A DNA stretch of 64,000 nt from contig CAYRHY010000001.1 in the NCBI GenBank assembly GCA_964424235.1, forward strand, positions 2,830 through 66,829. Direction: 5' to 3'. The notes below the pieces were generated by a model that was not told the origin of the DNA, did no database searches, and saw nothing but the letters and a program-made list of their open reading frames with translations. Source of the stretch: an uncultured Candidatus Saccharibacteria bacterium. Its GTDB lineage: Bacteria; Patescibacteriota; Minisyncoccia; Phycocordibacterales; SBAW01. Shown piece after piece: positions 1 to 64,000 of the stretch (positions are counted from its first letter, which is position 1; every line of letters starts with the position of its first letter). The translations under genes were made by a program, and so were the position numbers.

Positions 1-497
1 AGAAGACGACGACAAGGATGAAGGAGGAAAGGCCGCCGAAAAATGCAGAGAGGGTCGAAAAGACTCCTCCAGTGGATGAGCCGAGTGTTGAGGAGATGCT
101 GCGTAACACATCAGCTGAGGTGATTGAATTGAATCCGCTCCATGGCAAGAGTCCATGCGTCACATCGGCCACACTGATGTTGGAAAGCGTATTTGGGAGT
201 TGACTCAAGAAGTTAGCCGCGTCATTTAAGAGCGGTGGCATGAAAATGAGGAGAACACCAAAAAATACTACCGCAATTATCGCGTACATGAGGATAACCG
301 CCACCAGTCGAGAAACTTTGAGCACTCGCCTGAGGCTGCGCACTCCTGGCTCGATCGACGAGGCAATGACTATCGCAGTAAGGAGGATGAGGACAATCTC
401 GCGCAAGTACCACAGAGCAGCAAAAAGCACCAAAAAAAGAATCGTGGTGATAATAGTACCCGAGGTGAGGTTTACCTGTATATCGCGGTCCTTCATA
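1..497 (-). CDS. AI-2E (PerM/UPF0118) family transporter, N-terminal part; the gene runs off the window start
   Basis: Own translation of the minus strand from ATG at 497 gives MKDRDIQVNLTSGTIITTILFLVLFAALWYLREIVLILLTAIVIASSIEPGVRSLRR... with no stop before position 1; hydrophobic TM pattern typical of AI-2E family. Absent from the ORF track because no stop codon lies in the window. Confidence 0.5.
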
Positions 498-500
498 GCC

Positions 501-1925
501 CTATCCTAGCATAGGCGCTATGTGTTTTTTGAGGAATGCGACGAGCTCTGCTATTGATATACGCTCCTGCTCACCCGTATCGCGATTGCGCAGCGTAACA
601 GTGTCCTTATATTCAGGCTTCTCGCCAAGTGTGTCGAAGTCGATAGTGATGCAGTACGGGGTGCCGATTTCATCTTGGCGGCGATAGCGCTTCCCTATAT
701 TGCCGTTGTCATCCCACACAATTTGCGGGATCTCCTTCTTAAGATTGCTGTATACCTCGCGCGCCTTCTCTACCAACTCGGGCTTGTTTTTCAGAAGTGG
801 GAACACCGCGGCTTTAATAGGCGCTACACTCGGCTTAAATTTCAGATATACGCGCTTCTCTCCACCAAGATCGTCTTCTGTATACGCAGAGGCTAAAACC
901 GCCAACAAGGCACGCTCAACACCAAAAGACGGTTCGATAACGTGTGGAATAAATGGCTCCTCCCCTTCTTCTCGATAGGAAAGATCAGCGGTAGAGCCTG
1001 TTTGGTGCGCTGTAAGATCGAAGTTGGTGCGGTATGCCAACCCAAAAAGTTCCTTGCGACCAAATGGAAAATCAAATTCAAAATCTATGGTGCGCTTTGA
1101 GTAATGGGCTCTATCTTCTGCGGCTACTTCAAGCTCATGTACACCCTCCTGTTGTATGCCGATTGCTTGTATAAACTCGTGCACATCCTTGCGCCAGTTT
1201 TCAAAATGTTTTTCCCAACTATCCGGTCGAACAAAGTACTCGACTTCCATCTGTGAAAATTCGCGGGAACGGAATATAAAATCACGTGGCGCAATTTCAT
1301 TGCGAAACGCCTTACCTATCTGGGCGACACCGAACGGCAGCTTTGGGTGAAGCGAATCCAGCACATTCTTAAAGTTCACAAAAATACCTCCTGCTGTTTC
1401 TGGGCGAAGATAGGAGATGGAACCTTCAACCGCTCCGATCTGAGTTTGAAACATCATGTTAAATTGTCGTGGCTGCGTCCAATTATGATGCCCACCAGAA
1501 GGACATTTTATCTTGAGATCATTCAGTATGATTCTTTGCGCTTCTGGATCGGCAGGAAGCACAGAATCACCCTTTACTCGAGCAATAAGAATATCTGCTC
1601 GATCCTTTTGGTGACATTTTTCGCACTCCACAAGCGGGTCAGCAAACCCAGCTACATGACCTGATGATTCCCAAACCTTAGGATGCATGAGGATGGCGGC
1701 GTCTACGCCATACATATCATCACGACTCTCAACAAACATGCGCCACCAGAGGTTTTCAATATTTTTCTTCAGTGCTACGCCAAGCGGACCATAGTCCCAC
1801 GTACCGGCCAGGCCGCCATAAATTTCAGATCCTTGAAATATAAAGCCGCGGCGCTTAGAAAGCGCGACTATTTTCTCCATAGTGTCGTTAGCTGCCATAT
1901 GTGCTACTTTACTGCTTCGGCGCAA
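501..1925 (-). CDS. glyQS: Glycyl-tRNA synthetase, class II homodimeric (alpha2) type
   Basis: 474 aa; MEKIVALSKRRGFIFQGSEIYGG N-terminus, class II motifs and C-terminal anticodon-binding domain typical of archaeal/eukaryal-type GlyRS. True start may be the internal MAANDTMEKIV. Confidence 0.9.
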   Translation of the reverse strand: MRRSSKVAHMAANDTMEKIVALSKRRGFIFQGSEIYGGLAGTWDYGPLGVALKKNIENLWWRMFVESRDDMYGVDAAILMHPKVWESSGHVAGFADPLVECEKCHQKDRADILIARVKGDSVLPADPEAQRIILNDLKIKCPSGGHHNWTQPRQFNMMFQTQIGAVEGSISYLRPETAGGIFVNFKNVLDSLHPKLPFGVAQIGKAFRNEIAPRDFIFRSREFSQMEVEYFVRPDSWEKHFENWRKDVHEFIQAIGIQQEGVHELEVAAEDRAHYSKRTIDFEFDFPFGRKELFGLAYRTNFDLTAHQTGSTADLSYREEGEEPFIPHVIEPSFGVERALLAVLASAYTEDDLGGEKRVYLKFKPSVAPIKAAVFPLLKNKPELVEKAREVYSNLKKEIPQIVWDDNGNIGKRYRRQDEIGTPYCITIDFDTLGEKPEYKDTVTLRNRDTGEQERISIAELVAFLKKHIAPMLG

Positions 1926-3888
1926 TATTTGCCATATTAGCTGTGTAACTTGCAGAGTCTCCTGAAAGCGCAGTGGTTGGTGCAGGCGCGCTCGCAGTGA
2001 TGCCGACTTGTGCGAAACGATCTTGCCCAGTGAACCCCGTTGCGTTCATGAGCACAGGTGTGCCGCCTACCTGTGACGTACTTGGGGTGATAGCAACTTG
2101 GAATGCAGCGCTCTTAGCCGCGGCGCTATAGCCGGTACCCGCCTTAAGGTCTCCCAGGCTCCAGGTCACCGTGCGCGTGCCAGAGTCATAGGTAATACCA
2201 CTTCCCTGCGCTGCCGCAACAAATTGCACATACGGAGGTAGTGTCGCCTGTGCTACTGCGTTTGCAATAGTGTTTGATGAATTTTTTACTGTCCATTGGA
2301 TGGTGTACGTAGTCGTTTTTTCAGCCACCGGCGGCATGGGGCCCGCGTTTTGGAATGGGCCCGAAAAGTGGAGCGCCTGTGCGGTGATACTAGCAGCCGA
2401 AGCGATAGAGGCTTCTATGGTCGCAGCTGAAGAGACTGTTTCGGGCACCCCAGACTGACCTTCGCGCACACCCGACACACCAACATTCAGGCTCACGGTT
2501 GGGTTTACATACACCGTCCCACCCGCACCAGGCGCGAGAGTGGAGAACGTAAACTGCTCAGTGCCCGAGCCTCCCGGCGGGATAGTCGCAAGATTTTGGT
2601 CTTGGTCCTTCGACCAGATGATAGTTTGATTTTGGGATTGATAAAATCCGTTTGCCGCATTTATAGAGTTTGTATCGATCATGGGGCCGGCGAATGAGAG
2701 GTGCAGCTCGAGGTTAGAGACGGGCACCGAAAGATTGTTCTGCCACGTGACGGTACCTTGTACGGTTTGTTGCCCTGCGATAGATACAGACTTCCCTGTC
2801 TTCCCATTGAGCGCGATACTGGTGGTTACGAATGGGCGGTGCACAGTGAGCGTCTGTGGCACAGTAATAAATGGCACTTTGATAGTGGTATCTGTCGCAT
2901 CCGCGACCGGTCCCGTCACAAAACGAAATACGCGCTCCTCACCATCTTGTCCATCAATAGTGCCGGTGAGATGTATTGTTTTGGTATCACCAGGTTGTAG
3001 AGTGCCCAGGCGCCACATAGTGCCACCTGTGTCTGCCGCTGGGTTGGTAGCAATAACAGAGAATCCAAATGGATACTGCCCTTGGAGCACCACATCAGCT
3101 ATAGGCGAGGTTGCGTTACTGGTTACCGTAACGTCCATGCTAAATTGCTCGCCGGAGATAGCCTCAGCGGGTGCATCAACTGAAATTGATACAGGCGAAG
3201 AGCCTAGCGTGAAATTTGCTTCGGCCGGTTTTTGAAAAATAGAGTTAGAGCCAGGCACCGTGTACGAAAGGTTTACACTCAATTTTTGTGATGAACCTTC
3301 TTTGCCATAAAACACAGCAGTTGCCGTGCGCTTAATTTGTTGACCTGGTGATAGTGCGCCGATTGAAATCTTGTCGTGGTTAAGTGGTTTTGACTGGTCG
3401 TTTGGGTCACGCGTACCCTCTGGATAGTCAATAGAAAGCTCAGCCGTCTGCAGCGGTGACTGGTTACGATTATCGATAATAATTTCAAAGGTCGCCGGCT
3501 TCCCACCATCGATAATCGAAGAGGAGATAACTTGCACATCAATATTTTTTGGTGAAATAGTGTTTCCTCCATAAAAAATGATATACCCCGCGGCTCCACA
3601 GGCAGTCAAAAAGAAGAGGAGTGACGTAATGAAGAACTTCACCGCAAATGACATACCTTTCTTTTTCATATCAACGGGGCGCAGCGTGTCGACATCAATC
3701 GGCCGCGAGCCTGCACTCTCTATTGTAGTATCCTTCCAAGCTACCGGCGGATGAATATCTTGCATCGGTGAGAGCGGCGAGCGTTCATCAGGGTTTGCCG
3801 CAGCAGGTTTTTCACGCGAATAGAGAGCGTCTTTAAGCTCCTCTATTGAGTCTTTCTTCTTGTCCCCCTTACCTGGCGCCATACACAA
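1909..3888 (-). CDS. Large membrane-anchored surface protein with repeated beta-rich extracellular domains (hypothetical)
   Basis: 659 aa; N-terminal cytoplasmic tail then one TM helix (FFITSLLFFLTACGAAGYIIF), followed by long Thr/Ser/Gly-rich repeated segments; no catalytic motif recognised. Confidence 0.45.
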   Translation of the reverse strand: MCMAPGKGDKKKDSIEELKDALYSREKPAAANPDERSPLSPMQDIHPPVAWKDTTIESAGSRPIDVDTLRPVDMKKKGMSFAVKFFITSLLFFLTACGAAGYIIFYGGNTISPKNIDVQVISSSIIDGGKPATFEIIIDNRNQSPLQTAELSIDYPEGTRDPNDQSKPLNHDKISIGALSPGQQIKRTATAVFYGKEGSSQKLSVNLSYTVPGSNSIFQKPAEANFTLGSSPVSISVDAPAEAISGEQFSMDVTVTSNATSPIADVVLQGQYPFGFSVIATNPAADTGGTMWRLGTLQPGDTKTIHLTGTIDGQDGEERVFRFVTGPVADATDTTIKVPFITVPQTLTVHRPFVTTSIALNGKTGKSVSIAGQQTVQGTVTWQNNLSVPVSNLELHLSFAGPMIDTNSINAANGFYQSQNQTIIWSKDQDQNLATIPPGGSGTEQFTFSTLAPGAGGTVYVNPTVSLNVGVSGVREGQSGVPETVSSAATIEASIASAASITAQALHFSGPFQNAGPMPPVAEKTTTYTIQWTVKNSSNTIANAVAQATLPPYVQFVAAAQGSGITYDSGTRTVTWSLGDLKAGTGYSAAAKSAAFQVAITPSTSQVGGTPVLMNATGFTGQDRFAQVGITASAPAPTTALSGDSASYTANMANIAPKQ

Positions 3889-3900
3889 AAGTATACACGA

Positions 3901-4473
3901 CTAGAGCCCTGTAGCGCTCAGAGAAGCATTGATGATGCGCACGAGCGCGCTGCGCGTAGCATGCGCCTGCGAGAGCGTCTCTAAGGAGTAACTATCTTCA
4001 AGCAAAAATGGTGCTAATTCTGCAGAGTGCGGCACATACCCCAGACTAGCAAGAAGACGAAGCACGAGTACACACTCAAGTGCCTGAAGATCTTCAGGGG
4101 GAGCTTTTGCGAGTGCTAAAAACCCATTAACAGTGAGTGCGAAAAGTTCTGGAGACTGCTCTTCCCCACGTACCAAGCGCAAGAGCAACCGCGCAACCTT
4201 TCCCTGCCCCGCAGTAGCACCCCCCACAGCTGCAATGTGTTCGATATGCTCAACACCAGTGAGTTTCCAGTCGTGTTTACCGCGAACCAAACTATAACGC
4301 GCGAGTGTAAGCGGCTCGAGTCCATAGCGCAATTTCGACACCTCTTTGCGCGCGGAGCGCGCGGAGGCACGCACAAGCCCCAACTCCTCGGTCAGAAGTG
4401 CAATCTGTGTATTAGATTCTCCTGCGCCGCGCTTTCCTAACACCACCCCACGCGTCACGTGTATCTTATGCAT
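3901..4473 (-). CDS. recO: DNA repair protein RecO-like (short form)
   Basis: 190 aa; N-terminal OB-fold signature GVVLGKRGAGESNTQIALLTEELGLVRASARSARK resembles RecO N-terminal domain; stop overlaps ileS start region. Confidence 0.5.
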   Translation of the reverse strand: MHKIHVTRGVVLGKRGAGESNTQIALLTEELGLVRASARSARKEVSKLRYGLEPLTLARYSLVRGKHDWKLTGVEHIEHIAAVGGATAGQGKVARLLLRLVRGEEQSPELFALTVNGFLALAKAPPEDLQALECVLVLRLLASLGYVPHSAELAPFLLEDSYSLETLSQAHATRSALVRIINASLSATGL

Positions 4474-7400
4474 CCTTCTCCAGAGTCAGCGTGAAGGGAA
4501 ACGGCGCAAATGTTTTTTCACCACCCGCTTCAACCGAGATACTGTCGAGATTCGTCTCTTCAACAATAATATTCTCAAACTTCTCAAAAAACTGCTCTCC
4601 CTCTAGCGTGGTTGCGACGGTGAGGCGCGGGCGGTCAGCAATCGTGAGTTTTTCTTGCTTGCGTAAATCTTGAATAGCGCGGATAAGGTCACGCAGCAAC
4701 CCCTCTTCACGCAACTCATCGGTGAGCGTAGTGTCGAGCAGTACTTCTTCCTTCCCTGTTTTTGTATCAACACACACCTCTTTAACATTCACTTCGTCAG
4801 ACAAAATATCCAGTAGTGTGTCTTTGCTGGTGAATGATTGCTCGCCAATAGTAAGTGTCGCGAGTGGCTGGCGGATCTTTATACTTGCTTTCTCCCGCAA
4901 CTGCAGTGCTTGTGATGCTATGATGCGCACCTTTTTCATATCTTCCAGCAGTGTGCTATCTATTTTTGATGCCTCAGGCCACTGCGTCAGGTGCACACTC
5001 ACTGGGTCTTGTGAATCCTTCATGCGCTGATATAAATCTTCCGCATAAAACGGCATGACTGGAGCCATCACACGAGCGACTGTACAGAGTACATAGCGTA
5101 GTGTTGCAAGTGCTTCGTCTTTTTCCTTCCCTTCGTCTTTGAAACGATCGCGTGAACGGCGTAGATACCAGGTCGAAAGATCATCAACAAATTGCATGAG
5201 TGGTCGCGTCGCCACATCAAGTTCATACGCTTCAAACCCTGCAGTGGTATCACGGATCAACTCACCCAAACGCGAGAGCACCCAACGGTCGAGCGTATTT
5301 TCGGAAGGAGAAGATTCTACTTCCTTTTTTGAAGCATACAGCTCATAAAAGCTGCGTACATTATCAAGACGCATGAGGAGTTTTTTAGACACTTCCTCTA
5401 CCCCGCGCGCCGAGAAACGCAGATCCTCACCACGAATAACCGCTGATGAGAGGAGATAGTAGCGCATGGAGTCTGCCCCGAAGCGCTCAACCAACTCCAT
5501 AGGGTCAGGATAATTTTTTAATCGCTTACTCATTTTTTGACCATCCTCGGCGAGCACCAAACCATTCGTGACCACCGCCTTGTATGGGCTCTTTCCAAAC
5601 AATGCCACGCCAAGCACGATGAGCGAATAGAACCAACCGCGCGTTTGATCGATCGACTCAGCAATGAAGTTCGCTGGATATCCTTTCGCAAACAATCCGA
5701 AACCTCTCTTTGGGTTAAACTCATCGGTAGTGTGTGGATAGTGATGCGACGCAAATGGCATCGACCCACTTTCAAACCAGCAGTCAAACACATCAAGCAC
5801 CCGCTTCCATTCACCGCCAATAGCATCACCCAAAGGCACCTCATCAATGTACGGTCGGTGCAAATCAAGCTCAAACTTATCATTGCGCGGATAGGAAATG
5901 AATTCCAGTTCACGCCATGACGCTGGATCGAGTTTAGCCTCGTGCTTGATCTTGTGATGCGGGGTGCGGGTCGCGACCTTCTCCATTAGCCATGTCGGTA
6001 CCCCGTGCGAGACGATGAGAATATTTTTTGCAGTGTAGCGACGCTCAATGTCAAAAAGGAAATCACCCACCCGTGCATAGACCTGCGCATACGTCTCACC
6101 GCCAACCGCAGCCTTATTAAATTTGTCCGACAGTGTTGCAAAAATAGCTTGCCACTGTGCTATCGGTGCGCCATTCTTCTCGCCAAAGTGCACCTCCGCC
6201 AGGCGTGTATCGGTCATGATAGCTGACGACGCGAGCCCCAACTCTTTTGCTACGAGCTTTGCTGTTTCTTGCGCACGCGCGATAGGAGACGCAACGATCA
6301 TCGTGATGCCCGCGCCTTTAAGCTCACCTGCTGTTTTACGCACCATCTCTTTTCCTTTTTCGGTAAGATGATTTTCAATATCATTAGTCGAATTTACAAA
6401 TCCTTCGACATTACTGCGCGCTTCACCGTGACGCATCATGAAGTAGCGATTCCCGGAGCGGCGCACCATAGAGAGGAGCTCATCAACCGAGCCCACCGCT
6501 TTTACCTCTTTCGTTTTAGTGTTGCGCCACACCGGGATAGGTGCGCCCCAATAGCGGCTGCGCGAAATGGCCCAATCCGGAGCGCTCTGTAGACCATTAT
6601 TGAAACGGCCGCGCCCAATATGCTCAGGCACCCAATGGACTTTTGCGTTTTCATCAATGAGATCTTTTTTGATTTTCTGTACATCAACAAACCACGAGTT
6701 TGCTGCCCAATTTAAGAGCGGTGTGTCGCAGCGCCAACAATGTGGGTAGGAGTGTGTGAGTGTTTCGTGTTTAAAAAGTCGGCCACTGTTCTGGAGATGT
6801 TCGACAATTTTTTGATCGGTCTCTTTGTGACGACCTTTTGGTTTAACCGGAAGCCCCCCAAAATCGGTAACCGCAGGAATAAACTTCCCGTCTTCCCCCA
6901 CATGATGAATGAGCGGGATTTTTTCTTTCTGTGCTAGCTCAAGATCTTCAGCACCATACGCGGGGGCGAGGTGCACCACGCCCGTACCGTCCGTGAGTGT
7001 GACATACGGTGCGGCGTACACCTTCCATGCATGGGTCTTGTGCTTGTGGAGTGCTTCGCGGAAATAGTTAAACGGCGGTTCATACGACATCCCAACCAAC
7101 TCTGAACCCAACACTTCACCCTCTGTCTCTGCTGCATCACCAAACACCTTGGATACCAACTCTTTGGCAACCACTAAAAACTCCTCACCCACCCGCACCT
7201 TCACATACGCAGCATCTTTATTGACCGCGGCGGCAACATTGCCCGGCAAGGTCCATGGTGTCGTCGTCCACACCAACAACGATGTGCCTGGCTCATCAAT
7301 CAGCGGCAATTTTACAAACACCGCAATATCTTCAATGTCTTGATATCCAAGCGCCACCTCAAAGTTTGAAAGAGTCGTGCCGCAACGTGGACACAAGTGC

Positions 7401-8011
7401 ATCGCTTTGAATCCTTCGTATACAAGCTCACGATCATAGAGATTCTTAAACGCCCACCACACCGACTCGGTATAGGAGGCATCCATCGTTTTGTAGTCGT
7501 GTTCCATGTCGGCCCAACGACCCATGCGCGGGATGATGCGGCGCCAATCGGCCACATCTTTCATGATACTTTCGCGCGCAGCAGCATTAAATTTTGCTAT
7601 GCCATACTCTTCGATGTCGCGCTTCGATTTAAATCCAAGCTCTTTCTCAACTAGGTTTTCAACTGGGAGTCCGTGACAATCCCACCCCCACTGGCGTGCA
7701 ACATGATACCCCTGCATGGTGCGGTAGCGCGGGATAGCATCTTTGAGTGCTGACTGCAGCAGGTGGCCATAGTGGGGCAACCCGTTGGCAAATGGTGGGC
7801 CATCATAAAACACATATTCACCTTTGGGCGCCTTTTTTTGGAGCGACTGTTCAAATATCTTCTCACGGTTCCAAAACGCGAGCACTTCCTCCTCACGCGC
7901 TGCAAGCGCCGACTTCGGCTTCTCAGCCTCGTGGTGAAGCTCCTCACCCCCCTGCTTCCTGTCATCTACCATATAAAAAAGACTATACGCGAAATGAGCC
8001 TCCTTATCCAC
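4466..8011 (-). CDS. ileS: Isoleucyl-tRNA synthetase, type 2 (eukaryote-like), with an inserted histidine-phosphatase (PGAM-like) domain
   Basis: 1181 aa; YDGPPFANGLPHYGH (HIGH), WGWDCHGLPVE, editing domain, DWAISRSRYWGAPIPVW, DVFDCWFESGSMP, KMSKR. Between PIPVW (residue ~495) and DVFDCWFESG (residue ~740) lies ~190 aa with RHG (FMMRHGEARSN) and IVSHG motifs of the histidine phosphatase superfamily. Confidence 0.9.
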   Translation of the reverse strand: MDKEAHFAYSLFYMVDDRKQGGEELHHEAEKPKSALAAREEEVLAFWNREKIFEQSLQKKAPKGEYVFYDGPPFANGLPHYGHLLQSALKDAIPRYRTMQGYHVARQWGWDCHGLPVENLVEKELGFKSKRDIEEYGIAKFNAAARESIMKDVADWRRIIPRMGRWADMEHDYKTMDASYTESVWWAFKNLYDRELVYEGFKAMHLCPRCGTTLSNFEVALGYQDIEDIAVFVKLPLIDEPGTSLLVWTTTPWTLPGNVAAAVNKDAAYVKVRVGEEFLVVAKELVSKVFGDAAETEGEVLGSELVGMSYEPPFNYFREALHKHKTHAWKVYAAPYVTLTDGTGVVHLAPAYGAEDLELAQKEKIPLIHHVGEDGKFIPAVTDFGGLPVKPKGRHKETDQKIVEHLQNSGRLFKHETLTHSYPHCWRCDTPLLNWAANSWFVDVQKIKKDLIDENAKVHWVPEHIGRGRFNNGLQSAPDWAISRSRYWGAPIPVWRNTKTKEVKAVGSVDELLSMVRRSGNRYFMMRHGEARSNVEGFVNSTNDIENHLTEKGKEMVRKTAGELKGAGITMIVASPIARAQETAKLVAKELGLASSAIMTDTRLAEVHFGEKNGAPIAQWQAIFATLSDKFNKAAVGGETYAQVYARVGDFLFDIERRYTAKNILIVSHGVPTWLMEKVATRTPHHKIKHEAKLDPASWRELEFISYPRNDKFELDLHRPYIDEVPLGDAIGGEWKRVLDVFDCWFESGSMPFASHHYPHTTDEFNPKRGFGLFAKGYPANFIAESIDQTRGWFYSLIVLGVALFGKSPYKAVVTNGLVLAEDGQKMSKRLKNYPDPMELVERFGADSMRYYLLSSAVIRGEDLRFSARGVEEVSKKLLMRLDNVRSFYELYASKKEVESSPSENTLDRWVLSRLGELIRDTTAGFEAYELDVATRPLMQFVDDLSTWYLRRSRDRFKDEGKEKDEALATLRYVLCTVARVMAPVMPFYAEDLYQRMKDSQDPVSVHLTQWPEASKIDSTLLEDMKKVRIIASQALQLREKASIKIRQPLATLTIGEQSFTSKDTLLDILSDEVNVKEVCVDTKTGKEEVLLDTTLTDELREEGLLRDLIRAIQDLRKQEKLTIADRPRLTVATTLEGEQFFEKFENIIVEETNLDSISVEAGGEKTFAPFPFTLTLEKDA

Positions 8012-8101
8012 TTTTCATTTCCCCTACAGTTTGGTTAGGTGCACACAGTACGACCTTTGATGGGTAGGTCTCTAGCATGCACACATGCTGACCCTGGGTT
8101 T

Positions 8102-8141
8102 CTTTTTTTATAAAAACAATTCCCGCCATTGCGGGCGGGAA
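8102..8141 (-). terminator. Rho-independent terminator downstream of the 8148-8513 gene, upstream of ileS
   Basis: 8-bp GC stem TTCCCGCC/GGCGGGAA (8120-8141) followed on the minus strand by UUGUUUUUAUAAAAAAAGA. Confidence 0.5.
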
Positions 8142-8147
8142 GAGTTA

Positions 8148-8513
8148 TCAGGCTACGCCAACCTGAAGCAACTGGTGCACTTTAGCTGGAGCATAGCGTT
8201 CAAGCCAATACGCGATGAGGGTGTCTAATTCAACCTCGTTAACAAGAAGACACATAGAGCTGCCACAAAAAATCCTCACGAGCGGGACACTGTTAAAACA
8301 TTCAAGCTCGGCACGTATTCTGCCTATTTGCATAGCTTGCTCTAGGGTTTGAGGTAAGGGAAGACCCGACCTGTTGTGTAAACATGCGGCAAGTCCATAC
8401 AGTTCCCCGGGCTGAAATGAAAGAGTGACTTCACGCCGAGCTACATCTATCCACAATGTGCCACCTATATTTTTTTCCGTGTGCGCATAGTTGGCAACCA
8501 CTTTTGGCGTCAT
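8148..8513 (-). CDS. Hypothetical protein
   Basis: 121 aa ORF with plausible composition, terminator immediately downstream; no motif recognised. Confidence 0.35.
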   Translation of the reverse strand: MTPKVVANYAHTEKNIGGTLWIDVARREVTLSFQPGELYGLAACLHNRSGLPLPQTLEQAMQIGRIRAELECFNSVPLVRIFCGSSMCLLVNEVELDTLIAYWLERYAPAKVHQLLQVGVA

Positions 8514-8584
8514 GAATTCCTCCCAGTTTTATCCTCCACTCTTACTTAACTACCGTATCGCTTGAGAGTCAACAAACAGCACCT

Positions 8585-10552
8585 TTACATCTCCTCAGGC
8601 GTGGGGATGCCTAGCAGTGTGAGACCTTTTTGCATAGTTTGCTCAAATGCTTTCGTGAGTAGTACAGCGTACTCTTGCTCGGGACTTCCAATGACACGCT
8701 CAGCCGCATACCATGAGTTAAAAAGCGAAGCGAGCTCAGTGAGGAAGGTCGTAACATAGTGCGGCTCAAGCTCGCGCGCAGCGCGGGCAACCACTTCAGG
8801 GAAATGGATGAGAGTGCGTTCGAGCGAAGAACGCTCCAGCGACTGAGCCGCAGACTCAGAACGCTCGAGACCCGAAGCAGCAAAAGCGGGTGCCGTCGCG
8901 TCCCCTTGTTGACCTGCAGCAGAGGCACCTGTTTTTGCTGCGTCACTTTTTGCTTCAAAACCTTCAGCTTTTCGCAGCAGCGAGCGAGCGCGTGTGAGCG
9001 CATATTGGAGATAGGGCCCCGAGTCGCCTTCAAGAGAGAGCGATTTCTCGGGGTCAAAGACAATATCCTTCCCGCTCCCCTGTTTCAGGACCGCAAATTT
9101 AACCGCACCTACCGCCACCTGCTGTGCGATCTTGTTTGCATCCTTTAATTCACGCCCGTGCATCCTCTCTTTGGACGCTTCGGTTAAATCATTGAGTAAT
9201 GACTCGCCGGTAATCACATTTCCTTTGCGCGACGACATCTTTCCTGACGCAAATCGCATCATGCCGTGAGAAACATGCTGCGTTTTGTTTGCAATATCCT
9301 GTACTTCGGGTAACTCTTTTGCCGCAGCGAGCATAACTTTAAAATAATCATTCTGCTCGTTAGCAGTAATGGTTATTGAAAGGTCAAGACTGGGCTCAGT
9401 TTCTTTTTTTAATTGCAAAAGGCCTAGATCTTTCGCCTCGTAAGTGGGCGTATTATGAGAGGTTATAAATACACGAGTATGCAACCCAACTCTTTCTCCT
9501 TTAAAAACAATAGCACCTTTACTTTCTTCAAAAACATCCCCGATGTGTTTTTTTACGAGCATCAAACCTTCGGGGGTAGATTTACTTTCGAAAAAGAAAT
9601 GTTCGAACTCAGTTCCAAGAATCTTATATAGTTTTTCGAAATGCTCTAAGGAAACATTTCTCCCATCCCTATATATCAACAGAAGCTCCGAGTTACTAAC
9701 CTCTTTATTTTCTTGTTCCTCAGCTAAAACTTTATAGATTTCTCGATTAAGATCATCTATCTCTTTCTTAGCTCCACTATCGGGCATCTCATACCAAGCA
9801 TTGCCAAACTGATAAAAAATATCCCAATTATTTTTTATATATGCATCTGGTGTCTCTCCTAAATGGAAATTGGTGGGTCTATTTTTTAGATCCATCATAT
9901 CCTTGTGCTGGCAACCCCAAATTGCTTTGGCGACATGCAAACCAACATCACCCTGATAGTTCACGCGTATAACGTTTGCCCCAGCAGCTTCAAGTGTTCG
10001 TGCAATAGCCTCGCCAATTGCGTTGCTCATCAAGTGGCCTATGTGAAATTTTTTAAATGGGTTTGGGTCAGTGTATTCCACCATCACCGTTTTGCCAGCA
10101 TAGATAGCATTGTTTGCCCAGTCGTCTTTTGTTGCAGCATCAGCAATCTCTTTTGTAACTGTCTTTTTTGATAGATAAAAATTGATGAAACCAGGGCCTG
10201 CGATTTCTATTTTTTCAATAACGGAGTGAAAAATTTCTTGAGAAAATGTCTGGAAGCCTACAGCGCTGCTTTCTGCGCTGAGGCGGCCCGAGGACTTTTC
10301 GGAAAGAAGTTTTTCACGAAGTTCTTGTGCAAGTTCTTTAGGATTTTTACCTACTTTTTTACTCGCCACGAGCGCAACGTTGGTTGCATAGTCGCCATGA
10401 GAAAGATCACTAGGACGCTCAACCACAAAATCCACCTCAAAGATACCGAGCTCCGCGAGTGCCTGTTTAACTGCTTGGGAAATCTGCTCCTGCATAGTGC
10501 TTACACTATCAGAAACCGGCCCGTATAAAAAGATAGAGGCCAGGTTGTACAA
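8585..10552 (-). CDS. argS: Arginyl-tRNA synthetase
   Basis: 655 aa; PNPFKKFHIGHLMSNAIGEAIAR (HIGH region), class I catalytic core, C-terminal DALR anticodon-binding domain; low-complexity Ala/Ser/Glu insert before the DALR domain. Likely true start MQEQISQAVK near 10495. Confidence 0.9.
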   Translation of the reverse strand: MYNLASIFLYGPVSDSVSTMQEQISQAVKQALAELGIFEVDFVVERPSDLSHGDYATNVALVASKKVGKNPKELAQELREKLLSEKSSGRLSAESSAVGFQTFSQEIFHSVIEKIEIAGPGFINFYLSKKTVTKEIADAATKDDWANNAIYAGKTVMVEYTDPNPFKKFHIGHLMSNAIGEAIARTLEAAGANVIRVNYQGDVGLHVAKAIWGCQHKDMMDLKNRPTNFHLGETPDAYIKNNWDIFYQFGNAWYEMPDSGAKKEIDDLNREIYKVLAEEQENKEVSNSELLLIYRDGRNVSLEHFEKLYKILGTEFEHFFFESKSTPEGLMLVKKHIGDVFEESKGAIVFKGERVGLHTRVFITSHNTPTYEAKDLGLLQLKKETEPSLDLSITITANEQNDYFKVMLAAAKELPEVQDIANKTQHVSHGMMRFASGKMSSRKGNVITGESLLNDLTEASKERMHGRELKDANKIAQQVAVGAVKFAVLKQGSGKDIVFDPEKSLSLEGDSGPYLQYALTRARSLLRKAEGFEAKSDAAKTGASAAGQQGDATAPAFAASGLERSESAAQSLERSSLERTLIHFPEVVARAARELEPHYVTTFLTELASLFNSWYAAERVIGSPEQEYAVLLTKAFEQTMQKGLTLLGIPTPEEM

Positions 10553-10568
10553 CCTGGCCCGAACACGC

Positions 10569-11075
10569 TCATATTGCTTTAACGATCAAGACTTGCCAGA
10601 CAACCAAGACATTCATGCTCAGCATCTGCAGCGTATGAAGCATGCACACCGTGAAGGGTTCGCGCCCATTCTTCTGCGCAACTCTCGTCGCATAGCGCAT
10701 AAGGAACCACACCAGAAGTACCCCACTAAGAAAATCTGCAGCAAGAAGGTACGCAAAGGGTAAAAGCAGCCGAAACACAGCTAGCCACAAGAATAATACG
10801 CCGGTAATAATGCTTATATTCAGAAGAGCAGCTTTCAGTGCTCGACAGGTCGCCACCCAGGGGGCAAGTAGTGCTGCGAAAGTACACAACACTCCTGACA
10901 GTATGCACACCGCCAGCAAGTTATCGGTAATAGCCGCCTTAAAATGTAGCGCATACAAAAGATATAGCGAGACAGCTGCGCCAGTTACCAACACGTAACT
11001 CGCGATAAGCGCTATTTGCGCGTTGTAGATTGCAACACGAAGCCACGCATACGCCCAAGCCATAACACCCCCCAA
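10569..11075 (-). CDS. Hypothetical integral membrane protein
   Basis: 168 aa, 4-5 predicted hydrophobic helices. Confidence 0.35.
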   Translation of the reverse strand: MGGVMAWAYAWLRVAIYNAQIALIASYVLVTGAAVSLYLLYALHFKAAITDNLLAVCILSGVLCTFAALLAPWVATCRALKAALLNISIITGVLFLWLAVFRLLLPFAYLLAADFLSGVLLVWFLMRYATRVAQKNGREPFTVCMLHTLQMLSMNVLVVWQVLIVKAI

Positions 11076-11121
11076 TCAGCCAGTGTTTTCACCCAATAAA
11101 CTTCTAGCGACACTGTACCGC

Positions 11122-12216
11122 TTAGAGATTTGTTGTCGAGAGCTTCGGAGCCCCTTCAACGACAGTGAAAGCTATGCGCCCAATGAGCGCTCCTCGTCCT
11201 GTTTCCACATCACAGCGCCAATCTCCTGGTGTTAGACCCTGCTCGATACTCCAGCCGCGATAACCTTCTTCCCTACCACCACTGATGGGAAATTGTGTGA
11301 GCGCCTGCGTCTCCCATTTTTTTGTTTCTGGATTGTATTTTTCCCAGCGGTGCGCGATAGGGGTGGTGAGTTTACCTGGCGCAAAGACCGCGCTATAGCA
11401 GTAAGCGCTGTCGCCAAGCGTAATGGTGTATGTCGCTGAAGTGTCGCGCCAAAATACTCCCCACGCAGGCCTCTCATACGTCGCGGTGTACAAGTGTTCC
11501 TGTGCATCCGCTGCGGGTAGTGGTGCAAATGAATGATATACACCGATCGATTTCACCGAGAGCGGCACAGGCGGCACAATGTTAAGAAAATACAGTCCGC
11601 TGTAAAGCCCAAAAATAACTGCAATAAGAATGGATACTTCATACGTTTTATGCGGCTCCTTTTTACGAAATACAAATACGTGGAATGCCCACAAGAGGAG
11701 TGCGACAATGCCGAGACTCACCGCGCCACTGAGTAAAAATACCCACGCGCCGATTTGATGCACAACAAATGTCGGTATAGAGATGATGCAGTAGGTAAAA
11801 AGAAGGTAATAGTAGATAGCAAGATTGAAACGCAATTGGTCGTAGCGTGTTTTGAGAAACTCATTCCCCAGCGCGAAACCGGTGAGTATACAGAAGAACA
11901 AAAGACTCCCGCCAAATGTCCCGCTTTTGCCATAGAGAATGAGCATATTCCCTGCCAGACCTCCGAAACAAAACTGGAGGATAAAGATAAGGAGCAGTGG
12001 CCGCAAACTTGGCTTGCGCGCCGAGCGGATATTGATGAGCACAATAAGAAACGCCGAGAGCGTGAGGTAGAAGAGGAGGAGAATATTGTCGAGCACATTG
12101 TCAGGGCTCTTCGCGAGAAAAAGGTCGACCACAAAGCCGCCGATAAGCGACGAGTAGTTGAACGTGCGCTCCCACCGCTGCCAAAATTTAATGAACCGCT
12201 TCTTCAGCCCAAACAT
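11122..12216 (-). CDS. Membrane protein with N-terminal multi-TM region and C-terminal beta-rich domain (DUF2914-like, tentative)
   Basis: 364 aa; ~6 TM helices then soluble C-terminal domain; family assignment from architecture only. Confidence 0.45.
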   Translation of the reverse strand: MFGLKKRFIKFWQRWERTFNYSSLIGGFVVDLFLAKSPDNVLDNILLLFYLTLSAFLIVLINIRSARKPSLRPLLLIFILQFCFGGLAGNMLILYGKSGTFGGSLLFFCILTGFALGNEFLKTRYDQLRFNLAIYYYLLFTYCIISIPTFVVHQIGAWVFLLSGAVSLGIVALLLWAFHVFVFRKKEPHKTYEVSILIAVIFGLYSGLYFLNIVPPVPLSVKSIGVYHSFAPLPAADAQEHLYTATYERPAWGVFWRDTSATYTITLGDSAYCYSAVFAPGKLTTPIAHRWEKYNPETKKWETQALTQFPISGGREEGYRGWSIEQGLTPGDWRCDVETGRGALIGRIAFTVVEGAPKLSTTNL

Positions 12217-12225
12217 CTTCCTATT

Positions 12226-13497
12226 TTACCCTATGAACGACTCGGGGATTGGGAATTGTGCGCACAAAGATTTTATTTCAGTATGGATTGCGTCAAGTTT
12301 CGCTTGGTCTTTCGTGTTTTTGAGCGCATCGATCATGAGCTCGGCCACTTGGGCACTCTCCTTTTCTGTGAATTTGCGCGTCGTGATGGCGGGCGTACCA
12401 AAGCGAATACCCGAAGGATCCATCGGCGAACGAGGATCATCAGCGATCACATTTTTATTAAGCGTGATGCCAACCGAGTCGAGCACCACCTCCGCCTCTT
12501 GTCCGGTGATATTGAGCGAAGAAAAGACATCCGCCAAGATGAGATGGTTGGAAGTGCCACCCCCAAGCATACGAATATGAGTATTGCGAAAGACTTCTTC
12601 CATCGCTTTCGCATTCTTTAAAATTTGCGTCGAGTAATTTTGGAAACTCGGATGGAGTGCCTCGCCAAAGGCGACCGCCTTAGCTGCGATAACATGCATC
12701 AGTGGGCCACCTTGGAGGCCTGGGAACACTGCTTTATCTATCTTCTTCCCTATCTCCTCGCTTTCGCGAGTAAGGATGATGCCGCCGCGCGGGCCCCGCA
12801 GTGTCTTGTGCGTTGTAGAGGTGATCACATCAAAACCAGCGTCAAAGGGATTCTTTACCGCCTTGCCTGCTATAAGCCCGGCGATGTGTGCTGCGTCCAT
12901 GACGGCATACGCCCCCACTTCGCGCGCAATAGCAACAATTTTTTCATAGTCTAATTCGCGCGAATATGCCGAGAAGCCGGCGAGCACAATTTTTGGTCGG
13001 TGCTCTTTGGCAACCTTGAGCATCTCGTCGTAATCAATCTCGCCCGTCTCAACATTCTTCATCTTATAGCGCACAAAGTTGAAGAACTTAGTGATATAGG
13101 TCACGGGGTGGCCGTGCGTGAGGTGGCCACCATGAGAGAGGTCCATACCCAGCACGGTGTCGCCCGGCTGTAGTAGTGCCATGTACATCGCAACATTAGC
13201 GTTGGCGCCCGAGTGTGGCTGCACATTGGCAAATGAGGCCCCAAAGAGCTTCTTTGCTCTCTCGATCGCGATCTCCTCTGCCTTATCTGTAAATGTTTGG
13301 CCACCGTAGTAGCGCTTGCCGGGATAGCCTTCAGAATATTTATTCGTCAAAATCGAACCTTGTGCTTCGCGTACCGCGCGTGACACATAATTCTCCGACG
13401 GGATGAGCTCTAGCCCCTCGCGCTCGCGGGTCTCCTCCCCTTCTAGTACCGAAAAAAGCTCCTGGTCCTGTTTTTGAATATATGAATAATCTTCCAT
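12226..13497 (-). CDS. glyA: Serine hydroxymethyltransferase
   Basis: 423 aa; SENYVSRAV, YSEGYPGKRYYGG, PLP-lysine motif TTHKTLRGPRGG. Confidence 0.95.
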   Translation of the reverse strand: MEDYSYIQKQDQELFSVLEGEETREREGLELIPSENYVSRAVREAQGSILTNKYSEGYPGKRYYGGQTFTDKAEEIAIERAKKLFGASFANVQPHSGANANVAMYMALLQPGDTVLGMDLSHGGHLTHGHPVTYITKFFNFVRYKMKNVETGEIDYDEMLKVAKEHRPKIVLAGFSAYSRELDYEKIVAIAREVGAYAVMDAAHIAGLIAGKAVKNPFDAGFDVITSTTHKTLRGPRGGIILTRESEEIGKKIDKAVFPGLQGGPLMHVIAAKAVAFGEALHPSFQNYSTQILKNAKAMEEVFRNTHIRMLGGGTSNHLILADVFSSLNITGQEAEVVLDSVGITLNKNVIADDPRSPMDPSGIRFGTPAITTRKFTEKESAQVAELMIDALKNTKDQAKLDAIHTEIKSLCAQFPIPESFIG

Positions 13498-13567
13498 ACA
13501 GGGGATTGTAGCACTTTGGGTTTCTCATAAATAGAGTGAGCCGCCCTTAGGCGGCCCAAGTTAAAAC

Positions 13568-14287
13568 TTACTTTAAGGAGCAGATTATACTCATCACCTC
13601 CTCATGAATATCTGCACAAGTACGCATAACATTGTTTGGTGCGCAGTTGACGATGAACCAATCGTCTCTTTCTCGTGCGAGACGTGAATACAAACTAATT
13701 ACATGCTGAAGATACTGCTCGTTTCTCTCATGTTGATCCTTTGCTTTGTCCGCCATAAGTGCACGCGAGACTTCGAGCGGGACGTATAAATATATTACTC
13801 GATCGGGTTTTGGCAGTTGCAATTGTTGATATTCAAGATTTTCCAACCACTGTATATATTCAATTTGCTTCATCGTGGCGGAAAAATGAGTTATTTTCTC
13901 TCCACCAAACTCTGATGACTGCCAGTAAGTATATTTTGCCCCTTGATGTGCAAGGTTACTCGGCACGTACCGATTGCAGATAACTGAACCTAAAGCCAGC
14001 GCTCCTCGTATGGCATCTCTTGCCTCTCGCCGATCCCACGCATACGGAAAGGATGCAATGTACGGATCAAGGTTTACAAAATCACCCCACTTACCCGCAA
14101 GACACTCGCCCACAAGGCGGCCCCCATCTGAAGTTTTGTATTGGGGGAAATCAAAGTAAGAAGTTGCTTGTCCGAATGCTTGCAGCGCTGCCACAGCCAT
14201 TGTTGACTGCGTTTCCTTGCCCGAAGCGTCAGAGCCGTCGATAACAAAAAGCTTGCCTGCCCATGTATCAGTCATAATCACCTCCAT
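13568..14287 (-). CDS. tmk: Thymidylate kinase
   Basis: P-loop KLFVIDGSDASGKETQ; ORF extends to 14368 but likely start is MEVIMTDTW (14287) or MTDTW (14275). Confidence 0.7.
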   Translation of the reverse strand: MEVIMTDTWAGKLFVIDGSDASGKETQSTMAVAALQAFGQATSYFDFPQYKTSDGGRLVGECLAGKWGDFVNLDPYIASFPYAWDRREARDAIRGALALGSVICNRYVPSNLAHQGAKYTYWQSSEFGGEKITHFSATMKQIEYIQWLENLEYQQLQLPKPDRVIYLYVPLEVSRALMADKAKDQHERNEQYLQHVISLYSRLARERDDWFIVNCAPNNVMRTCADIHEEVMSIICSLK

Positions 14288-14364
14288 TGTGCTACCAAGA
14301 CTCAAGTTACCAAACTTGTTGCAAAAGAAAAACCGCGACCCCCTTGCGAGGGTTGCGGCACACA

Positions 14365-15486
14365 TCACGCAGTAGCAAAGTGCTTCGAAAGTGCTGCACC
14401 TTGATTTTGTCCTGCGTAACTTGGTTTGCCAACTTCATAGAGCACCTCAGGGCGAGACTTCATGCGCTCGAACCTGACGCGCGCAATGGTTTGCCGGTGC
14501 TGGATGGTTATGTTCTCGTGAGGGGTTATCTCCAGAGTAATGGGACGCCCTGTGCCCTCCCCTTCAACTCCCCATCCCCACCCAGGGTCAATGAACCCCG
14601 CTGCGTGCGAACGGAGTTCACCAAAACGGGGGTCAATAGCTCGCAGCTCTGCTGAGACAGTTGCCCCAAGGCACAAGTGTTCGTATGTGCTCAGGATGTA
14701 GAAACTGCCTTTGCGCAAATCTATCTCGCCATTTCTAACCTCGATTGGCTGGAAAAAATCAGAAGGTGAATAGTTTAGTTTACCGTAATCGAGTTCAGTA
14801 GTACTGCCCCGACATTCCCATGCAGGCATGCCAGGCTCCACTCGGACAGTCATAAATAGCGAGTCAGAGTGGCGAGCAAATTCGTCCGGCTTGAAACGCT
14901 GTCCATTTGGATGATAGAACAGTCCGTACTGTGCAGCCTCAAGGCTAACCTCAAGACTATCGAGAAAGTTCTTACCATCGAAAAGACGCAGTTGGGTAAC
15001 CGCCTTCCCCGGACGAACAAGGATCGGGAAGCTCTCTGGGCGCAAGAGTGCCCACACTTCCCCTTCATAGCCCTCTGGGACGAGTGCGTCATACATAGGC
15101 ACGCCGTCGGCGACGACGCGACAGAGAAGATTGATGCGTCCTGTCGTTGATTTTGGGTTGAAGTAACCGTATACCTCTGGCGGCAAGCGAAACTCAGCCT
15201 GTATACGCACAAGATATGGCACACCGACCTCAAGCCGGTTGTTCAGGTCGAAGCGAGTGCCGTAACGTTCCAGATACGAACGTACGGTTCTGCCTGCTTG
15301 CGGAAGAAATACTCGGTTGAGGCGATAGGCTTCTGTACCAAGCGGTAAGTCAATCGATGCGGGGTTTACAAACTCCTCATCGATACCAACGATATGCCCT
15401 CGCAGAATTCGCTTGAGCACATGATCAGGCAAAACACCTTTCACAGATACCTCCACACATGGTGCAACTGCACGAGACAATACCAC
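14365..15486 (-). CDS. dCTP deaminase-like protein, long (~370 aa) form
   Basis: 373 aa; dUTPase/dCTP-deaminase fold motifs SIDLPLG and GFIDPGWGWG, about double the length of canonical Dcd. Confidence 0.55.
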   Translation of the reverse strand: MVLSRAVAPCVEVSVKGVLPDHVLKRILRGHIVGIDEEFVNPASIDLPLGTEAYRLNRVFLPQAGRTVRSYLERYGTRFDLNNRLEVGVPYLVRIQAEFRLPPEVYGYFNPKSTTGRINLLCRVVADGVPMYDALVPEGYEGEVWALLRPESFPILVRPGKAVTQLRLFDGKNFLDSLEVSLEAAQYGLFYHPNGQRFKPDEFARHSDSLFMTVRVEPGMPAWECRGSTTELDYGKLNYSPSDFFQPIEVRNGEIDLRKGSFYILSTYEHLCLGATVSAELRAIDPRFGELRSHAAGFIDPGWGWGVEGEGTGRPITLEITPHENITIQHRQTIARVRFERMKSRPEVLYEVGKPSYAGQNQGAALSKHFATA

Positions 15487-15571
15487 ACAAAGTAACCCGT
15501 GCCTATTTTGACGACTCCCCTTTCGCCTCGTACTATAGCGAAGGACTGAACTTAACAGGAAGGATATACAG

Positions 15572-16939
15572 ATGTCGGTTCAAGAACTTCGCCATGTTCG
15601 GCGATCACTACCAGGCGGCGGCCAAGTCGTAATCCTGGAAACAGGTGCTCTTATCCGTGCAGATGAAGCGGCGATGCTGCAAGCACTGCACTCCCGCTCG
15701 GTTGGGGGTATCGACGCCCATCTTGTACAACTTGCCAAAACTGGTGCGGGCAAGTTCATGAGTATGTACTATGTGGGCTACGGGCATAAATCCATCGGCG
15801 ACTGCGGAACTGTCACGATATTCATCGAGGGCGTTTCTATGCTTGTCGCGAAAGCCATACAGGATTCTCGGCTATACAATGGCCAAGAGTCTTCGACTCG
15901 ATACATCGACTTTGCCAAACAACGGTTCGTTGATCCAACGAATTCGGATTTGGGGAATACGATTCTCGAGGAATGGCGAGCATTTTATCTTGCCGGCGTC
16001 GAAGAAATGCGCGGTGTTTTACTCAGAGCATACCCGCAGAATGAAGGCGAGAAGGATGATGATTATAAACGCGCCGTTAACGCTCGCACCTTTGATATCA
16101 TGCGTGCGTTTTTGCCAGCTGGCGCCTCAACAAACCTTGCGTGGCATACTGAGATTCGCCATGCGAGCGACCACTTGGTTCGGTTGCGGCATCATCCATT
16201 GATTGAAGTGCGTACTGTTGCGCATGTCATCGAAGACGCTCTTTGTGAAGCTTATCCTGACTCTTTTTCGGATAAGCGTTACGAGGCAACTGAAACATAC
16301 GTCGACCAGTACATGAAAGGTGCCTACTACTTCTTTACCGATGATTATGCCCAGCCAGACTTGGTTGTCCTTCGGGACTCAGTCGATCGTAAACTTTTGG
16401 CTGAAAATGCGGGACTTTTCCGCGACAGACCCGTGCTCACAGAGCTGCCTGGGTTCTTGGGAGAATGTGGCACGTTGCAACTGGGATATCGGATTGATTT
16501 CGGATCATTCCGCGACCTCCAGAGGCATCGTTCAGTTATCCAAAGGATGCCGCTTCTCACAGCCCACTACGGGTTTGGGAAATGGTATCGCTCAGTTCTC
16601 ACTGACGCGCTCGACCAAAAGGCGCAGAAGCTACTTAGGAAACAGCTCCATCGTATTTGCGAACTTAGTGTATCTCGTGAAGTGCAGCAATACTACATGC
16701 CTATGGGTATGGAGGTTGCCTGTCGAGTAACTGGTGATCTGCCTGCCTTGGTGTACATTGCTGAGCGGCGCGCTCGACCGGACGTGCATCCAACCGCTCG
16801 CAAGATCGCCCAACAAAAAGGAGCTGTACTCCTTCAGCGCTTTGGAGAGCTAGGACTCACTGTGCACATGGATATGACTCCCGACAGGTTCTATCGGGAA
16901 CGTGGAAAACAAACCATCCTCCAGAAAGGAGAGGAATGA
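15572..16939 (+). CDS. thyX: ThyX-like flavin-dependent thymidylate synthase, long tandem-domain form
   Basis: 455 aa; N-terminal HKSIGDCGTVTIFIEGVSMLVAKAIQDSRLYNGQESSTRYIDF aligns to the ThyX HxSxxEHxxFTFxIEGxSRxxxxQLxRHRxxSxxQxSQRY core but with RHR replaced by DSR; a second RHR (LQRHRSVIQRM) lies in the C-terminal half. Confidence 0.55.
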   Translation: MSVQELRHVRRSLPGGGQVVILETGALIRADEAAMLQALHSRSVGGIDAHLVQLAKTGAGKFMSMYYVGYGHKSIGDCGTVTIFIEGVSMLVAKAIQDSRLYNGQESSTRYIDFAKQRFVDPTNSDLGNTILEEWRAFYLAGVEEMRGVLLRAYPQNEGEKDDDYKRAVNARTFDIMRAFLPAGASTNLAWHTEIRHASDHLVRLRHHPLIEVRTVAHVIEDALCEAYPDSFSDKRYEATETYVDQYMKGAYYFFTDDYAQPDLVVLRDSVDRKLLAENAGLFRDRPVLTELPGFLGECGTLQLGYRIDFGSFRDLQRHRSVIQRMPLLTAHYGFGKWYRSVLTDALDQKAQKLLRKQLHRICELSVSREVQQYYMPMGMEVACRVTGDLPALVYIAERRARPDVHPTARKIAQQKGAVLLQRFGELGLTVHMDMTPDRFYRERGKQTILQKGEE

Positions 16940-16967
16940 CCATCGTCTACTGACACAAAATACGAAA

Positions 16968-17002
16968 CCGCCGCCCCAGACTACTCGGGGCGGCGGATTT
17001 TT
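16968..17002 (+). terminator. Rho-independent terminator after thyX-like gene
   Basis: 10-bp stem CCGCCGCCCC/GGGGCGGCGG, 9-nt loop, then ATTTTTGA. Confidence 0.6.
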
Positions 17003-17137
17003 GACTTAACGCACCGGATCAAGCAGTACGTGGGCGAAGAGAGGCAAGCATTGCATCCAATTGTTGTTGAGCTGTTGCAACGCCACACAGGATCAGCAGC
17101 TGGTGTGCGTTTACTGCTAGCTTCGCTGCGGCAAGAA

Positions 17138-17368
17138 TCATTGCAGCAAACTGCTCTTGAGTGAAATTGACTTCCCCAGCATGATCCTGTGTGGCGTTGC
17201 AGCAGCAATCGCGCCCCACGCCTTATCCGTATGGTCGCGAATATGGCGAATGGCAAAAAGGATTCTCCCGTCTCTACCAGCCGGCATATTTGGATAGTTG
17301 CCCTGACTGAATGGGTATTGATTTGCAATAGCAGCAAGTAGTCTTTCAAGATCACTTTGTTCAGCCAT
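17138..17368 (-). CDS. Small hypothetical protein (76 aa), possibly the 5' part of a frame-split gene continuing in ORF 17019-17219
   Basis: MAEQSDLERLLAAIANQYPFSQGNYPNMPAGRDGRILFAIRHIRDHTDKAWG...; the +1-frame ORF 17019-17219 overlaps it across a 25-bp inverted repeat (17071-17095 / 17183-17207). Confidence 0.3.
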   Translation of the reverse strand: MAEQSDLERLLAAIANQYPFSQGNYPNMPAGRDGRILFAIRHIRDHTDKAWGAIAAATPHRIMLGKSISLKSSLLQ

Positions 17369-17449
17369 CTTCCAACCCTTTCCCCCAAAAAAGAAAAGCC
17401 TTTTGCAGAGTAATGCAGGTGGCAGTTTTATGCAATTACCTTATGGAGG

Positions 17450-19510
17450 CTATAATCCGGCCGAGGTTTTGATAATGTTCGCTATTTGTTTGCCGTAGTC
17501 GGTGAGGATTGGTTGGCCATACTGGGTGAGTAGGTCGCCCGGATTGTTGGAGGCAAACCAGTGCCAGGCTGCAAAGCCGCTCGTGCCAATAGTGGGGCCG
17601 TAACTGGTAACCGCGCTAATCACTTGGTTGCCATTTGCATCAATTGTGGCGCCGTCAGTGGAGTTGCCAAACTCACCGACAATGACCGGGATGATCCCGT
17701 CTGCGCTGCGTATCGTTTGTGCAGCAGAGACTCCCGCATGACTACTCGGACTACCAAGCAACAGACTATTCATATAGTTTTGGTCGGTGCTCCCGTTGGC
17801 GACCCACCCGTAGAAGTGCAGATCCCAGACAACATTATGCATGGTTGCATAACTCGACTCGGTGAGCCCCGAGCCCGCACCCACCGTCTGCGGATTCCCT
17901 GCGCCCACGCCCGCCTCCAACATAACGATCGCTTGAGAGCCAGTGCCCCGAATTGCGTTATAGACACTCATCTGCTCCGCGGTGATGTTCGCCTCGTCGG
18001 CGCCATAGCCGTTTTGTGGTTCGTTCATGGTGCCAAACCACACATACGGATTATTTTTATATGCCTGCGCAAGTGAAGCGTACCACTGTGCCTCAGCCGC
18101 ATCTGGATATGCGCGAGTGAGTGGCCATGGGTGATATTCAATCTCTACTACCACGTGTTTAGCGGTTAGTGTGTTCACGATATTTTGGAAGTAGGATGGT
18201 GGTTGATAACTACCAATCGCAAAGCGCACAAAGGTGATACCTGGGAACAAGTCGAGCACCGACTGCCCGATATTTGGGTCACCAATATTAATACCTCGTG
18301 CGAAAAAGACAGTACCTTGCGGATCATATATCTTGCCATTCGCTACACGAAAGTTCCCTGTAGCTGTTGGGGTTGGAGTAGTTGGTGTGTTGGTGCTTGT
18401 TGGTGGTGTGGTCGGAGTTGTGGGCAAGTTTGGTGTAGTTGAAGTGGGTGGATTGGTACTACCAGTATTGGGAGTGGTGACTACAGCGAGCAGTGCAAGA
18501 TTTTGAAAGCGCGCTGCGCTCCAACCCAACACACCATTGTCATACTGAACCTTCCACCACGTAAGCCCACCGCGCATTACTGGACCCGCGATTATTGTCC
18601 CTGTTTGTCCCCGCGACACTTTTTTCAGTATTACCCCTTGTGCACTACTGCGCACATTTACCCGGCTCTCTATTACCCGCACCCGAGCGCCAACAGCAAA
18701 GCCTATAGGTAAAGATTGTGGAAGCTGTGGTTGCGATGGAGTTTGAGTTGGGGTTGTTGGATTGGAAGGTGTTGTAGCTGGAGTGTTTGGAATAGAGCCA
18801 GGTTGTGTTGGGTTTGCAGTGGGCTGAGTTGGTATCTGTGGCTGTGCTGGGGTTGGCGTAGTTTGTGGTTGCGAGTTGGTTTGTTGAGCCAAAGGACTTG
18901 TATTTGATCCTACCCAATAGTGACCGTCCCAGATATACCACTGATTTGTTTTTGCATCCTGCCCCCAAACAGTATTTGTTGATGCTATATATACCAGTTG
19001 TGCCGTGCCACCTCCGCCAGGTAGTGCCGATGCGTTTTGCATGACTGAGCCAACAGATGAAAGTTGCCACAGTGCGCCTGTCGCATCGACAAAAGAACCG
19101 CCGCTTGTGGGAGTGAGTACTGTCGTCCCGGTACTTTGAGTTAGTGGGCTTGATTTTGGCCCCATCCAGTAGCGACCATCCCATGTATACCATTGGCCCG
19201 ATGCCGCATCTTTGCCCCATATAGTTTTGCTCTCAGGCACATATACGAGCATCGCGGTACCGCCCCCGCCAGAAACGGGAGAATTATTTTCATAGAGCGA
19301 ACCGGCGGTCGAGAGTTGCCATACAGCACCCGAAGCATCAGTAATGGAGCCGCCGCTCGTTGGCGTCAGTATCACCTGCGATGAAGCGGCTGTCGCAAGC
19401 CGAACCCCCGGTACCGTAAGCAAGAAGAGAGTCATACTCATGCAAGCGAAAATATATGTACGCATAATCATTGAGAGTATTATCGGTAACCCCTTAAGTA
19501 TGCCATACAC
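17450..19510 (-). CDS. Secreted multidomain glycoside hydrolase family 5 enzyme: signal peptide, 2 x ~125-aa repeat domains, Pro/Thr linkers, SH3b domain, GH5 catalytic domain
   Basis: 686 aa; N-terminal signal/TM; internal duplication (VILTPTSGGSITDASGAVWQLS... / VLTPTSGGSFVDATGALWQLS...); PT-rich linkers; SH3b-like VGARVRVIESRVNVRSS...WWKVQYDNGVLGW; GH5 signatures NEP (acid/base) and GEFG (nucleophile). Confidence 0.8.
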   Translation of the reverse strand: MYGILKGLPIILSMIMRTYIFACMSMTLFLLTVPGVRLATAASSQVILTPTSGGSITDASGAVWQLSTAGSLYENNSPVSGGGGTAMLVYVPESKTIWGKDAASGQWYTWDGRYWMGPKSSPLTQSTGTTVLTPTSGGSFVDATGALWQLSSVGSVMQNASALPGGGGTAQLVYIASTNTVWGQDAKTNQWYIWDGHYWVGSNTSPLAQQTNSQPQTTPTPAQPQIPTQPTANPTQPGSIPNTPATTPSNPTTPTQTPSQPQLPQSLPIGFAVGARVRVIESRVNVRSSAQGVILKKVSRGQTGTIIAGPVMRGGLTWWKVQYDNGVLGWSAARFQNLALLAVVTTPNTGSTNPPTSTTPNLPTTPTTPPTSTNTPTTPTPTATGNFRVANGKIYDPQGTVFFARGINIGDPNIGQSVLDLFPGITFVRFAIGSYQPPSYFQNIVNTLTAKHVVVEIEYHPWPLTRAYPDAAEAQWYASLAQAYKNNPYVWFGTMNEPQNGYGADEANITAEQMSVYNAIRGTGSQAIVMLEAGVGAGNPQTVGAGSGLTESSYATMHNVVWDLHFYGWVANGSTDQNYMNSLLLGSPSSHAGVSAAQTIRSADGIIPVIVGEFGNSTDGATIDANGNQVISAVTSYGPTIGTSGFAAWHWFASNNPGDLLTQYGQPILTDYGKQIANIIKTSAGL

Positions 19511-19557
19511 AAAAAGCCGCTCTTCATTAAGCGGCTTTTTGAAATATTTTAAAAAAA

Positions 19558-19980
19558 TTATTTTATATCAACTCCCATCGAGCGTGCGGTACCCATGATG
19601 GTTTGCATGGCGCCTTCAACATCTTTTGCGTTAAGGTCTGACATCTTCTCTTCAGCAATCTTGCGAACTTGCTCTTTGGTGAGCGAACCAATCTTCGAAG
19701 TATTTGGCTTACCTGAACCCTTCTCTTTACCAAGCGCCTTGATGATAAGATTCGAAGCTGGAGGAGTTTTAAGTACGAAGTCGTATGAACGATCCTCGTA
19801 GATGGTGATGACACACGGAATAAGGCTACCAGCCATAGGCGCGGTCGCATCATTGAACCTCTTTACGAACTCACCGATGTTGATACCTGCAGGGCCAAGC
19901 GTGGTGCCCAAAGGAGGCGCCGGCGTGGCTTTGCCTGCGGGAGCGATAATTTTCAGTTTTTTAGTGATTTTCTTTGCCAT
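19558..19980 (-). CDS. rplK: 50S ribosomal protein L11
   Basis: MAKKITKKLKIIAPAGKATPAPPLGTTLGPAGINIGEFVKRFN...; ORF upstream extension to 20010 probably not translated. Confidence 0.9.
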   Translation of the reverse strand: MAKKITKKLKIIAPAGKATPAPPLGTTLGPAGINIGEFVKRFNDATAPMAGSLIPCVITIYEDRSYDFVLKTPPASNLIIKALGKEKGSGKPNTSKIGSLTKEQVRKIAEEKMSDLNAKDVEGAMQTIMGTARSMGVDIK

Positions 19981-20081
19981 ACGTTTGTTGGTGGTTTTGG
20001 CGAGAGGCAAGTGCCCCTGAGCTGACCGTTGCTTTGCTGACTACAGGTCCGAAGGGGTAGCTTGCCGAGAGCCAATGTACT

Positions 20082-20636
20082 CTAAATTCTCTTAATTTGC
20101 AAAAAGTCCAATTCTACTGGCGTCTCGCGACCAAACATCGAGACGAGGACTTTTACTTTACCGCGGGCGTCGTCCACCTCACCCACCTTACCGTCAAGAT
20201 CCTTAAACGGTCCGTCGACAATAACGACCGCGTCGCCCACCGCAAGATCAATCGCGTGCGTGACGCGGCCCTCGGTCTCCTGCATGCGCCCCAGGAGCGT
20301 ATCTACCTCATCTTGGCGCAGTGGCACTGGGTTGACCCCAGAGCCCACGAAGCCGGTGACGCGCGGCGTATTGCGCACAACATACCAAGACTGATCATCC
20401 ACGAGCATGTCGACGAGCACATAGCCCGGATACACCTTCTCTTCTTCCTCAACGCGGCGACCACCCTTAATTTTGACGGTGCGCTCGGTTGGGACGATAA
20501 CGTTGAAAATCTTGTCTTGCAGACCAAGTGACTCTATGCGTTGGCGCAAGTTACGAGCCACCGCGTTTTCATATCCCGCGTAGGTGTGAATGGCATACCA
20601 TGCCCGCCCAACACTGCTGTCTTGTTTTGCCATAAT
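20082..20636 (-). CDS. nusG: Transcription termination/antitermination factor NusG
   Basis: NGN domain (WYAIHTYAGYENAV) and C-terminal KOW (GDAVVIVDGPFKDLDGKVGEVD); start taken at MAKQDSS. Confidence 0.9.
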   Translation of the reverse strand: MMAKQDSSVGRAWYAIHTYAGYENAVARNLRQRIESLGLQDKIFNVIVPTERTVKIKGGRRVEEEEKVYPGYVLVDMLVDDQSWYVVRNTPRVTGFVGSGVNPVPLRQDEVDTLLGRMQETEGRVTHAIDLAVGDAVVIVDGPFKDLDGKVGEVDDARGKVKVLVSMFGRETPVELDFLQIKRI

Positions 20637-20647
20637 ACGTGCGTAGA

Positions 20648-20827
20648 TTAGATAACTTTTTGAATAAGCGCTGAGAAGACATAGTCCCACGCGCCAAGGT
20701 ACAGCGCGGTCGCGAGCGATATACCCAAGACCACCACAGTGTAGGTAATAGCCTGGCTACGGGTTGGCCATGACACATGACGCATCTCCGAGCGGACGTC
20801 CTTAAAATAATTCATCAGTGCGTTCAT
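20648..20827 (-). CDS. secE: Preprotein translocase subunit SecE (short single-TM form, 59 aa)
   Basis: Own translation: MNALMNYFKDVRSEMRHVSWPTRSQAITYTVVVLGISLATALYLGAWDYVFSALIQKVI; canonical secE-nusG-rplK order; below the 60-aa cutoff of the ORF track. Confidence 0.8.
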   Translation of the reverse strand: MNALMNYFKDVRSEMRHVSWPTRSQAITYTVVVLGISLATALYLGAWDYVFSALIQKVI

Positions 20828-20875
20828 AGTGATTTTATTGGCATTTTTAAAAGCCCCGCAGGGCTTTAATGACCC

Positions 20876-20904
20876 TATAATACCTCACCAGGGCCAGTTG
20901 TCAA
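20876..20904 (-). promoter_or_regulatory. Sigma70-like promoter for secE-nusG-rplK (TTGACA-N16-TATTAT), followed by a leader hairpin at 20850-20868
   Basis: Minus-strand TTGACA (20899-20904) and TATTATA (20876-20882); downstream leader hairpin AAGCCC-UGCG-GGGCUU then UUAAAAAU before the secE AUG. Confidence 0.4.
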
Positions 20905-20922
20905 TCGTGCTATATTGAAACC

Positions 20923-21162
20923 ATGTTTAAACCAACACTAGTGAAAGTGGCTCTTTCTTTACTCTTTCTCATACCAGGCATTGTTTTGGCTCGATATGTT
21001 TGCAGTTCTACTTGTAGTTATCATGGGCCAAGTTTGGTACCCGTCTGTCCACCACCACTACTCTGCTCAGATAGTTCGTTTCTTGGAATAGTGCTTACTG
21101 TACCAATAATCTTTTATATTACTTACTCAATCTTGCAAAAATTTATCGGATCTCGTAGGTGA
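20923..21162 (+). CDS. Small hydrophobic hypothetical protein
   Basis: 79 aa ORF, one or two TM helices; weak evidence. Confidence 0.2.
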   Translation: MFKPTLVKVALSLLFLIPGIVLARYVCSSTCSYHGPSLVPVCPPPLLCSDSSFLGIVLTVPIIFYITYSILQKFIGSRR

Positions 21163-21958
21163 TAGTGACGTCGTTGGTCAGCTTATTTTGACCCACGGAG
21201 ATTTCAGGAGCAATCGCTTTGCTGTCTGCGCCAGCGGAGGCATACGAGCGTACCGCATACGGCTCCGGACTATAGCCGTTTTCATTAAACGAGACGATGC
21301 GCACCAGCGACACACCGAGCTCTTTGGAGAGCTTCTTTGCCTTCTCTTTTGCATCTGCTATCGCCTTGTCGCGTGCTTCTTGCTGTGGGACAGTCGGGTC
21401 ATCAAACGTGAAATTGAGCCCGCTGACATTCGTGGCTCCTTTAGAGCCAACCCCCGCGAGTAGATCCCCTGCCTTGCTGGTGTCACGTACTTTGATCGTG
21501 GTTGATTGAGAAACATCGTAGCCAGTGAGTGTTTGCTTGCCTGGAGGGCAGTATACTGCGGCTGAACCCATTGCAACAGCAGGGCACGCTGCCGATTGGT
21601 ATTCATAATGCGGCTGGATAGAGTAATCGGTCGTCTTTATATCCTTTGCATCTATACCCTTACTCTTGAGGTACTCCGTGAGAGTGTTTGCTTTAGTAGT
21701 TACTTCGGTTTGCGCGTCAGCAACCGTTGCTTTCATAGCACTAACCGAAAAGCTGAACGTTGCAATATCTGGCACTGCGAGCATTTCACCATGACCGGTC
21801 ACTTGAATAGTGTTGGTCGCCTGCACTCCCGTGCCGATATAGCGCAAGTTCAAAATACCGCTCACCACACCAACTGCTAAAAACGCAACTAGCATCCAAC
21901 CAGCGACGGTTATTGCGCGTGCAAACTGTAACCCGCCCGGACCTTCAAATAACATCAT
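21143..21958 (-). CDS. SIMPL-domain (DUF541) periplasmic protein
   Basis: 271 aa; N-terminal TM anchor, then TGYDVSQSTTIKVRD...GVGSKGATNVSGLNFTFDD...ARDKAIADAKEKAKKLSKELGVSLVRIVSFNE pattern typical of SIMPL / 26-kDa periplasmic immunogenic proteins. Confidence 0.65.
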   Translation of the reverse strand: MMLFEGPGGLQFARAITVAGWMLVAFLAVGVVSGILNLRYIGTGVQATNTIQVTGHGEMLAVPDIATFSFSVSAMKATVADAQTEVTTKANTLTEYLKSKGIDAKDIKTTDYSIQPHYEYQSAACPAVAMGSAAVYCPPGKQTLTGYDVSQSTTIKVRDTSKAGDLLAGVGSKGATNVSGLNFTFDDPTVPQQEARDKAIADAKEKAKKLSKELGVSLVRIVSFNENGYSPEPYAVRSYASAGADSKAIAPEISVGQNKLTNDVTITYEIR

Positions 21959-21963
21959 GATGA

Positions 21964-22665
21964 TTATTTAAGTGAGCTAATAACGCTTTGGAACTGTGCT
22001 TCGGGGAGCGCGCCAGAGACTGGCGCCATTTTACCAGTCTTCGTATTTACCACCACTGTAAATGGGGTGCCACTTCCACCGTTTTGACCTGCCTCGGTAG
22101 TATCTTGATCAATTCTACTTTGGTACGTCTTATTTGTGACGCAGGTTTGATACTTCGCCATGTCAGCACCAAACTGCCCTGCTAACTGCGCGTAGTACGC
22201 ATCTGACATTTTACTTTGATCAGCAAAAATGGCGTCAGCAAATTTCCAGTAGCCATCATTGCCAAGCTGTGCCGCTATGCATTCAGCAGCGTTAGCTGAG
22301 GGGTTTGCATTCGGGTGAATCGAAACGAGCGGGAGTTGGCGCTGCACAAGCGCAATTTGTCCGTTCGACTCAGAGACGATCTTCTTGAGAGTTGGGTACA
22401 CCATCGAGCAGAATGGGCACTGAAAATCAGAATATTCAACAAGGACGATGGGTGCCGTGGGCGACCCAATGATGTGATCTTCAGCAGATGGCGGGCGGAT
22501 ATTAAGGTCGGTAGGGGCTACTACAGCGCCCGCTGCGGCCGCATTCGCAAGCGTAGGCTGTGCTGGTGCACGATTTACCGCGAAAATAGTGGCAGCAATA
22601 ATAACACCCGCGATGATAATAGCTGCTGATGGTGACAGCTCGAACTTCTTTTTTTCCTCAGACAT
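21964..22665 (-). CDS. DsbA-like thiol:disulfide oxidoreductase (thioredoxin fold, CPFC)
   Basis: 233 aa; N-terminal TM anchor; active-site FQCPFCSMVYP. Confidence 0.7.
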   Translation of the reverse strand: MSEEKKKFELSPSAAIIIAGVIIAATIFAVNRAPAQPTLANAAAAGAVVAPTDLNIRPPSAEDHIIGSPTAPIVLVEYSDFQCPFCSMVYPTLKKIVSESNGQIALVQRQLPLVSIHPNANPSANAAECIAAQLGNDGYWKFADAIFADQSKMSDAYYAQLAGQFGADMAKYQTCVTNKTYQSRIDQDTTEAGQNGGSGTPFTVVVNTKTGKMAPVSGALPEAQFQSVISSLK

Positions 22666-22708
22666 GGCAGTAGTATACCACTCCCGTGTCGCTGCACGCG
22701 AGCCAGCG

Positions 22709-23155
22709 CTATCTATTTTTTAGAAGATCGCGGATCTCTTCAAGCAGACGCTCTTGGGCGGGCTTTTGTGCTGCTGGCGTCTCCTCCCCTTCTCGAAAGA
22801 GCTTTTGGCGCATAGATGCAATTATCTTAAAGAATACAAATACTGAGAGTGAGATAACAAAAAAGTTTATGATCGTCTGCAAAAACGAGCCGTAGTGCAA
22901 CAGAAGTGGTTGCGCGCCGGTTATGAATGGGTTTGGTGAATGCAATGTAAGGCTGAGATTTTTTATGTCGGTCGCACCGTTTCCTGTCAGTAGCCCTAGG
23001 AGGGGCGTAATGATATCAGCCACGAGCGAGTTTACTATGGCGCTAAACGCGTTACCAACAATGACGGCGACCGCGAGATCAACCACATTACCTTTAACGG
23101 CAAAGCTTTGAAATTCTTTCCAAAACCCTCGAGCTTTTTGTTGAATAGCTGGCAT
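22709..23155 (-). CDS. mscL: Large-conductance mechanosensitive channel
   Basis: FWKEFQSFAVKGNVVDLAVAVIVGNAFSAIVNSLVADIITPLLG matches MscL TM1 signature. Confidence 0.9.
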   Translation of the reverse strand: MPAIQQKARGFWKEFQSFAVKGNVVDLAVAVIVGNAFSAIVNSLVADIITPLLGLLTGNGATDIKNLSLTLHSPNPFITGAQPLLLHYGSFLQTIINFFVISLSVFVFFKIIASMRQKLFREGEETPAAQKPAQERLLEEIRDLLKNR

Positions 23156-23165
23156 ATAGCATTAC

Positions 23166-23573
23166 TTAAGAAGGAGTGCTGGAATCGCGTTGGTGCATTT
23201 CTTCGACATCCTCTTGAATTTCATCGACATCTTCTTGGATTTCATCCACGTCTTCCTGAATTTCGTCGACATCCTCTTGGATCTCTTCGATATCCTCTTG
23301 GATCTCATCGATGTCCTGCTCGACACTTTCGATAGTGCGCGTGGTGAAGTTTATGGTCATCTGGATGAAGATAGAGAGGTAGATCGCCTCAAGTGAAACT
23401 ACGGTCGTGAGAATAAGCAACATGCGGTCAAATTGCAAGACCCCGAGCGCTACCAGCAAAAAACACGACAAGAATGCAAGCGTGTGTACAACAATAGAAG
23501 GCATCGAACCCACCCAGCGGGTTATCGCGAGCGCGTACTCTTCGAGTGGTACTTTTGGTCCTTTATTCTTCAC
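23166..23573 (-). CDS. DUF1003-like small membrane protein with C-terminal acidic heptad repeats (DEIQEDV)n
   Basis: 135 aa; two TM helices then EQDIDEIQEDIEEIQEDVDEIQEDVDEIQEDVDEIQEDVEEM. Confidence 0.5.
   Translation of the reverse strand: MKNKGPKVPLEEYALAITRWVGSMPSIVVHTLAFLSCFLLVALGVLQFDRMLLILTTVVSLEAIYLSIFIQMTINFTTRTIESVEQDIDEIQEDIEEIQEDVDEIQEDVDEIQEDVDEIQEDVEEMHQRDSSTPS
23190..23320. repeat. Tandem 21-nt repeats (~6 copies) inside the CDS 23166-23573
   Basis: Repeating units ttcatcgacatcttcttggat / ttcatccacgtcttcctgaat etc. seen directly. Confidence 0.75.
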
Positions 23574-23635
23574 GCAAAATCAGTATACCACTCACTCACA
23601 CCAGCAATACACTGCGTGCACGGTACAATGGCGAG

Positions 23636-24109
23636 ATGGTACGACGTTTTGTCTTTAGACGCAGAGACCTCTGGCGTGAAGGAGCGTGGCTCGATTTGTG
23701 GAGCGTCGTCCACCTTCTCTCAGGCCTCTCACTTGGACTTGGGATTTCATATATTAATATTGGTGCGCTTGCCTCGTTTTTACTGGTACTCCTCTTACTT
23801 ATCTCCTACGAGATGTGGGAAGCGATGGTGCGTATTGAAGAGACGCCAGCCAATCGCTGTATGGATGTCGTAGTGGGTATGGTTGGGTTCCTGTTCACTT
23901 TTTTTATTCTTACACCACGACTGACCGAGCCAAACCTATTATTTTCGTTTGAAATAGTACTTACAACAAACGTCATTTTTGCTGCCGTAGGCTGGCGTGC
24001 ATCACAAAAAGCTGCAGCGCTTAAAGCGCGCATGCGCAAACGTTTCTTAGAAAAACGCATGGCCTTGTTGCGCCGTGAATCACACCTTCGAAAAAAGTTT
24101 AAGCGGTAA
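23636..24109 (+). CDS. Hypothetical membrane protein
   Basis: ORF 23546-24109; likely start MVRRFVFRRRDLW; 4 predicted TM helices, basic C-terminus. Confidence 0.4.
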   Translation: MVRRFVFRRRDLWREGAWLDLWSVVHLLSGLSLGLGISYINIGALASFLLVLLLLISYEMWEAMVRIEETPANRCMDVVVGMVGFLFTFFILTPRLTEPNLLFSFEIVLTTNVIFAAVGWRASQKAAALKARMRKRFLEKRMALLRRESHLRKKFKR

Positions 24110-24199
24110 GTAATCTGATCATATATAGCGTAGTCAGCAGAGCACACAAATTATCTCTGTCATCTTGTGACAAGGGGACATTTTTGACATGATGCTGCC

Positions 24200-24757
24200 A
24201 TGTTTACTTTGCCCCCGAGTGCTCCCGCTGAGGTTCGTTCTGTCCCTCAAGTACCCTTTTTCTCACAATTTACTGACATCACCTCACCGCTGTGGCAAAA
24301 GCGCAGCTGTGGTATCGCCAGTCTTTCAATGATAGTTAATTACTATCTCCCAGATGCAACCACTCCAAACAAAGTACTCAGAGAAACACTCGCCGTACCA
24401 GGTGCATATATCAATTCAATTGGCTGGACGTATGCGGGCCTAATTGCAACTGGAGAAAAATATGGCCTACAAGGTGTAGCGTACGATCTCAAAGATACCA
24501 AAGATGCGCTTTCAAAACTCAGCACATCACTCCACGAGGGCCCAGTTATTGCATCGGTGCATTATAAATTTGATCCGAAAAATCCTGTCCCCCACCTAGT
24601 GGTACTCGACGGCATAGACGACGAGTATGTCTATTACAACGACCCTGCCGAGTCAGCAAGTAATAAGAAAATATCCATCGCTAAATTCTCTGCAGCATGG
24701 AAAAAGCGTTTTATTGAGCTGCGCCCCACTGCCTCTCCTGCACTTGCAGAGCGGTAA
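24200..24757 (+). CDS. Peptidase C39-like (papain-fold) domain protein
   Basis: 185 aa; VPFFSQ...SCGIASLSMIVNYY (catalytic Cys context of C39-like domains), downstream His/Asp region. Confidence 0.55.
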   Translation: MFTLPPSAPAEVRSVPQVPFFSQFTDITSPLWQKRSCGIASLSMIVNYYLPDATTPNKVLRETLAVPGAYINSIGWTYAGLIATGEKYGLQGVAYDLKDTKDALSKLSTSLHEGPVIASVHYKFDPKNPVPHLVVLDGIDDEYVYYNDPAESASNKKISIAKFSAAWKKRFIELRPTASPALAER

Positions 24758-24865
24758 TTTCAGTTGGGGTGCCGTCGTAGAGGACGTTCGAACTGTTTTT
24801 GAGAGAAAGAATGACTCAACGGTTTATATTCCTATATTCTACCCTACCATGTAGTTCACTATTTC

Positions 24866-25306
24866 TTACACCTTAATATATCTCACTTCAGGTGAAAGCA
24901 ATTTTCCTGCTTTAAAATCCTCGGCGAGTTTCTTAGGCATAAGCCGTATTTCATCGGTTGGGCTTATCCAGTCAATAGAAGCGATTTCGTGTGCATGTGT
25001 TCGGACTAGACTAGACACATTTCTGTAATCTTCAAAATTCGTAACTTCAAAGAAAAACTCCACGGGCTGTATATTGTTTTTGTCTTCAAATGTATTTATA
25101 TAGAGTAGTCTACCAATCACAGGCTCGATTCCTAACTCTTCAATTATTTCTCTCCGCAAGCATTCCTTAACGTCTTCTCCCCACTCCAAATGTCCTCCAG
25201 GCAGCGCTGCGAAACTGGAATCATGGGCATGTCGAACCACCAGAAGTTTTACCCCATCAAAAATGATTGCTCTACAGCGAATGACAAACTTTTTGTTGTT
25301 ATCCAT
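24866..25306 (-). CDS. NUDIX hydrolase
   Basis: Nudix box GGHLEWGEDVKECLRREIIEELGI. Confidence 0.8.
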   Translation of the reverse strand: MDNNKKFVIRCRAIIFDGVKLLVVRHAHDSSFAALPGGHLEWGEDVKECLRREIIEELGIEPVIGRLLYINTFEDKNNIQPVEFFFEVTNFEDYRNVSSLVRTHAHEIASIDWISPTDEIRLMPKKLAEDFKAGKLLSPEVRYIKV

Positions 25307-25389
25307 TCAAGTACTATATCAAAAGAAACGCTCCACCCAGGTTTGGGGTGGAGCGAGTTGTCTTGAGTCACAAAGTTTTGCAAAGGAGG

Positions 25390-26628
25390 TTACTCTTCCA
25401 AAATTACGACAGTCTTGGTGCCGCCAATGATTCCGTAGAGTGGAACAAGGTCTTCGCGTACCAGTTTTGCTGGGATGCGAAGCGTCTTCTCAGCGTCCAG
25501 TGGGCTACCCCACGGACGACGCCAATATGGACTGCGCCAGTGGGGGCGTATGAAGGCGGGGCCATTTCGATGCCTTGTTTCAGAAGTGGTACCCTTTTGA
25601 GCCTTACCAATCTGCCCCCTACCGATGATGTCGAAGATGTGTTCGGGTTCAGTGATGATGCCAGAAGCGCCGCCACTAATTGCCCTCACGTGGCCCTTCC
25701 TCGACTCCCTTCGTTGAAGGACGGAGGTTTTGGAAAGAGTCTCGAGATACAACATCCAGCCAATGACGATGCGCATTGTGACACTTATCGTTTCGAACAG
25801 AGAGCGAGTAGAGTCGGGGCATTTCTCCCATGGCTCCGGCCCCCAACCATTCTTTCGATAAAGCTCTTCAGGCTCAATCTCGATTCGTTGGTCAATTTCA
25901 GTGTCGATGTCGATGACTCCTCTTTGCGAACCATAGAGAGCTGGAGAACACTCGACCATCTTGTTGCCAGCACCGTCCAGGAGACGAGCAGCTTTGTTGT
26001 ACTCCTTTCGCTTTAACAACTGCTCGAACTGAGCCACTTCCGAAATGCTCAAACCCAAGCGCATTCCAGATTTTTGAGGGACCTGGAACCAACGTATGCA
26101 TACGCCAGGACCATCACCTTCACCCAAATCCGCCTTAGTTACGAGAAGCGTATCGATTAGCTCATAGAAACCACCTGGATGGAGCGTCTGCACAGGCCTT
26201 TCGAGAGTGATGATGAATGATTCGAACGGCCACATCACGTCGCACCAGCGAATTTCTGGGAGCGTAGCTGACGCCAGAAGTGCTTCAAGTTGATGGGGTA
26301 AGTGGTACACGCGCCGCGAGCAACGATTCCACTTGAAGAGTTCGAGAGGAAATGTACCGTAGTGAGTGTAGAGCCTTCCGCCCACGCTATTCTGACGTGC
26401 AAGTCTTTCACTCGGGCGCCATTCTTCAGGCACGAGGGCCTGAACGCGATTATCTAAGATAGCTTGGGCGAGCCGGTGTCCATTCTTGGATACGAGGCTC
26501 TCTTGGTCGGTAGCCTCTCCTTTATTCCGCATCATCGCAACGGCGAACTCGTAAGCAAAGTAATTGTGCTGCCAGTTAGCGAATGCATATGCGAGCCGCT
26601 CTGACACATTTGGTTCGTTAGATGCCAT
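25390..26628 (-). CDS. Hypothetical protein (412 aa), no recognisable domain
   Basis: Long clean ORF with balanced composition; adjacent to tRNA-His and an AT-rich upstream region. Confidence 0.5.
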   Translation of the reverse strand: MASNEPNVSERLAYAFANWQHNYFAYEFAVAMMRNKGEATDQESLVSKNGHRLAQAILDNRVQALVPEEWRPSERLARQNSVGGRLYTHYGTFPLELFKWNRCSRRVYHLPHQLEALLASATLPEIRWCDVMWPFESFIITLERPVQTLHPGGFYELIDTLLVTKADLGEGDGPGVCIRWFQVPQKSGMRLGLSISEVAQFEQLLKRKEYNKAARLLDGAGNKMVECSPALYGSQRGVIDIDTEIDQRIEIEPEELYRKNGWGPEPWEKCPDSTRSLFETISVTMRIVIGWMLYLETLSKTSVLQRRESRKGHVRAISGGASGIITEPEHIFDIIGRGQIGKAQKGTTSETRHRNGPAFIRPHWRSPYWRRPWGSPLDAEKTLRIPAKLVREDLVPLYGIIGGTKTVVILEE

Positions 26629-26821
26629 GTGGCACCTCCTTTCTACAGATTGTATTGAACTAGCTTACTGAGTATTTATATATCACAAAAATATATACTT
26701 GTAAATAGCTTGGCTCGAACTAAATAGTGCCTTACATAAAAGACTTTTTAACCAAAAATTTCTATGGGTGCACCCATGCGGGCACACGCCAAAAATATAG
26801 TCGCTTCGCTCTTTATTTTTG

Positions 26822-26894
26822 GGTGGCTACAGGGAATCGAACCCTGATTGCGAGTTCCACAAACTCGAGTGTTAACCGTTACACCATAGCCACC
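26822..26894 (-). tRNA. tRNA-His (anticodon GUG) with encoded G-1
   Basis: Manual fold: G-1:C73, acceptor GTGGCTA/TAGCCAC, D-stem GTGT/ACAC, anticodon stem CGAGT/ACTCG, loop TTGTGGA, T-arm CAGGG-TTCGATT-CCCTG; no encoded CCA. Confidence 0.85.
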
Positions 26895-26976
26895 ATGAAG
26901 CACCAGAACCCCCTATATATAGCATCCCGAGCGCAAAAACAGAAGCTTTTGACCAGCGAGGAAATAGAGCGCGAAG

Positions 26977-27825
26977 CTACGGTAAAAATGGTGAAAAAGC
27001 GAGTAGGAGCGAGAATCCCACAAGCACCTTGAGGGAGAATTTAAATAACACCCTCCCCCACTGGGCGTCCAAGGGCGCATGTGTCATCGCCTTGTAGAGC
27101 CACCACCCGGTAAGCCCGAGCATCGTCAAAACAAATATCGAACCAAGTTCGCTAAAAACCCAGAGCGCCACCAGCGCGACCATAGTGCCTAAAATGTAGC
27201 CGATGATATGTTGTCGCGTTTTGCGTGCACCATGGCGCACCGCAAACACTGGCACTTTCGCGGCTGTGTACTCATGAGCTCGATAGAGCGATATTGCATA
27301 AAAATGTGCCATCTGCCAGCACACTAGCACCAAAAAAAGGAGTGCGGCGACAATATCAAAACGATTAGTTGCGGCAGTGTACCCCACCACCACAGGCACA
27401 GCGCCCGACACAGAGCCTACTAACGCACCCCAACAGGAGTATCGTTTTATAAACGTATAAAGCCCCACATAAAAAATAAAACCGATTCCCGCCACAACAA
27501 CGCTCAGCATATTTACAAACAGGAACAAAACACCAAATCCGACGACCCCCAAGAGTACTGCGAAAACAAGTGCATTTCGTACCGAAACTTCTCCCCGCAC
27601 GATCGCGCGCTTATTGGTGCGCTCCATGTGCGCATCTATGTCGCGATCAAGAATGTTGTTGCACACACACGCGGAAGCGACCACCAACCCAAGCCCCACA
27701 AGCGTTGCAAGAAAAAGCGGCAATTCGATATGCCAGCGCACCGCAAACAAAAAGCTTGCAACCGTCGTAAAGAGGTTGCCGTAGATCATACGTGGCTTGG
27801 TGAGTTCGTAGTACGCGCGCATCAT
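26977..27825 (-). CDS. cyoE: Protoheme IX farnesyltransferase (heme O synthase)
   Basis: 282 aa UbiA-family; NNILDRDIDAHMERTNKRAIVRG motif. Confidence 0.85.
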   Translation of the reverse strand: MMRAYYELTKPRMIYGNLFTTVASFLFAVRWHIELPLFLATLVGLGLVVASACVCNNILDRDIDAHMERTNKRAIVRGEVSVRNALVFAVLLGVVGFGVLFLFVNMLSVVVAGIGFIFYVGLYTFIKRYSCWGALVGSVSGAVPVVVGYTAATNRFDIVAALLFLVLVCWQMAHFYAISLYRAHEYTAAKVPVFAVRHGARKTRQHIIGYILGTMVALVALWVFSELGSIFVLTMLGLTGWWLYKAMTHAPLDAQWGRVLFKFSLKVLVGFSLLLAFSPFLP

Positions 27826-28178
27826 ATGCCAGTCTGTCTATCCATATATCGATACATCTCCTGCGGCTCGAGCATCATGCGGTTATTCAAATGCATCATA
27901 ATCCATAATGAGCCGACCACAAGCATGAGTATGAGTGCACATGCATAAATAAATAGATAGAGTTTCTCTTTCTCTGCAGGTCGCACCCGGAGGTGTAGGA
28001 AGCAAATCGCTTGGACAATAAATTGCATACACGCTAGCGTGAGCAGCACACCCATCAGTGTGATGTGTGAAAAAGTATGTGCTCCACGCGCAGAAAGCAG
28101 CGTGAGGTCATACGCTGCAAGCGTCGTTATGAGTGAAAGCACAAAACCGATGGTATAAGTGGTACGCGTTAGTTTCAT
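27822..28178 (-). CDS. cyoD: Quinol oxidase subunit IV
   Basis: 118 aa, three TM helices, position in cyoABCDE order. Confidence 0.65.
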   Translation of the reverse strand: MKLTRTTYTIGFVLSLITTLAAYDLTLLSARGAHTFSHITLMGVLLTLACMQFIVQAICFLHLRVRPAEKEKLYLFIYACALILMLVVGSLWIMMHLNNRMMLEPQEMYRYMDRQTGI

Positions 28179-28738
28179 AGAAAGCCAAAGAGATACACGA
28201 TGGTAAAGATAAAGATCCAGATCACATCAAGGAAGTGCCAAAATAGTGCAAACAGTTCTACCTTGCGTGCTGAAGTATTGGTGTATCCTTGGAATGATAC
28301 TGCGAACATGAGTGCAAGCAGCCACAGCAAGCCTATTGTGACATGGAGCCCATGTGTGCCTACGAGTGCGAAGTAGCTCGAGAGAAATCCACTCGTGCTG
28401 GGGCCATACCCCTCAACAATAAGCTTGGCGAACTCGAACACTTCCATACCAACAAACAGCGCGCCGAGCGCAAAGGTTACCACCAAAAAAAGAAGTGTCT
28501 CGCGTACCTTATGTGCTCGTGATGCAAGGAGCGCCAAACCGCAGGTAAAACTACTCGTGAGCAGTGCCATTGTTTCGATGAGTACATAGGACGCACTAAA
28601 AAGAGTTGTTCCTGTGGGACTCACTGTACTTCCCCGAAACACCACATATACCGCAAAGAGTCCTGCGAAGAGGACGAAGTCGGTCATGAGATACACCCAA
28701 AATCCAAAGAGTGTTGTTTTGTCGTCTCGGTGCATCAT
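28175..28738 (-). CDS. cyoC: Quinol oxidase subunit III
   Basis: 187 aa; HGLHVTIGLLWLLALMF, FWHFLDVIW motifs of heme-copper oxidase subunit III. Confidence 0.85.
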   Translation of the reverse strand: MMHRDDKTTLFGFWVYLMTDFVLFAGLFAVYVVFRGSTVSPTGTTLFSASYVLIETMALLTSSFTCGLALLASRAHKVRETLLFLVVTFALGALFVGMEVFEFAKLIVEGYGPSTSGFLSSYFALVGTHGLHVTIGLLWLLALMFAVSFQGYTNTSARKVELFALFWHFLDVIWIFIFTIVYLFGFL

Positions 28739-30672
28739 GGTCGTATCAACATTTCATGTTTGATCTCATTACTAAAGGTGCGCGCGAGTATAGTGCCAAT
28801 ACACAACACGAGACTTAATGCAGCGAGCCACCAGATGTGCCACACCACCGCAAACCCAAAAGCGGTCGCGAGTGCGCCAAGAATGAGACCTACCATAGAT
28901 GGCTTCGGGAGTACGATCTCCTCATCTTTTTCCTGTAGCTTTGTACCCTTTTCTTTCTGCATCCAAAACGCATCACGACCGTACACAACAGGAAGTGTTT
29001 TGAAATTATAGACTGGCGGTGGCGTAGACACAGACCACTCTAGCGTGCGCGCATCCCACGGGTCGCTACCCACGCGTAGTTTTTTCCTATTTTTTATACT
29101 CACCACAAGCTGTATGACCTGGGTGGCAAAACCAAACACGATAAGTGCCGCACCTATTGCCGCCACAATAAAGAGCGGCTGCCAGCCCAGACCAGCGGCA
29201 TAGTGGTCGAGCCGACGTGTCGCGCCCATAAAGCCCAAAATATAGAGTGGGCCAAACGCCAAAATGAATCCCCACAACCAAAGCCAAAATGCTCGCCTCC
29301 CCCATCGCTCATCAAGTGCGAAGCCAAATATTTTTGGGAACCAATACGCGAGCCCTGCAAAATAGCCAAACAAAACACCACTCACAATCATGGTGTGGAA
29401 GTGCGCGACCAAAAAGAGACTGTTGTGCAGCTGATAATCTGCCGGCGGCTCAGAGAGCACCACGCCGGCCACTCCACCCATCGTGAAGCACACCACAAAA
29501 CCCATAAACCACAGCATCGGTGTCGGGAAGCGAATCGACCCGCGATACATAGTAAAGAGCCAGTTGAATATTTTTACACCCGTGGGCACGGCGATAATCA
29601 TCGTCATGATACCGAAAAATGCATTTACCTTAGCGCCTGCACCCATTGTAAAGAAGTGGTGTAGCCACACAATGAATGAGAAAAAAGTTATTGCCGCTAT
29701 CGAATAGACCATGGAGGTATAGCCCGCTAGTTTTTTCTGGGAGAAGACCGGCACGATCTCCGAAAAGATACCGAACGCCGGCAAAATAAGAATATACACC
29801 TCCGGGTGGCCCCACGCCCAAATAAGGTTAACGTACAGCATCATATTGCCACCACCATCGATCGTAAAGAAGTGAAAGCCTACTGTGCGGTCAAGCGCGA
29901 GAAGCGCAAGTGTGAGTGTGAAGATGGGAAACGCAAAAATAACCAACGTCATGGAACCTAATACTGTCCAGACGAACATAGGCATACGCATAAGTGTCAT
30001 GCCGCGGCAGCGCATCTTCAAAATGGTGACAAAAAAGTTTATCCCTGAGATCAAACTTCCAACACCACCAATTTGCAGCGCCCATATCCAATAGTCGACT
30101 CCGGTACCAGGCGAGAATTGTAATTCAGAGAGCGGTGGGTATGAGAGCCAGCCTGCCGCAGAAAAATCACCGAGCATAAGCGAGATATTTACCAAGAGCG
30201 CACCTGCAGCAAACAGCCAGAGGCTAATGTTGTTGAGGAGTGGGAACGCCACGTCGCGCGCACCTATTTGTAGCGGTAGCACCAAATTGATGATGCCAAA
30301 CATGATACCCATCGCGACAAAAAAGATCATGATAGAGCCATGTGCAGTGAAGAGCTCTTGAAAGTGTGCGGCACTTACTATACCTGAGGAATCCCCCACC
30401 GAGAGTGCCTGTTGTAGGCGCATAAGCACCATGTCTGCGCCACCACGCACAAACATAACGAGCGCGATGACGATATACATGACGCCGATGCCCTTATGGT
30501 CAAGCGACATAAGCCACTCTCGCAAAAGTTTCTTCCACCACCCAAAGCGCACCAGCACAAAGAAACAGCCGATGATGAACACAACCTCAACAAGCGCACC
30601 GCCCATCGCAATTGGATTTTGCGGTAGCGCATCAAGCGAGAGTCTGCCAAATACAAAAGAATGCCACGTCAT
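28735..30672 (-). CDS. cyoB: Heme-copper quinol oxidase subunit I
   Basis: 645 aa; 12+ TM helices; WAWGHPEVYILILPAFG, WLHHFFTMGAG, HFHTMIVSG motifs. Confidence 0.9.
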   Translation of the reverse strand: MTWHSFVFGRLSLDALPQNPIAMGGALVEVVFIIGCFFVLVRFGWWKKLLREWLMSLDHKGIGVMYIVIALVMFVRGGADMVLMRLQQALSVGDSSGIVSAAHFQELFTAHGSIMIFFVAMGIMFGIINLVLPLQIGARDVAFPLLNNISLWLFAAGALLVNISLMLGDFSAAGWLSYPPLSELQFSPGTGVDYWIWALQIGGVGSLISGINFFVTILKMRCRGMTLMRMPMFVWTVLGSMTLVIFAFPIFTLTLALLALDRTVGFHFFTIDGGGNMMLYVNLIWAWGHPEVYILILPAFGIFSEIVPVFSQKKLAGYTSMVYSIAAITFFSFIVWLHHFFTMGAGAKVNAFFGIMTMIIAVPTGVKIFNWLFTMYRGSIRFPTPMLWFMGFVVCFTMGGVAGVVLSEPPADYQLHNSLFLVAHFHTMIVSGVLFGYFAGLAYWFPKIFGFALDERWGRRAFWLWLWGFILAFGPLYILGFMGATRRLDHYAAGLGWQPLFIVAAIGAALIVFGFATQVIQLVVSIKNRKKLRVGSDPWDARTLEWSVSTPPPVYNFKTLPVVYGRDAFWMQKEKGTKLQEKDEEIVLPKPSMVGLILGALATAFGFAVVWHIWWLAALSLVLCIGTILARTFSNEIKHEMLIRP

Positions 30673-30676
30673 ATAA

Positions 30677-31495
30677 TTACATCTGTATGTCGTGCATAGG
30701 CATCACCATACCCTTCCCAGCAATTGTAGTATAAAGATCATCCGCCACCGGCGCATAATAGCGCACACGGTCATAGGTACTGGTTGCTGCAAGGAGAGGG
30801 TAGGTTTCGTGTGTAAGGGGCACCGTTGAGGGCGAGAGACGAACCAAACTCGTCCATGCTGCAAAATCATTTTGTGCTACTGCGCGCACCGTAAAGGCCA
30901 TACCAGAGAATCCTTCGCCACTTATGTTTGCTGATGAACCTTGGAAAACGCCTGTGCGTGTCGCCATGAGATTCAATTGCGTCGACATGCCGGGCATAAC
31001 CATAATTTGGCCACCAAGTTGCGGCACCCAAAATGAGTTCATGGGCGCGTCGGCAGTGAGTGAAAAATGTACTGGCACATCTTGCGGAATAACCAACTCA
31101 TTCACACTCGCGATCCCAAGCTCCGGGTAAATAAAAAGCCACTTCCAATTGAGCGCCACCACCTCGACTTCAAGCGGTGTTCCTGGTAGTGGCACATAGG
31201 GATCAAGCTTGTGCGAGCTTTTCCAGGCGAGAATCGATAGACACAGAATAATGAGCGCAGGAATCACCCACCACACAATCTCTGCGATCGTACTGTCATG
31301 ATCCCAATGCGGAGCATGCGCACGTTTCGCGAGCGGCCCCGAAGCGCGATACCGCCACGCAAAGAGAAATAGCATGATAAAAACCGGTAGCACCACGATC
31401 GCACTGAGCGCAAACGTAGTGTATATGACTGAGCGCTCCCCCAAAGCAATGGGCCCAGCAGGATCAAGCAAAGGCATGTGTAACCACGAGAACAT
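30677..31495 (-). CDS. cyoA: Quinol oxidase subunit II (no CuA ligands, ubiquinol/bo3-type)
   Basis: LTADAPMNSFWVPQLGGQIMVMPGM lacks the Cys/His CuA site; ORF-track start 31603 overlaps tRNA-Leu, so start moved to internal Met (MFSWLH, 31495). Confidence 0.8.
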   Translation of the reverse strand: MFSWLHMPLLDPAGPIALGERSVIYTTFALSAIVVLPVFIMLFLFAWRYRASGPLAKRAHAPHWDHDSTIAEIVWWVIPALIILCLSILAWKSSHKLDPYVPLPGTPLEVEVVALNWKWLFIYPELGIASVNELVIPQDVPVHFSLTADAPMNSFWVPQLGGQIMVMPGMSTQLNLMATRTGVFQGSSANISGEGFSGMAFTVRAVAQNDFAAWTSLVRLSPSTVPLTHETYPLLAATSTYDRVRYYAPVADDLYTTIAGKGMVMPMHDIQM

Positions 31496-31511
31496 TAGCA
31501 CTACTATAACC

Positions 31512-31550
31512 GACAAAAAACACCCAACTTTTGGTTGGGTGTTTTTTGTT
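31512..31550 (-). terminator. Palindromic A-run/stem/T-run terminator immediately 3' of tRNA-Leu
   Basis: AACAAAAAACACCCAAC-CAAAA-GUUGGGUGUUUUUUGUC on the minus strand; symmetric so could act bidirectionally. Confidence 0.45.
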
Positions 31551-31635
31551 TGGTGCCCAGGAGAGGACTCGAACCTCCAAGCCTTGCGGCATATGCACCT
31601 CAAGCATACGCGTATACCAATTCCGCCACCTGGGC
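31551..31635 (-). tRNA. tRNA-Leu (anticodon GAG), long variable arm, CCA encoded
   Basis: GCCCAGGTGGCGGAATTGGTA...anticodon stem TATGC/GCATA with loop TTGAGGT...GGTTCGAGTCC...CCTGGGCACCA; 85 nt. Confidence 0.85.
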
Positions 31636-31700
31636 ATCTGTGTAATCAGACAAGCTACAAACCGAACAATACGAACAAGGTGCAGTATACCCTAAAACAA

Positions 31701-31720
31701 AAAAGGCGCTATGGCCTTTT
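31701..31720 (-). terminator. Weak palindromic terminator after rplS
   Basis: AAAAGGC-GCTATG-GCCTTTT; A/T-rich stem with 3 GC pairs flanked by A- and T-runs. Confidence 0.3.
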
Positions 31721-32277
31721 TACTGCGCGGTTGTCTCCGGGGTCTCGTTGGTGAGACCTTCTTCGGTTGGAGTTTCTGCAGAGACAGTCTCTACTGATTC
31801 AGTTGCAGGGACCAAGTCCTCAGCTGCAGGAGCAGCAACTTCAACCTCAGGCTCTGGAGCAAAATCCTCTGTCGAAAGAGAAACTTGCATCGACTTGCGC
31901 ATAGCGCGCTTTTGGTCACGCGACGCCTTCTCGCGGATGAAGTAGAGCTTTGCGCGGCGCACCTTTGCGCGGCGCAACACCTCGATAGAGTCGATCATTG
32001 GCGAGTAAAGTGGGAAGATCTTCTCCACCCCTACTCCACTGGCAACACGGCGCACCGTAAAGGTAGCACCTGGCTCAGTGCCGTGCTTAACCGCAAGGAC
32101 GAGACCTTCAAACGCTTGCTTACGGGTGTTTTTAGTGAGGACCTCCTTCTTGTTGGCAGCCTTACCCTTCTTGAGTTCAACAATGTTTTGCCAGACACGG
32201 ACAGTATCGCCGGTGCGGATACCGACTTCGGCGCGCGCCTTCATGTTGACTGGGGATGTTTTGACTGCAGATTTCAT
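31720..32277 (-). CDS. rplS: 50S ribosomal protein L19 with acidic C-terminal extension
   Basis: [12 protein letters not shown]...[45 protein letters not shown]; ~60-aa E/T/P-rich tail. Confidence 0.85.
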
Positions 32278-32383
32278 ATCCTAGCGAGTGAGTGAATCAA
32301 AGCTTGCTTTTATTCCGAGCGAGCGACGGATATATGAGGGCCGCGAGGCCGCTCTTATGCCAGCACAATCTAACACAAACAGG

Positions 32384-33052
32384 CTACGGACGCAATTTCT
32401 TTTCGGCCTCGATGAAATCGGGGGGTAGTGGGGCGGCAAAGGTCTGCTCAGTACCGCCAGGCAAAGTTAGAGTGAGAGAAAGGGCATGTAGTGCTAGACG
32501 CTCAAATCCCAAGAGTGCTGGGCGATTGGGCGCGTAGAGTTGGTCGCAGAGTATAGGGCGTTGGATGGAGGCTACGTGCACACGGATTTGGTGGGTGCGG
32601 CCGGTTTTGGGCATTACTTCCAAATAAGTTGTATCGTGGCCCCGCTCGAGCACACGAAAAGTCGTGACCGCTTCGCGGGTGGTACCTTGCGGACGCAAGG
32701 CGCTTCGAGGACCCCGTCCACCGCGACTACTACCGATAGGCTTATCGATAATACCGCGTTCATCTTTAATAACGCCGTACACAAACGCGCGATAGGTTTT
32801 ACGCACCAGCCGCTCTTGAAACTGCTCTTTGAGATACGCGTATGCAGCTTCGGTTTTCGCAACAATAAGCACGCCGGAAGTCTCCCGATCGATGCGGTGC
32901 ACTAAGTAGTAGTTCCCTTCCCCATAACGCTCAGCGAGCCAAGAAGTCAGAGCTGGATAGTCATGCTTCTCGTCAGGATGCACAATCATCCCCGACGGTT
33001 TGTCTACAACCACCACCTCGTCGTTTTCAAAAATAATAGCCGGGTCTGGCAT
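32384..33052 (-). CDS. RluA-family pseudouridine synthase
   Basis: Catalytic motif HRIDRETSGVLIVAKT (HRLD..TSG). Confidence 0.85.
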   Translation of the reverse strand: MPDPAIIFENDEVVVVDKPSGMIVHPDEKHDYPALTSWLAERYGEGNYYLVHRIDRETSGVLIVAKTEAAYAYLKEQFQERLVRKTYRAFVYGVIKDERGIIDKPIGSSRGGRGPRSALRPQGTTREAVTTFRVLERGHDTTYLEVMPKTGRTHQIRVHVASIQRPILCDQLYAPNRPALLGFERLALHALSLTLTLPGGTEQTFAAPLPPDFIEAEKKLRP

Positions 33053-33055
33053 TTT

Positions 33056-33131
33056 TGGTGCGCGGTGAGGGACTCGAACCCCCGACCTTCTCAGTGTAAA
33101 TGAGTTGCTCTACCAACTGAGCTAACCGCGC
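33056..33131 (-). tRNA. tRNA-Val (anticodon UAC), CCA encoded
   Basis: GCGCGGTTAGCTCAGTTGGTAGAGCAACTCATTTACACTGAGAAGGTCGGGGGTTCGAGTCCCTCACCGCGCACCA; 76 nt. Confidence 0.85.
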
Positions 33132-33224
33132 GCTTGTCCTCCATAGCCTCAGCAAAGAAGGAATGTTCACACTCTACCCTTCTTTACACTTTTTCTCAAT
33201 ATAGCGAACAAAGGTGGTATTATT

Positions 33225-34013
33225 TTGGTAATGGACGAACAGATGCTCCAATATATACGCACACGAAAAAGTGTGCGCGTACCAGACGACATGATACGCC
33301 AAGAACTCCAGGGCGTTGGGTGGGACGCAGCCTCTATCGATGCAGCATTCGCTTCGCTGGTGCCTGCGCCACCGCCGCAATCGACCCCTCCCCCAGTCAC
33401 AACAACTCCACAACCAACCCCTCAAACCCAAGTGGCTCCCGCAGCGACCGTAAACACTCCTCCAACTTCTACAAACGCAGCGCCTGCGGCGGCAACTCCT
33501 GCAGCGCAACCAATAGCAACACTCGCAACAACTCCTGTGTCAGCACCACAACCCACAACTCCACAGCCAGAGTCGCAGCCAGCAGCACCAACACCTTCCA
33601 CCACCGAACCAACCCCTACCACAGCGCAATCACAAACTGCTCCTAGCGGCGCGAAACGTATCCTATTAGTTGAAGACGAGAAGGCGCTCGCCACAGTCAT
33701 GAGTCTGAAGTTAAAAAATGCAGGTTACGACGTAGTTGTGGTTTACAATGGAGACGATGCTCTGCGCACACTTGGCGGTAGTTACTTCGACCTTATGCTG
33801 GTTGATATCATGATGCCCAAACGCGACGGATTTAGTGTGTTGGAAGAGTTGAAGAAACAGAATAATCAGATCCCCGTCTTTGCCATGTCGAACCTTGGAC
33901 AAGAAGAGGACATAGCACGCGTCAAAAGCATGGGTGTGAAAGAGTACATCGTCAAAGCAGACGCATCCCCCACCGACATTCTTGGGCGTGTCGATGCATT
34001 TCTTAAGCACTAA
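33225..34013 (+). CDS. Single-domain response regulator (CheY-like receiver) with ~130-aa Pro/Thr/Ala-rich N-terminal extension
   Basis: KRILLVEDEKALATVMSLKLKNAGYDVVVVYNGDDAL...DLMLVDIMMPKRDGF receiver motifs; PT-rich low-complexity N-terminus. Confidence 0.75.
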   Translation: MVMDEQMLQYIRTRKSVRVPDDMIRQELQGVGWDAASIDAAFASLVPAPPPQSTPPPVTTTPQPTPQTQVAPAATVNTPPTSTNAAPAAATPAAQPIATLATTPVSAPQPTTPQPESQPAAPTPSTTEPTPTTAQSQTAPSGAKRILLVEDEKALATVMSLKLKNAGYDVVVVYNGDDALRTLGGSYFDLMLVDIMMPKRDGFSVLEELKKQNNQIPVFAMSNLGQEEDIARVKSMGVKEYIVKADASPTDILGRVDAFLKH

Positions 34014-34016
34014 TAT

Positions 34017-35717
34017 ATGACCGACTCTACCGAGCAAAAACCAGAAACGAAAAAACCCGTCACCAAACTGGAAGATGCGTTTATTAAAGATGCTCTCCTG
34101 AAAGGTCAGTATGTGAGCACTGAGGACATGGCGCATGCTGAGGAGTACGCTAAATCGCACCACACCGCCATCACTGAATACCTTTTTAATGCTGAGTTAT
34201 TAAACAAAGGACTCTTGGGGCACGCAGTCGCAGAAGCACTGCATGTAAAATATATCGACCTCTCGCAGAACCCGCCGCAAAAAGCCACGATCGCAAAAAT
34301 TCCTAAAGAGACAGCTGAACAAAATCGTGTCGTTCTGGTTGACGATACTACTGATATTGTTGTTGCAACAGACGCTCTCGATCCCAAGGCAACAAGCGAT
34401 GCTGTTGCACCCCTTTTCTCTGGCAAGAAAATCACAGTATGTTGGGCGTTTAGTGGGGACATGGAGCGTATCTTCCCGCTCTATAAGGAGGCGCTGGCTG
34501 TGCGCTTTACTGAAATCATTAAACGCGAGCAAAAAGTTGCTCCTGAAATTGTTGAGCAAATTGTTGAAGATGCTATTTTGCTGCGTGCTTCAGACATCCA
34601 CCTCGAGCCGCAGGAGAGCGAGGTGCTCGTGCGTTTTCGTATCGACGGCGTGCTTGAAGAAGCAGGCACACTCCCGAAACTCCAATACGAAAATATTCTC
34701 AACCGTATAAAAATAGAGGCACGCCTGCGTATCGACGAACATATGCGCAGCCAAGATGGCGCCATTCGCTACCACAAAGGCACCAACTCTGCTGACCTGC
34801 GCGTCTCGATCGTTCCGACGGTTTCCGGCGAAAAGGTGGTGATGCGTCTTTTGGGTGAATATCTGCGAACTCTCACGCTCGCTGACATTGGCCTTTCTCA
34901 AAAACATCAAGCTCTTCTCACTGAAATTGCTAATAGACCGTACGGTATGATCCTCACTGCGGGTCCCACTGGTTCGGGTAAAACGACTACTCTATATTCT
35001 ATTTTGCGCATGCTCAACGACTCGAGTGTTAACGTCACCACTATTGAAGATCCGGTAGAATATCGCATTGGTCGCATCAACCAAGTGCAGGTGAATGACG
35101 CGACCGGGCTCACCTTCGCTAGCGGATTGCGCACCGTGGTGCGCCAAGACCCTGATGTCATACTCGTGGGAGAAATTCGTGATCTTGAAACCGCGGAGAT
35201 TTCCGTTAACGCTGCGCTCACCGGCCATCTTCTACTTTCAACCTTCCACGCCAATGACGCGTCCACCGTAGTGCCGCGCTTACTCGATATGAAAGTCGAA
35301 TCATTTTTGCTCGCCTCTACCCTCTCGGTGATCATCGCACAACGTCTTATCCGCCGCATTTGCTCGCATTGCAAAGTATCCGAAACGGTTACCGTCGCCT
35401 CTCTTATTGAGGAATTTCCAAAACTCAAACCGTTCCTCACTGGCAACGAGTTGATCGTGTACAAAGGGAAAGGGTGTGATAAGTGCAACAGGACTGGTTT
35501 TAAGGGACAGTCCGGCATTTTCGAATTTATTGAGGTTACCTCAAAGATCGAAGAGACGATCCTCAAAGATCCGTCAGCTGAAGCAATCGAGCGCACCGCA
35601 CGCGAACAAGGAGCAAAAAGTTTCTTTGAAGATGGCCTTGATAAAGTACTTGCTGGCATCACCACATTTGAAGAACTCTTACGTGTAGCATTGCCACCAA
35701 AAATTCTCGAACAATAA
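34017..35717 (+). CDS. pilB: Type IV pilus assembly ATPase PilB (GspE family)
   Basis: 566 aa; N-terminal GspII_E_N-like domain, Walker A ILTAGPTGSGKTTTLYSIL, Asp box, Walker B, His box, tetracysteine CSHC...CDKC. Confidence 0.85.
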   Translation: MTDSTEQKPETKKPVTKLEDAFIKDALLKGQYVSTEDMAHAEEYAKSHHTAITEYLFNAELLNKGLLGHAVAEALHVKYIDLSQNPPQKATIAKIPKETAEQNRVVLVDDTTDIVVATDALDPKATSDAVAPLFSGKKITVCWAFSGDMERIFPLYKEALAVRFTEIIKREQKVAPEIVEQIVEDAILLRASDIHLEPQESEVLVRFRIDGVLEEAGTLPKLQYENILNRIKIEARLRIDEHMRSQDGAIRYHKGTNSADLRVSIVPTVSGEKVVMRLLGEYLRTLTLADIGLSQKHQALLTEIANRPYGMILTAGPTGSGKTTTLYSILRMLNDSSVNVTTIEDPVEYRIGRINQVQVNDATGLTFASGLRTVVRQDPDVILVGEIRDLETAEISVNAALTGHLLLSTFHANDASTVVPRLLDMKVESFLLASTLSVIIAQRLIRRICSHCKVSETVTVASLIEEFPKLKPFLTGNELIVYKGKGCDKCNRTGFKGQSGIFEFIEVTSKIEETILKDPSAEAIERTAREQGAKSFFEDGLDKVLAGITTFEELLRVALPPKILEQ

Positions 35718-35720
35718 TCT

Positions 35721-36761
35721 ATGGCAAAAGAAACTGACTTTTTTCTCGAAAACCTTAGTATCTTGATGCGCTCATCGCTCCCTATCCGAGAAGCGGTTTC
35801 AACGCTTAAGGAAGAGATCCGCGGCAAGAGTATGCGTCGCGCAATCACCGTTATCGAGCAAGAAATAGATGCGGGTGGGAAAATTTCTACCGCACTACAA
35901 AAAAGCAAAATGCTTTCTGAGCGTTATGTGGCGCTGCTACGCCTTGGTGAAGAAACAGGGGAGCTCCAAAAACAGATGGCGCTCGTGGTAGATGAGCAAA
36001 AAAAAGAACAAGCGCTCCATTCGAAAATTCGCGGCGCACTCATCTACCCCGCTATTGTTATTCTCATCACCATATGCGTAGGTATTTTTACCATGTGGTA
36101 TATCTTCCCGCGTCTCACCGCGGTCTTCGCGCAAAGCGGTGGTCAACTCCCCCTTACCACCCGCGTCATTATTGGTATAGGCAATTTCCTAACCGAGTGG
36201 GGCGTCATTGTGGTGCCAGGCGGATTCACTATTGCTGCGCTCCTTATATATTTTTTATTTATTTATTCAAAAACACGTAGCATTGGTGAACGTATCTTAC
36301 TCCACACACCCGTGATGCGCACCATCATCCAAGACCTTGAGCTAGCGCGATTCGGCTACGTGATGGGTTCCCTTTTACACGCAGGCATTACGGTGCCACA
36401 AGCGCTCATTTCCATGCAGGACTCGACCACCTTTGTGCTGTATAAACGGTTTTACACAGAACTCTACAGCAAAGTAACTGAAGGGGCGTCACTCTACAAA
36501 GCAATTACTATGTATCCTGAGTACCAGCAATTCGTGCCTTCATACTTAGCGCGTCTCATTTCAGCGGGAGAAATGTCCGGCTCACTTTCAGAAACACTCA
36601 GTGATATTGGGGAAATGTTTGAAGTAAAGACAGCAAACATAACACAAAATCTCAGTGTCATGCTCGAACCCATCATCATTGTGGTGGTTGGTCTTGTGGT
36701 CGCCTTTCTGGCCGTGGCGATCATCTCCCCTATCTATGGACTCACCACACAAATTAATTAG
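35721..36761 (+). CDS. pilC: Type IV pilus platform protein PilC (GspF family), short form
   Basis: 346 aa; two T2SSF-like repeats with 3 TM helices. Confidence 0.8.
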   Translation: MAKETDFFLENLSILMRSSLPIREAVSTLKEEIRGKSMRRAITVIEQEIDAGGKISTALQKSKMLSERYVALLRLGEETGELQKQMALVVDEQKKEQALHSKIRGALIYPAIVILITICVGIFTMWYIFPRLTAVFAQSGGQLPLTTRVIIGIGNFLTEWGVIVVPGGFTIAALLIYFLFIYSKTRSIGERILLHTPVMRTIIQDLELARFGYVMGSLLHAGITVPQALISMQDSTTFVLYKRFYTELYSKVTEGASLYKAITMYPEYQQFVPSYLARLISAGEMSGSLSETLSDIGEMFEVKTANITQNLSVMLEPIIIVVVGLVVAFLAVAIISPIYGLTTQIN

Positions 36762-36925
36762 CGCCACCTGCGGCGATACCACCCGATCGCAAGTAAGAGC
36801 ACTATAGCGACCACCAAAACTCCCACACACAGCAGCGGTGAGGGAGAACTCTCAGCGCCTTTGGTTTGCAGCGCATGTTCAACGTTGGGACGCACTCCTT
36901 CTGGCATCGGTTGCAACTCCATACG

Positions 36926-38311
36926 TTAATTACTAACCCAATTGATTTGTTGATAGCCGCTTGTTGAAAGTGGGAAATTGGGTGGTGGACTATAGAGTAA
37001 ATTTTTATCGTAGGTGTCATTAGTAATTCCATAACCAGCAGTGGGGTTACCTCCGCTGTCTACCCATGACCACGTCCACTGACCGTACGACATAATAGAA
37101 CCAAAAATAGTGATACTTGTTTTAATATTCCCCGGATAATAGAAAAATTGTGTTGATCCGTTTTGCGCTATGAGCGCAGCATCGATCTCTAGATTGCTCG
37201 GCGCACTGTAGGTGATCACGATATTATTTTGGGCCAATAGTCCCAACACTGAAGATCCATCTTTTGCGGCATAGAGAATATTGTTAGGAATATAAATAGT
37301 AGGAGCACTCCCCACCACATACGGCAACTTAGCCGCAGCGAGCATCACCCGGCCCTGCACCGTACCCTCGACCCACACACTATCTTCAATATAGATAATG
37401 CCATTGCTTGGTATAGTCTGTGTTGAAATCAGGGTGCGCTTCTTATAATCAGTGTCTTCATTATGCGCGACTCCATACACATCCCATCCAGTTGGGTTTG
37501 AGTTGAGACTCGTTACCTTGTATATAGTCACCGTTCCACCACTATTAAACACTAGTGAGTACCCGAGCGCGCTGGATGGCGATAGATAGATGCCGCCGCT
37601 TTGTGCAGCCGCTTTAAAAGTCGAAAGGTTCGCGGTAAGTGCTGAAAAATCGACCGCGGGCACTGGAAATTGCCAAAAGCTTTTTACTGCCGCTGACGCA
37701 CTCCCCCAGACGCCATTTTGTACTGAAGGGCAAGGGGAACCTTGTGATGAGGGGCAGCTATAGGTCGTCTTTGCTGAGGAGATGGGCGCATTGCCTACCC
37801 CATCGAAACGTATACCGTTGTTCGATTGTAATTTACCACTAATAGTTTCACCAGCGCCGATCCATACAATGTCATTACTTAAGAATGAGTATTGCGCGAG
37901 CGATGGGATACCGTACTGCGCAGTAATTGTTCGCTTGTCATTGGGGTTTGCCGTCGTCCAACCAGTAGATTTAATAGTAACAATAGTCGAACCCACGATA
38001 GGTGGCGTGATGGTGAGACTATACTGCCCAATAACCGCACCGGTAGTCAGGTCAGTATACGAATGTACATACGGCCCTGGTGTAGTGGTGCCATCACGAT
38101 AATCGGTTGGAAAGTGTGCGAGGTGCCACTGATAGTAATTAAGACCCGCTTCAGCCACCTGGAATGCTTGTTCGTGATTGATGCGCCCCGGACCCATTTG
38201 TATTTCCTTGCGTACCACATCTAGCAGCGGCACCATCATGAGTGAAAACACGAACAGGAGCATTACCATCCCCACCAACGCATCACCACGCCTATACTGC
38301 CTCGTTCTCAT
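36926..38311 (-). CDS. PilX-like pilus assembly protein (PilX N-terminal domain)
   Basis: 461 aa; hydrophobic N-terminus then QAFQVAEAGLNYYQW typical of PilX_N; last gene of a pilV-pilW-pilX-like arrangement. Confidence 0.5.
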   Translation of the reverse strand: MRTRQYRRGDALVGMVMLLFVFSLMMVPLLDVVRKEIQMGPGRINHEQAFQVAEAGLNYYQWHLAHFPTDYRDGTTTPGPYVHSYTDLTTGAVIGQYSLTITPPIVGSTIVTIKSTGWTTANPNDKRTITAQYGIPSLAQYSFLSNDIVWIGAGETISGKLQSNNGIRFDGVGNAPISSAKTTYSCPSSQGSPCPSVQNGVWGSASAAVKSFWQFPVPAVDFSALTANLSTFKAAAQSGGIYLSPSSALGYSLVFNSGGTVTIYKVTSLNSNPTGWDVYGVAHNEDTDYKKRTLISTQTIPSNGIIYIEDSVWVEGTVQGRVMLAAAKLPYVVGSAPTIYIPNNILYAAKDGSSVLGLLAQNNIVITYSAPSNLEIDAALIAQNGSTQFFYYPGNIKTSITIFGSIMSYGQWTWSWVDSGGNPTAGYGITNDTYDKNLLYSPPPNFPLSTSGYQQINWVSN

Positions 38312-38922
38312 TAATTTCCTAAATTAGTCTTTAAGTTTCGCATCGTCGCACCAGCGGTCATGGTAAATGTAGTGGTTGCCGTACGAGAATCTTTTGTAAA
38401 TACAGTGAGCGCCATCTGCACATACGTCACCTGCGCGATAGATACTGGCTGCGCAAGAGGAAGCGAGGTCGTAGCTCCAACATAATTCCCATCATAGTAC
38501 GTAAAGATGCTCGAGCTAGTAGAGGCAAGAGTCATGAGAGGAGAAATTTTTTCGGATGCAATTGGGTAGGAGGCTGGTGTGCCTATTGGTTTTGTGACCC
38601 CTTTGTAAAGCGTGTTACTTGATATGAAGTACCGGACTCTCAGGGTAGAGCCGTCATAACTACCATAGGGTGTATAAAAAATAATAGCGGAAGAGCTCGC
38701 GAGCGTGAGTGGGTATGACCCGTCACCCGCAGTAGTAGCATCACGAATTTCATTAAGAAACGTATTAGTCACAATACGCGCGGTGTCGATGGTACCGATC
38801 GCGAGCGGCTGCTGTGTGGTCAGAGAAAAAACTTTAGCCACCGTACCCACCACCGTAACCATGAGTAAGAGCCCTATACCCATTGCGACAAGAAACTCTA
38901 TGAGGGTCAGCCCGCGGTTCAT
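38311..38922 (-). CDS. Prepilin-type minor pilin (PilW-like)
   Basis: N-terminal class III signal MNRGLTLIEFLVAMGIGLLLM (GLTLIE cleavage/methylation motif). Confidence 0.65.
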   Translation of the reverse strand: MNRGLTLIEFLVAMGIGLLLMVTVVGTVAKVFSLTTQQPLAIGTIDTARIVTNTFLNEIRDATTAGDGSYPLTLASSSAIIFYTPYGSYDGSTLRVRYFISSNTLYKGVTKPIGTPASYPIASEKISPLMTLASTSSSIFTYYDGNYVGATTSLPLAQPVSIAQVTYVQMALTVFTKDSRTATTTFTMTAGATMRNLKTNLGN

Positions 38923-40691
38923 GGGTTTAATTGTATGCGCAGAGTTTGCTGCCCTGATAGCGAAATATTGTTGATAGTCTGGGTAAGATACCCGGGCATT
39001 TGGATAACCACCTGATATCCCCCACCTTGGGTGAGACCAGCAAACATCGCTTGCCCGGGGGTATAACAGCCAGACATATAGTTAATGGTCACATTACTAA
39101 TAACGGGCGTGGTGCTGGTGCTGCTACTTTGGAGAAACGCTTTATATCGGACATATCGCTTATACGCGAGCGTGCTACTGATGGTTGTACCCGGTACGGT
39201 GTAGTATGTTGCACTCGTACCGTCAGGCCCAACGAAGTCCCACGTAGCGTTATCGTTATTAGCAGCAAGCTGGAATTGCACAGAAGTAGAAGCGCTTTGT
39301 GATTGTGGATTCCAGGCAAGCGTTGAAAAGGTAGTAGATGCGGTACCGGTATCATAGGTCGAGGAGACAAGTGTACCAGAGTTTGTGTACGCTCCACTAA
39401 CGATCTTCAGGCGCAAACCGGTGGGCAGCGTGGTCGTATCAACGCCACCATCGTCGCTGGAGTATTTATTGGTAACAGACATATCTTCTTGCCCCTCACC
39501 TCCTGACCAATTTTCTTGGTACAAAATACTTCCCGCGGTGAGCCTACTAGCACTATAACCCAGTGTTGTGTTCACTAACTGCACTGTAGCGCCTTCGATA
39601 GAGTTACCGGTCGCCGCATCGGTTACCACCACCAAAAGACTGTTTGTTGTTGCAGGTCCAAGCATTAACATAGTCTGCTGTGACGTATTAGGGAGTAAAT
39701 TAATTTGTTGCAGCGGCGAGGACCCGTAGAGCATGTAACTACCTTTGGGTATTGGGGTGTACGTATCCCACTCAATGGGATTGAGAATCGCTAACCCTGA
39801 AACGTTGGTTGTAACTGTTTGATCAAATTTCAATACATTGGGCGTTCCTATCAGTTTCGCACCCTTTAGTTGAATATCTACTCCACTTACAGGCTGGCAT
39901 GATTGGCTCACCGCCTTAAGAGTGAGTGCGCTTACTTGGTCGATAGAAAAACTGACGGACGTACTCTGCCCAGTCACGACCGTAGCGTCAGGTTTGGTTG
40001 GATTCGCATTTTGAGCAGTGCTCGGGTAGCTTTGATCAGTCGAGTAACCACTTTGTGTCGCAACAACATGGTAACTACTCGCGCTACTCTTTACGCCAAC
40101 TTCGGTCCACTTCCCTTGCGCATCGGTGGTACGAAACACATCGAGCGCAGGGGCAATGGCGCTATTAGTGATATGCAGTGTGGCGCCTGGCACCGGCTGG
40201 CCAACGGCGTTGATGACGCTTAGCACCAGGGCACCTCCTGTCGCCATATTTTCAAGACCCTTTGGTACCACCGTGGTTACAAAAGAAGACTGATGGTTGG
40301 TGGTCAGATTTTTTATATACAACTTTACCTGTTTGTAGTCGGTATCTACAGCGCTTGTACCGTCGGCCGGATCATCAATATACGCAACAGAAAAATAAAT
40401 TTGATACGTGTAATTATTGTACGGGATAACAAGCGGGTTCGCCTGGTCTGGTAGCGGCCCCGACGGATTACCGGTTTTAGTACCCACCTGGGCATATGGC
40501 AAATTACGCGCAATCTCAATATATGACTGTGAGAGTGCTGCGACTGCGGCGGTATCACGATACGTGCGCAGCCCCCGCACCGCTGCGGTACCTAACTCGT
40601 AGAGCGCAAAAAAAAGGAGGGCAAAAATTGCCACGGCAATGAGTGTTTCGACCAGAGTAAATCCTCGCATCGTTATTCGACGCCTGTACAT
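38919..40691 (-). CDS. Large prepilin-type protein (PilV-like minor pilin, 590 aa)
   Basis: N-terminus MRGFTLVETLIAVAIFALLFFAL (GFTLVE prepilin motif) followed by a long Thr/Ser-rich beta-rich region. Confidence 0.6.
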   Translation of the reverse strand: MYRRRITMRGFTLVETLIAVAIFALLFFALYELGTAAVRGLRTYRDTAAVAALSQSYIEIARNLPYAQVGTKTGNPSGPLPDQANPLVIPYNNYTYQIYFSVAYIDDPADGTSAVDTDYKQVKLYIKNLTTNHQSSFVTTVVPKGLENMATGGALVLSVINAVGQPVPGATLHITNSAIAPALDVFRTTDAQGKWTEVGVKSSASSYHVVATQSGYSTDQSYPSTAQNANPTKPDATVVTGQSTSVSFSIDQVSALTLKAVSQSCQPVSGVDIQLKGAKLIGTPNVLKFDQTVTTNVSGLAILNPIEWDTYTPIPKGSYMLYGSSPLQQINLLPNTSQQTMLMLGPATTNSLLVVVTDAATGNSIEGATVQLVNTTLGYSASRLTAGSILYQENWSGGEGQEDMSVTNKYSSDDGGVDTTTLPTGLRLKIVSGAYTNSGTLVSSTYDTGTASTTFSTLAWNPQSQSASTSVQFQLAANNDNATWDFVGPDGTSATYYTVPGTTISSTLAYKRYVRYKAFLQSSSTSTTPVISNVTINYMSGCYTPGQAMFAGLTQGGGYQVVIQMPGYLTQTINNISLSGQQTLRIQLNP

Positions 40692-40710
40692 AAAAAAATG
40701 ATAGCACGCG

Positions 40711-42354
40711 CTATGCAGTTGGTTGTACCAACAGCGGAATATCTACATAAAACTGCGTACCCTTCCCCACCCCTTCAGATGCGGCGGTGATGGTGCCGTG
40801 GTGTGCCTCTATAAATGTTTTTACAATAAAGAGTCCGAGCCCTGAGCCATTGTTGTTCACCTCCGCAGCATTATCACCACGACTAAACTTACTAAACATA
40901 TGCTTGAGCGTATCCTCACTCATACCAATACCCGTATCACGTATTTCAACGTGTGCCATAGCAGTACCCGGCATTTTGCGTAAGAGCACCGCGATGGATC
41001 CTTGGGGCGTGTACTTGGTCGCATTATCAATAATGTTTCCAAAAATCTGCTTGAGTTTGCCACTGTCTCCCCACACCATGACCTTTTCTTGTGGCACAGA
41101 AATCTCAAGCTTTAGACCTTTCATCTCTACACCAGGACGCAGCTCTGTCCCCACATCATTTAGTAGCACCGTAAGGTCTACTGGTCCAAACTGATACTGC
41201 ATTCTCCCCTGCTCGATACGCGACACATTAAGATAATCGTTGATCATGACCGCCATACCCGAGCTTTCATCAATGAGCGTTTTCATGGCGCTCTTAAGAT
41301 TATCAGGAAGCGGCCCATACGTGCCATCCATAATCGAGTCGATGCTCCAGCGAATAGCGGTAAGTGGTGTGCGCAGCTGATGAGATGCAAAGGAGAGGAA
41401 TTCGCTCTTTTCTTTATCTACTTCACGTAAGCGTGCGTTTGATAACTCAAGCTCATGTTCTTGCTTTTCAATAAGCTCTCGCTGCTTCACTTCCCTATTT
41501 ACGCTACGCACCAGGAAGTACCCAAAAACGAGCATAAAGATCAGAATTAACCCATCCAAGAGTGCGTAATTTATATCTGGCTCTGCAAACAATTTTCCAA
41601 AAAGAACAATATCTATTGTCGCCACTAGAGACTGTGTGAGGAGAATTTTAATGTCGAAGAGATGATACTGTGTGATGGCATACGCTGTCATACCCAAAAA
41701 AACAAGTACATAGAGAGGGGTGAATGGCAAAAACGCTGTTGTGTGGAAAAAAAGTAGTGGAACAAAAATCGTAAGAATAATGAGGGCAAGTAAAAGAAAT
41801 ATCCCGAAAAGCATCGTCCCTAGCTGATGTTTTACCTCATTTTCCGAGCGGAAATATGATCGTCCAAGAAAATAAATAGCTAGAATTGCAAAAATAGTGG
41901 AGAGGATAGCAAACGGTATTATTCCTGGTCCCGCCACGGGTTCACTGACAGAATTTACCCTGTGAACTGCAACAAATGCATACGGTGATACGTTGAGCGC
42001 CATAGAGAAAATAGTGAGACACGCACACACAAGAAAGCTCTTCTTGGGCAAGGTTATCGTGGGAGATGGCATTACATACCCAAGTAAAAAAAGGAAAAAG
42101 CTCATCGGTGCCGCTAAAAAGATACCCAAACGATGCAGTATAAGGGATACGTTATACAATTCTGGGATTCGTACCAAAAAAGTATCGAGCATCCAAAAAG
42201 CTGTAAAAAAAGTGAGAGCAACAAAAATTCTATTAGTAACGCTTTGAGGATTGTTCCTGTACACCAAAAAACCTATCGTCACTGAGCCCACCAACGCCAA
42301 CACAATTGCAACAAGTGAGAGTGGCGAATTGTAAGGGAGCGTGAAATGAATCAT
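40711..42354 (-). CDS. Sensor histidine kinase with N-terminal 7-8 TM sensor domain
   Basis: H-box FLSFASHQLRTPLTAI, N/G1/G2 boxes (IIDNATKYTP, DTGIGM, GSGLGL). Confidence 0.8.
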   Translation of the reverse strand: MIHFTLPYNSPLSLVAIVLALVGSVTIGFLVYRNNPQSVTNRIFVALTFFTAFWMLDTFLVRIPELYNVSLILHRLGIFLAAPMSFFLFLLGYVMPSPTITLPKKSFLVCACLTIFSMALNVSPYAFVAVHRVNSVSEPVAGPGIIPFAILSTIFAILAIYFLGRSYFRSENEVKHQLGTMLFGIFLLLALIILTIFVPLLFFHTTAFLPFTPLYVLVFLGMTAYAITQYHLFDIKILLTQSLVATIDIVLFGKLFAEPDINYALLDGLILIFMLVFGYFLVRSVNREVKQRELIEKQEHELELSNARLREVDKEKSEFLSFASHQLRTPLTAIRWSIDSIMDGTYGPLPDNLKSAMKTLIDESSGMAVMINDYLNVSRIEQGRMQYQFGPVDLTVLLNDVGTELRPGVEMKGLKLEISVPQEKVMVWGDSGKLKQIFGNIIDNATKYTPQGSIAVLLRKMPGTAMAHVEIRDTGIGMSEDTLKHMFSKFSRGDNAAEVNNNGSGLGLFIVKTFIEAHHGTITAASEGVGKGTQFYVDIPLLVQPTA

Positions 42355-42360
42355 ATATTC

Positions 42361-43416
42361 TTATGCTTGAAAATATGGCTGTTTCTTAAAAGAATGCGCT
42401 GTTGGTGGCTCTCCATAGCCAACACGAAACAACATGGCAATGGTCTGTTCTGGAGACACAGTACAAACTTTTTCAATACTTTTTTGTGCGAGCATTATTT
42501 GTTCAAGATGTTTCTGGGAAAAAACCGACCCTTCACCATCTCGAATTCGTTGAGCAAGATATGGGATTGCCACCATTGGCTGCAAGGACAAACCCATACG
42601 TGTCGCAGTAAGCCAAATGTGCTCAAAGACTCGCCCGGCGTTAAAAAAGAACTCGTTATCTTGCTTCGGAATTACTATTACCCCAATTGCACTGCAAGAT
42701 GCATACAAATTTTGCGTTTGCGCAGCTATTATTCGAGGTAAACCTAACAAAGAAAGTGTTCGAGCAATTGGCCACACAGGTAGCACATACTTAAACATCC
42801 CTTCAACAGGCATGGGTAATTCCATCGTTTTTACATATAATCCCGAACGTTTTTCTTCTTCCTCTTTAGTCCATCGAATAAGTCCAAAAAAGAAATCGTG
42901 TAATTCTTTATTTTGGATAAGGAGCTTTTCGTTGAGACTAACTGCGTGAGCGATCTTAGTAATTTCTTCTCGATTTTCTACCCATATTGTATGTATGCCA
43001 TATGTGTTTTCAGCTGCTTTTTTTAATGCATCTTTATGTTCCAGAGCCAGTGAGTTCTTAGCATATGGTTTCCGATTGGTCGTACGCGCTGGAATAGCAG
43101 TAGCCAGAAGCATCTCTTGGGGAAAATGCTGCGAAAATGAGAGTTCTGCAACAGACTTCTTCCCCTCAGGAAAAGGTTTTACACTCACACTGTACCCCTC
43201 GTTCGAGGCATACAGCACAATATTTTCAACAAGAGCGCCGTGTGCCACATATGAGCCTCGTTGTTTGTAATTGTATAAAGTCGCATCTGCACCATCTTGA
43301 TTAAAAATTTCTACTCCATTCGCAGTGTGCCGAAATTCCCACGGCTGTGCATTATCGCCGGAAGGCGCATTCATCGCAATCGCTATTATTTTTTCAAACG
43401 CTTCCCTTAGGACCAT
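42361..43416 (-). CDS. Tandem nitroreductase-fold (SagB/McbC-type dehydrogenase-like) protein
   Basis: 351 aa; N-terminal SGDNAQPWEF motif of the nitroreductase superfamily; second half repeats the fold (GRVFEHIWLTATRMGLSLQPM). Confidence 0.6.
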   Translation of the reverse strand: MVLREAFEKIIAIAMNAPSGDNAQPWEFRHTANGVEIFNQDGADATLYNYKQRGSYVAHGALVENIVLYASNEGYSVSVKPFPEGKKSVAELSFSQHFPQEMLLATAIPARTTNRKPYAKNSLALEHKDALKKAAENTYGIHTIWVENREEITKIAHAVSLNEKLLIQNKELHDFFFGLIRWTKEEEEKRSGLYVKTMELPMPVEGMFKYVLPVWPIARTLSLLGLPRIIAAQTQNLYASCSAIGVIVIPKQDNEFFFNAGRVFEHIWLTATRMGLSLQPMVAIPYLAQRIRDGEGSVFSQKHLEQIMLAQKSIEKVCTVSPEQTIAMLFRVGYGEPPTAHSFKKQPYFQA

Positions 43417-43444
43417 GCCTATATTATACTCTGACTATTCATCA

Positions 43445-44854
43445 ATGAATCATTCCTCTCGAGCCGAGTCGGAAGCAGTCAAATTTTTTAAAGAGACTTC
43501 ATTACGTGTTCCGGCATATAAAGATTTTTTACGTAAAGCAAAAGTCAATCCTGACAAAATTGAGACTTTTGAGGATTTCAAAAAAATACCACCAACAAAC
43601 AAACCTGACTACATAAGCGCTTATTCTCTTAAAGATTTGAGTTGGGATGGGACACTGTGTGACGCGCGGTACATCTCTTCAAGTTCAGGATCAACAGGTA
43701 TACCCTTCTATTGGCCGCGAGGGAACCAACAAAACGAGACGGTGGGTAAAATTTTTAAAAAATTATTCGAAGAATCTTTCGATACAAAAATTGGTTCTAC
43801 ACTTTTTGTTAATCTTTTCGCGCTCGGCACCTGGATCGCCGGGCTTGAATTTTATAATGGTGTCAAATATGTAGCGGACAAGGGAAGTTCGATTACCATA
43901 ATCACTCCTGGTATAGAAAAAACTGTTGCTTTGGATAGTATAAAACGTCTTGCTCCTCTCTTTGACCGCATAGTGCTTGCGGGATATCCACCATTTGTGA
44001 AAGATGTTTTAGATTCTGGAATTGCTGAAGGTATCGATTGGAACAAACACAATACATATTTATTGACTGCAGGCGAATCTTTTAGTGAGCTGTGGAGAGA
44101 ACACATCCTAGAAAAACTCGGTGGATCAAATGGACGGCATAGGGTCATTAATTTATACGGTATGGCTGAAACGGGAGTAATGGGTCATGAAACCCCAGTC
44201 TCCATCAGTATACGAAAAAATATTGCCGTATTACCGGAGCTGTCTGCTCTTCACATACCAGAGTCAGGAGGAATTGCTTTATATAATTATGATCCATTGG
44301 TCCGTTTTCTCGAGACAGAAGAAGATAATTCTCTTCTTCTCACTTCACGCGCTGGTTTACCTCTTATTCGATACAATACTCGCGATCAAGGAGGGTTGTT
44401 GTCTAAAGAAAATGTTCGGGAACTTTCAAAACGACTGCCCCAAATCCAATCCGTAATCACTTCCTGGCCCACCCCTATCGTCTACTTATACGGGAGAAAA
44501 GATTTATCACTTTCTTTTTATGCGTTGAATGTATACGTAGAGAATATAAAGTATTGTTTTGAAACATACCCTAATATAAAAAAACTCTCAGGTTTGTTTA
44601 TTATGCGGATTGAATCCTCGAAAAATTATGATCAAGAGTTCCACATCGTAGTAGAGTTGGCTCGCGGAGTAGCCAACCACAACGACGCAAAAATGGTTGA
44701 GCATGTGGTCAAAACACTGCCTCAAGTTAATAGTGAATACTCAAAATTATTAAGCTCTATTGCACATAGAGCTCATCCAAAAATTCGTTTTGTTCAATAT
44801 GGGACAATAGAAACAATTCCCGGCAAAAAACACCGTTGGGTTAAGCGAGTGTGA
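43445..44854 (+). CDS. PaaK/CapK/F390-synthetase-family adenylate-forming enzyme
   Basis: ORF from 43325 but likely start MNHSS (43445); SSSGSTGIPFYW (AMP-binding core-like), YGMAETGVMG. Confidence 0.55.
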   Translation: MNHSSRAESEAVKFFKETSLRVPAYKDFLRKAKVNPDKIETFEDFKKIPPTNKPDYISAYSLKDLSWDGTLCDARYISSSSGSTGIPFYWPRGNQQNETVGKIFKKLFEESFDTKIGSTLFVNLFALGTWIAGLEFYNGVKYVADKGSSITIITPGIEKTVALDSIKRLAPLFDRIVLAGYPPFVKDVLDSGIAEGIDWNKHNTYLLTAGESFSELWREHILEKLGGSNGRHRVINLYGMAETGVMGHETPVSISIRKNIAVLPELSALHIPESGGIALYNYDPLVRFLETEEDNSLLLTSRAGLPLIRYNTRDQGGLLSKENVRELSKRLPQIQSVITSWPTPIVYLYGRKDLSLSFYALNVYVENIKYCFETYPNIKKLSGLFIMRIESSKNYDQEFHIVVELARGVANHNDAKMVEHVVKTLPQVNSEYSKLLSSIAHRAHPKIRFVQYGTIETIPGKKHRWVKRV

Positions 44855-45905
44855 CTTTTTTAGGTTTCTTGGGGTTGTTTTGGGCTCGCGTTTTTATAAA
44901 AGAATAATCACATCCCATTACATATCTCCCCGAGGGCAAGCTTTGTTTGGTTGTGATGCTTCGCACAGCAAAAGCAACCGCGACACCAGCCAAAGATGCT
45001 GCTGTGCCGAGTTGCGCCACCCCCGCAAGAGTCTTACCTATCTCTTGCACTGAATCCCATTGTCGTTTCGTAAAAAGTTTAGGGTCTATGATCTGATTTG
45101 CTAAAGCAACAAAGCGTTCGCGAGTGAGGTGCCCCGAATTGGAGGGTACTTTTTTAATACGGCCATGGAAAATGGGTTGTCTTTTGTCTAGATCAAACCG
45201 CTCAACATCAAGTATGACACTATCTCCATTATCAGTAGCCATAACAACAGGGATGCCCGCTTTTTTACAAGCGTATCGTACAGCGAATTTCATTTGTATG
45301 TTGTCCATTTCATCTACAAACACGTCGAGGTTTCGTACGAAATGAGCTATTGATGTAGTATCGATACCTTTCTCCCATGACTCTATTTTCAAAAATGGAT
45401 CTATTTCCCATGCGGCGCGTGCGACAATATCCACCTTGTTTAAACCAACATCAAGAACAGTGCCTCGAATACGATTAAGGTTTGTGATTTCTAAAATATC
45501 CGGATCTGCAATTCGTACACTTTGTGGTCCACCCGTAGATACTAACGTCAGCAGCGCTGCAGATCCCACAGAAAGACCGGCTATACCTACCCTACTAGAT
45601 CTATAGGCTACTTGCTCGTTTGGGAAGATAAGATTTCTATTTCGAGCTGTCCGCAAACGGAAATATATTGATTCTTCTGGAATACACACTGCTGTGTTGC
45701 GCCATGGATAATAGACCCATACCCCAGTATTTTTGTGTATGTAATCCTGTACGTATTTTTTTAAAGCTATATGGTCGTGGCGTCCTTTTGCTATGTACGG
45801 ATGCTCAATAAAATATAATTCTGTAAAAGCACTCTGGCGCGTATCGAGTTTTTTACAAGTACGAGGTAGTTTTGAAGGGTTTGTATAAAAAACTGGTTTT
45901 TGCAC
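44841..45905 (-). CDS. E1-like ThiF/MoeB/MccB-family protein with ~100-aa N-terminal extension
   Basis: 354 aa; Rossmann GxGxxG RVGIAGLSVGSAALLTLVSTGG; N-terminal domain preceding it resembles the peptide-binding clamp of MccB/PaaA-type enzymes (architecture-based). Confidence 0.65.
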   Translation of the reverse strand: MQKPVFYTNPSKLPRTCKKLDTRQSAFTELYFIEHPYIAKGRHDHIALKKYVQDYIHKNTGVWVYYPWRNTAVCIPEESIYFRLRTARNRNLIFPNEQVAYRSSRVGIAGLSVGSAALLTLVSTGGPQSVRIADPDILEITNLNRIRGTVLDVGLNKVDIVARAAWEIDPFLKIESWEKGIDTTSIAHFVRNLDVFVDEMDNIQMKFAVRYACKKAGIPVVMATDNGDSVILDVERFDLDKRQPIFHGRIKKVPSNSGHLTRERFVALANQIIDPKLFTKRQWDSVQEIGKTLAGVAQLGTAASLAGVAVAFAVRSITTKQSLPSGRYVMGCDYSFIKTRAQNNPKKPKKVTLA

Positions 45906-45916
45906 GTTCGTAATTT

Positions 45917-46309
45917 TTATGCTGTTTTTTCGAGTGCTTCGCGAATCTTATCAACCACAATAACGGGCGTGGTATCTGCTTTTACTAAATAAAATACTGG
46001 TTCGTATACCTCGATAGCTTTAATTATTTGATCACTATCGGGAGTCAAATTGGTGAGCATAATCACTGGCACATTCGCGCCATAGGGAATATTTTTTCGC
46101 AGCTGCTGGAGCATCGCGAGTCCATCGGTGCCAGGCATCATGATGTCGAGGATCACTACCGCAGGGTGTTTGCGCAGCGCTAACTCAAGCCCTTCGGCAC
46201 CATCCCCTGCTTCAACTGTTTGATATCCTTCATCGCGTATTTTTTGCGAAAGCATAGAACGTAGCGCCTTTTCGTCTTCGACTATAAGAATTGTGTGTGC
46301 CTCAGGCAT
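45917..46309 (-). CDS. Stand-alone response regulator receiver (CheY-like)
   Basis: ILIVEDEKALRSMLSQKIRDEGY...VVILDIMMPGTDGL...NVPVIMLT. Confidence 0.8.
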   Translation of the reverse strand: MPEAHTILIVEDEKALRSMLSQKIRDEGYQTVEAGDGAEGLELALRKHPAVVILDIMMPGTDGLAMLQQLRKNIPYGANVPVIMLTNLTPDSDQIIKAIEVYEPVFYLVKADTTPVIVVDKIREALEKTA

Positions 46310-46337
46310 ATCGAAAAGTATAGCATAGTCCCGCTTG

Positions 46338-46409
46338 TGCCCCCGCGAGGAATCGAACCTCGATAGCCGGCTTAGAAGTCCGGAGTTCTATCCATTAAAC
46401 TACAGGGGC
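46338..46409 (-). tRNA. tRNA-Arg (anticodon UCU)
   Basis: GCCCCTGTAGTTTAATGGATAGAACTCCGGACTTCTAAGCCGGCTATCGAGGTTCGATTCCTCGCGGGGGCA; anticodon loop CTTCTAA; no CCA. Confidence 0.8.
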
Positions 46410-46443
46410 TCGTGCTCGTGTACAATACCATTGAGCCCTACTA

Positions 46444-46968
46444 ATGACTAGGCTATTGAAGCAAAAATATTGGCACGAACTATTTGAAGCCGGCATAGCG
46501 CTAAAGGCTTTTAATAGTGTGTGGGAAACAGCGGGCGGTTTGCTCCTGCTCACTGGGCTACACTCCTGGCTATCGCGTGGTTTTGTCTTTATCACGAGCT
46601 CAGTTTTCTTCGCGGATAGGCATGAGTTTCTTTTTCATATCCTCGACATGCAGCTGCGACATCTCAATGTAGTTTCGACGCGCACCTTTGTCGGAGCATA
46701 TCTCCTATTTCATGGCATCATGAATGCTTTTTTGGCATACAACCTCTACCGCAACCGTCTGTGGGCCTACCCTACTATGATAGGATTCTCATCTATCTTT
46801 CTTATCTATCAACTGTATCGACTCTTGCATACACACTCGCTGGTACTGCTTACTATCAGCGTCTTCGACATTCTCTTTATCGTACTAACGTGGCACGAGT
46901 GGCGCTTCCAAGAGCGCAAACATCAGCGTGCTCTTGAGCCAAGAGGGGCTGAGGATTCGAATAAGTAG
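46444..46968 (+). CDS. DUF2127-like membrane protein
   Basis: 174 aa; four TM helices, conserved-looking N-terminal YWHELFEAGIALKAFNSVWE. Confidence 0.45.
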   Translation: MTRLLKQKYWHELFEAGIALKAFNSVWETAGGLLLLTGLHSWLSRGFVFITSSVFFADRHEFLFHILDMQLRHLNVVSTRTFVGAYLLFHGIMNAFLAYNLYRNRLWAYPTMIGFSSIFLIYQLYRLLHTHSLVLLTISVFDILFIVLTWHEWRFQERKHQRALEPRGAEDSNK

Positions 46969-47273
46969 AGCGGTTCAACGCCCGCCCCATCGGAGGTGGA
47001 GTCACCACCGGTCGCTAGTATCATCGCCTGGCTTTCTAGCCCCATGAGTTTTCTGGGCTCTAAGTTGGTGACAAATGCGCAGCGCTTCCCCACTAATTGG
47101 GTGAGGTCGGGGAAATATTTAACAATACCAGAGACAACTTGGCGCTCTTCGGACCCAAAATCAACTACGAGACGCAGCAACTTTTCTGACCCCTCCACTG
47201 GCTCAGCAGACTTAATTTCGCCAACGCGAATTTCTGTCTTCTTAAAATCATCTATTGAAATGTATTCACTCAT
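46923..47273 (-). CDS. tRNA-binding domain protein (CsaA/Trbp111-like, MetRS C-terminal-like OB fold)
   Basis: FKKTEIRVGEIKSAEPVEGSEKLLRLVVDFGSEERQVVSGI. Confidence 0.7.
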   Translation of the reverse strand: MSEYISIDDFKKTEIRVGEIKSAEPVEGSEKLLRLVVDFGSEERQVVSGIVKYFPDLTQLVGKRCAFVTNLEPRKLMGLESQAMILATGGDSTSDGAGVEPLYLFESSAPLGSRAR

Positions 47274-47282
47274 GGCCGTATC

Positions 47283-47735
47283 CTACCCGTTTTTGCGCCT
47301 GCGGTCGAGGTAGCTCTGGAGAATAAGCGCCGCCGCTGAGGCGTCATGATTCCCCTCAGCTACTTTAGCAGTACTCAGTTCGCGCTGAGTTGGACGCCTT
47401 TGGGTACCCCGCGTTTGCCGAAGAGCCTGCGCACTCGTAAAAAACTCAGGCTCAAACTCAATAACAATCCCGGCGTTTTGCAACTTCTCTGTAAAACTTT
47501 CGATGTTGCGCATGATAGGATTCGGCTTTCCCGATAAATCGTGTGACTCGCCTATCACCGCAATCTTCACCTCATTCTCTTTAATAATATCGAGCACTTC
47601 TGTAAGCGCCGCTTCTTCTTGCATGGCAGATGCGCCATTTTCAACCGTCCCCAGCGGAAAGGCCATGACCGCGCCCTCGTCCGAGACGGCGACTCCTATG
47701 CGCTTTTTGCCATAATCAATACCGAGATATTTCAC
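47283..47735 (-). CDS. ruvX: Holliday junction resolvase-like protein YqgF/RuvX
   Basis: MKYLGIDYGKKRIGVAVSDEGAVMAFPLGTV. Confidence 0.85.
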   Translation of the reverse strand: MKYLGIDYGKKRIGVAVSDEGAVMAFPLGTVENGASAMQEEAALTEVLDIIKENEVKIAVIGESHDLSGKPNPIMRNIESFTEKLQNAGIVIEFEPEFFTSAQALRQTRGTQRRPTQRELSTAKVAEGNHDASAAALILQSYLDRRRKNG

Positions 47736-47781
47736 TCGCCGATTGTACGCGGTTTTCCATAAAATCTCTACCTATAAAATA

Positions 47782-47805
47782 GCGGCCGCTCTTTCGAGCG
47801 GCCGC
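47782..47805 (-). terminator. Terminator hairpin GCGGCCGCTC-TTTC-GAGCGGCCGC (copy 1)
   Basis: Perfect 10-bp GC-rich stem, followed on the minus strand by GCUAUUUUAUAGG; shares a 20-nt core with the hairpin at 48673-48692. Confidence 0.5.
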
Positions 47806-47819
47806 AGTGAACGTTTAAT

Positions 47820-48545
47820 CTACTCGGGCAAAATAAGTTGATACCCACCTCCCTCAATTTTACTTTCTGGTATATGAATTATTTTGGTCCGTGGGTGAAT
47901 CCAGTTCACTAAATTGCCACGGAGCCTGTATATCGAGGTGGTCAAAGTTCGTTCGACTGTTTCAGGGTGTTTGTCTGGCCAGACCACCTTTTTAAGAGTT
48001 GCGGCGGATACACCATCGCAACCTTCTAGTAGTGCAGCGAGTAGCATGAGCGGCTTCTGCTCAATACCTCCAGGGCACTCTCTACCATCAAAAGTTACTC
48101 CGGTCGTAAGCCACTCGAACTGAATAGGCCCAACGACCCACGGCTCGCCAGGGCAAACTTTCGTAGAAATAGTCAACACTTCTTGAAACTCACCAGCGTG
48201 GACAAGTTCTATAAAATAAGCATTAGATCTAAATTCTATAGTTGCTTTCAAATGTCTACTAAGGTCACCGCGAAATCTATGTAAGCAAGTCTGGCAAGCC
48301 CGTTTAGCCTTCTCGCACCGCGAAGCAGGCCACAGCATATCGTGTATACGTTCAAACGGCAATCCTTCATGTTTGTGCAGCAGAAGCAGTCTAAACAAAG
48401 TTGACTCGGTTGATGAAAACGGTGCTACCCTGTCGTTGATTCGAACCTGGTTAAGCTTCTTATATATACGGAACCTACCAACGGGTATACACCAGACACC
48501 ATCAGCTACAGGCAATGACATACCTATCCCAACCATTTGGTCCAT
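47820..48545 (-). CDS. Transcriptional regulator with two OmpR/PhoB-type winged-helix (trans_reg_C-like) domains and no receiver domain
   Basis: 241 aa; STESTLFRLLLLHKHEGLPFERIHDMLWP and MLLAALLEGCDGVSAATLKKVVWPDKHPETVERTLTTSIYRLRGNL both resemble OmpR C-terminal wHTH. Confidence 0.5.
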   Translation of the reverse strand: MDQMVGIGMSLPVADGVWCIPVGRFRIYKKLNQVRINDRVAPFSSTESTLFRLLLLHKHEGLPFERIHDMLWPASRCEKAKRACQTCLHRFRGDLSRHLKATIEFRSNAYFIELVHAGEFQEVLTISTKVCPGEPWVVGPIQFEWLTTGVTFDGRECPGGIEQKPLMLLAALLEGCDGVSAATLKKVVWPDKHPETVERTLTTSIYRLRGNLVNWIHPRTKIIHIPESKIEGGGYQLILPE

Positions 48546-48672
48546 TCTTTTTCCCCTGAACTATGCTCGCGAGACCTCGCAGCGAGGCCGCATCCACCAA
48601 AACCATACTATGGAAAATATAAAAATCAAGTCTTCGAGTAAGAGTGCCGTAAACTCCTTATTTATAAAAACT

Positions 48673-48692
48673 GGCCGCTCTTTCGAGCGGCC
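48673..48692 (-). terminator. Terminator hairpin GGCCGCTC-TTTC-GAGCGGCC (copy 2)
   Basis: 8-bp stem, followed on the minus strand by AGUUUUUAUAAA; downstream of the MarR-like gene. Confidence 0.5.
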
Positions 48693-48721
48693 TTTCCTAT
48701 GTACTTATTTGTATTCCACAC

Positions 48722-49048
48722 TCACGCCTCACTCATTGCTCGGCGAAGCTTCCCAATAAATTCAGTGCCACGTTTGGTCAGCACCGCAATATTGCTGCAT
48801 GGGTTATGGGGATTACGCTTTCGCACCACAATATCCAAAACACGAAGTGCGTCGAGTGCACTCGTTACTCCCGATTGTTGGACACCAACCGCTTTTTCCA
48901 GAGCACCGACAGTGGGTGGCTTTTCACAAGCGCAGCAGGCCAAGAACACTCCGAGGTGCCTGAGTGTTAGATGTGTACTCTCCTTCTCCCTCACAACACA
49001 CAACACTACATTACGAAGCATGCGAAGTCTTGCATCTTCATCCATCAC
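48722..49048 (-). CDS. MarR-family winged-helix transcriptional regulator
   Basis: 108 aa; LTLRHLGVFLACCACEKPPTVGALEKAVGVQQSGVTSALDALRVLDIVVRKRNPHN. Confidence 0.55.
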   Translation of the reverse strand: MMDEDARLRMLRNVVLCVVREKESTHLTLRHLGVFLACCACEKPPTVGALEKAVGVQQSGVTSALDALRVLDIVVRKRNPHNPCSNIAVLTKRGTEFIGKLRRAMSEA

Positions 49049-49132
49049 ATCGTCCCCCCTATTTCTAGTGTACGAAATTTACTCTCACCACCGTGGCGGC
49101 AAACTTTCTGACATAACTATACAAGCAAATTG

Positions 49133-49217
49133 CGGAGAGGGTGAGATTCGAACTCACGGTACCTTGCGGCACGCCTGTTTTCAAGACAGGTGCTTTAGAC
49201 CACTCAGCCACCTCTCC
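49133..49217 (-). tRNA. tRNA-Ser (anticodon UGA), long variable arm
   Basis: GGAGAGGTGGCTGAGTGGTCTAAAGCACCTGTCTTGAAAACAGGCGTGCCGCAAGGTACCGTGAGTTCGAATCTCACCCTCTCCG; 85 nt, no CCA. Confidence 0.85.
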
Positions 49218-49280
49218 AATGCAGCACACAATACACTTTTTCTGCATTTTTAGCTACTTATTGCGTGTATACTTAGTGCT

Positions 49281-49787
49281 ATGCACGAAGGGATTCGGTG
49301 GCAGGTCTTCACCCACGAACAGCGCGATCGTTCAGTAGATTGGTACTGGGGATTTGGTATTTTGGCAGTGGTTGGTATTGGTCTGTGCGTCTATTTTAAT
49401 AATTTCCTTTTTGCGCTCATCCTCGCTCTAGCCTCACTCTCAATTGGGATTTTGCTTGCGCGCGGCCCCCGCGAGCACGAGGTACACGTGCACCCGCGCG
49501 GTGTGACGCTCGATGGCACCCTCTACCCCTACTCCTCTCTACAATCCTTTTGGGTTACGGTTGAAGATCCGTATCAGCTGGGTATCCCCCAGGAGTATCA
49601 CGAAGAATTTGAGCCACGCGCCCACCTCTTGCTTACCACCCACAGTTATATCCACCCTCACGTGACCATTCCACTGGATGATCTAGACCACGCTCAAGAA
49701 GTGCGTGATTATTTAGTCGCATACGTAACCGAAGAGGAGCAGGACCGCCACTTTAGTGAGCATATCGCTGAAGCTCTTGGTTTATAA
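49281..49787 (+). CDS. Hypothetical membrane protein
   Basis: 168 aa; two N-terminal TM helices. Confidence 0.35.
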
Positions 49788-49832
49788 GCAAATCTGGTGT
49801 ACTTTGAGTATGCTCAGCTTTCGTGAGCAGCT

Positions 49833-49904
49833 GCCCTCGTCGTTCAATGGATAGGACGCATCCTTGCGGAGGATGTAATGTGGGTTCGATTCCTGCCGAG
49901 GGCA
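49833..49904 (+). tRNA. tRNA-Arg-like element (anticodon GCG), possibly degenerate
   Basis: GCCCTCG TC GTTC AATGGATA GGAC G CATCC TTGCGGA GGATG TAAT GTGGG TTCGATT CCTGC CGAGGGC A; perfect acceptor and anticodon stems but T-stem has two G·U pairs and the GCG anticodon is unusual. Confidence 0.5.
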
Positions 49905-49993
49905 CTTGTGTAACAAGTGACCGAGCCTGGCGCCCCTTCGTAGCTTTAGCGAAGTGGGGCCGAGGACACTTGAAAGTAGAAAGGGTCTTAAAC

Positions 49994-50018
49994 AAAAATC
50001 CGCCCTAGGCGGATTTTT
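49994..50018 (+). terminator. Palindromic terminator AAAAATCCGCC-CTA-GGCGGATTTTT
   Basis: 11-bp stem flanked by A-run and T-run; downstream of the tRNA-like element on + and near the dinG 3' region on -. Confidence 0.4.
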
Positions 50019-50029
50019 GTTATTTATAA

Positions 50030-50073
50030 TGTTTTATTTATATAAAAATGACGGGTGGATTTCTCCACCCGTC
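50030..50073 (-). terminator. Rho-independent terminator of the dinG-like gene
   Basis: 10-bp stem GACGGGTGGA/TCCACCCGTC (50050-50073) followed on the minus strand by AUUUUUAUAUAAAUAAAAC. Confidence 0.5.
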
Positions 50074-50147
50074 CCGTACTGCGCATTACCGTTCCTGAGT
50101 CAAGTAAACCATACTGCTACTTACCAGGGGGCGCAGAGCCCAACCGT

Positions 50148-51932
50148 TTAGCCCAACAACTTCAGTGCATCACCCTCACACTGCGCGAAGGTCAGGTCAC
50201 CACGGTACGCAGGACGCAACCACTCAGGCAGAGATGCGAAGGCGAAACGCCGGAACTGTTGTGAGATAAGGAAGGTAACCCCGATGTCCGTTTCCGAACG
50301 GATATTCCGCCCACGAACCTGAAGCAGGTCCAGCATCACGCGCCAATTCCACAGCGACCACCGACGGCGACCGAAGCGCCTCTCCTCAAAACCTGCTTGC
50401 GGGTCCGTTGGATTAGGATAACCTGGCCGGAAGCTGAAGATGATCGGAGCAATCTGCTTCGGTAGATCGATACCCTCACCATAGTTAGCGACAGTACCGA
50501 CCAAACAGTCTCCTTCGCCACAGCGGAAGCGCGTTGCGCACTGCCGGGGTGTATGCCCTTTACCATAGGAAATTGCATTAAGCCCTTCCTCGGCCGCAAG
50601 CATGAGGAAATTTTCCCGCTCATCGTTTGAAACTACGATGATAAGCGAGCGATGCCCCTTGTTAGCGAACCGCTTCGCACTCCGAGCAATGAGACGTAGC
50701 ATGCGGGTTTTATCCCGTTTCTGTCGTCCTTTCACCGAAAGATCTGCGGTATCGGTAGGTAGGTAGATGCGCGCGTTCTTGGCGGGGAATGTTGACGGTA
50801 TCGAATGATACGCACCCTTGCTCCCCGTCTCGAACGCAAATACATCTGGGTCGCTTATAGTTGCCGAGTACGCCAGTGTACGCTTGGGGAGCAGCCTGCG
50901 GATAATGGGGACAACGTAGTAGTCCCTCACTACAACGCGATACTGCACCCGTTCCCGCTCACCCATCTCCGTCTTGCCATATGCTATGACGAAGGAGAGA
51001 GGGTAGCCACGTTCAGTCGCGCCCGTGAGAGCGTATTTCAACGCGTGACGAAACCGACGCACGCTTCGCGCGATTTCCTCCAACTGCTTGAGGACTTCAC
51101 GGTCATCGTCCGCATCAAGGTCGCCGCTGCGCAACGCTTTGCGGGTATCAGCTTCGAGCGCTTCAGGGTTAACATTGCTAAGTACGTCATAAAGCCGTTG
51201 CACGTCGTCTTCTTCCAACAGTGTCTCTTGGTCCATTGCGCGGCGTTTGACAAGACTCTTCATGCGCTTGAGGAATTCCCCTAGCGTGTGACACTGCCCT
51301 GAGCCCACAGCGTTGAGTGCCTCGATACCCTTGGCAAGCTTCCAGTCGGTGAGCTCCGTTGAGAGTACTAAGCGGATGGACTGTGCCAACCGATGTGCTT
51401 CGTCTATGACCACCCCTTGCGGTTCGAATTCTTGCGAGAACAAAACCACGAAGAGGTAGAAAGCGCTGGTGCACACCACGATGCCAGTGCTTTGCTTTGC
51501 TTCGTACTTTTGTCGAAGGTACGGGCATGGCAAAGTGCCAACAGTGTGCGTCTCACCGGTCTCCTGATCCACCCGATGTGGGCAGTCAGCGAGTATTGAA
51601 CACGGGATCTCGTCTGCCTTCAACTCTTGGCCGGGGTAGTAGAGACACGGATACTCGTTACGACCGTACACAACGCTCACATCTGGATGCAGGACCTTCA
51701 CCTGCTCAGCGAGAGTTTTGTTTGGCACGACATAGAACAGGCCGTGTTTACCCAGCCGCCCGAGAGCGGTGAGGTAGGTGTAGCCAATCGCGGTCTTGCC
51801 GCTCCCTGTTGGAAGTTCTAGCACAACGACGCCATCTTCCCTGCGGAGAATGGTGAGCGCTGTGATCTGCGCATCCTTCATGGAAGGATACCGATCGATA
51901 GGGAATGACCCAATCAGATCGAGATGTTGCAT
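50148..51932 (-). CDS. dinG: Rad3/XPD-type DinG-like ATP-dependent helicase with Fe-S cluster domain
   Basis: Walker A ELPTGSGKTAIG, four-Cys Fe-S insert (YPCLYYPGQELKADEIPCSILADCPHRV...LPCPY), DEAH box VIDEAHRL, C-terminal helicase motifs; start set at MQHLDLIG with GGAGAAA SD 8 nt upstream (ORF extends to 52046). Confidence 0.8.
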   Translation of the reverse strand: MQHLDLIGSFPIDRYPSMKDAQITALTILRREDGVVVLELPTGSGKTAIGYTYLTALGRLGKHGLFYVVPNKTLAEQVKVLHPDVSVVYGRNEYPCLYYPGQELKADEIPCSILADCPHRVDQETGETHTVGTLPCPYLRQKYEAKQSTGIVVCTSAFYLFVVLFSQEFEPQGVVIDEAHRLAQSIRLVLSTELTDWKLAKGIEALNAVGSGQCHTLGEFLKRMKSLVKRRAMDQETLLEEDDVQRLYDVLSNVNPEALEADTRKALRSGDLDADDDREVLKQLEEIARSVRRFRHALKYALTGATERGYPLSFVIAYGKTEMGERERVQYRVVVRDYYVVPIIRRLLPKRTLAYSATISDPDVFAFETGSKGAYHSIPSTFPAKNARIYLPTDTADLSVKGRQKRDKTRMLRLIARSAKRFANKGHRSLIIVVSNDERENFLMLAAEEGLNAISYGKGHTPRQCATRFRCGEGDCLVGTVANYGEGIDLPKQIAPIIFSFRPGYPNPTDPQAGFEERRFGRRRWSLWNWRVMLDLLQVRGRNIRSETDIGVTFLISQQFRRFAFASLPEWLRPAYRGDLTFAQCEGDALKLLG

Positions 51933-51950
51933 GGTCTGATTTCTCCAAGG

Positions 51951-51992
51951 TGTTGTAGAAAAAGTAGCGAGCGAGACAAATGTCTCGCTCGC
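51951..51992 (-). terminator. Strong hairpin plus U-run between hammerhead A and dinG start (terminator/attenuator candidate)
   Basis: 12-bp stem GCGAGCGAGACA/TGTCTCGCTCGC followed on the minus strand by UACUUUUUCUACAACA, ~20 nt before the dinG SD. Confidence 0.4.
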
Positions 51993-52057
51993 TCCGGACA
52001 CAACGCGAGTGGGCATTAGTGCACCTAATACTGGCCTACTGCACACTTATTAAAGAA

Positions 52058-52112
52058 CTCCCGATTTCGTCCTTTCGGACTCATCAGCCGCGACACACAT
52101 CGCGATATCGGG
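52058..52112 (-). ncRNA. Hammerhead ribozyme, type III (HHR-A)
   Basis: Minus strand: CCCGAU-A|UCGCGA-UGUGUG-UCGCGG-CUGAUGA-GUCC-GAAA-GGAC-GAAA-UCGGGAG. Complete core (C3U4G5A6U7G8A9, G10.1:C11.1, G12A13A14, A15.1:U16.1, H17=A); helices I, II and III all paired. Confidence 0.75.
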
Positions 52113-52203
52113 GTTGTCGGAGAGTCCCGAAGGACTCTCCAGACCCTAACAGTACATGACTGAACACTACCAGAACGCAGATTACTCAGCAGAACAGGAT
52201 TGG

Positions 52204-52560
52204 TTACTCAGAGAAATTTGATTCCCACCGCTCACTGATTTCAACCATAAGGCGTTGGGCAGCTTGTTGACTCTTTGTTGTAATTTGCATTTGCTGAGCT
52301 GCATTGCGAGCTACAAGTACAAGAAAAATTCGTTTACCTGGAATATAGCCAATAGCCCGTGGTGTTAAGGCAGCAGCGCCTGTAAAAATCTTTCCAAACG
52401 CTACCATTGTCACATCTGGGTTATCAACCAACCAATTAGCTAATGGGAGCGCTGCGGTAATAACTGTCCTGTGTTTGTATATCTTTTTATGGCTACACAC
52501 ATGAATGGCGTGCGCACCACGGTACTGATCGTCATTCTTTAGTGGCATCTTACACTCCAT
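52204..52560 (-). CDS. Hypothetical small protein (118 aa) embedded in the structured-RNA array between HHR-B and HHR-A
   Basis: MECKMPLKNDDQYRGAHAIHVCSHKK...; ATG immediately 3' of hairpin 52574-52599; no family recognised; coding status uncertain. Confidence 0.35.
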   Translation of the reverse strand: MECKMPLKNDDQYRGAHAIHVCSHKKIYKHRTVITAALPLANWLVDNPDVTMVAFGKIFTGAAALTPRAIGYIPGKRIFLVLVARNAAQQMQITTKSQQAAQRLMVEISERWESNFSE

Positions 52561-52667
52561 TTAGACAAAGAGTGTTGGGGAGTCTTAAGACTCCCCAACC
52601 CAGACCAGACTGCACGCCACTACACCTTGCGTTTCCTGACGATACGAGAAAAGCGACATCAAAGATC

Positions 52668-52723
52668 ATCTCGATTTCGCCCTTTTGGGCTCATCAGGCC
52701 GGACACACATCCGACTATCGAAA
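52668..52723 (-). ncRNA. Hammerhead ribozyme, type III (HHR-B)
   Basis: Minus strand: UUUCGAU-A|GUCGGA-UGUGUG-UCCGGC-CUGAUGA-GCCC-AAAA-GGGC-GAAA-UCGAGAU. Same core as HHR-A with compensatory changes in helices I (GUCGGA/UCCGGC), II (GCCC/GGGC) and III. Confidence 0.75.
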
Positions 52724-52811
52724 TGTCGGAGAGCACGAAAGCTCTCCGACCCACACGCTACAAGACTGTAGTCCGCAAAAGCGCACCGCGACGCACTCAA
52801 CATTAAAGGTA

Positions 52812-52864
52812 CTTCTGTTTCATCCTTTCGGAATCATCAGGCCGGACACACATCCGACTACAGA
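52812..52864 (-). ncRNA. Hammerhead ribozyme, type III (HHR-C), possibly weakened (U10.1·U11.1)
   Basis: Minus strand: UCUGU-A|GUCGGA-UGUGUG-UCCGGC-CUGAUGA-UUCC-GAAA-GGAU-GAAA-CAGAAG. Full core, but helix II opens with a U·U; helix I identical to HHR-B. Confidence 0.6.
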
Positions 52865-53370
52865 GGCAGAGAAATTTCCCTGCCACACTTACTTAAAAGA
52901 ACGAAGGGATTGGTGGGTGAAGTTTCCAACACCCACCCCAAACTGGGCCAAACGCAACTTAAGTCTACTTAGGCCAACAGAATCAGTTGTCGAGAGACAT
53001 CACGTCTCTCGACCCAAACAGTACCCTAGACTGCTCTAGCAGGCGGGAGCGAGGTGGACTGAGCCCTTCAGTAGTGAACTGCATTAGGTTGTCGGGAGAT
53101 AAAGATTCCCGACCCGAACCGGTCCTGACGCGAGCACACTGTTGTCTGCGCTTGCAATATTGAACCTTTCAGCAACAGCTGTCGGGAAGCCTTACGGCTC
53201 CCCAACCCATAGACCTGCATAACGAAGGGGACGCTGCTGAGCCCTTCTGTACTGGAGCAAACGACTCCTCGGTGCAAAAGTTTGTCGGAGAACTCAGAAA
53301 AGTCCTCCCATCTGAACCGCGGCATTTAGCTCCAGACCACTCGGCACAAAGCCGAGGAAAGCCTGACAGC

Positions 53371-54057
53371 TTAGGCCGCCAGCTTCACCTGCTGCTCCAT
53401 CTCGATGAAGTCAGTCACCCGGAACCGGCCGAACGGGCCGCGCTTACTGGGACGGAAATCTCCGAGACCGGAAAAGCGTCCGGCCGCATTGAACAGCTCC
53501 TGCACCTTCTCGATGGCGATCTGGTCGTGGTCAACCTCGATCGTGACGTCGAATGCCCAGGTCGGGAACTTTGGCCGCACGATGGCGACCGCCGCCCCGT
53601 TTGCTGCCAGCACGCCGCGACGCTTGTCGGCAATCCACTTCACCTCCGACTGGTTGAGGAACGGGATGAACCCGTCGCCCTTGTCGTCGATGAGGTCCGA
53701 CACAATCGAAAGGAATGCCGGTACCAGCGAGGATTCGCGTGTGGACACCTTGGTCTTCTTGTCGAAGATTATGTGCCGACCAGCATCCACGAGTGCAGCA
53801 AACAAATAGTTGGCTGGGAAGCCGAACTCTTTATTTGGTCCGAGACACAGCTTTTCCTTAGCCATGTCTTCTATTGACTGCTCCTTGGGCGGCTTACGCT
53901 TGCCCGCCGAGCCGTAGATCAACTCGTCCAACACTGCGTCGGTCATGGGGTTCTGCAGCATGGGCGAGATGCCCGCGCAGCTTACCAAGTACGTGCCGAT
54001 GCCGCTCTTCACGCTGGACTTCTGGTTGCTATTTGCCGAAGCTAGGGACTTGGCCAT
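53371..54057 (-). CDS. Hypothetical protein (228 aa) with glycine-rich C-terminal loop, first gene of the island
   Basis: Strong SD GGAGG 5 nt before ATG; sequence ...AGRFSGLGDFRPSKRGPFGRFRVTDF near the C-terminus resembles the G-rich loops of RAMP-type RNA-binding proteins. Resemblance only; no confident family. Confidence 0.55.
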   Translation of the reverse strand: MAKSLASANSNQKSSVKSGIGTYLVSCAGISPMLQNPMTDAVLDELIYGSAGKRKPPKEQSIEDMAKEKLCLGPNKEFGFPANYLFAALVDAGRHIIFDKKTKVSTRESSLVPAFLSIVSDLIDDKGDGFIPFLNQSEVKWIADKRRGVLAANGAAVAIVRPKFPTWAFDVTIEVDHDQIAIEKVQELFNAAGRFSGLGDFRPSKRGPFGRFRVTDFIEMEQQVKLAA

Positions 54058-54100
54058 ATGGCCCTCCGTAGGTTAGTTGTTACCGGAACAGCCAAAACAG

Positions 54101-54117
54101 GCCTCCGAAAAGGAGGC
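54101..54117 (-). terminator. Hairpin GCCTCC-GAAAA-GGAGGC between rpsT and the 228-aa gene (rpsT terminator candidate; -35/-10-like TTGACA...TATAGC just upstream on the minus strand)
   Basis: 6-bp GC stem with U-tracts on both sides; minus-strand TTGACA-N15-TATAGC precedes it. Confidence 0.35.
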
Positions 54118-54155
54118 TATATTAAAATTTGTTTTTTGTCAATAAATGTGTCGCT

Positions 54156-54398
54156 TTACGCCTTAAGGAGTTTGGCGATCTTTGCCTTGCGGCGAGCGGC
54201 GGTATTCTTCTTTATAATGCCGCGTTTGAGCGCCTTATCGATCGCCTTGTAGGCAGCGCTCAGTGCCACCTTGTCGCCCTTAGGAGCGAGGCGTGCTGTC
54301 TTGGTTGCTGCGCGCACAGCCTGCTTACGCACTTGATTCATAGTGCGCTTGCGCAGTGACTGGCGGTGAGCCTTTTTTGCACCTTTGGTAATTGCCAT
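54156..54398 (-). CDS. rpsT: 30S ribosomal protein S20
   Basis: 80 aa, Lys/Ala/Arg-rich MAITKGAKKAHRQSLRKRTMNQVRKQAVRAATK... typical S20. Confidence 0.85.
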   Translation of the reverse strand: MAITKGAKKAHRQSLRKRTMNQVRKQAVRAATKTARLAPKGDKVALSAAYKAIDKALKRGIIKKNTAARRKAKIAKLLKA

Positions 54399-54477
54399 AT
54401 GTGCGGGACACTATAGCAACATTTTCCCCATAGCGCAATAACTGGCTACCTTGGGGCGGGCACGGTAAGCTAGAGTC

Positions 54478-55056
54478 ATGATAGGTAAACTCACCGGCAC
54501 CCTCGACTCGCTTGAGGCGGGCCAGGCGCTCATCGACGTCTCGGGGGTGGGATATGTGGTCCGGGTGCCTACGGGATTTCAGAGCCTCCTCCCCCAAGGA
54601 GCTCGGGTGACTCTCTTTATATACACCGCGGTGCGCGAAGACGCGATCGATCTGTATGGCTTTACCAGCACAGAAGAGCTTGGGTTCTTTAAACTCCTGA
54701 TGGGTGTTTCCGGTGTGGGCCCTAAAACAGCGCTCGGCATCATGAGTGTTGCTGACGTGCTCTCGCTCAAACGTGCAATAGCGAAGGGTGACGCCGCAGC
54801 GCTCACCTCTACCTTTGGTATCGGCAAGAAAAGTGCAGAGCGCTTAGTGGTCGAGTTGCGCGATAAAATTAAACTACTGCCAGAGACTACTCCTGAAGCG
54901 ACTTCGGATGCTGACGTGATCGAAGCGCTCCAAGGTCTTGGCTATAGTGCAACTGAAAGCCGCAAGGCGCTGCGCGACATCTCCCCCGCTCTTGTGGGAA
55001 CGCGTGAGCGTTTAGCCGCCGCACTGCGCACTTTAGGAACCAACACAGCAGTATGA
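54478..55056 (+). CDS. ruvA: Holliday junction DNA helicase subunit RuvA
   Basis: MIGKLTGTLDSLEAGQALIDVSGVGYVVRVP, HhH motifs GVSGVGPKTALGI / GIGKKSAERL. Confidence 0.85.
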   Translation: MIGKLTGTLDSLEAGQALIDVSGVGYVVRVPTGFQSLLPQGARVTLFIYTAVREDAIDLYGFTSTEELGFFKLLMGVSGVGPKTALGIMSVADVLSLKRAIAKGDAAALTSTFGIGKKSAERLVVELRDKIKLLPETTPEATSDADVIEALQGLGYSATESRKALRDISPALVGTRERLAAALRTLGTNTAV

Positions 55057-56315
55057 GACGCTTCATCCCCAAGAAAATTCTTTCGCTCTATCATCTTGCC
55101 TACGCGCTTGGGGGCTCATGGTGGTATAGCAACCCTTCAGCAAAACTCTGCGTAATAGGTGTCACCGGCACCAAGGGTAAATCGAGTGTCTCTGAATTGG
55201 TGCGCACCGTACTCGCGAGCGCCGGATACAAGGTGGCGCTCGCTTCAACTATCCACTTTCGCATAGGCGACGACATAGAGCCTAATCTCTACAAAATGAC
55301 TATGCCTGGCCGCGCACGGCTGCAAAAATTTATGCGCAAAGCAGTTGCCGCTGGATGCACCCACGCGGTTATTGAGATGACCTCCGAGGGCGCGAAGCAG
55401 TTTCGCCACAAAGGTATCGCGCTTGATGCACTCATTTTCACCAACCTACAGCCCGAACATATAGAGTCGCATGGCTCTATGGAAGCCTATGCTGCAGCCA
55501 AGTTTTCTCTTGCGAAAGGTTTAGTAGAATCACACAAGCGTCCACGCATTATTGTTGCAAACGCAGACGATGCGTACGGAGAAAAATTTCTTGATATACC
55601 AGTTGAGGTGAAGGTGCCTTTTTCTTTGCGTGAAGCAGAACCGTACAATGTTGATGATACGAGTGTGCGCTTTGTGTATCACAACGAAGTGTTCAGTGTG
55701 CCGCTGCCTGGACTTTTTAATTTACGCAATGTGCTTGCAGTGCTCGGACTCGGGAGTGCTCTTGGTATCGATATCAAAGTGATGAAGAAAGCACTTGAGC
55801 ATGTGGCTCCTATTAAAGGTCGCGCGGAGCGAGTTGAAGCGGGCCAGGATTTTACAGTCATAGTTGATTATGCACACACCCCCGACTCTCTTAAAGCATT
55901 GTTTGAAACATACCGAGGCAACAACCTCGATCGCCGCATTATTGTCCTCATGGGCTCAACTGGTGGCGGACGCGACCAGTGGAAGCGCCCAGAGATGGGT
56001 CGCATCGCCGATGAGTATTGTGACGTTGCAATTCTTGCAAATGAAGATCCTTATGACGAAAACCCGAACAAGATTTTGGGCGCCATAGCAGAAGGGTTTT
56101 CAGTGCATACGCCGCATATTGTTTTTGACAGACGCGAAGCTATCCGCGAAGCGCTGCGCCAAGCCTGCCCAGGAGACGTAGTATTACTCACTGGTAAAGG
56201 CACTGATCCATTCATTATGGGGCCTCATGGTTCTAAAGAGCCCTGGAGTGATAAGGGGGTTGCTGAAGAAGAGCTGCATAAGCTCCTAGGAAAGGTGGAG
56301 AATGCGGTAGAATAA
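55053..56315 (+). CDS. murE: Mur ligase family protein (MurE-like, lacks N-terminal domain)
   Basis: IGVTGTKGKSSVSEL (P-loop), DYAHTPDSL motif, C-terminal Mur ligase domain. Confidence 0.65.
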   Translation: MRRFIPKKILSLYHLAYALGGSWWYSNPSAKLCVIGVTGTKGKSSVSELVRTVLASAGYKVALASTIHFRIGDDIEPNLYKMTMPGRARLQKFMRKAVAAGCTHAVIEMTSEGAKQFRHKGIALDALIFTNLQPEHIESHGSMEAYAAAKFSLAKGLVESHKRPRIIVANADDAYGEKFLDIPVEVKVPFSLREAEPYNVDDTSVRFVYHNEVFSVPLPGLFNLRNVLAVLGLGSALGIDIKVMKKALEHVAPIKGRAERVEAGQDFTVIVDYAHTPDSLKALFETYRGNNLDRRIIVLMGSTGGGRDQWKRPEMGRIADEYCDVAILANEDPYDENPNKILGAIAEGFSVHTPHIVFDRREAIREALRQACPGDVVLLTGKGTDPFIMGPHGSKEPWSDKGVAEEELHKLLGKVENAVE

Positions 56316-56319
56316 AGGA

Positions 56320-56529
56320 GTGTCAGACACACCAAGTGCAGGATCAAGTCCGTGGGAACCAATCATCTTTACTATTGCGGTGATCGGTGTGTTGGTGGCA
56401 CTCATTTGGGTGCGTGGCGGTTTGAGTCAATTGAATACAGACGGGTTTTTTATTAACCCAACCACTCCCCTTATCGAGCAGCCACAAAATGTTCCTCAGC
56501 AAACTATTACTGATACTGCGACCACATAG
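56320..56529 (+). CDS. Small hypothetical membrane protein
   Basis: 69 aa, one TM helix. Confidence 0.25.
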   Translation: MSDTPSAGSSPWEPIIFTIAVIGVLVALIWVRGGLSQLNTDGFFINPTTPLIEQPQNVPQQTITDTATT

Positions 56530-56531
56530 CT

Positions 56532-56933
56532 ATGCTTAACCCCTTTCCTCATTTACTTGATTACGGTTTTTTCGTACCAACACTTATACGACTAGTACTG
56601 GTGGTCACGTCGATCTATGTTGCTCAATTTTTGGTACGTGAGCGTTCAAAACTTATAGGCATCAGGGTGCCTGTGGTGGGGACTATGCGCTCCTGGATGG
56701 TGTGGGCGTCGGTTGTTCTTCCACTCATACTTGCTGCTTGTCTTTTAGTTGGGTGGAACACCCAGTGGGCAGCAATCGTTGCGGCGCTCGTATTCCTCAA
56801 ACATCTTATCGGTACAAAAAATTACCAGGGTGTACTCCCTTTCCCCCCTTCAACGTACATACTTCTTATCATTCTTTCGCTTTCACTACTCCTGAGCGGT
56901 GCGGGCGCCTATGCGTTCGATCTTCCGCTTTAA
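56532..56933 (+). CDS. Hypothetical membrane protein
   Basis: 133 aa, 4 TM helices. Confidence 0.35.
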   Translation: MLNPFPHLLDYGFFVPTLIRLVLVVTSIYVAQFLVRERSKLIGIRVPVVGTMRSWMVWASVVLPLILAACLLVGWNTQWAAIVAALVFLKHLIGTKNYQGVLPFPPSTYILLIILSLSLLLSGAGAYAFDLPL

Positions 56934-56956
56934 GAAATTGCGTGTAGTATGGGCTC

Positions 56957-57442
56957 GTGATTCTTATTCTACACAACATCCGCAGTGTTCATAATGTAGG
57001 CTCAATATTCCGCAGCGCGGATGCGGCTGGCGTGTCAAAGATTATTCTCTCTGGCTATACCCCCACCCCCATCGATCGCTTTGGGCGAGAGCGCAGTGAC
57101 TTCTCAAAAGTGTCGCTCGGAGCTGAAAAAACAGTACCGTGGGTGTATGTAAAAACACTCGGTCACACCCTTAAAAAATTCCGCACTCAAAAGCATTTTA
57201 TCGCTGCCATAGAGCAAGACACCCACTCCCATAATCTTTTTACCTACACTCTTCCGCCCAGCATCACTGATGAAAAACTTATACTTCTCTTAGGCAACGA
57301 GGTGCGCGGTATTTCCAAACCCCTACTCCAGCACTGTGATGCAATTTTAGAGATCCCTATGCACGGGGAAAAAGAGTCACTTAATGTCTCAGTTACTGCC
57401 GGCATCGCCCTTTTTACCCTCAAGAACAAGAGCTCTATATAG
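56957..57442 (+). CDS. SpoU-class (TrmH family) RNA 2'-O-methyltransferase
   Basis: HNIRSVHNVGSIFRSADAAGV, LLGNEVRGISKPLL, IPMHGEKESLNVSVTAGIALF motifs of SPOUT methyltransferases. Confidence 0.75.
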   Translation: MILILHNIRSVHNVGSIFRSADAAGVSKIILSGYTPTPIDRFGRERSDFSKVSLGAEKTVPWVYVKTLGHTLKKFRTQKHFIAAIEQDTHSHNLFTYTLPPSITDEKLILLLGNEVRGISKPLLQHCDAILEIPMHGEKESLNVSVTAGIALFTLKNKSSI

Positions 57443-57515
57443 TCCGCCCAGTAGGATTCGAACCTACGACCGTCTCCTTAAAAGGGAGCTGCTCTACCGA
57501 CTGAGCTATAGGCGG
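57443..57515 (-). tRNA. tRNA-Lys (anticodon UUU)
   Basis: CCGCCTATAGCTCAGTCGGTAGAGCAGCTCCCTTTTAAGGAGACGGTCGTAGGTTCGAATCCTACTGGGCGGA; atypical C1:G72 first pair; anticodon loop CTTTTAA. Confidence 0.7.
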
Positions 57516-57565
57516 AAACATGAACACAGGCACTATACCAAAAACTGGGTATGTTTTGTAGTGAG

Positions 57566-58258
57566 TTATTTTTCTGGAGCAGGAACTGTGTAGATAGTGG
57601 GGCCCGTGAGATCCAGTGGTGTCTTACTAAACCCATTGCCCACCATGATGTGTATGGAGGAACCTGCGGGCAGGTTGAGTACATCACCTTCGTAGAGCGG
57701 CTCATCAATAACAGGCGCCTCACTCGTTGTGGAGCGCTGAAGCATCACTGGGCCAATAAACGACGAAACAGTTGCTACTACCGGATCGTTCACCGGCTCA
57801 AGTTTCTGCAGTGTTATGCTGCCAGCACAATCTACCGAATCCTTCCACTGCAGCGAACCCCCCATACCCACAATACGCCCCGTGAATGTCCCTTTATTCT
57901 GCCCGCCGATTGTAAAGCCTCCTTTGACTGCCCCATCAACAAATACGCTTCCCGTGACACCTGAACTCCCGACAGCACCAACGGTTCCAGATAAATCACC
58001 ATTATGAATGGTGATGGTGCCCACTGAATTAGTGCACTTGGCTATTTGTGACCACGATTGTGACGGATTAAAGGTGGCGCTCCAATGCCCTTCAAATTTC
58101 TCTAGATAGGGCAGATGTGCCTCAGATTTTGCTGTAAAGAACGTGTACACAAACTGACTCAGGTTCGGTGGTAAAAGATTCATCGAAAATGCCGCCATAA
58201 ATGCTATGCCCGCTATCACGAACAAAACGAAGGACATGAAGAAGAGTTTGTGTCCCAT
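57566..58258 (-). CDS. Membrane-anchored protein with bactofilin-like Gly/Val repeat region (polymer-forming cytoskeletal-like, tentative)
   Basis: 230 aa; N-terminal TM; GTVGAVGSSGVTGSVFVDGAVKGGFTIGGQNKGTFTGRIVGMGGSLQ repeat pattern. Confidence 0.35.
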   Translation of the reverse strand: MGHKLFFMSFVLFVIAGIAFMAAFSMNLLPPNLSQFVYTFFTAKSEAHLPYLEKFEGHWSATFNPSQSWSQIAKCTNSVGTITIHNGDLSGTVGAVGSSGVTGSVFVDGAVKGGFTIGGQNKGTFTGRIVGMGGSLQWKDSVDCAGSITLQKLEPVNDPVVATVSSFIGPVMLQRSTTSEAPVIDEPLYEGDVLNLPAGSSIHIMVGNGFSKTPLDLTGPTIYTVPAPEK

Positions 58259-58265
58259 ATGAAAA

Positions 58266-58886
58266 TTATAGCAGTAAAATAAATCGCTCTAAGAGTAGTC
58301 CTAGATCTCCAGCCCCACGGTGTGAGTCGTGATACAGGGAAACAAGTGTGCTTGAAAGATGCCGTAATTCTCCTTCAGTGTATACACCGCCACTGCCTGT
58401 AAAACTGCGTTTACTATAGAGGTCGCGCACTTTCCAATGCATAATCCCAGCCATCGCCTCTGGTACCACTCCTTCGCGCAACGCCTCCATAAACAATAAC
58501 CAGAGTTTCTTTTTATCTCTCGCAGCAAATGCGTAGGTTAACGCGAATATATTAAATGATTCTTTTTCTTCTTTCGCCTCTTTTTTAACTATAATAACTT
58601 CAGCCCCTGCTTTAGTAAGAAGATCTGTCGGCTTTTTTAGGAGCTTCTCTTCAATAAACACGAACAGATGTGGTGATTGCACAAATGGTTTTACGCTCTC
58701 CATAAATTCCTCGCCACGCACACTTCCTAAGGCGCCTGTGAGTTTGTACGCCTGTGTACCACCTAAGAGTGATGCGGTGGTGGCGAGAGAGAGTATTTCT
58801 TCGATCAAGAAGTTTTCCCACTGCAACTCTTCGAGTGGTTGTGGGGTTTTTTTGAGTGTTGCCCCACCAACAAGAACAGACATCAT
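58266..58886 (-). CDS. Hypothetical protein (possible DNA polymerase III delta-like remnant)
   Basis: 206 aa immediately downstream of polA; weak similarity pattern only. Confidence 0.3.
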   Translation of the reverse strand: MMSVLVGGATLKKTPQPLEELQWENFLIEEILSLATTASLLGGTQAYKLTGALGSVRGEEFMESVKPFVQSPHLFVFIEEKLLKKPTDLLTKAGAEVIIVKKEAKEEKESFNIFALTYAFAARDKKKLWLLFMEALREGVVPEAMAGIMHWKVRDLYSKRSFTGSGGVYTEGELRHLSSTLVSLYHDSHRGAGDLGLLLERFILLL

Positions 58887-61378
58887 AGCGGGAATTCTTC
58901 CATATCACCCCAATTAGGACCCTTCTTTCCTTCTGCTTTATAGGGGATGCTATCACGCTCTTCCTCAGAAACAACGTTCTCCATAATTTCTTTAATGTGT
59001 GGTGTATATGTTTTAATCACACTCTCCCTCATTTCAAACACCAGTTCGTCGTGCACTTGCAGTAGCATGTGTATATCTTCTCCCAGCTTTTCTTTTTCTA
59101 TCCACTGCGCAATCTCAACCATAGCAAGCTTCACAATATCTGCTTGGGTACCTTGAATTGGCGCGTTAATCGCCATGCGTTCAGCGGCCGCTTTTACGTA
59201 TGGTATCGATGATTTGATACCATCAAAATAGCGACGACGACCAAAGAATGTTTCGGTGTAACCCTGACGCGCCGCAGTAGCTTTGGTTTCATCAAGATAG
59301 GCGGCCAAGCGCGGGAACGCGGCGAAATATTGGTCATAAAATTCTTGCGCCTCTTTGCGGTTGGTGCCTAGTGCCTGTTGGAGCGAAGTTACGCCCATGC
59401 CGTAGAGGATGCCGAAGTTAATTACCTTTGCGCGGCGGCGCTGCTCATAACTGACCTCTGAGTCTTTGACGTGAAAGACGCGCGCGGCCACTTCGCGGTG
59501 AACGTCTCTGCCGCTGCGGAAAATTTCACTTAACGCCTCATCTCCCGAGAGAAACGCGGCGATGCGCAGCTCAATTTGCGAATAGTCGAAGGAGACCAGC
59601 TGCATACCCTCGCTTGGGACAAACGCGTGGCGAATTGCGCGCCCAAGATCAGTTTTGATAGGAATATTTTGCAAATTTGGATTTTGTGAGGCAAGGCGTC
59701 CGGTAGTAGTACCCGTCTGCACATACGAAGTGTGTAAACGATCTTCACCATCAAGTAGTGTTGGGATGGTATCGATATAGGTTGAAAGGAGTTTGGAGAG
59801 TTCGCGAAAACTTAAGATGTCGCCGATGATCGGGTGCAGCTCGCGCATCTTCTCGAGCTCTGACTCGCGCGTCGAGCGGGCACCGGTCGCTGTCTTCTTT
59901 TGGTTTTTGACCGAAAGGCCGAGCGTATCAAAGAGGATGTCACCCAACTGCTTGGGCGAGTTAATATTAAACTCCTCGCCCGCTGCGTCATAAATACGCT
60001 TCGCGATAGCATCAAGCTCTTTTCTATATTTTTTTGAAAGGTCGCTAAGAAACGCGCGGTCAATTTTCACGCCGCGCGCCTCCATCTTCCGGAGTACCGG
60101 GAACAGCGGCATCTCAATTTTTTCGTACACGAACGAAAGATCGCGCTTTTTAATCTCCGCAAGAATATTCTTTTTCGCTTCCTCAAAACTGTCGCTCTTC
60201 CCTACTCGGTAGATATCATCAAGCGTCGGCTGTGTGATGTTTGAGTCGAGCACCCATACCGCAATGCCGACTTTTTCGATTTCTTCTTTTGAAAGATTTT
60301 CGGTAGTGAACAAACCATCAGCCTCCGCAAACTCTTCCCTCCGAAAAGGTCCCTGCCTGCCGGCAGGCAGGCTCTGGTCCGCTTCATTTTCTTCAGGATG
60401 GAGGCGCTGCGCACTTGAAACCTTTTCAGAAGAAAGTTCCTGCGAAGCGCCCAATACTGTTTTAATTCTTGGAATAAGCGCACGGAACTCAAACTCTGAA
60501 AGTTTATGTACCACCTTTTTCACATCTACCTCTTCGCGCCAGGGTTTTTCTGGCAACTTAAAATCGATCGGTGCGTCGCGGCGGATTTCAGCCAGCCCTT
60601 TTGAAAAGAGCGCCGCCTCCTCGTTATCTAACACTAGCTGCGCGTAGCGCTTTTGAATCCCCGCCTCTTTCGCGACCGTCTCAACTCCTTTTTTCTTCAG
60701 CGCTGCAAAAATTTTTTCAAGCGGCCCGTAGGTTTGAATGAGTTTAATCGCGCTCACCTCACCCACGCCCGGCACGCCAGGGATGTTGTCTGACGCATCG
60801 CCACGTATCCCCTTAAAGTCGGTCACCAACTCTGGGCCAAAGCCATACTTCGCCTGCACGCCCTCTTCGTCATACATGACGATGTCGGTGAGCCCTTTGC
60901 GCTGTGCGAAGACACACACACGCTTCCCCTCAACGAGCTGCAGTGTATCCATGTCGCCTGAGGCGATAATAACGTTCAGATCTTTGTCACCTTTCGTCTC
61001 TTCGACAATAGTGCCAATCACATCGTCGGCCTCAAAACCTTTAGCGGAATAGAGCGGCACCCCTATTGCTTCGAGCACCTCTGGGATGCGCTTAATTTGG
61101 TGGAGGAGCGCCTCATCAATTTCTGCGCGCGTGCCCTTGTAGCCATCAAACGCTTCGTGACGGAAGGTCCCACCCGGCAAATCGTTTGCCGCGACAATAT
61201 AGTCGGGCTTAAGGTCATTGATGCTGCGAATAAGAATTGAAATAAGCCCGTAGAGCCCGCCCGTGGGCTCTCCCTTACTTGAGGAGAGCTCGGGTAGTGC
61301 ATGATACGCACGATGCAAAATAGCGTGCGTGTCGAGTATTACTAACTTTCTTTTCTCTCCCTTCCCCATTGCCCGCAT
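58883..61378 (-). CDS. polA: DNA polymerase I (5'-3' exonuclease + polymerase domains)
   Basis: 831 aa; FEN-like N-terminus (LVILDTHAILHRAYHAL, GFEADDVIGT), motif A DYSQIELRI, motif B RRRAKVINFGILYGMG, motif C LLQVHDELVFE. Confidence 0.9.
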   Translation of the reverse strand: MRAMGKGEKRKLVILDTHAILHRAYHALPELSSSKGEPTGGLYGLISILIRSINDLKPDYIVAANDLPGGTFRHEAFDGYKGTRAEIDEALLHQIKRIPEVLEAIGVPLYSAKGFEADDVIGTIVEETKGDKDLNVIIASGDMDTLQLVEGKRVCVFAQRKGLTDIVMYDEEGVQAKYGFGPELVTDFKGIRGDASDNIPGVPGVGEVSAIKLIQTYGPLEKIFAALKKKGVETVAKEAGIQKRYAQLVLDNEEAALFSKGLAEIRRDAPIDFKLPEKPWREEVDVKKVVHKLSEFEFRALIPRIKTVLGASQELSSEKVSSAQRLHPEENEADQSLPAGRQGPFRREEFAEADGLFTTENLSKEEIEKVGIAVWVLDSNITQPTLDDIYRVGKSDSFEEAKKNILAEIKKRDLSFVYEKIEMPLFPVLRKMEARGVKIDRAFLSDLSKKYRKELDAIAKRIYDAAGEEFNINSPKQLGDILFDTLGLSVKNQKKTATGARSTRESELEKMRELHPIIGDILSFRELSKLLSTYIDTIPTLLDGEDRLHTSYVQTGTTTGRLASQNPNLQNIPIKTDLGRAIRHAFVPSEGMQLVSFDYSQIELRIAAFLSGDEALSEIFRSGRDVHREVAARVFHVKDSEVSYEQRRRAKVINFGILYGMGVTSLQQALGTNRKEAQEFYDQYFAAFPRLAAYLDETKATAARQGYTETFFGRRRYFDGIKSSIPYVKAAAERMAINAPIQGTQADIVKLAMVEIAQWIEKEKLGEDIHMLLQVHDELVFEMRESVIKTYTPHIKEIMENVVSEEERDSIPYKAEGKKGPNWGDMEEFPL

Positions 61379-61403
61379 TCTACCACCCTAGGCTTTTTAG
61401 TGC

Positions 61404-61877
61404 TTACTGTATCTCTATATAGCGCTCATTAGTCTCTGTATTGTCTGCGGAAAAATTGAGGAGCAGGTCGGGGGTTGGGAGCACGCCCTCGACGCGCTCA
61501 GGCCATTCAATAACAACCAACGTGTGTGGATCATTCAAGAAGGTGTCGGGCCTCAGCGCCGCAAACTCTTCGGGTTTTTCAAATCGGTAGGCGTCGATGT
61601 GTACGAGCGAAGTGAAGCGCCCGAAGTTGATGTCGTAGCGCTTCATGATGACATAGGTTGGGCTTTGAATGTTCGCAGTAATACCAAGCTCTGCCCCTAG
61701 TGCCTGCACAAAAGTGGTCTTTCCAGCACCCAAATCACCACAAAGAGCCACAATTGTTGCTCTTTGTGGTGATTTGTCCCGAGCAGAGTCGAGGGATGAT
61801 CCGAGATCAAGAGACTGTATCTTCTCCAACACCCGCTTTGCAAATGTGGGCAGATCAGTTTTCGACACCTTTTCCAT
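61404..61877 (-). CDS. tsaE: tRNA threonylcarbamoyladenosine biosynthesis protein TsaE
   Basis: P-loop ALCGDLGAGKTTFVQALGAELGI, ...TYVIMKRY...LVHIDAYR; start taken at MEKVSKTDLP (ORF extends to 61994). Confidence 0.75.
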   Translation of the reverse strand: MEKVSKTDLPTFAKRVLEKIQSLDLGSSLDSARDKSPQRATIVALCGDLGAGKTTFVQALGAELGITANIQSPTYVIMKRYDINFGRFTSLVHIDAYRFEKPEEFAALRPDTFLNDPHTLVVIEWPERVEGVLPTPDLLLNFSADNTETNERYIEIQ

Positions 61878-61916
61878 ATATATAGAGAGTATCAAACTCG
61901 AGGTAGAATAAAAGTC

Positions 61917-63590
61917 ATGGTTACGTTTGGTGATGCGGAGCAAGAAAAGCGAATAGAGTTTCTCAAAAAGCGCGAGGAAGAAGAATTGGCCCAAGTACTG
62001 TCGCGCAAATATGGGGTCGAGTATGTCGACCTCTCGCTCATAGCGATTAATACCGACGCGCTACGCCTCTTGCCTGAAGCACGCGCAAAAGAGATCGAGG
62101 CTGTCGTTTTTGGCATGGTTGGTAAAAAACTCAGTCTCGCAGTGCGCGCACCTGAAAATCCAAAAGTGAAGGCGCTCGTGCAGGAATATACCGAGCGCGG
62201 CTACATTGTGACCGTCTACATGTGCTCCCAAGAGAGCCTTCAACGCGGCTGGGCGCGCTATGCCGACCTTAGCTACGCGACCGAGAGCAAGGCGGGTGTG
62301 TTTGAAATTTCAAATGAAGAAATTGAAAAACTCCTCGCCGAAGTAAAAAATATAGTTGATATCTCCACTCTTATTAAAGACGCGGTCGAGATGAAGCGCG
62401 CCTACCGCATCACGCGTATTCTTGAGGTCATTCTTGCAGGCGGCCTCTCCACTAGTGCCTCTGACGTCCACTTCGAACCCGAAGAGGCGGAGGTGAAGCT
62501 GCGCTATCGACTCGACGGCGTGTTGGTCGACGTGCTTTCGCTCGACCCTGAGACGTATCGCTTGGTACTCTCGCGCATGAAACTACTCTCCGGCATGAAG
62601 CTCAATATTACCGGCGAGGCGCAAGACGGCCGCTTTAGTATTAAGGTCAAAGGTGATGAGATCGAACTGCGCACCTCAGTTTTACCCGGCAACTACGGCG
62701 AGACGGTCGTATTGCGTATCCTCAATCCAAAATCTATTGCGGTGCCGCTGCAAGAACTTGGATTTGAACCAAAACTGCTGGAGCGACTACAAAAAGAAAT
62801 CGCACGCCCCAACGGTATGATCCTCACCACCGGCCCCACCGGCTCAGGTAAGACGACGACGCTGTATGCATTCTTGCGCCAAGTAAATAACCCGGGCACA
62901 AAAATAATTACCATTGAAGACCCGATCGAATATCACCTCCCTATCGTGCAGACGCAGGTAGAAAAAAATTATTCATTCGCTGAAGGCTTGCGCTCTGCAC
63001 TGCGCGCCGACCCAGACATCATCATGGTGGGTGAAATTCGTGATACTGAAGTAGCAACAACCGCCATTAACGCTGCCCTCACCGGCCACCTGGTATTCTC
63101 GACCCTGCACACCAACAACGCTGCGGGCACCTTCCCCCGGCTTATTGATTTGGGGGTGAGTGAGAAAGTCCTTTCCTCAGCAATTAACGTCGCAATGGCG
63201 CAGCGCTTGGTGCGCAAACTCTGCCAGACCTGTAAGGTGAAGCGCGCCGCGACTGAAGCGGAGCAAAAAATTATTGGTGCAGTACTCGCTGGTGTGGTTG
63301 ATACAACACTCCTCCCGCAAGAAACTCACGAACTATATGATGCTAAGCCTGAGGGTTGTGAGGTGTGTGGTAGTCGTGGCTATAAAGGTCGTGTTGGCAT
63401 CTTCGAGGCAATTTTTATGGATGCAGCAATTGAAGAGTTGTTACGCACCAAACCCTCCGAGCGAGAAATCGCTCACGCAGCAAAACCGCAAGGTATTCCC
63501 ACCATGCAGCAAGATGGTGTACTCAAAATACTCAAAGGCATCACTTCACTTGACGAATTAACACGCGTTATTGATTTAGAAGCGCGCTAA
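61917..63590 (+). CDS. Second PilB/GspE-family secretion ATPase paralogue
   Basis: 557 aa; Walker A ILTTGPTGSGKTTTLYAFL, Asp/His boxes, CQTC...CEVC tetracysteine. Confidence 0.8.
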   Translation: MVTFGDAEQEKRIEFLKKREEEELAQVLSRKYGVEYVDLSLIAINTDALRLLPEARAKEIEAVVFGMVGKKLSLAVRAPENPKVKALVQEYTERGYIVTVYMCSQESLQRGWARYADLSYATESKAGVFEISNEEIEKLLAEVKNIVDISTLIKDAVEMKRAYRITRILEVILAGGLSTSASDVHFEPEEAEVKLRYRLDGVLVDVLSLDPETYRLVLSRMKLLSGMKLNITGEAQDGRFSIKVKGDEIELRTSVLPGNYGETVVLRILNPKSIAVPLQELGFEPKLLERLQKEIARPNGMILTTGPTGSGKTTTLYAFLRQVNNPGTKIITIEDPIEYHLPIVQTQVEKNYSFAEGLRSALRADPDIIMVGEIRDTEVATTAINAALTGHLVFSTLHTNNAAGTFPRLIDLGVSEKVLSSAINVAMAQRLVRKLCQTCKVKRAATEAEQKIIGAVLAGVVDTTLLPQETHELYDAKPEGCEVCGSRGYKGRVGIFEAIFMDAAIEELLRTKPSEREIAHAAKPQGIPTMQQDGVLKILKGITSLDELTRVIDLEAR

Positions 63591-64000
63591 ACATCTTGGA
63601 ATAAAAAAAACGCGCTGCCAATCTTGCGCGTGCTGGGCTTACGTGTAAAGTGAGGAGAGTTGTGCAGCTCAAACGAATGAGTGCAAAAGAGAAATCGAGA
63701 AGACATATCTCTAAGCAATAGTATTTTTGACTTGCAAAAATACGGAGTACCGTCGCTGAGGATAATTTTCGCCGTATGCAAAAAAATGTATAGACCAAAA
63801 TGTCCTTGTAAAGGCTCCAAAACCCCGGATGAGGCTTATTGCTTAGAGGTATGTATGCTCGATAGCTGGTGCAAAAAATAAAACCCGTGCCTAAGCGGCG
63901 ATGGGCTACTAGTACGAGGGTAGCATACTATTATATATATGTCAAGCAATGAACCGGACGCACAATATTTAGACCAAACCCTGCGTCCAGCCTCCTGGGA

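Follow-up and report, generated by a model that had tools for sequence, protein, structure and literature searches.

We show that the ileS gene of the window (the whole 64,000-nucleotide stretch of DNA that was analysed) encodes a type-2 isoleucyl-tRNA synthetase (IleRS) in whose catalytic core a complete and apparently active branch-1 histidine phosphatase is nested, and that across a very large bacterial radiation IleRS normally has this arrangement, with a parallel in ValRS in another CPR branch. We propose a working type-2 IleRS whose nested, active phosphatase derives from a dedicated partner subfamily and acts on a product of adenylate formation, a composite reading for which we see the arguments as about evenly balanced.

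A type-2 IleRS interrupted at the tip of CP3

The ileS gene is one unbroken ORF (Table 1). ATG 7970-7972 is likely its true start, giving 1168 aa, because the consensus of the homologues begins at the corresponding residue M14. The type-2 assignment made in the sequence-only reading is borne out by profile, structure and domain content. The protein scores 893.7 bits with the isoleucine--tRNA ligase equivalog TIGR00392 (cut-off 621.4), the match falling into two stretches parted by the insert, and its best PDB sequence matches, with E ~1e-205 to 1e-213, are Thermus IleRS (1ILE, 1.8e-213), P. megaterium IleRS2 (8C8U, 7e-211) and eukaryotic cytoplasmic IleRS (yeast 8WND, 1.6e-207), far ahead of the type-1 enzyme of S. 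aureus (1FFY, 5.5e-91). The C-terminal domain DUF5915, characteristic of type 2, is present (Pfam, E=1.1e-17), and the full-length AF2 model (pLDDT 85.6, pTM 0.75) has IleRS2 8C8V as its top structural match (TMt 0.78). The synthetase motifs comprise the HIGH variant HYGH (aa 80-83), the CP1 editing motifs TTTPWT (aa 249) and GTGVVH (aa 342) and, within the second Rossmann half, CWFESGSMP, DQTRGWF (aa 788) and KMSKR (aa 826-830). Scoring ~670-700 bits against a cut-off of 1900, the enzyme is no member of the acquired mupirocin-resistance families MupA/MupB.

In the alignment to T. thermophilus IleRS (1ILE), query residues 39-514 correspond to chain residues 13-478 and query residues 715-1042 to chain residues 488-819, and ~200 residues of the query stand in place of ~9 at the tip of the CP3 zinc hairpin (sub-domain nomenclature according to PMC7191050). 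The insertion had been placed in the catalytic core before, and the alignment to the Thermus enzyme locates it in the CP3 sub-domain of the Rossmann-fold core. Between W495 of SRYWGAPIPVW and D740 of DVFDCWFESGSMP we count 244 residues, in agreement with the earlier estimate of ~245, and the interval 5880-6455 previously given for the domain lies within the insert as delimited here. The CxxC zinc ligands of the Thermus enzyme are missing from the first CP3 arm, WRNTKTKEVKAVGSVDELLS, and the CxC ligands are lost from the second, LDLHRPYIDEVPLGDAIGGEW.

Table 1. Features of ileS and its conserved neighbours in the window, in the order of the coding strand.
Feature	Position	Strand	Remarks
argS (ArgRS)	8585..10552	(-)	upstream member of the conserved argS-(hp)-ileS-recO cluster; hp, histidine phosphatase gene
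ileS, type-2 IleRS with nested histidine-phosphatase domain	4466..8011	(-)	1181 aa from GTG 8011
IleRS N-terminal part, aa 1-514	6470..8011	(-)	first Rossmann half, CP core, CP1 editing, CP2, first CP3 arm WRNTKTKEVKAVGSVDELLS
Nested insert, aa 515-714	5870..6469	(-)	branch-1 histidine-phosphatase domain and conserved linkers
Pfam His_Phos_1 (PF00300) match, aa 524-704	5900-6442	(-)	E=4.9e-33
RHG motif: R527, nucleophile H528, G529	6425..6433	(-)	R527 and H528 100% conserved, 121 sequences
R579, second phosphate-binding Arg (SPxxR motif)	6275..6277	(-)	100% conserved, 121 sequences
E606, putative proton donor (RLxE motif)	6194..6196	(-)	96% conserved; E or D in more divergent copies
Cap sub-domain, aa 607-639	6095..6193	(-)	most variable part
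H669, second catalytic His (SHG)	6005..6007	(-)	99% conserved, 121 sequences
IleRS C-terminal part, aa 715-1181 and stop	4466..5869	(-)	second CP3 arm LDLHRPYIDEVPLGDAIGGEW, second Rossmann half, Anticodon_1, DUF5915
recO	3901..4473	(-)	downstream member of the cluster; overlaps ileS stop by 8 nt

The insert is a branch-1 histidine phosphatase with a conserved active site

The insert scores 114.9 bits with PF00300 (gathering cut-off 21.7), and the match extends over profile positions 2-181 of 194. Together with the catalytic set R527/H528/R579/E606/H669 and an alpha/beta PGM-like fold this assigns it to branch 1 of the histidine phosphatases. Both motifs from which the domain was originally recognised were located, FMMRHGEARSN at aa 524-534 and NILIVSHGVP at aa 663-672, and a chance occurrence of RHG and SHG is ruled out by the Pfam E-value and the fold. 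The AF2 model of the isolated domain (pLDDT 91.9) matches GpgP, PspA, PhoE and CobC in Foldseek (E ~1e-13, TM 0.7-0.78), establishing the discrete phosphatase fold that had been predicted, and in the full-length model the insert and both linkers have pLDDT values of 90-98. The linkers are themselves conserved: SGNRY on the N-terminal side to 98-100%, and on the C-terminal side, F..P(H/R)N..(Y/F)E, the residues F704, P708, 709 (consensus His, Arg in the window protein) and N710 likewise to 98-100%.

Compared to the synthetase core the insert diverges faster (51% versus 72-80% identity to the query) and keeps its active site. N534 is conserved in 98% of the 121 sequences, the set R/H/R/E(D)/H is retained in 146-148 of 148 divergent copies, and the five catalytic residues are near-invariant across more than 250 copies found in IleRS, free and TsaC contexts. 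The cap behaves differently, a contiguous stretch of ~30 residues being cleanly deleted from 35 of 121 close homologues (29%). Judged from the sequence, the insert is a catalytically competent branch-1 histidine phosphatase of ~185 residues which is apparently active.

The description of the domain as PGAM-like holds for the fold; for the enzyme it does not, as the models of glycolytic dPGM are all missed by far, i.e. dPGM_arch NF038349 (79.1 bits versus 225), GpmB (40.8 versus 261) and PRK01295 (29.5 versus 316), and TIGR01258 is absent among the best 25 of the 31 families matched by the insert. Specific families of small phosphatases are missed as well, namely CobC (65.5 bits versus 162.9), PspA (57.1 versus 350), SixA (39.8 versus 74.5; aligned to the N-terminal 70 residues of the domain) and MSMEG_4193 (46.7 versus 203.85). 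By sequence and model comparison, the closest relatives of the domain are the small phosphatases PspA, PhoE, CobC and GpgP.

The nested form is widespread among relatives

A survey of relatives, which had been suggested as a check, recovered the same fusion. The 120 homologues nearest to the query in the database (61-94% identical) without exception show the same Pfam combination, and at all 80 GTDB species loci flank, phosphatase and flank lie in a single ORF; the loci with an insert at this site include Adler-, Nomura-, Kaiser-, Taylor- and Zambryskibacteria and others. This uniformity, the single ORF and a steady GC content of 0.50-0.52 across the insert rule out an assembly chimera, an intein or a mobile insertion, and the window IleRS has no Pfam match to an intein or transposase. 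A word-indexed search with the insert alone returned three proteins, with no full-length fusion among them. One seemingly free-standing phosphatase, P0121, turned out to be a fragment of a frameshifted nested IleRS.

In relatives, two more loops of IleRS are found to carry histidine phosphatases, and tandem copies occur as well. The same loops take up unrelated domains in other lineages, i.e. GNAT, a P-loop kinase and an IS200-like transposase domain. P0180 combines phosphatase and GNAT in one IleRS, and in P0261, a single cluster, a P-loop kinase domain sits beside the phosphatase, for which APS kinase, shikimate kinase and Pnkp1 score alike (E ~0.02-0.05; PDB match to Pnkp1 weak, E=0.054).

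A free counterpart between argS and ileS

Members of the same subfamily occur as a free gene of ~190 aa (P0160, P0162, P0191 and others) between argS and ileS, in a conserved cluster that continues with recO, and the IleRS encoded there is insert-less. At the free-gene loci found in metagenomes (62), the gene immediately upstream is that of ArgRS in 42/48, and in 42/48 an IleRS of 925-1018 aa follows immediately downstream; the gap between phosphatase domain and IleRS ORF is about -60 to +65 nt, and the stop of the phosphatase gene and the start of ileS frequently overlap. A second phosphatase gene is absent from all 80 nested loci. The cysteine knuckles of CP3 are kept in insert-less IleRS, whereas all four cysteines are gone in the nested forms. 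By sequence, free, nested and TsaC-fused phosphatases intermix; the TsaC::phosphatase fusions are found in relatives (P0237, P0250), one of them directly downstream of ileS, and one in-frame ArgRS-phosphatase ORF occurs as well. In the window the slot of the free gene is taken by orf121 (8148-8513), for which an origin as a decayed phosphatase was rejected, with no HMM match at E<=10, no Pfam match and no homologue in 96 loci.

Since relatives encode a separate phosphatase directly upstream of ileS, IleRS and phosphatase probably work together, and the subfamily is probably a dedicated IleRS partner in Parcubacteria, present as a free gene in some lineages and inside ileS in many others. The split and nested contexts point to such a dedicated partnership rather than to unrelated moonlighting. 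Conserved synteny in compact CPR genomes alone is no proof of functional coupling, and the fusions with TsaC and ArgRS could be neutral, having arisen by read-through between adjacent genes.

Phosphatase domains in ValRS

Among 120 ValRS clusters, from Gracilibacteria and Peregrinibacteria, 71 carry one to four phosphatase domains (copy numbers of 1, 2 and 4 occur), mostly between WGHRIP and DxWFxS, i.e. at the homologous CP3 position. These form a lineage distinct from the phosphatases of IleRS, and the catalytic glutamate or second histidine is lost only in some of the extra ValRS copies. Two insert-less ValRS loci have no adjacent phosphatase gene, and the split/nested pattern is therefore documented for IleRS only.

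Proposed function and alternative explanations

According to the model that we favour, a small separate gene that sits between argS and ileS and is frequently coupled to the latter in translation would have moved inside ileS in many lineages, the phosphatase domain taking the place of the CP3 zinc knuckle of other IleRS. A phospho-histidine intermediate would form on H528 and the phosphoryl group would be hydrolysed while the domain sits beside the synthetic site of IleRS. The weakest step is the substrate, for which a phosphate-bearing product of adenylate formation, PPi or AMP, is a guess that we ourselves regard as doubtful; its removal would pull the formation of Ile-AMP forward. The guess is made because all enzymes attached or adjacent to the phosphatase, i.e. 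IleRS, ValRS, ArgRS and TsaC, turn ATP into acyl-AMP and PPi, and AMP and PPi are both released by these enzymes. Several points count against it. Branch-1 histidine phosphatases classically act on phosphomonoesters, and we know of no documented hydrolysis of PPi by any of them; for an organism likely to salvage its nucleotides, hydrolysing AMP would be a waste. An H+-PPase was reported in at least one Parcubacterium (PMC5220378), and a lack of pyrophosphatase can therefore not be taken for granted.

In a wider sense, the phosphatases may represent a hitherto unrecognised accessory catalytic module of CPR class Ia synthetases which was recruited repeatedly, in IleRS of Parcubacteria from an operon partner and independently in CP3 of ValRS of Gracilibacteria and Peregrinibacteria with up to four copies, and which has a direct role in the cycle of aminoacylation, through hydrolysis of PPi or AMP at the synthetic site or through repair of tRNA 3' ends that carry a phosphate. 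We put this forward tentatively and lean somewhat against it.

The second of these activities also constitutes the main rival to the model: a tRNA-end phosphatase stripping a 3'-phosphate, a phosphate derived from a 2',3'-cyclic phosphate or a pyrophosphate from the CCA end (or another tRNA phosphate), so that damaged or toxin-modified tRNA becomes chargeable, as a built-in repair or antitoxin function. This fits the observation that the phosphatase is joined to or found beside tRNA enzymes only (IleRS, ValRS, ArgRS and TsaC), a CCA-adding enzyme and TGT being nearby at L090-92, and a terminal RNA phosphate, being a phosphomonoester, would be the usual chemistry of the superfamily. The cap normally shuts the pocket around small substrates, and the homologues lacking it would have an open site resembling that of SixA-like protein phosphatases. 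The kinase next to the phosphatase in P0261 is reminiscent of an end-healing pair; this variant is, however, limited to one cluster and its kinase matches are non-specific. Moreover, TsaC does not bind tRNA, there is no evident reason why such an activity should be needed in IleRS and ValRS only, and to our knowledge no histidine phosphatase acts on RNA ends. We regard this explanation as distinctly unlikely. A reading that we consider unlikely, too, is that of a housekeeping phosphatase catalysing an unrelated metabolic step (PspA-, CobC- or GpgP-like, or the PGM of the cell) which is merely co-expressed, having been an operon neighbour before inserting into a permissive surface loop. Its closest characterised relatives are indeed metabolic phosphatases, CP3 is a variable and peripheral sub-domain (PMC7191050), the loops accept unrelated domains elsewhere, the domain evolves faster than the synthetase core, and synteny is conserved in the compact CPR genomes. 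An upstream neighbour would, however, be expected to fuse end-to-end and not to move into an internal loop; the linkers on the two sides are highly conserved and confidently modelled, and ValRS repeatedly received a different phosphatase lineage at the homologous position in CP3. The overlap of phosphatase stop and ileS start, and scores far below the cut-off of every specific family, with dPGM_arch, CobC and PspA as examples, argue in the same direction.

Regulation by protein dephosphorylation, in which the domain acts on IleRS itself or on a partner, e.g. countering a HipA-like kinase toxin that hits synthetases, or serves as a phosphate-sensing module, appears highly improbable to us. The superfamily does include the protein phosphatases SixA, PGAM5 and Sts, the partial alignment to SixA and the exposed site of the capless variants are in line with such a role, and the stoichiometric coupling by nesting or translational coupling would suit an action in cis; yet there is no kinase partner in the conserved neighbourhood, and multiple tandem copies are difficult to reconcile with a cis regulator. 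Least probable of all, we think, is a non-catalytic role in which the fold only provides the stabilisation formerly given by the CP3 zinc knuckle, or brings about dimerisation. The loss of all four cysteines from the nested forms and their retention in insert-less relatives would agree with this, as would the copy numbers of 1, 2 and 4, and many free histidine phosphatases are dimers. Against it stands the near-invariance of the five catalytic residues in all three contexts, which, with losses confined to some extra ValRS copies, is the pattern expected if activity is selected.

Significance

Aminoacyl-tRNA synthetases are among the best-studied enzymes, and the accessory domains known from them serve editing, tRNA binding or the formation of complexes; an embedded phosphatase whose active site is intact is not known to us from any of them. 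A literature search on IleRS or other aminoacyl-tRNA synthetases with a histidine phosphatase or phosphoglycerate mutase and on Parcubacteria/Patescibacteria found no description of this form. The split/nested pattern predicts that the free phosphatase binds insert-less IleRS and that the phosphatase, free or nested, affects aminoacylation or tRNA integrity. If the phosphatases are a module of the aminoacylation cycle, these proteins would be genuine bifunctional synthetase-phosphatases, and removal of PPi or AMP, or healing of tRNA ends, would be a new way for ultra-small, metabolically poor cells to support translation. The finding is also of use for annotation, as these essential enzymes now carry only a generic name in the NCBI pipeline: PGAP calls the phosphatase-bearing homologues "class I tRNA ligase family protein", presumably since the match to the models is broken in two by the insert.

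Comparison with known systems

The window enzyme shares its whole synthetase body with the eukaryote-like, mupirocin-resistant type-2 IleRS of T. thermophilus (1ILE) and P. megaterium (8C8U/8C8V; TMt of the model 0.78-0.81) and differs from them in CP3, where ~200 residues replace ~9 of the Thermus enzyme and the four zinc-ligand cysteines are lost. The insert itself resembles PhoE/YhfR (1H2E, 1EBB), PspA (4IJ5/4IJ6), GpgP Rv2419c (4QIH) and CobC (6NRU, 6E4B) in fold (TM 0.7-0.78, rmsd 2.4-3.5 A), size, short cap and the full R-H...R...E...H set; in contrast to these it is only 23-26% identical, is nested in another enzyme and has its cap deleted in 29% of relatives.

A curated case of an extra catalytic domain on IleRS is the enzyme with GNAT (NCBIfam NF040702, "ileS_w_GNAT"), from which the window IleRS is set apart by a score of 336.3 bits against a cut-off of 1999 and by the absence of a GNAT domain (no acetyltransferase Pfam match); a model for phosphatase-bearing IleRS is not among the NCBIfam family matches listed. 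The best NCBIfam score of the insert, 83.6 bits, is to the bifunctional RNase H/acid phosphatase (NF005567, Rv2228c type), in which a CobC-like phosphatase is likewise joined to a nucleic-acid enzyme, but end-to-end and to a different partner, and the score lies below the cut-off of 326. The fusions with TsaC in P0237 and P0250, an arrangement absent from the window, recall Sua5, in which the TsaC core is followed by the SUA5 domain: the phosphatase follows the TsaC core at the place where the SUA5 domain sits in Sua5, the extra domain being a phosphatase instead of SUA5.

An IleRS of type 2 with a histidine phosphatase inserted in CP3

The isoleucyl-tRNA synthetase (IleRS) of the window matches the NCBIfam isoleucine--tRNA ligase model TIGR00392 in two stretches with 893.7 bits (cut-off 621.4). 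Pfam identifies tRNA-synt_1 (the class I catalytic domain), His_Phos_1 (aa 524-704, E=4.9e-33; residues counted from GTG 8011), Anticodon_1 and DUF5915, and the class I signatures and editing motifs of the connective peptide CP1, i.e. HYGH, KMSKR, DQTRGWF, TTTPWT and GTGVVH, are all intact. As the sequence-only reading had proposed, the enzyme is of type 2: the closest solved structures by sequence are those of T. thermophilus IleRS, P. megaterium IleRS2 and eukaryotic cytoplasmic IleRS (E 1e-205 to 1e-213), the type 1 enzyme of S. aureus reaching an E-value of only 5e-91, and IleRS2 (8C8V, TMt 0.78) gives the best superposition with the AlphaFold model. The consensus of homologues opens at an ATG 13 codons past the listed GTG, and this is probably the true start (Table). 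The start is ambiguous in that a strong Shine-Dalgarno-like AAGGAGG lies within the first codons after the GTG, the ATG following it by 26 nt.

In the alignment with Thermus IleRS, query residues 39-514 correspond to chain residues 13-478 and residues 715-1042 to 488-819, leaving approximately 200 residues (aa 515-714) where the Thermus enzyme has about nine. The flanks of the insert in Thermus IleRS, WVCQACG... and ...ELACACGG, each contribute one half of the CP3 zinc-binding motif. CP3 joins CP2 to the second half of the Rossmann fold, and its zinc motif is present in Thermus IleRS and absent in the Candida and S. aureus enzymes (PMC7191050). All four CP3 cysteines are missing from the window protein (WRNTKTKEV... 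and ...LGDAIGGEW). The full-length model has a mean pLDDT of 85.6 and a pTM of 0.75, residues 511-720 including the linkers being its best-modelled part (pLDDT blocks of 90-98); modelled alone, the insert reaches 91.9. Foldseek relates its fold to GpgP/Rv2419c, PspA, PhoE and CobC (E about 1e-13, TM 0.7-0.78), and a sequence search with the insert returns the same small branch-1 histidine phosphatases. Pfam match, Thermus alignment, confident model and Foldseek relatives thus agree on a histidine-phosphatase (HP) domain inserted in the IleRS core, so that both the original observation and its structural interpretation are correct. The insert is a member of the histidine phosphatase superfamily but of no characterised family, since its scores against the curated NCBIfam dPGM, CobC, PspA and SixA models are far under every cut-off.

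Conservation of active site, cap and linkers

The query was aligned by MAFFT with the 120 database sequences closest to it (61-94% identity); R527, H528 and R579 are conserved in 100%, H669 in 99%, N534 in 98% and E606 in 96% of the 121 sequences. Among 148 much more divergent HP copies from representatives of 50%-identity clusters, the catalytic positions are R in 146, H in 146, R in 148, E/D in 147 and H in 143, non-matching positions mostly being gaps at truncated ends. Mean identity to the query is 51% for the HP compared to 72-80% for the synthetase core and 41% for the C-terminal domain, and this rate, above that of the core and below that of the C-terminal domain, together with the kept active site, would be expected under selection for catalysis. 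Conservation within the HP is lowest in the cap (aa 607-639); 35 of the 121 sequences lack about 30 of its residues in one clean deletion, the catalytic Glu just ahead being kept. Both linkers are highly conserved: S519-G520-N521-x-Y523 ahead of the first strand, and F704, P708, N710 and residue 709 (consensus His, Arg in the window protein) followed by LDLHRPYID behind the last strand. This conservation and the high pLDDT suggest, though do not prove, that the HP sits on the synthetase in a fixed orientation and does not hang from a flexible tether.

Nested and free-standing HPs

All of the 120 best matches combine PF00133, PF00300 and PF08264, and 119 also PF19302; the named organisms are Adlerbacteria, Nomurabacteria, Paceibacterota, Minisyncoccia and 'Patescibacteria group', and the NCBI pipeline (PGAP) labels these homologues only as 'class I tRNA ligase family protein'. 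Searching one genome from each GTDB species gave at least 364 candidate relatives; the 80 loci retained come from Adler-, Nomura-, Kaiser-, Zambryski-, Lloyd-, Taylor- and Campbellbacteria, among others. The closest are those of Adlerbacteria (66-67% identity in the insert), so that an Adlerbacteria-like member of the Parcubacteria (Paceibacteria) is the most likely source of the window. Upstream flank, HP and downstream flank form a single ORF in 80/80 of these loci, and 49/80 share with the window an ArgRS gene upstream and a RecO gene downstream, both on the ileS strand. In the related locus L001 (ENA contig_54002) the IleRS-HP gene falls into four or more ORFs, probably owing to frameshifts in long reads, and one apparent free-standing HP (P0121) was discarded as a misleading match from this broken gene; L001 also carries Cas1 and an IS605 OrfB-like gene between argS and ileS.

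Of the best 150 matches of a HMMER search with the insert alone, 149 were classified: 107 are complete or fragmentary IleRS carrying the insert at this site, and about 33 are apparently free-standing proteins of approximately 190 aa, 40-48% identical to the nested copies. The genes for three of the latter (P0160, P0162, P0191) each immediately precede that for an insert-less IleRS (962-984 aa) in the order argS-hp-ileS-(orf)-recO with intergenic gaps of 2-18 nt; the gene for a fourth (P0216) shares one base with the argS stop, another (P0156) lies behind argS and convergent with ileS, and P0203 adjoins a gene that its sequence motifs alone suggest to be ProRS-like. A metagenome scan with an alignment of the free HPs returned 80 loci, comprising 62 free HP ORFs (179-235 aa), 17 nested HPs and one in-frame ArgRS-HP ORF. 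Of the 48 free-hp loci that extend far enough to show it, 42 have ArgRS directly upstream on the same strand (≤250 bp); an IleRS ORF of 925-1018 aa is directly downstream in 42/48, and both together occur in 31/40. The gap between HP domain and IleRS ORF is about -60 to +65 nt, and most exceptions to the argS-hp-ileS order have one gene in between. Insert-less IleRS beside a free hp keep the CP3 cysteine knuckles (KCG-CGH...LKCEKCG in L082, similarly in L085 and L093). The HP of IleRS shows a classical Rosetta-stone pattern, a translationally coupled operon partner in some lineages and an internal domain in others, because free hp genes stand beside insert-less ileS, no second hp was found in any of the 80 nested GTDB loci, and free, nested and TsaC-fused HPs intermix (pairwise identity means 0.33-0.36, cross-group nearest neighbours being frequent).

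The in-frame ArgRS-HP ORF (729 aa, L111) is directly followed by ileS and occurs on a single contig; it is either a real fusion or the result of sequencing error or of a lost stop codon. The argS-hp-ileS neighbourhood (L093, L082/L083) also contains a gene for a small NUDIX hydrolase, located between argS and hp in L093, and, ahead of argS, an AA_kinase gene, perhaps encoding UMP kinase; both could be further functional associates.

HPs at other sites and in other enzymes

A second IleRS loop holds an HP of the same subfamily after CWFESGSMPYA and before PADFIAEG.DQTRGWF (P0151, P0258), a third site lies between catalytic and anticodon-binding domains (P0151), and tandem pairs occur in CP3 (P0194, P0263). 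The loop after CWFESGSMPYA also accommodates a P-loop kinase-like domain (AAA_18/AAA_33; P0261, aa 746-869), and in P0180 a GNAT domain (aa 935-1063) comes behind this loop, after the HP. The editing region of P0180 contains an IS200/REP-type Y1 transposase-like domain (aa 340-461).

In two clusters (P0237, P0250; loci L089-L092) an HP of this subfamily is joined to the C-terminus of TsaC (threonylcarbamoyl-AMP synthase). The P0250 gene and the stop codon of an insert-less ileS overlap, and genes for CCA-adding enzyme and TGT come next (L090-92).

A ValRS with four HP copies (P0126) was used for a further search, in which 71 of the 120 best ValRS clusters (P0126, P0280-P0397) carry HPs, 58 having one, 11 two, one three and one four. 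Named sources are Gracilibacteria and Peregrinibacteria, with contigs up to 1.37 Mb; PGAP again assigns only 'class I tRNA ligase family protein'. The main site, between WGHRIP and D(T/V)WF(D/S)S, is homologous to CP3 of IleRS, and a second lies ahead of W.ISRQ. ValRS HPs form their own sequence group (mean identity 0.26 to other HPs, 0.33 within) and thus represent a separate acquisition. They keep R in 79/79, H in 79/79, R in 78/79, Glu in 56/79 and the second His in 72/79 copies; no neighbouring hp was found at two insert-less ValRS loci.

Genomic surroundings

The order ArgRS...IleRS-RecO-DUF11/CLIPPER is conserved in related loci. The 121-aa ORF between argS and ileS matches neither Pfam nor the HP profile, has no homologue among 96 related loci and could be an ORFan or no real gene. 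Part of the ArgRS gene, especially 9250-10000, has a markedly lower GC content (0.37-0.40 compared to about 0.50 around it); the gene also encodes an Ala/Ser/Gln-rich low-complexity insert near the C-terminus, before or within the DALR domain, of which 141 residues align to 117 profile positions. Rfam revealed no rRNA or other RNA families in the window besides tRNAs.

Table. Coordinates of features in the window
Feature	Position (nt)	Strand	Remark
Run of co-oriented housekeeping genes	501-15486	minus	class II aaRS (tRNA-synt_2b + HGTP_anticodon; presumably ProRS), DUF11 repeat protein, RecO, IleRS-HP, ArgRS, DUF2914, SHMT, thymidylate kinase, dCTP deaminase
ileS (IleRS-HP)	4466-8011	minus	one long ORF; 1181 aa counted from GTG
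HP insert	5870-6469	minus	aa 515-714
Consensus ileS start	7970-7972	minus	ATG
AAGGAGG motif	within 7970-8011	minus	
121-aa ORF	8148-8513	minus	slot of relatives' free hp
ArgRS gene	8585-10552	minus	
Seven tRNA genes	26822-57515		at Rfam gathering score

Possible function of the nested HP

A complete HP fold with a conserved active site and conserved, confidently modelled linkers is located at CP3 of an otherwise normal IleRS, the genetic partnership of this HP subfamily with ileS is conserved, and nesting has a parallel in ValRS. We infer that the nested HP acts as an active phosphohydrolase in physical association with the synthetase. A purely structural substitute for the zinc knuckle is contradicted by the conserved active site. 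Our best guess for the substrate is PPi or AMP. HPs are attached to or encoded beside IleRS, ValRS, ArgRS and TsaC, all of which use ATP to form an acyl-adenylate, releasing PPi and then AMP, and CP3 is bordered by WGAPIPVW and CWFESGS, both conserved core motifs of the catalytic domain, the latter contributing to the amino-acid pocket in the Thermus structures. By removing a phosphate-bearing product, PPi or AMP, the HP would favour adenylate formation, and the multiple tandem copies are consistent with bulk catalysis that depends on dosage.

The main rival to PPi or AMP is a phosphatase for tRNA ends, for which the phosphomonoester chemistry, the pocket left open in capless variants and the tRNA-centred gene neighbourhoods speak. 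Other readings are a protein phosphatase or a metabolic phosphatase that merely hitch-hikes.

Comparison with known systems

Extra domains of synthetases are well known, including editing domains, tRNA-binding appendages and the GNAT domain of some IleRS. The GNAT-bearing IleRS have a dedicated NCBIfam model (NF040702), whereas none turned up for HP-bearing IleRS. HP-bearing proteins are already in public databases with their Pfam domain combination precomputed there; full-text searches of the literature yielded no class Ia synthetase with an HP nested in its catalytic core, a counterpart encoded by a separate gene and a parallel in ValRS. The structural and evolutionary case for the nested HP is well supported. 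A histidine phosphatase fused to a nucleic-acid enzyme is known from RNase H/acid phosphatase, which is also the best NCBIfam match to the insert.

Follow-up and report, generated by a model that had tools for sequence, protein, structure and literature searches.

Oxazolones are made from N-acyl amino acids by an ATP-dependent cyclase and an O2-dependent desaturase, as described for TrzS, TyzB/TyzC, and OxzB (PMC12856293, PMC10404671, bioRxiv 10.1101/2020.06.11.147165). Mycobacterium tuberculosis, M. smegmatis, and Rhodococcus make N-acyl tryptazolones by the TrzAS (Rv1356c/Rv1355c) pathway. There, the ThiF-cyclase and the flavin oxidase are united in a single enzyme, TrzS, which converts N-acyl amino acids into oxazolones, and TrzA, a NAS-type (N-acyl-amino-acid-synthase) N-acyltransferase, uses acyl-CoA (PMC12856293). 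In the TyzB/TyzC clusters, a stand-alone ThiF homologue (TyzB) neighbors a stand-alone nitroreductase-fold FDO (TyzC), and a divergent third gene, coding for an acyltransferase of the NAS/AHL-synthase fold, supplies the N-acyl amino acid. The OxzAB synthetase of Pseudoalteromonas rubra also produces oxazolones from N-acyl amino acids through a ThiF-nitroreductase pairing, there as a fusion (OxzB) encoded in a two-gene operon with the N-acyltransferase OxzA, and no kinase is reported (bioRxiv 10.1101/2020.06.11.147165). Besides these systems, the ClxA and NatL2 enzymes of benzoxazole pathways, i.e., ATP-dependent amide/ester ligases with a PaaK-like two-domain fold, provide a precedent for forming C-N or C-O bonds directly from an acyl-adenylate without CoA (PMC12519233, PMC9400959); they act on aminohydroxybenzoate substrates and have no ThiF or FDO partner.

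Here, we describe a cassette of five genes (40711-46309) from a member of the Patescibacteria, located in a window of 64,000 nucleotides (the whole stretch of DNA analysed). Each gene was confirmed at the position given by the initial annotation, and the view taken there of the five as a functional unit is supported:

40711..42354, minus strand: sensor histidine kinase (HK), with the Pfam domains HisKA_7TM (residues 18-235), HisKA (316-383), and HATPase_c (429-541)
42361..43416, minus strand: tandem nitroreductase-fold protein (FDO), 351 aa, predicted desaturase (NCBIfam NF005901)
43445..44854, plus strand: PaaK-like adenylate-forming (ANL-type) enzyme, 469 aa, predicted acid-activating N-acylating ligase
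44841..45905, minus strand: ThiF-family protein of 354 aa, predicted ATP-dependent cyclase, homologous to TrzS/Rv1355c in its N-terminal half
45917..46309, minus strand: stand-alone CheY-like receiver (Pfam Response_reg, E 2e-20), i.e., a response regulator (RR) without output domain

The genes are tightly packed, with successive spacings of 6, 28, -14, and 11 nt. The start of the PaaK-like gene is most likely ATG 43445, since the resulting 469 aa equal the length of a 100% identical database protein (P0001); other starts lie upstream, at 43415 and at GTG 43325, the latter implying an overlap with the nitroreductase gene. As the PaaK-like gene stands antisense between the ThiF and FDO genes, it cannot be co-transcribed with them in the window.

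The ThiF-like protein and the FDO correspond to the two halves of Rv1355c/TrzS, collinear and non-overlapping. Indeed, in NCBIfam, the best family match of the ThiF-like protein is the N-terminal half (E 1.7e-82, the next best match being at 2.5e-23), and the FDO aligns with the C-terminal half (NF005901, profile positions 375-712 of 722, E 5.4e-55). The FDO also matches the Acg FMN-oxidoreductase family (E 3.7e-40), Acg being its only PDB sequence match (2YMV), as well as P0287, a genuine member of the Rv1355c family, over residues 423-757 of the latter (26% identity, E 3e-23). The Asp of the DxxD adenylation motif and the Arg/His of the FMN site are conserved, and the invariant residues of the FDO (APSGxNxQPW, R111/R115, H173, R181, and P280) are common to the fused proteins. 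Such ThiF-FDO fusions exist in Patescibacteria themselves (P0241-P0244), one of which (P0242) covers positions 30-712 of 722 of the Rv1355c model with 443 bits. This score and those of the two window proteins on their respective halves (278 and 187 bits) are under the NCBI cutoff for Rv1355c (476 bits), so that the substrate and the product may differ from those of TrzS. The window further differs from TrzAS in that the two domains are encoded separately, on either side of an opposite-strand gene, in that TrzA is absent and the PaaK-like enzyme is the obligate partner, and in the presence of a 7TM histidine kinase. The TyzB/TyzC clusters share this layout of stand-alone genes with a divergent third one, but in the window that third gene codes for an ANL-type adenylate-forming enzyme, and ThiF has the long N-terminal extension that characterises the TrzS clade.

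These matches bear directly on the headline of the initial annotation, a RiPP-like or peptidyl-nucleotide (MccB/PaaA/SagBC-like) locus, in which the E1-like enzyme would adenylate a peptide C-terminus and the nitroreductase-fold protein would be a SagB/McbC-type dehydrogenase. The N-terminal extension of about 100 aa that it had noticed is real, the Pfam ThiF domain beginning at residue 88 (i.e., an extension of ~90-100 aa), but most of it, from ~residue 44, is common to TrzS-type small-molecule enzymes, and the MccB and PaaA alignments are limited to the ThiF core. Moreover, the four NCBIfam matches of the FDO include no SagB/McbC-type model, the ThiF family alignment contains no invariant cysteine, and, as the annotation had itself observed, the flanks of the cassette hold no YcaO and the cassette itself no precursor peptide, there being no intergenic ORF of at least 20 aa and no space for one. 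The RiPP-like or microcin-C-like reading, rejected on these grounds, is largely refuted and very improbable. The evidence agrees better with the more general proposal made alongside it, a variant pathway for a small molecule with a two-component system coupled to it.

The E1-like fold also raises the question of a ubiquitin-like protein conjugation or anti-phage system of the Cap2, Bil, or Bub type, as weak generic E1-domain PADLOC matches were obtained (E about 1e-9) and BubCD, Cap2, and BilD are low-ranking structural neighbors. These PADLOC matches span only the shared Rossmann core, the four remaining proteins have no system-specific PADLOC match, Ubl, E2, and JAB genes are absent, and no catalytic Cys is conserved, which makes such a system unlikely in the extreme. 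The nearest PDB sequences to the ThiF-like protein are TcdA cyclodehydratases, another point against the RiPP-like reading; these enzymes form ct6A on a tRNA substrate and have neither the N-terminal extension nor an FDO partner. AclA (PDB 9EGB) also counts among the closest known systems; no function was found for it in the searchable literature.

The PaaK-like enzyme possesses every ANL core motif as an invariant (SSGSTGxP, YGMAE, RYxTRDxG, GRKD, and K462). It matches a PDB profile with E 7e-10, and its AF2 model (pLDDT 86.8) has BT_0428, PaaK1/2, ClxA (E 2e-15), HCL, and McbA, an ANL-type amide-bond synthetase, as top Foldseek matches. Fusions join it to ThiF, in either order (P0373, P0418), to an amino-acid dehydrogenase of the ELFV type (P0471), and to both in a triple fusion present in two independent assemblies (P0488). 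From the adjacency, these fusions, the ANL motifs, and the CoA-free precedents of the PaaK fold, we predict that it acts in the same pathway as ThiF and FDO. It may share the acceptor chemistry of ClxA and NatL2, by analogy with enzymes to which it is only ~14-16% identical. Its nearest characterised relatives are nevertheless CoA ligases, in sequence and in fold (phenylacetate-CoA ligases, BT_0428), and acyl-CoA serves as the donor in characterised oxazolone pathways (PMC12856293, PMC10404671). Hence, with the ThiF/FDO oxazolone chemistry retained, it could be an ordinary acyl-CoA (or aryl-acetyl-CoA) ligase feeding an unlinked acyltransferase, or act after ring formation, e.g., by re-activating a ring-opened acid. 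We consider this possible but not likely: the match to PaaK is very distant (TIGR02155, 39 bits where the cutoff is 646), direct fusion with ThiF suggests consecutive steps on one intermediate, and neither the window nor any Patescibacteria locus inspected has an acyltransferase within ~5-7 kb, no NAS-type enzyme having been found in the flanks or in the related loci.

The conservation of the cassette was evaluated on species-level loci flanked on each side by at least 3 kb, i.e., 15 in Patescibacteria and 37 in other taxa. Together with the PaaK-like gene, ThiF is present in 15/15 intact Patescibacteria loci (adjacent, median gap 128 nt) versus 2/37 elsewhere, FDO in 12/15 versus 1/37, and the 7TM-HK in 13/15 versus 2/37. 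The grouping is far beyond chance, and the three enzymes do occur together elsewhere. This linkage is preserved across at least four gene arrangements in Patescibacteria, with a 7TM-HK homologue at the cassette end in every arrangement seen. The RR adjoins the cassette in 6 of the 15 intact loci by tblastn, and receivers also appear in the called-gene tables of L001, L004, and L006. FDO was not detected in three of the 15, and in variant cassettes it belongs to the Acg subfamily, suggesting that desaturation is not universally required or that the chemistry varies. Aminotransferases or ELFV dehydrogenases lie upstream in some loci, one of these accessory proteins aligning over the full length of the Trp dehydrogenase ScyB model (E 7e-71, below the cutoff), and variants also carry an alpha/beta-hydrolase.

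We propose with moderate confidence that Patescibacteria use this conserved cassette, genetically coupled to a membrane two-component sensor, to make a small molecule of the oxazolone type or its ring-opened N-acyl-dehydroamino acid. The homologies, the fusions, and the conserved linkage are observed; the substrates, the chemistry of each step, and any relationship between a ligand and the kinase are inferred. The PaaK-like enzyme would adenylate a carboxylic acid and transfer it onto the amino group of an amino acid, giving an N-acyl amino acid and taking the place of the NAS acyltransferase found in every characterised oxazolone cluster. In relatives where a Leu/Phe/Trp-type amino-acid dehydrogenase, adjacent or fused, or an aminotransferase is present, one building block could be interconverted between amino acid and 2-oxo acid. 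The ThiF-like protein would then adenylate the free carboxylate and promote cyclisation to an oxazol-5(4H)-one in the manner of TrzS and TyzB, and the FDO would desaturate the C-alpha/C-beta bond with O2, as do the TrzS C-domain and TyzC. Finally, the intramembrane 7TM kinase and the CheY-like receiver may sense the hydrophobic product, as a synthase-receptor pair, or control the pathway.

Pairs of autoinducer synthase and membrane histidine-kinase receptor genes are known in CqsA-CqsS and LuxM-LuxN. The likeness lies in biosynthetic genes adjoining a polytopic membrane histidine kinase that lacks a large extracytoplasmic domain, and in the predicted hydrophobic, acylated product; there is no sequence relationship, and the window output regulator is a bare receiver. 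A ligand-receptor relationship in the window would be purely hypothetical: the kinase is tied to the enzymes by guilt by association, and the literature gives no known ligand for HisKA_7TM. Tryptazolones are found mostly inside cells (PMC12856293), which, together with the hydrolytic lability of oxazolones, is awkward for a diffusible signal. Conversely, the kinase could detect an external compound (a host-derived aromatic acid, amino acid, or N-acyl amino acid) that the enzymes transform, detoxify, or scavenge. The kinase linkage in 13/15 loci and the catabolic-type partners of the variants (amino-acid dehydrogenases, aminotransferases, alpha/beta-hydrolase) agree with such a module, and Patescibacteria rely on hosts for metabolites. 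We judge it unlikely, because two ATP-consuming activations and a subsequent oxidation are what biosynthesis, rather than catabolism, typically involves, the characterised homologues are all biosynthetic, and the RR has no DNA-binding output to induce genes. Under the preferred biosynthetic reading, the gene block suggests that the minimal, ultrasmall cells of Patescibacteria produce a small signalling-type molecule and may also sense it. A comparable association with kinases is seen in Bacteroidota, whose Rv1355c-family fusions, of which one was scored above the cutoff (750 bits), adjoin 7TMR-DISM kinases and response regulators at three loci.

The initial annotation placed five genes between 40711 and 46309, and all five were recovered at these coordinates by an ORF listing combined with Pfam/NCBIfam scans. 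They are listed here with the neighboring tRNA gene:

40711-42354, minus strand: histidine kinase (HK) with an N-terminal HisKA_7TM sensor (ORF listing, Pfam)
42361-43416, minus strand: tandem nitroreductase-fold protein, referred to as the flavin-dependent oxidase (FDO), 351 aa (ORF listing, NCBIfam)
From ATG 43445 (most likely start), plus strand: PaaK-like adenylate-forming enzyme, 469 aa (ORF listing, NCBIfam)
44841-45905, minus strand: ThiF-family protein, 354 aa, with the Pfam ThiF domain from residue 88 (Pfam/NCBIfam)
45917-46309, minus strand: receiver-only response regulator (RR), 130 aa (ORF listing, Pfam)
46337-46409, minus strand: tRNA-Arg, anticodon TCT (ARAGORN and Rfam, 62.8 bits)

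We preferred ATG 43445 as the start of the PaaK-like gene because the database protein that is 100 % identical to its product (P0001) has 469 aa, and because starting it at GTG 43325 would make it run into the divergent nitroreductase gene. The gaps between the cassette genes measure 6, 28, -14, and 11 nt. Promoter and terminator scans returned sites no more numerous than in shuffled controls and do not define transcription units.

Judged from their sequences, the E1-like gene and the nitroreductase-fold gene together form a homologue of oxazolone synthetase that is split in two. The ThiF protein aligns with positions 48-349 of the 722-position NCBIfam model of the Rv1355c family (NF005901; E 1.7e-82, the runner-up family reaching 2.5e-23) and the FDO aligns with positions 375-712 of the same model (E 5.4e-55). 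Scored separately, they reach 277.8 and 186.9 bits, both under the equivalog cutoff of 476 bits, and they are thus relatives and not equivalog members of this family. A fused protein of Patescibacteria (P0242) aligns with the model end to end at 443.1 bits, just under the cutoff, and the Bacteroidota protein P0287 passes it with 750.4 bits. On P0287, the alignments of the ThiF protein (36 % identity over 297 residues, E 3e-52, P0287 residues 91-385) and of the FDO (26 % identity over 336 residues, E 3e-23, P0287 residues 423-757) are collinear and do not overlap. Moreover, ThiF-FDO fusions of 731-733 aa exist inside Patescibacteria (P0241-P0244), covering 99 % of the ThiF+FDO concatenation at 36 % identity. 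In the window, the two genes are separated by 1.4 kb and a single gene; in variant loci they lie side by side.

The conserved residues point to an Rv1355c-clade cyclase in which both the nucleotide-binding loop and the adenylation-motif Asp are intact. In the ThiF family alignment, the Gly-rich loop (G107/G110/G114), D134, D136, R145, K157, and D198-E-M-D201 are invariant, the last aligning to the IDAID motif of TcdA, and no cysteine is invariant. Among PDB sequences, the best relatives are the TcdA cyclodehydratases (E 2e-13), with ThiF and MoeB behind them; the top structural neighbor is AclA (PDB 9EGB), for which our literature searches found no paper. We infer that D201 corresponds to the adenylation-motif residue D217 of Mycobacterium smegmatis TrzS; for D217, as for TrzS R540 and Q651, equivalence with the window proteins is claimed at motif level only. 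The FDO is predicted to be a flavin-dependent oxidase of the nitroreductase (NTR) superfamily (FDO subgroup, monomeric tandem-NTR fold). Split and fused forms have in common APSGxNxQPW, R111/R115, H173, R181, and P280, all invariant, and the sole PDB sequence match of the FDO is Acg (2YMV). TrzS turns N-acyl-tryptophan into N-acyl tryptazolone by an ATP-dependent cyclisation followed by an O2-dependent desaturation (PMC12856293), and equivalent steps lead to tyrazolones with TyzB (stand-alone ThiF) and TyzC (stand-alone FDO) of M. tuberculosis (PMC10404671) and with OxzB of Pseudoalteromonas rubra (bioRxiv 10.1101/2020.06.11.147165). Compared with these synthetases, the N-acyl oxazolone product, the cyclisation, and the desaturation are predictions in the window.

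The same genes had been read in the initial annotation as a RiPP-like or microcin C-like modification locus, from the resemblance of the E1-like protein and its N-terminal extension to peptide-modifying E1 enzymes and of the nitroreductase-fold protein to SagB/McbC-type dehydrogenases. Several observations speak against such a locus. The precursor-peptide search found 0 ORFs of at least 20 aa lying mostly in intergenic DNA within the cassette, and no YcaO gene is annotated by Pfam/NCBIfam in the cassette, its flanks, or related loci. The complete NCBIfam match list of the FDO consists of four models, PRK14851 (E 6.8e-59), Rv1355c, the Acg FMN-oxidoreductase family (E 3.7e-40), and PRK14852, none of which is SagB-type. 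The N-terminal extension shares homology with that of the TrzS family from about residue 44 onward (61 in the pairwise alignment) and so does not imply a peptide substrate. The nearest PDB sequence relative of the ThiF protein is TcdA, and the peptide reading is not supported. A defence system was also rejected, the PADLOC matches being generic E1, HATPase, and receiver domains only.

The oxazolone-synthetase reading is joined by a conserved gene neighborhood. A genome scan at species level, with an alignment as query, retrieved at least 578 relatives of the PaaK-like protein; the genome-contig scan with this protein as single query gave no match. Linkage was counted in the best 80 of these at least 578 loci, the Patescibacteria-labelled ones being kept only where each flank reached at least 3 kb. 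The co-occurrence of the three enzymes elsewhere, raised in the initial annotation, was found: among the Patescibacteria-labelled loci with intact flanks, ThiF accompanies the PaaK-like gene in 15 of 15, the FDO in 12, the 7TM kinase in 13, and the RR in 6. The corresponding counts for 37 loci from other taxa (Microcoleus, Methylococcus, Chloroflexia, actinomycetes) are 2 for ThiF, 1 for the FDO, and 2 for the 7TM kinase, and the RR matches in these taxa, found in 12 loci, lie far off (at a median of about 4.9 kb). The linkage is kept through at least four arrangements:

(a) RR-ThiF (minus) / PaaK-like (plus) / FDO-HK (minus), the window type: L001-L005 and L008-L013, with unrelated flanks
(b) PaaK-like > ThiF > (FDO) > HK, with a divergent RR
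(c) dehydrogenase > PaaK-like > ThiF-FDO fusion > HK: Magasanikbacteria
(d) FDO > [dehydrogenase-PaaK-like-ThiF triple fusion] > alpha/beta-hydrolase > HK: two independent assemblies

Fusions complete this picture, namely ThiF + PaaK-like (P0373), PaaK-like + ThiF (P0418), ELFV dehydrogenase + PaaK-like (P0471), and all three together (P0488). The five-gene finding is more than a chance neighborhood, and our confidence in the homology and linkage of the cassette genes is high. Because of the linkage over several arrangements and of these Rosetta-stone fusions, the PaaK-like enzyme, the unusual element of the cassette, belongs to the same pathway as the ThiF and FDO proteins. In two variant cassettes, the oxidase slot is occupied by an Acg-family (Rv3131-type) FDO (L077 8569-9516, 206 bits, above the 199-bit cutoff; L093 3986-4990, 197 bits, just under it), and not by a TrzS-type one, which indicates that the oxidase partner was exchanged during evolution. 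As to the other taxa, the PaaK-like gene has a Ser/Thr protein kinase on one side and a MASE1 histidine kinase on the other in Microcoleus vaginatus (L030 3705-10014), and adjoins a GT4 glycosyltransferase in Methylococcus capsulatus (L061) and a NUDIX hydrolase in Pseudonocardia (L083); the neighbors in these three genera include no ThiF or FDO partner and offer no consistent functional clue.

The PaaK-like protein itself has the two-domain fold and the motifs of the ANL-type adenylate-forming enzymes (PaaK-like subgroup). Its relationship to the phenylacetate-CoA ligase PaaK is merely a distant one: it matches the PaaK model (TIGR02155) with 39 bits (E 3.6e-10), the equivalog cutoff of 646 bits not being reached, and the PDB PaaK profile with E 6.6e-10, chiefly over the N-domain. 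The ANL core motifs (SSGSTGxP, YGxxE, YxTxD, the GRxD hinge, and the C-terminal catalytic Lys) are all invariant in a 34-sequence alignment. The AF2 model is confident (pLDDT 86.8) and Foldseek relates it to BT_0428 and PaaK with E 2e-21, the leading fold matches being BT_0428, PaaK1/2, ClxA, 2-hydroxyisobutyryl-CoA ligase, and the amide-bond synthetase McbA. The family is small and uncharacterised, with 479 clusters (50 % identity) at E ≤ 1e-30 among 1.84 billion representatives.

In the oxazolone papers, all the characterised or proposed ThiF + FDO systems are paired with an N-acyltransferase of the N-acyl-amino-acid synthase (NAS) type. Pfam/NCBIfam annotation reveals no such enzyme within about 5 kb on either side of the window cassette, nor within about 5-7 kb in L001-L005, L088, L089, and L093, and tblastn gave no match with putative Bacteroidota acyltransferases, used as queries rather than TrzA, TyzA, or OxzA, the NAS-type enzymes of the characterised clusters. 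Since no canonical acyltransferase is detectable, the simplest source of the N-acyl amino acid would be the PaaK-like enzyme, acting by direct, adenylate-mediated, CoA-independent amide formation, and we infer this N-acylating role with moderate confidence. The acceptor may be the amine of an amino acid rather than the CoA thiol, as suggested by the missing acyltransferase, by the PaaK-like/ThiF fusions, and by the precedent of ClxA and NatL2, two PaaK-fold enzymes with CoA-independent, adenylate-mediated behavior (PMC12519233). Accessory enzymes occur in several related loci: a class I/II aminotransferase upstream in L007, L015, L026, and L075, and an ELFV-type dehydrogenase either upstream (L077, L088, L089) or as the N-terminal domain of the triple fusion (L093, L094). 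The L077 dehydrogenase aligns end to end with the model of the Trp dehydrogenase ScyB (E 7e-71, under the cutoff). These accessories suggest that a hydrophobic or aromatic amino acid serves as one building block and is interconverted with its 2-oxo acid; the window cassette carries neither accessory. An alpha/beta-hydrolase gene stands between the triple fusion and the 7TM kinase (L093 8732-9607; L094 4550-5425), and its product could serve in oxazolone ring opening or acyl transfer.

On the signaling side, the Pfam matches to HisKA (3e-13), HATPase_c (6.5e-25), and the receiver (2.3e-20) establish a two-component pair; the HisKA_7TM kinase (13 of 15 loci) is retained about as faithfully as the FDO. 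The seven TM helices of the window kinase are closely spaced, with no large loop, and the kinase is thus an intramembrane sensor. The HisKA_7TM domain has no known ligand (PMC5847659). The kinase may sense the product or some other cue that controls the pathway. The RR has no output domain. The following gene, 1.5 kb from the RR, was considered as a source of the missing output:

47820-48545, minus strand: OmpR/PhoB-type DNA-binding protein (Trans_reg_C, 33 bits against a cutoff of 26.2), 241 aa, with no receiver

By tblastn, it lies beside the cassette in no other locus, and this candidate was rejected.

A parallel exists in Bacteroidota, where three loci (L090 3018-9652; L091 5001-11708; L092 5001-11761) encode a ThiF-FDO fusion in conserved operons with a common layout, RR / fusion > 208-230-aa protein > 7TMR-DISM kinase > hybrid RR-HK > RR, the RRs outside the hybrid protein being single-domain. 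One of these fusions was scored against the Rv1355c model, and it is above the cutoff. The 208-230-aa protein is unannotated and weakly similar (pairwise E about 1e-6) to the N-terminal domain of longer fusions, P0308 (967 aa) and P0270 (951 aa), in which about 230 residues with no Pfam match precede ThiF-FDO. It is probably an acyltransferase, and P0308 and P0270 are possibly acyltransferase-ThiF-FDO triple fusions. Coupling of the oxazolone-synthetase family to 7TM sensor kinases thus recurs in two phyla, with different sensor domains. The accessible parts of the oxazolone papers make no mention of the Bacteroidota association. A Gordonia sp. protein (P0356, 781 aa) that combines a GGDEF diguanylate cyclase domain with an Rv1355c-like ThiF domain (37 % identity to the window ThiF) points the same way. 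The TrzS authors note that oxazolones resemble signaling molecules and that trzAS lies beside c-di-GMP genes (PMC12856293).

The cassette fits best as a variant oxazolone-synthetase system, characterised by split or fused ThiF-FDO, a dedicated PaaK-like ligase in place of the acyltransferase, optional amino-acid/2-oxo-acid enzymes, and an obligatory 7TM two-component sensor. A more ambitious and rather doubtful proposal is that of a self-contained signal-and-receptor cassette, in which a new, acyltransferase-independent route (adenylating ligase, then ThiF, then the FDO) would produce an oxazolone or N-acyl-dehydroamino-acid signal read by the adjacent 7TM kinase. Our confidence in the signal-receptor relationship is low, the idea coming only from the conserved synteny in Patescibacteria and from the Bacteroidota parallel. 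If true, it would be the first cell-cell or symbiont-host chemical signaling system described for these ultrasmall episymbionts. As Patescibacteria have very little biosynthetic capacity, a conserved cassette for a small molecule, complete with a sensor, offers a way into their perception of hosts or kin. The PaaK-like family fused or adjacent to ThiF would also add a new way to N-acyl amino acids. Oxazolone lipids were discovered only in 2021-2025. Oxazolones are hydrolysed in acid and in methanol (PMC12856293). The oxazolone makers of M. tuberculosis have been tied to resistance against oxidative stress and drugs and to survival in macrophages, and the TrzS authors regard the role of oxazolones as 'a major unresolved question' (PMC12856293). 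That two unrelated phyla couple the same enzyme pair to a membrane sensor kinase gives the concrete hypothesis that oxazolones are signals for two-component systems; if true, the signal-and-receptor proposal, together with the Bacteroidota cassettes, would answer the long-standing question of what oxazolones do physiologically in bacteria, M. tuberculosis included.

With a GC content of 0.421, the cassette is poorer in GC than any other 5.6-kb stretch of the window (mean 0.490, SD 0.023), and the tRNA-Arg(TCT) gene, the sole match of the Rfam scan, borders it directly upstream of the RR gene. It is also GC-poor in its closest relative, L001 (0.437 against 0.501), and the offset is absent in L002 and L088. 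The GC dip and the flanking tRNA are compatible with a lateral acquisition in the recent ancestry of the lineage; the nearest genomes are MAGs of Patescibacteria that bear the labels Saccharibacteria, Paceibacterota, Magasanikbacteria, and Yanofskybacteria. The GC dip had also prompted the idea that the enzymes were inserted by chance into an RR-HK pair, which we rejected because the kinase accompanies the enzymes in all arrangements, including loci devoid of the RR. Beyond the kinase, the cassette adjoins type IV pilus / T2SS-type genes (35721-40691), a connection of pili with the CheY-like RR being conceivable:

35721-36761, plus strand: T2SSF platform protein
38311-38922: pilin-like protein, 203 aa, with an N-terminal methylation motif just below the Pfam cutoff
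38919-40691: N_methyl protein with CarboxypepD_reg domains, 590 aa

In L002, a PilM gene cluster adjoins the cassette.

What the first reader, a model, noticed from the sequence alone, without database searches (positions are those of the whole stretch)
49905..54155. 4.2 kb island: DinG-like Fe-S helicase + ribozyme/hairpin RNA array + 228-aa G-rich-loop protein, bounded by a tRNA-like element and rpsT; candidate undescribed RNA-based system
Between a tRNA-Arg-like element (49833-49904) and rpsT lies a co-oriented minus-strand block. It reads: a 228-aa protein with a strong SD and a C-terminal G-rich loop, then the 1.3 kb structured-RNA array with three hammerheads, then a strong hairpin/U-run attenuator, then a Rad3/XPD-type DinG-like helicase gene with its own terminator. 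Local GC looks a few percent above the flanks. A DinG helicase next to a repeat-like RNA array and a small protein with a RAMP-like G-rich loop is reminiscent of, but clearly different from, type IV CRISPR-Cas modules (csf4/DinG + Cas6/Cas7 + array). Here the repeats are non-identical structured RNAs and processing would be autocatalytic (hammerheads) rather than Cas6-dependent. This could be a defence or mobile-element-derived module in which ribozyme-processed structured RNAs work with a helicase. Or it could just be a housekeeping DinG placed next to a phage-like HHR-processed transcript. Both readings are unproven.
Basis: partly seen in the sequence, partly recalled or inferred. Interest (0 to 1): 0.85.

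Follow-up and report, generated by a model that had tools for sequence, protein, structure and literature searches.

The report
Ribozyme-processed VIPR guide-RNA system with helicase
This island is a chromosomal copy, in a tiny "candidate phyla radiation" bacterium, of the recently described VIPR system, a CRISPR-like and possibly pre-CRISPR RNA-guided DNA-recognition machine; here it has eight guide RNAs, three self-cleaving hammerhead ribozymes, and an XPD/DinG-type helicase as accessory enzyme.

Summary
The best label is now a known one: a VIPR system (bioRxiv 10.64898/2026.04.26.720920 and .720927, 2026).

- **Vipr protein.** A profile of the 228-aa protein's family matches the solved SUSP1 Vipr over its full length (E=1.1e-10). 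Its model has a Cas7/Csm3-like RAMP fold. The G-loop (D-F-R-P) and thumb (R-P) residues are conserved.
- **Guide RNAs.** The "RNA array" holds eight vrRNA-like genes, seven between vipr and the helicase and one after it. Each has 8-12 pentanucleotide repeats (NN-N-S-Y, a relaxed GGY/NN code) followed by GG plus a hairpin tail.
- **Ribozymes and a missed gene.** There are three canonical type III hammerheads.
- **Helicase.** It is XPD/Rad3-like, with four invariant Fe-S cysteines. It sits next to vipr in about 24 Patescibacteria loci, but in none of 31 viral Vipr loci.
- **Targets.** No convincing target was found. One borderline self-match lies in a pilin-like gene.

Verdict: a new member of a known, very recent kind. 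The helicase-linked, ribozyme-processed subtype has no functional characterisation in the text I could read.

The parts
53371..54057 (-). vipr: 228-aa Vipr protein (ancestral RAMP, Cas7-like). G-loop G197-L-G-D200-F201-R202-P203; thumb R161-P162.
   Evidence: A family profile matches SUSP1 Vipr (PDB 36pp_D) at E=1.1e-10 over the full length. The AF2 model has pLDDT 87.4. Foldseek top hits are Csm3 and type VII Cas7, E about 1e-6. Viral RAMP-like proteins match at E=7e-11. phrog_4652 matches at E=3.6e-14. 88 homologues were found.
53181..53270 (-). vrRNA a: about 12 pentanucleotide units, then GG and an 11-bp hairpin tail (53206-53181).
   Evidence: Register analysis; S-Y score 7 of 10.
53091..53157 (-). 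vrRNA b: about 8 units, then GG and a 7-bp hairpin tail (53113-53091). This is the weakest copy.
52989..53077 (-). vrRNA c: 12 units, 11 of them S-Y, then GG and an 11-bp hairpin tail (53013-52989).
   Evidence: S-Y score 10 of 10.
52912..52986 (-). vrRNA d: about 9 units, then GG and an 8-bp hairpin tail (52937-52912).
52806..52870 (-). Hammerhead 1 (type III). Predicted cleavage is 3' of A52859. Helix II closes with a U-U instead of the usual G-C.
   Evidence: Rfam RF00008 gives 34.1 bits, below the 48.5 cut-off. Local model R1 gives 79.9 bits. Covariation is shown.
52725..52809 (-). vrRNA e: about 11 units, then GG and a 10-bp hairpin tail (52750-52725).
   Evidence: The fold centroid keeps the tail hairpin and hammerhead helices I and II.
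52663..52727 (-). Hammerhead 2 (type III). Predicted cleavage is 3' of A52716, 9 nt after the tail of vrRNA e.
   Evidence: R1 gives 75.7 bits; canonical core and helices.
52574..52653 (-). vrRNA f: about 10 units, then GG and an 11-bp hairpin tail (52599-52574).
52204..52548 (-). Conserved 114-aa accessory ORF embedded in the array (start MPL..., GGAG Shine-Dalgarno). Function unknown.
52116..52203 (-). vrRNA g: about 11 units, then GG and a bulged hairpin tail (52144-52116).
52053..52117 (-). Hammerhead 3 (type III). Predicted cleavage is 3' of A52106, 10 nt after the tail of vrRNA g.
   Evidence: R1 gives 73.4 bits.
51966..51993 (-). 12-bp hairpin followed by ACUUUUUCU, between hammerhead 3 and the helicase start. 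It looks like a terminator or attenuator.
   Evidence: (I4). It is absent at the equivalent place in L004.
50148..51932 (-). Accessory XPD/Rad3/DinG-family helicase, 594 aa from ATG 51932 (GGAG Shine-Dalgarno). It has a 4-Cys Fe-S module (C96, C111, C117, C136), Walker A GxGKT and DExH.
   Evidence: Pfam Helicase_C_2 and DEAD. PADLOC typeIV_DinG PDLC01439, E=4.4e-32. phrog_2488, E=2.5e-39. Cysteines and motifs are invariant. Best PDB relatives are XPD, Ta0057 and FANCJ at E about 1e-15; E. coli DinG scores 2.7e-7.
50050..50127 (-). vrRNA h: about 10 units, then GG and a 10-bp hairpin tail (50073-50050), downstream of the helicase.
   Evidence: S-Y score 8 of 10. Most relatives also carry units after the helicase.
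49991..50021 (.). 14-bp palindromic hairpin flanked by A and T runs. It looks like a bidirectional terminator that closes the operon.
   Evidence: (I2).

Best explanation
The block 49991-54057 (minus strand) is a VIPR (Viral Interference Programmable Repeat) system resident in the chromosome of a Patescibacteria/Paceibacteria-type bacterium.

**Shown here**
- It encodes a Vipr protein, an ancestral RAMP homologous to the structurally solved SUSP1 Vipr.
- It encodes eight vrRNA genes. Each has 8-12 five-nucleotide repeats, followed by GG and a covarying hairpin tail. In each repeat two or three positions are free and two are constrained (S then Y, a relaxed form of GGY).
- It contains three type III hammerhead ribozymes, a conserved 114-aa protein and an XPD/DinG-family Fe-S helicase.

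**Inferred from the published VIPR mechanism and from the anatomy**
1. The operon is transcribed as one or a few long minus-strand precursors.
2. The hammerheads cut 9-10 nt (hammerheads 2 and 3) or 52 nt (hammerhead 1) downstream of a tail. This sets the 3' ends of vrRNAs d, e and g.
3. In the two relatives examined in detail (L004 and L081), a hammerhead sits just upstream of both the small ORF and the helicase gene. In the window this holds for hammerhead 3 before the helicase, while hammerhead 2 lies one vrRNA upstream of the small ORF. Cleavage would therefore also separate the guide array from the downstream mRNAs.
4. One Vipr protomer binds per repeat and forms a helical filament. It flips out the constrained bases and presents the variable dinucleotides.
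5. The filament reads double-stranded DNA through gapped pairing (NN, skip 1, NN ...), forming an R-loop or triplex over roughly 25-35 bp.
6. The helicase is then recruited to the displaced strand and unwinds or strips the target. This would resemble CasDinG in type IV-A CRISPR and would silence or block replication of an invading phage or plasmid. This step is the least certain.
For: **Vipr identity**
- The single sequence hits PDB 36pp_D 'SUSP1 Vipr protein'. The family profile gives E=1.1e-10 over residues 3-189 of 202.
- D200-F201-R202-P203 and R161-P162 align with SUSP1 D177-W178-R179-P and R138-P. Those residues bind G1, G2 and Y3 according to 10.64898/2026.04.26.720927. They are invariant or nearly so in 53 homologues.
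- The fold matches Csm3 and type VII Cas7 and viral RAMP-like proteins.

**vrRNAs**
- 287 GG-hairpins in arrays from 29 loci show a strict 5-nt period for about 11 units upstream. One position is G/C with A at most 7%. The next is T/C with G at most 10%.
- All seven window tails between vipr and the helicase sit in that register, and an eighth unit lies after the helicase.
- In the whole 64-kb window only six GG-hairpins score at least 7 of 10 S-Y units, and all lie within 50073-53206 on the minus strand. The null probability is 0.004 per site.
- Across the genome-collection loci, 212 such units lie on the vipr strand (17 on the opposite strand, mostly where the helicase is inverted), almost all of them in the arrays beside vipr or the helicase.
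- The preprint lists YNNNG-type repeats and hammerhead-interspersed arrays as known variants.

**Hammerheads**
- The structure is 93.6% paired and 13 of 17 pairs show compensatory changes. Slid controls give 34-47% paired.
- Model hits occur only inside arrays.

**Helicase linkage**
- The helicase is adjacent to vipr in 23 of 29 Patescibacteria-type genome loci (most of the rest are too short to tell), plus one gammaproteobacterial-labelled locus (L044) and L081.
- It is absent next to 31 viral Vipr relatives.

**Guide turnover**
- A genome whose Vipr is 72% identical has the same architecture but entirely different variable dinucleotides.
Against: - No RNA or biochemical data exist for this locus or, in the text I could read, for this subtype.
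- The repeat consensus is relaxed: G1 is G in only about one third of units and G2 is G or C. The published 1-nt-skip rule may therefore not apply unchanged.
- No convincing natural target was found. Seven exact gapped-pattern scans of viral contigs gave no hit for the 20-base patterns and one chance-level hit for an 18-base pattern.
- One metagenome scan gave a single hit, in a thiolase gene of a high-GC contig. The skipped base falls on codon position 1, and I estimate that about 0.1-0.3 such hits are expected by chance.
- Hammerhead 1 has a U-U where the G10.1-C11.1 pair normally sits.
- How vrRNAs a-d, which have no ribozyme between them, are separated is unknown.
- The helicase's role is inferred only from conserved adjacency and by analogy.
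Confidence: 0.85

Rival explanations
1. The VIPR components are genuine, but the system has been domesticated for endogenous gene regulation (RNA-guided repression of the bacterium's own genes) rather than for defence against mobile elements.
For: - The locus sits among housekeeping genes (rpsT, ruvA, mur ligase, ruvX, tRNAs). L006, whose Vipr is only 42% identical, has it in the same neighbourhood.
- No phage genes lie nearby, and no external target was found.
- vrRNA d matches window 38355-38381, inside a prepilin-type gene, at 16 of 18 variable positions. None of 1500 unit-order shuffles and 5 of 1500 letter shuffles reach that score.
Against: - After correction for eight guides the match is borderline (about 0.03). 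It has two mismatches, does not extend into the 5' units, and the skipped base is codon position 2.
- The other seven guides have no self-match above their shuffled controls.
- The preprint found no self-targets at 80% or more on source contigs.
- Guide content turns over completely between related genomes, which fits an arms race better than fixed regulation.
- L081 carries the island in a different genomic context.
Confidence: 0.1
2. A divergent type IV CRISPR-Cas module: a Csf4/DinG helicase plus a Cas7-like Csf2, with a degenerate array.
For: - The best defence-library model for the helicase is PADLOC 'typeIV_DinG' PDLC01439, E=4.4e-32 over the full length.
- The small protein has a Cas7-like fold.
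- The logic is the same: a RAMP filament plus a helicase and no nuclease.
Against: - There are no direct repeats of CRISPR type.
- The 228-aa protein hits no PADLOC or NCBIfam Cas model at E up to 1.
- No Cas5, Cas6 or Cas8-like genes are present.
- The NCBIfam Csf4 model scores 23 bits against a cut-off of 400.
- No chain named as CasDinG or Csf4 appears among the helicase profile's PDB hits, which are led by XPD.
- The protein is sequence-homologous to Vipr.
Confidence: 0.03
3. Chance adjacency: a housekeeping DinG/XPD repair helicase placed next to an unrelated, phage-derived, hammerhead-processed transcript and a hypothetical protein.
For: - The helicase has all the motifs of a functional XPD/DinG repair helicase.
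- The surrounding genes are housekeeping genes.
Against: - The triad of Vipr, array and helicase recurs in about 24 independent loci, with Vipr identity down to about 37%.
- Arrays flank the helicase on both sides and lie on its strand even where it is inverted relative to vipr (L009 and L021).
- Housekeeping DinG and YoaA models score only 20-29 bits against cut-offs near 600 or higher.
Confidence: 0.02

Closest known systems
VIPR systems (Vipr protein plus vrRNA plus vap genes). Sources: bioRxiv 10.64898/2026.04.26.720920 and 10.64898/2026.04.26.720927; solved SUSP1 Vipr, PDB 36pp.
   Same: - The protein is a small single-RRM RAMP with G-loop and thumb, homologous in sequence to SUSP1 Vipr.
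- The guide RNAs are built of about 10 pentanucleotide repeats followed by a structured 3' tail, and several guides are arranged in arrays beside the genes.
- The locus is minimal, with no CRISPR repeats and no adaptation genes.
- Hammerhead-interspersed arrays and helicase-type accessory genes are both mentioned for some types.
   Different: - The characterised systems (type II, SUSP1 and P. fulva) are phage or prophage encoded, use strict GGY/NN repeats and a pseudoknot tail, and have DNA-binding accessory proteins.
- This locus is chromosomal, in a Patescibacteria genome.
- Its repeat is relaxed to NN-N-S-Y and its tail is a simple GG-hairpin.
- Only 3 of 8 guides are followed by a ribozyme.
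- The accessory genes are an XPD/DinG Fe-S helicase and a 114-aa protein of unknown fold class.
- I could not tell which of the seven published types it belongs to. The figures and data tables are not held as text.
Type IV-A CRISPR-Cas (Csf complex plus CasDinG/Csf4).
   Same: - A RAMP filament on a guide RNA is paired with a DinG-family helicase rather than a nuclease.
- From established knowledge of type IV-A, the outcome is interference by binding and unwinding, not cleavage. A PADLOC type-IV DinG model is the best defence-library hit.
   Different: - There is no CRISPR array, Cas6, Cas5 or Cas8-like subunit.
- Guides are repeat-coded, not contiguous spacers.
- Processing is by ribozymes.
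- The helicase keeps four Fe-S cysteines and its profile sits closer to XPD than to any other solved helicase.
- The Csf4 equivalog model is far below its cut-off.
Type III hammerhead ribozymes (Rfam RF00008).
   Same: - The CUGAUGA and GAAA cores, three helices with helix III open, and H17 = A or C are all present.
- Covariation is seen in all three helices.
   Different: - All three window copies score below Rfam's gathering cut-off.
- They serve as processing signals inside a guide-RNA operon, immediately 3' of vrRNA tails.
- In L004 and L081 one sits directly before each accessory gene.
Csm3/Cas7 of type III-A and Cas7 of type VII CRISPR effectors.
   Same: They are the nearest solved folds: Foldseek E about 1e-6, probability 1.0, TM 0.45-0.5.
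   Different: Sequence identity is 8-15%. No sequence-level match to Cas7 families was found. The protein is smaller and simpler, and it lacks any CRISPR context.

Membership tests
VIPR system | Vipr protein: RAMP fold with an RRM core, a glycine-rich loop and a thumb. | tested here: met
   The AF2 model has pLDDT 87.4. Its top folds are Csm3 and Cas7. The G-loop GLGDFRP and the R161-P162 thumb motif are conserved in 53 homologues.
VIPR system | Sequence homology to an experimentally characterised Vipr. | tested here: met
   A family profile against PDB sequences hits only SUSP1 Vipr 36pp_D, at E=1.1e-10 over the full length. The single sequence gives E=1.1e-3.
VIPR system | vrRNA: at least 4 tandem pentanucleotide repeats (YNNGG or a related consensus such as YNNNG) followed by a conserved 3' tail. 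| tested here: met
   Eight units of 8-12 repeats precede GG-hairpin tails. The family-wide 5-nt periodicity appears in 287 units. The consensus is relaxed: G1 is weak and G2 is G or C. The preprint lists that class.
VIPR system | Minimal locus with an accessory (vap) gene and without a CRISPR array or cas genes. | tested here: met
   There are no CRISPR-type repeats and no Cas hits apart from helicase models. The helicase adjacency is conserved.
VIPR system | vrRNAs are expressed, are processed and co-purify with Vipr; the complex binds DNA by the 1-nt-skip code. | not testable with these tools
   This needs small-RNA sequencing, pull-down and binding assays.
VIPR system | Guides match natural targets, usually mobile elements. 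| tested here: inconclusive
   Exact gapped-pattern scans gave only chance-level hits. One borderline self-match was found. An approximate search at 80% or more, as used in the preprint, could not be run on the collections.
VIPR type (I-VII) | Placement in the published Vipr phylogeny together with the vap cluster. | not testable with these tools
   The figures and data S4 are not held. The text says only that types III-V carry nucleases or helicases, and that the ribozyme-array examples come from types I and V.
Type IV CRISPR-Cas | CRISPR array of near-identical direct repeats with spacers. | tested here: not met
   The repeat finder and TRF find none.
Type IV CRISPR-Cas | Csf1, Csf2 (Cas7), Csf3 (Cas5) and Cas6-family proteins. 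| tested here: not met
   The 228-aa and 114-aa proteins give no PADLOC or NCBIfam hit at E up to 1.
Type IV CRISPR-Cas | Csf4/CasDinG helicase. | tested here: inconclusive
   PADLOC PDLC01439 gives E=4.4e-32. However, TIGR03117 scores 23 bits against a cut-off of 400. No chain named as CasDinG or Csf4 appears among the PDB profile hits, which are led by XPD.
Hammerhead ribozyme, type III | Conserved catalytic core, three helices around it with helix III open, and a cleavage-site triplet. | tested here: met
   CUGAUGA and GAAA are invariant. Of 17 pairs, 93.6% of cells are paired and 13 pairs show compensatory changes.
Hammerhead ribozyme, type III | Score at or above the Rfam gathering cut-off. 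| tested here: not met
   34.1, 23 and 17.8 bits against cut-offs of 48.5-52. The local model gives 73-80 bits.
Hammerhead ribozyme, type III | Self-cleavage. | not testable with these tools
   This needs in vitro transcription and cleavage.
XPD/Rad3/DinG (SF2 Fe-S) helicases | Helicase motifs plus a four-cysteine Fe-S module between motifs Ia and II. | tested here: met
   GxGKT, DExH, the QxxGRxxR motif and four invariant cysteines are present. Pfam Helicase_C_2 scores 50.6 against a cut-off of 25.3. XPD matches at E about 1e-15.

The most novel reading that the evidence does not exclude
The Patescibacteria helicase-linked clade may be a host-domesticated VIPR lineage with a relaxed repeat code (NN-N-S-Y, with N36 aligned to the G1-reading His17 of SUSP1). 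Its pairing rule may differ from the published NN/skip-1 rule. Its XPD-like Fe-S helicase would convert simple binding into active unwinding. Some guides may act on the cell's own genes, for example the prepilin-type gene at 38311-38922, or on the DNA of the host bacterium on which these episymbionts live, rather than on phages.
Probability: 0.12. Interest if true: 0.8.

Novelty: new member of a known kind. Interest (0 to 1): 0.5.

Why it matters
VIPR has been proposed as the ancestor of CRISPR RAMP effectors and as a minimal programmable DNA-binding platform. In the text I could read, functional assays cover only the phage type II systems with DNA-binding accessory proteins; types III and V have small-RNA sequencing only.

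This locus is a compact 4.1-kb, fully delimited example of a different arrangement:

- it is chromosomal and lies in an ultra-small episymbiotic bacterium;
- its guides are released by hammerhead ribozymes instead of a Cas6-like nuclease;
- it is coupled to an XPD/DinG Fe-S helicase.

That arrangement parallels type IV-A CRISPR (RAMP filament plus DinG). It could therefore show how an RNA-guided binder acquired an enzymatic effector.

The analysis yields concrete, testable objects:

- eight guide sequences and three predicted cleavage sites;
- the conserved contact residues;
- a second small accessory protein;
- about 25 related loci, and more than 200 natural guide sequences from the genome-collection loci, from which the pairing rule of the relaxed code could be learned.

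Tried and rejected
1. **Rfam at gathering cut-off.** It found only tRNAs in the window. The hammerheads appear only below the cut-off, so I built a local model instead.
2. **Library searches for the 228-aa protein.** Pfam, NCBIfam and PADLOC gave nothing. The lead came from a weak PDB sequence hit.
3. **Local target search.** All 287 guides were scanned against all fetched DNA under skip rules 0-3. There was no enrichment over shuffled guides; only the guides' own loci appeared under skip 3.
4. **Collection scans with gapped patterns.**
   - The six 20-base patterns found nothing in viral contigs.
   - An 18-base pattern hit a DNA ligase gene in a 154-kb viral contig. The match does not extend and is at chance level.
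   - A 22-base pattern hit a thiolase gene in a high-GC metagenome contig, judged to be chance.
5. **Linking the homologues to the preprint's UniProt seed proteins.** The listing of cluster members returned no UniProt accessions. The afdb50 library was unavailable, and the paper's supplements are not held. The VIPR type therefore stays unassigned.
6. **Exact look-up of the 114-aa protein's contig.** It was not on record.
8. **Sigma-70 promoter scan.** It gave nothing above the shuffled expectation. A TTGACA-N15-TATAGC element just upstream of vipr (about 54140-54114) can be seen by eye but was not scored.
9. **Integration at the tRNA.** I considered and rejected an island recently integrated at the tRNA. 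No integrase or direct repeats are present, and the same neighbourhood recurs in L006. However, L081 has other flanks.

Full report
**1. What is in the sequence**

Between a genuine tRNA-Arg(GCG) (49833-49905, plus strand) and rpsT (54156-54398, minus strand; Ribosomal_S20p) lies a block of co-oriented minus-strand features. In order of transcription they are:

- A 228-aa ORF (53371-54057) with a GGAGG ribosome-binding site.
- A stretch of about 1.3 kb that scores as non-coding, apart from one conserved small ORF.
- A hairpin followed by a U-run (51993-51966).
- An XPD/DinG-type helicase gene. ORF-listing runs it from GTG 52046. Homologues align only from about residue 39, a GGAG precedes ATG 51932, and the orthologue called in L081 is 594 aa, so the start is most likely 51932.

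The surrounding genes are housekeeping genes: ruvA, a Mur ligase, a SpoU methylase, ruvX and a tRNA-binding protein. GC content is only modestly raised in the island.

**2. The small protein is a Vipr**

Pfam, NCBIfam and PADLOC give nothing for it. PHROGs gives one family of unknown function.

A sequence search of PDB chains hit 'SUSP1 Vipr protein' (36pp_D) over the C-terminal G-rich loop. That led to two 2026 preprints describing VIPR systems.

With a profile of 53 homologues, the match to SUSP1 Vipr becomes full-length at E=1.1e-10, with no other credible PDB hit.

The AlphaFold model (pLDDT 87.4) is closest to Csm3 (the Cas7 of type III-A) and to type VII Cas7, at E about 1e-6 and TM 0.45-0.5. 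It also matches three viral proteins of about 200 aa, one of them annotated as a RAMP superfamily protein, at E from 7e-11 to 2e-7.

The structural preprint names the residues that read the repeat: G-loop D177, W178 and R179, and thumb R138. They align with D200, F201, R202 and R161 here, which are invariant or nearly invariant in the family. The G1-reading His17 of SUSP1 aligns with a conserved Asn36.

**3. The 'RNA array' is an array of vrRNA genes**

VIPR guide RNAs consist of 9-16 pentanucleotide repeats (GGY/NN, with variants such as YNNNG) followed by a structured 3' tail.

A period-5 scan of the intergenic region found runs of 6-11 units just upstream of each hairpin.

To test this independently of the window, I fetched 47 loci encoding relatives from a genome collection. 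I collected every 'GG + hairpin' downstream of vipr and outside the coding hits, and tabulated the 65 nt upstream. The 287 sequences show a strict 5-nt period over about 11 units:

- One position is G or C, with A at most 7%.
- The next position is T or C, with G at most 10%.
- The position before these is weakly G-enriched.
- The remaining two positions have near-uniform composition.

All seven window tails between vipr and the helicase sit in exactly this register. An eighth unit lies downstream of the helicase (first stem base 50073).

In the entire 64-kb window, only six GG-hairpins have at least 7 of 10 S-Y units. All six lie at 50073-53206 on the minus strand, and the per-site null probability is 0.004. 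Units b and g fall just below these strict filters.

Across the genome-collection loci, 212 such units lie on the vipr strand and 17 on the opposite strand, mostly where the helicase is inverted. Almost all lie beside vipr or the helicase, and the non-Patescibacteria relatives have essentially none of this tail type.

No CRISPR-type repeats are present.

**4. The hammerheads are real**

Rfam scores the three copies below its gathering cut-off.

Twelve copies from the window and five relatives align with invariant CUGAUGA and GAAA cores. For the type III structure, 93.6% of cells are paired and 13 of 17 pairs show compensatory changes. Slid controls give 34-47% paired.

The covariance model finds the three window copies at 73-80 bits and 23 more in relatives (L001-L006, L010 and L012). 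Every hit lies inside an array on the vipr strand. There are none elsewhere in 676 kb and none in 330 kb of viral loci.

Predicted cleavage is 3' of A52859, A52716 and A52106. That is 52, 9 and 10 nt after the tails of vrRNAs d, e and g. Hammerhead 1 has a U-U where G10.1-C11.1 normally sits.

In L004 and L081 a hammerhead lies immediately upstream of both the small ORF and the helicase gene. In the window this holds for hammerhead 3 before the helicase, while hammerhead 2 lies one vrRNA upstream of the small ORF. The ribozymes would therefore also sever the guide array from the downstream mRNAs.

L010 carries nine hammerheads, about one per guide. The window carries three for eight guides. 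How vrRNAs a-d are separated is unexplained.

**5. The helicase and the small ORF belong to the system**

tblastn finds the helicase within a few kb of vipr in 23 of 29 Patescibacteria-type genome loci. Most of the remainder are too short to tell. It is also present in one gammaproteobacterial-labelled locus (L044) and in L081. It usually lies downstream on the same strand with an array in between, and most loci have a second array after it. None of 31 viral Vipr relatives has it.

It carries Walker A, DExH and motif VI, and four cysteines that are invariant in 15-23 homologues. Its profile is closest to XPD, archaeal XPD (Ta0057), FANCJ and CHL1 (E about 1e-15). E. coli DinG scores 2.7e-7. 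No chain named as CasDinG or Csf4 appears among the hits, which are led by XPD.

A PADLOC 'typeIV_DinG' model is nevertheless the best defence-library hit (E=4.4e-32). The curated Csf4, DinG and YoaA models are far below their cut-offs.

The 114-aa ORF (52204-52548) has homologues in L002-L006 and L081. They lie either inside the array or after the helicase. A profile search found 19 relatives. Its confident model has no informative structural neighbour.

**6. Context and evolution**

The closest relatives are all Patescibacteria or Paceibacteria MAGs.

- L006 (Vipr 42% identical) carries the system in the same neighbourhood: mur, ruvA and rpsT on one side, and the membrane protein, ruvX and the tRNA-binding protein on the other.
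- L007 has a truncated vipr and three units there but no helicase, which looks like a decaying copy.
- L081 (Vipr 72% identical) has the same architecture with different flanks and completely different variable dinucleotides.

This pattern fits a long-resident chromosomal system whose guides turn over.

**7. Targets**

Using the published rule (NN, skip one), I ran three kinds of search:

- A local scan of all guides against all fetched DNA showed no enrichment.
- Seven exact scans of viral contigs and one of metagenomes gave only two hits, both at chance level.
- Within the window, vrRNA d matches 38355-38381 at 16 of 18 positions. The site lies in a gene with a prepilin N-terminal methylation motif. 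None of 1500 unit-order shuffles and 5 of 1500 letter shuffles reach that score.

After correction for eight guides the self-match is borderline, and the skipped base is not the wobble position. I record it as a lead, not a finding.

**8. Mechanism**

Shown here are the parts list, their homology, the repeat code, the ribozyme structure and the conserved linkage.

Inferred from the preprints: Vipr polymerises with one protomer per repeat, flips out the constrained bases, presents the variable dinucleotides, and binds double-stranded DNA through gapped pairing.

Inferred from the anatomy: the ribozymes define the guide 3' ends and separate guides from mRNAs. The hairpin plus U-run before the helicase may limit helicase expression.

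Inferred by analogy with type IV-A CRISPR (my own knowledge, not tested here): the helicase acts on the R-loop to extend interference.

**9. Verdict**

This is a new member of the VIPR class, in a helicase-linked, hammerhead-processed, relaxed-code subtype. Its published type number I could not determine.

Interest is moderate. It is not surprising to someone who has read the 2026 preprints. It is still a well-delimited entry point to an accessory-enzyme branch of VIPR for which the text I could read reports no functional characterisation.

Noticed in passing
window 38355-38381 (+), inside ORF 38311-38922 (-): Under the NN/skip-1 rule, vrRNA d matches this site at 16 of 18 variable positions. 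None of 1500 unit-order shuffles and 5 of 1500 letter shuffles reach that score. The gene has a prepilin N-terminal methylation motif (N_methyl 21.0 bits, just under the 21.2 cut-off). This could be a self or regulatory target, or chance.
   Followed up: partly
L007 8001-8408 and flanks: A relative in the same neighbourhood as the window (membrane protein, ruvX, tRNA-binding protein) has a vipr matching only residues 2-137. It has three vrRNA-like units and no helicase within 8 kb. It looks like a decaying copy of the system.
   Followed up: no
L005 9899-11716: The helicase homologue in this locus translates with two in-frame stop codons over the tblastn range. It may be a pseudogene, a frameshifted alignment or an assembly error.
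   Followed up: no
L010 4650-6850: This array has nine hammerheads for about eleven guides, nearly one ribozyme per vrRNA. The window has three for eight. The density of ribozymes in these arrays varies widely between relatives.
   Followed up: partly
L009, L019, L021, L024: In four loci the helicase lies upstream of vipr on the opposite strand. In three of them (L009, L019, L021) the vrRNA-like units that were detected nearly all lie on the helicase's strand; L024 has only one unit, on the vipr strand. This suggests the arrays are transcribed with the helicase rather than with vipr.
   Followed up: partly
window 54140-54101 (-): A TTGACA-N15-TATAGC element overlaps the rpsT terminator-like hairpin (54117-54101), just upstream of vipr. 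It may be the operon's own promoter. The consensus scan did not score it.
   Followed up: no
window 47820-48545 (-) and 48722-49048 (-): Two small regulator-like genes lie just beyond the tRNA side of the island. One has two weak Trans_reg_C winged-helix matches and the other is MarR/ArsR-like. No link to the system was seen in relatives.
   Followed up: no
L044 4932-8576: A contig labelled 'uncultured Gammaproteobacteria' carries a Vipr (32% identical) and a helicase 48% identical to the window's. It is the only non-Patescibacteria-labelled locus with this helicase. It may reflect horizontal transfer or a mis-binned contig.
   Followed up: no
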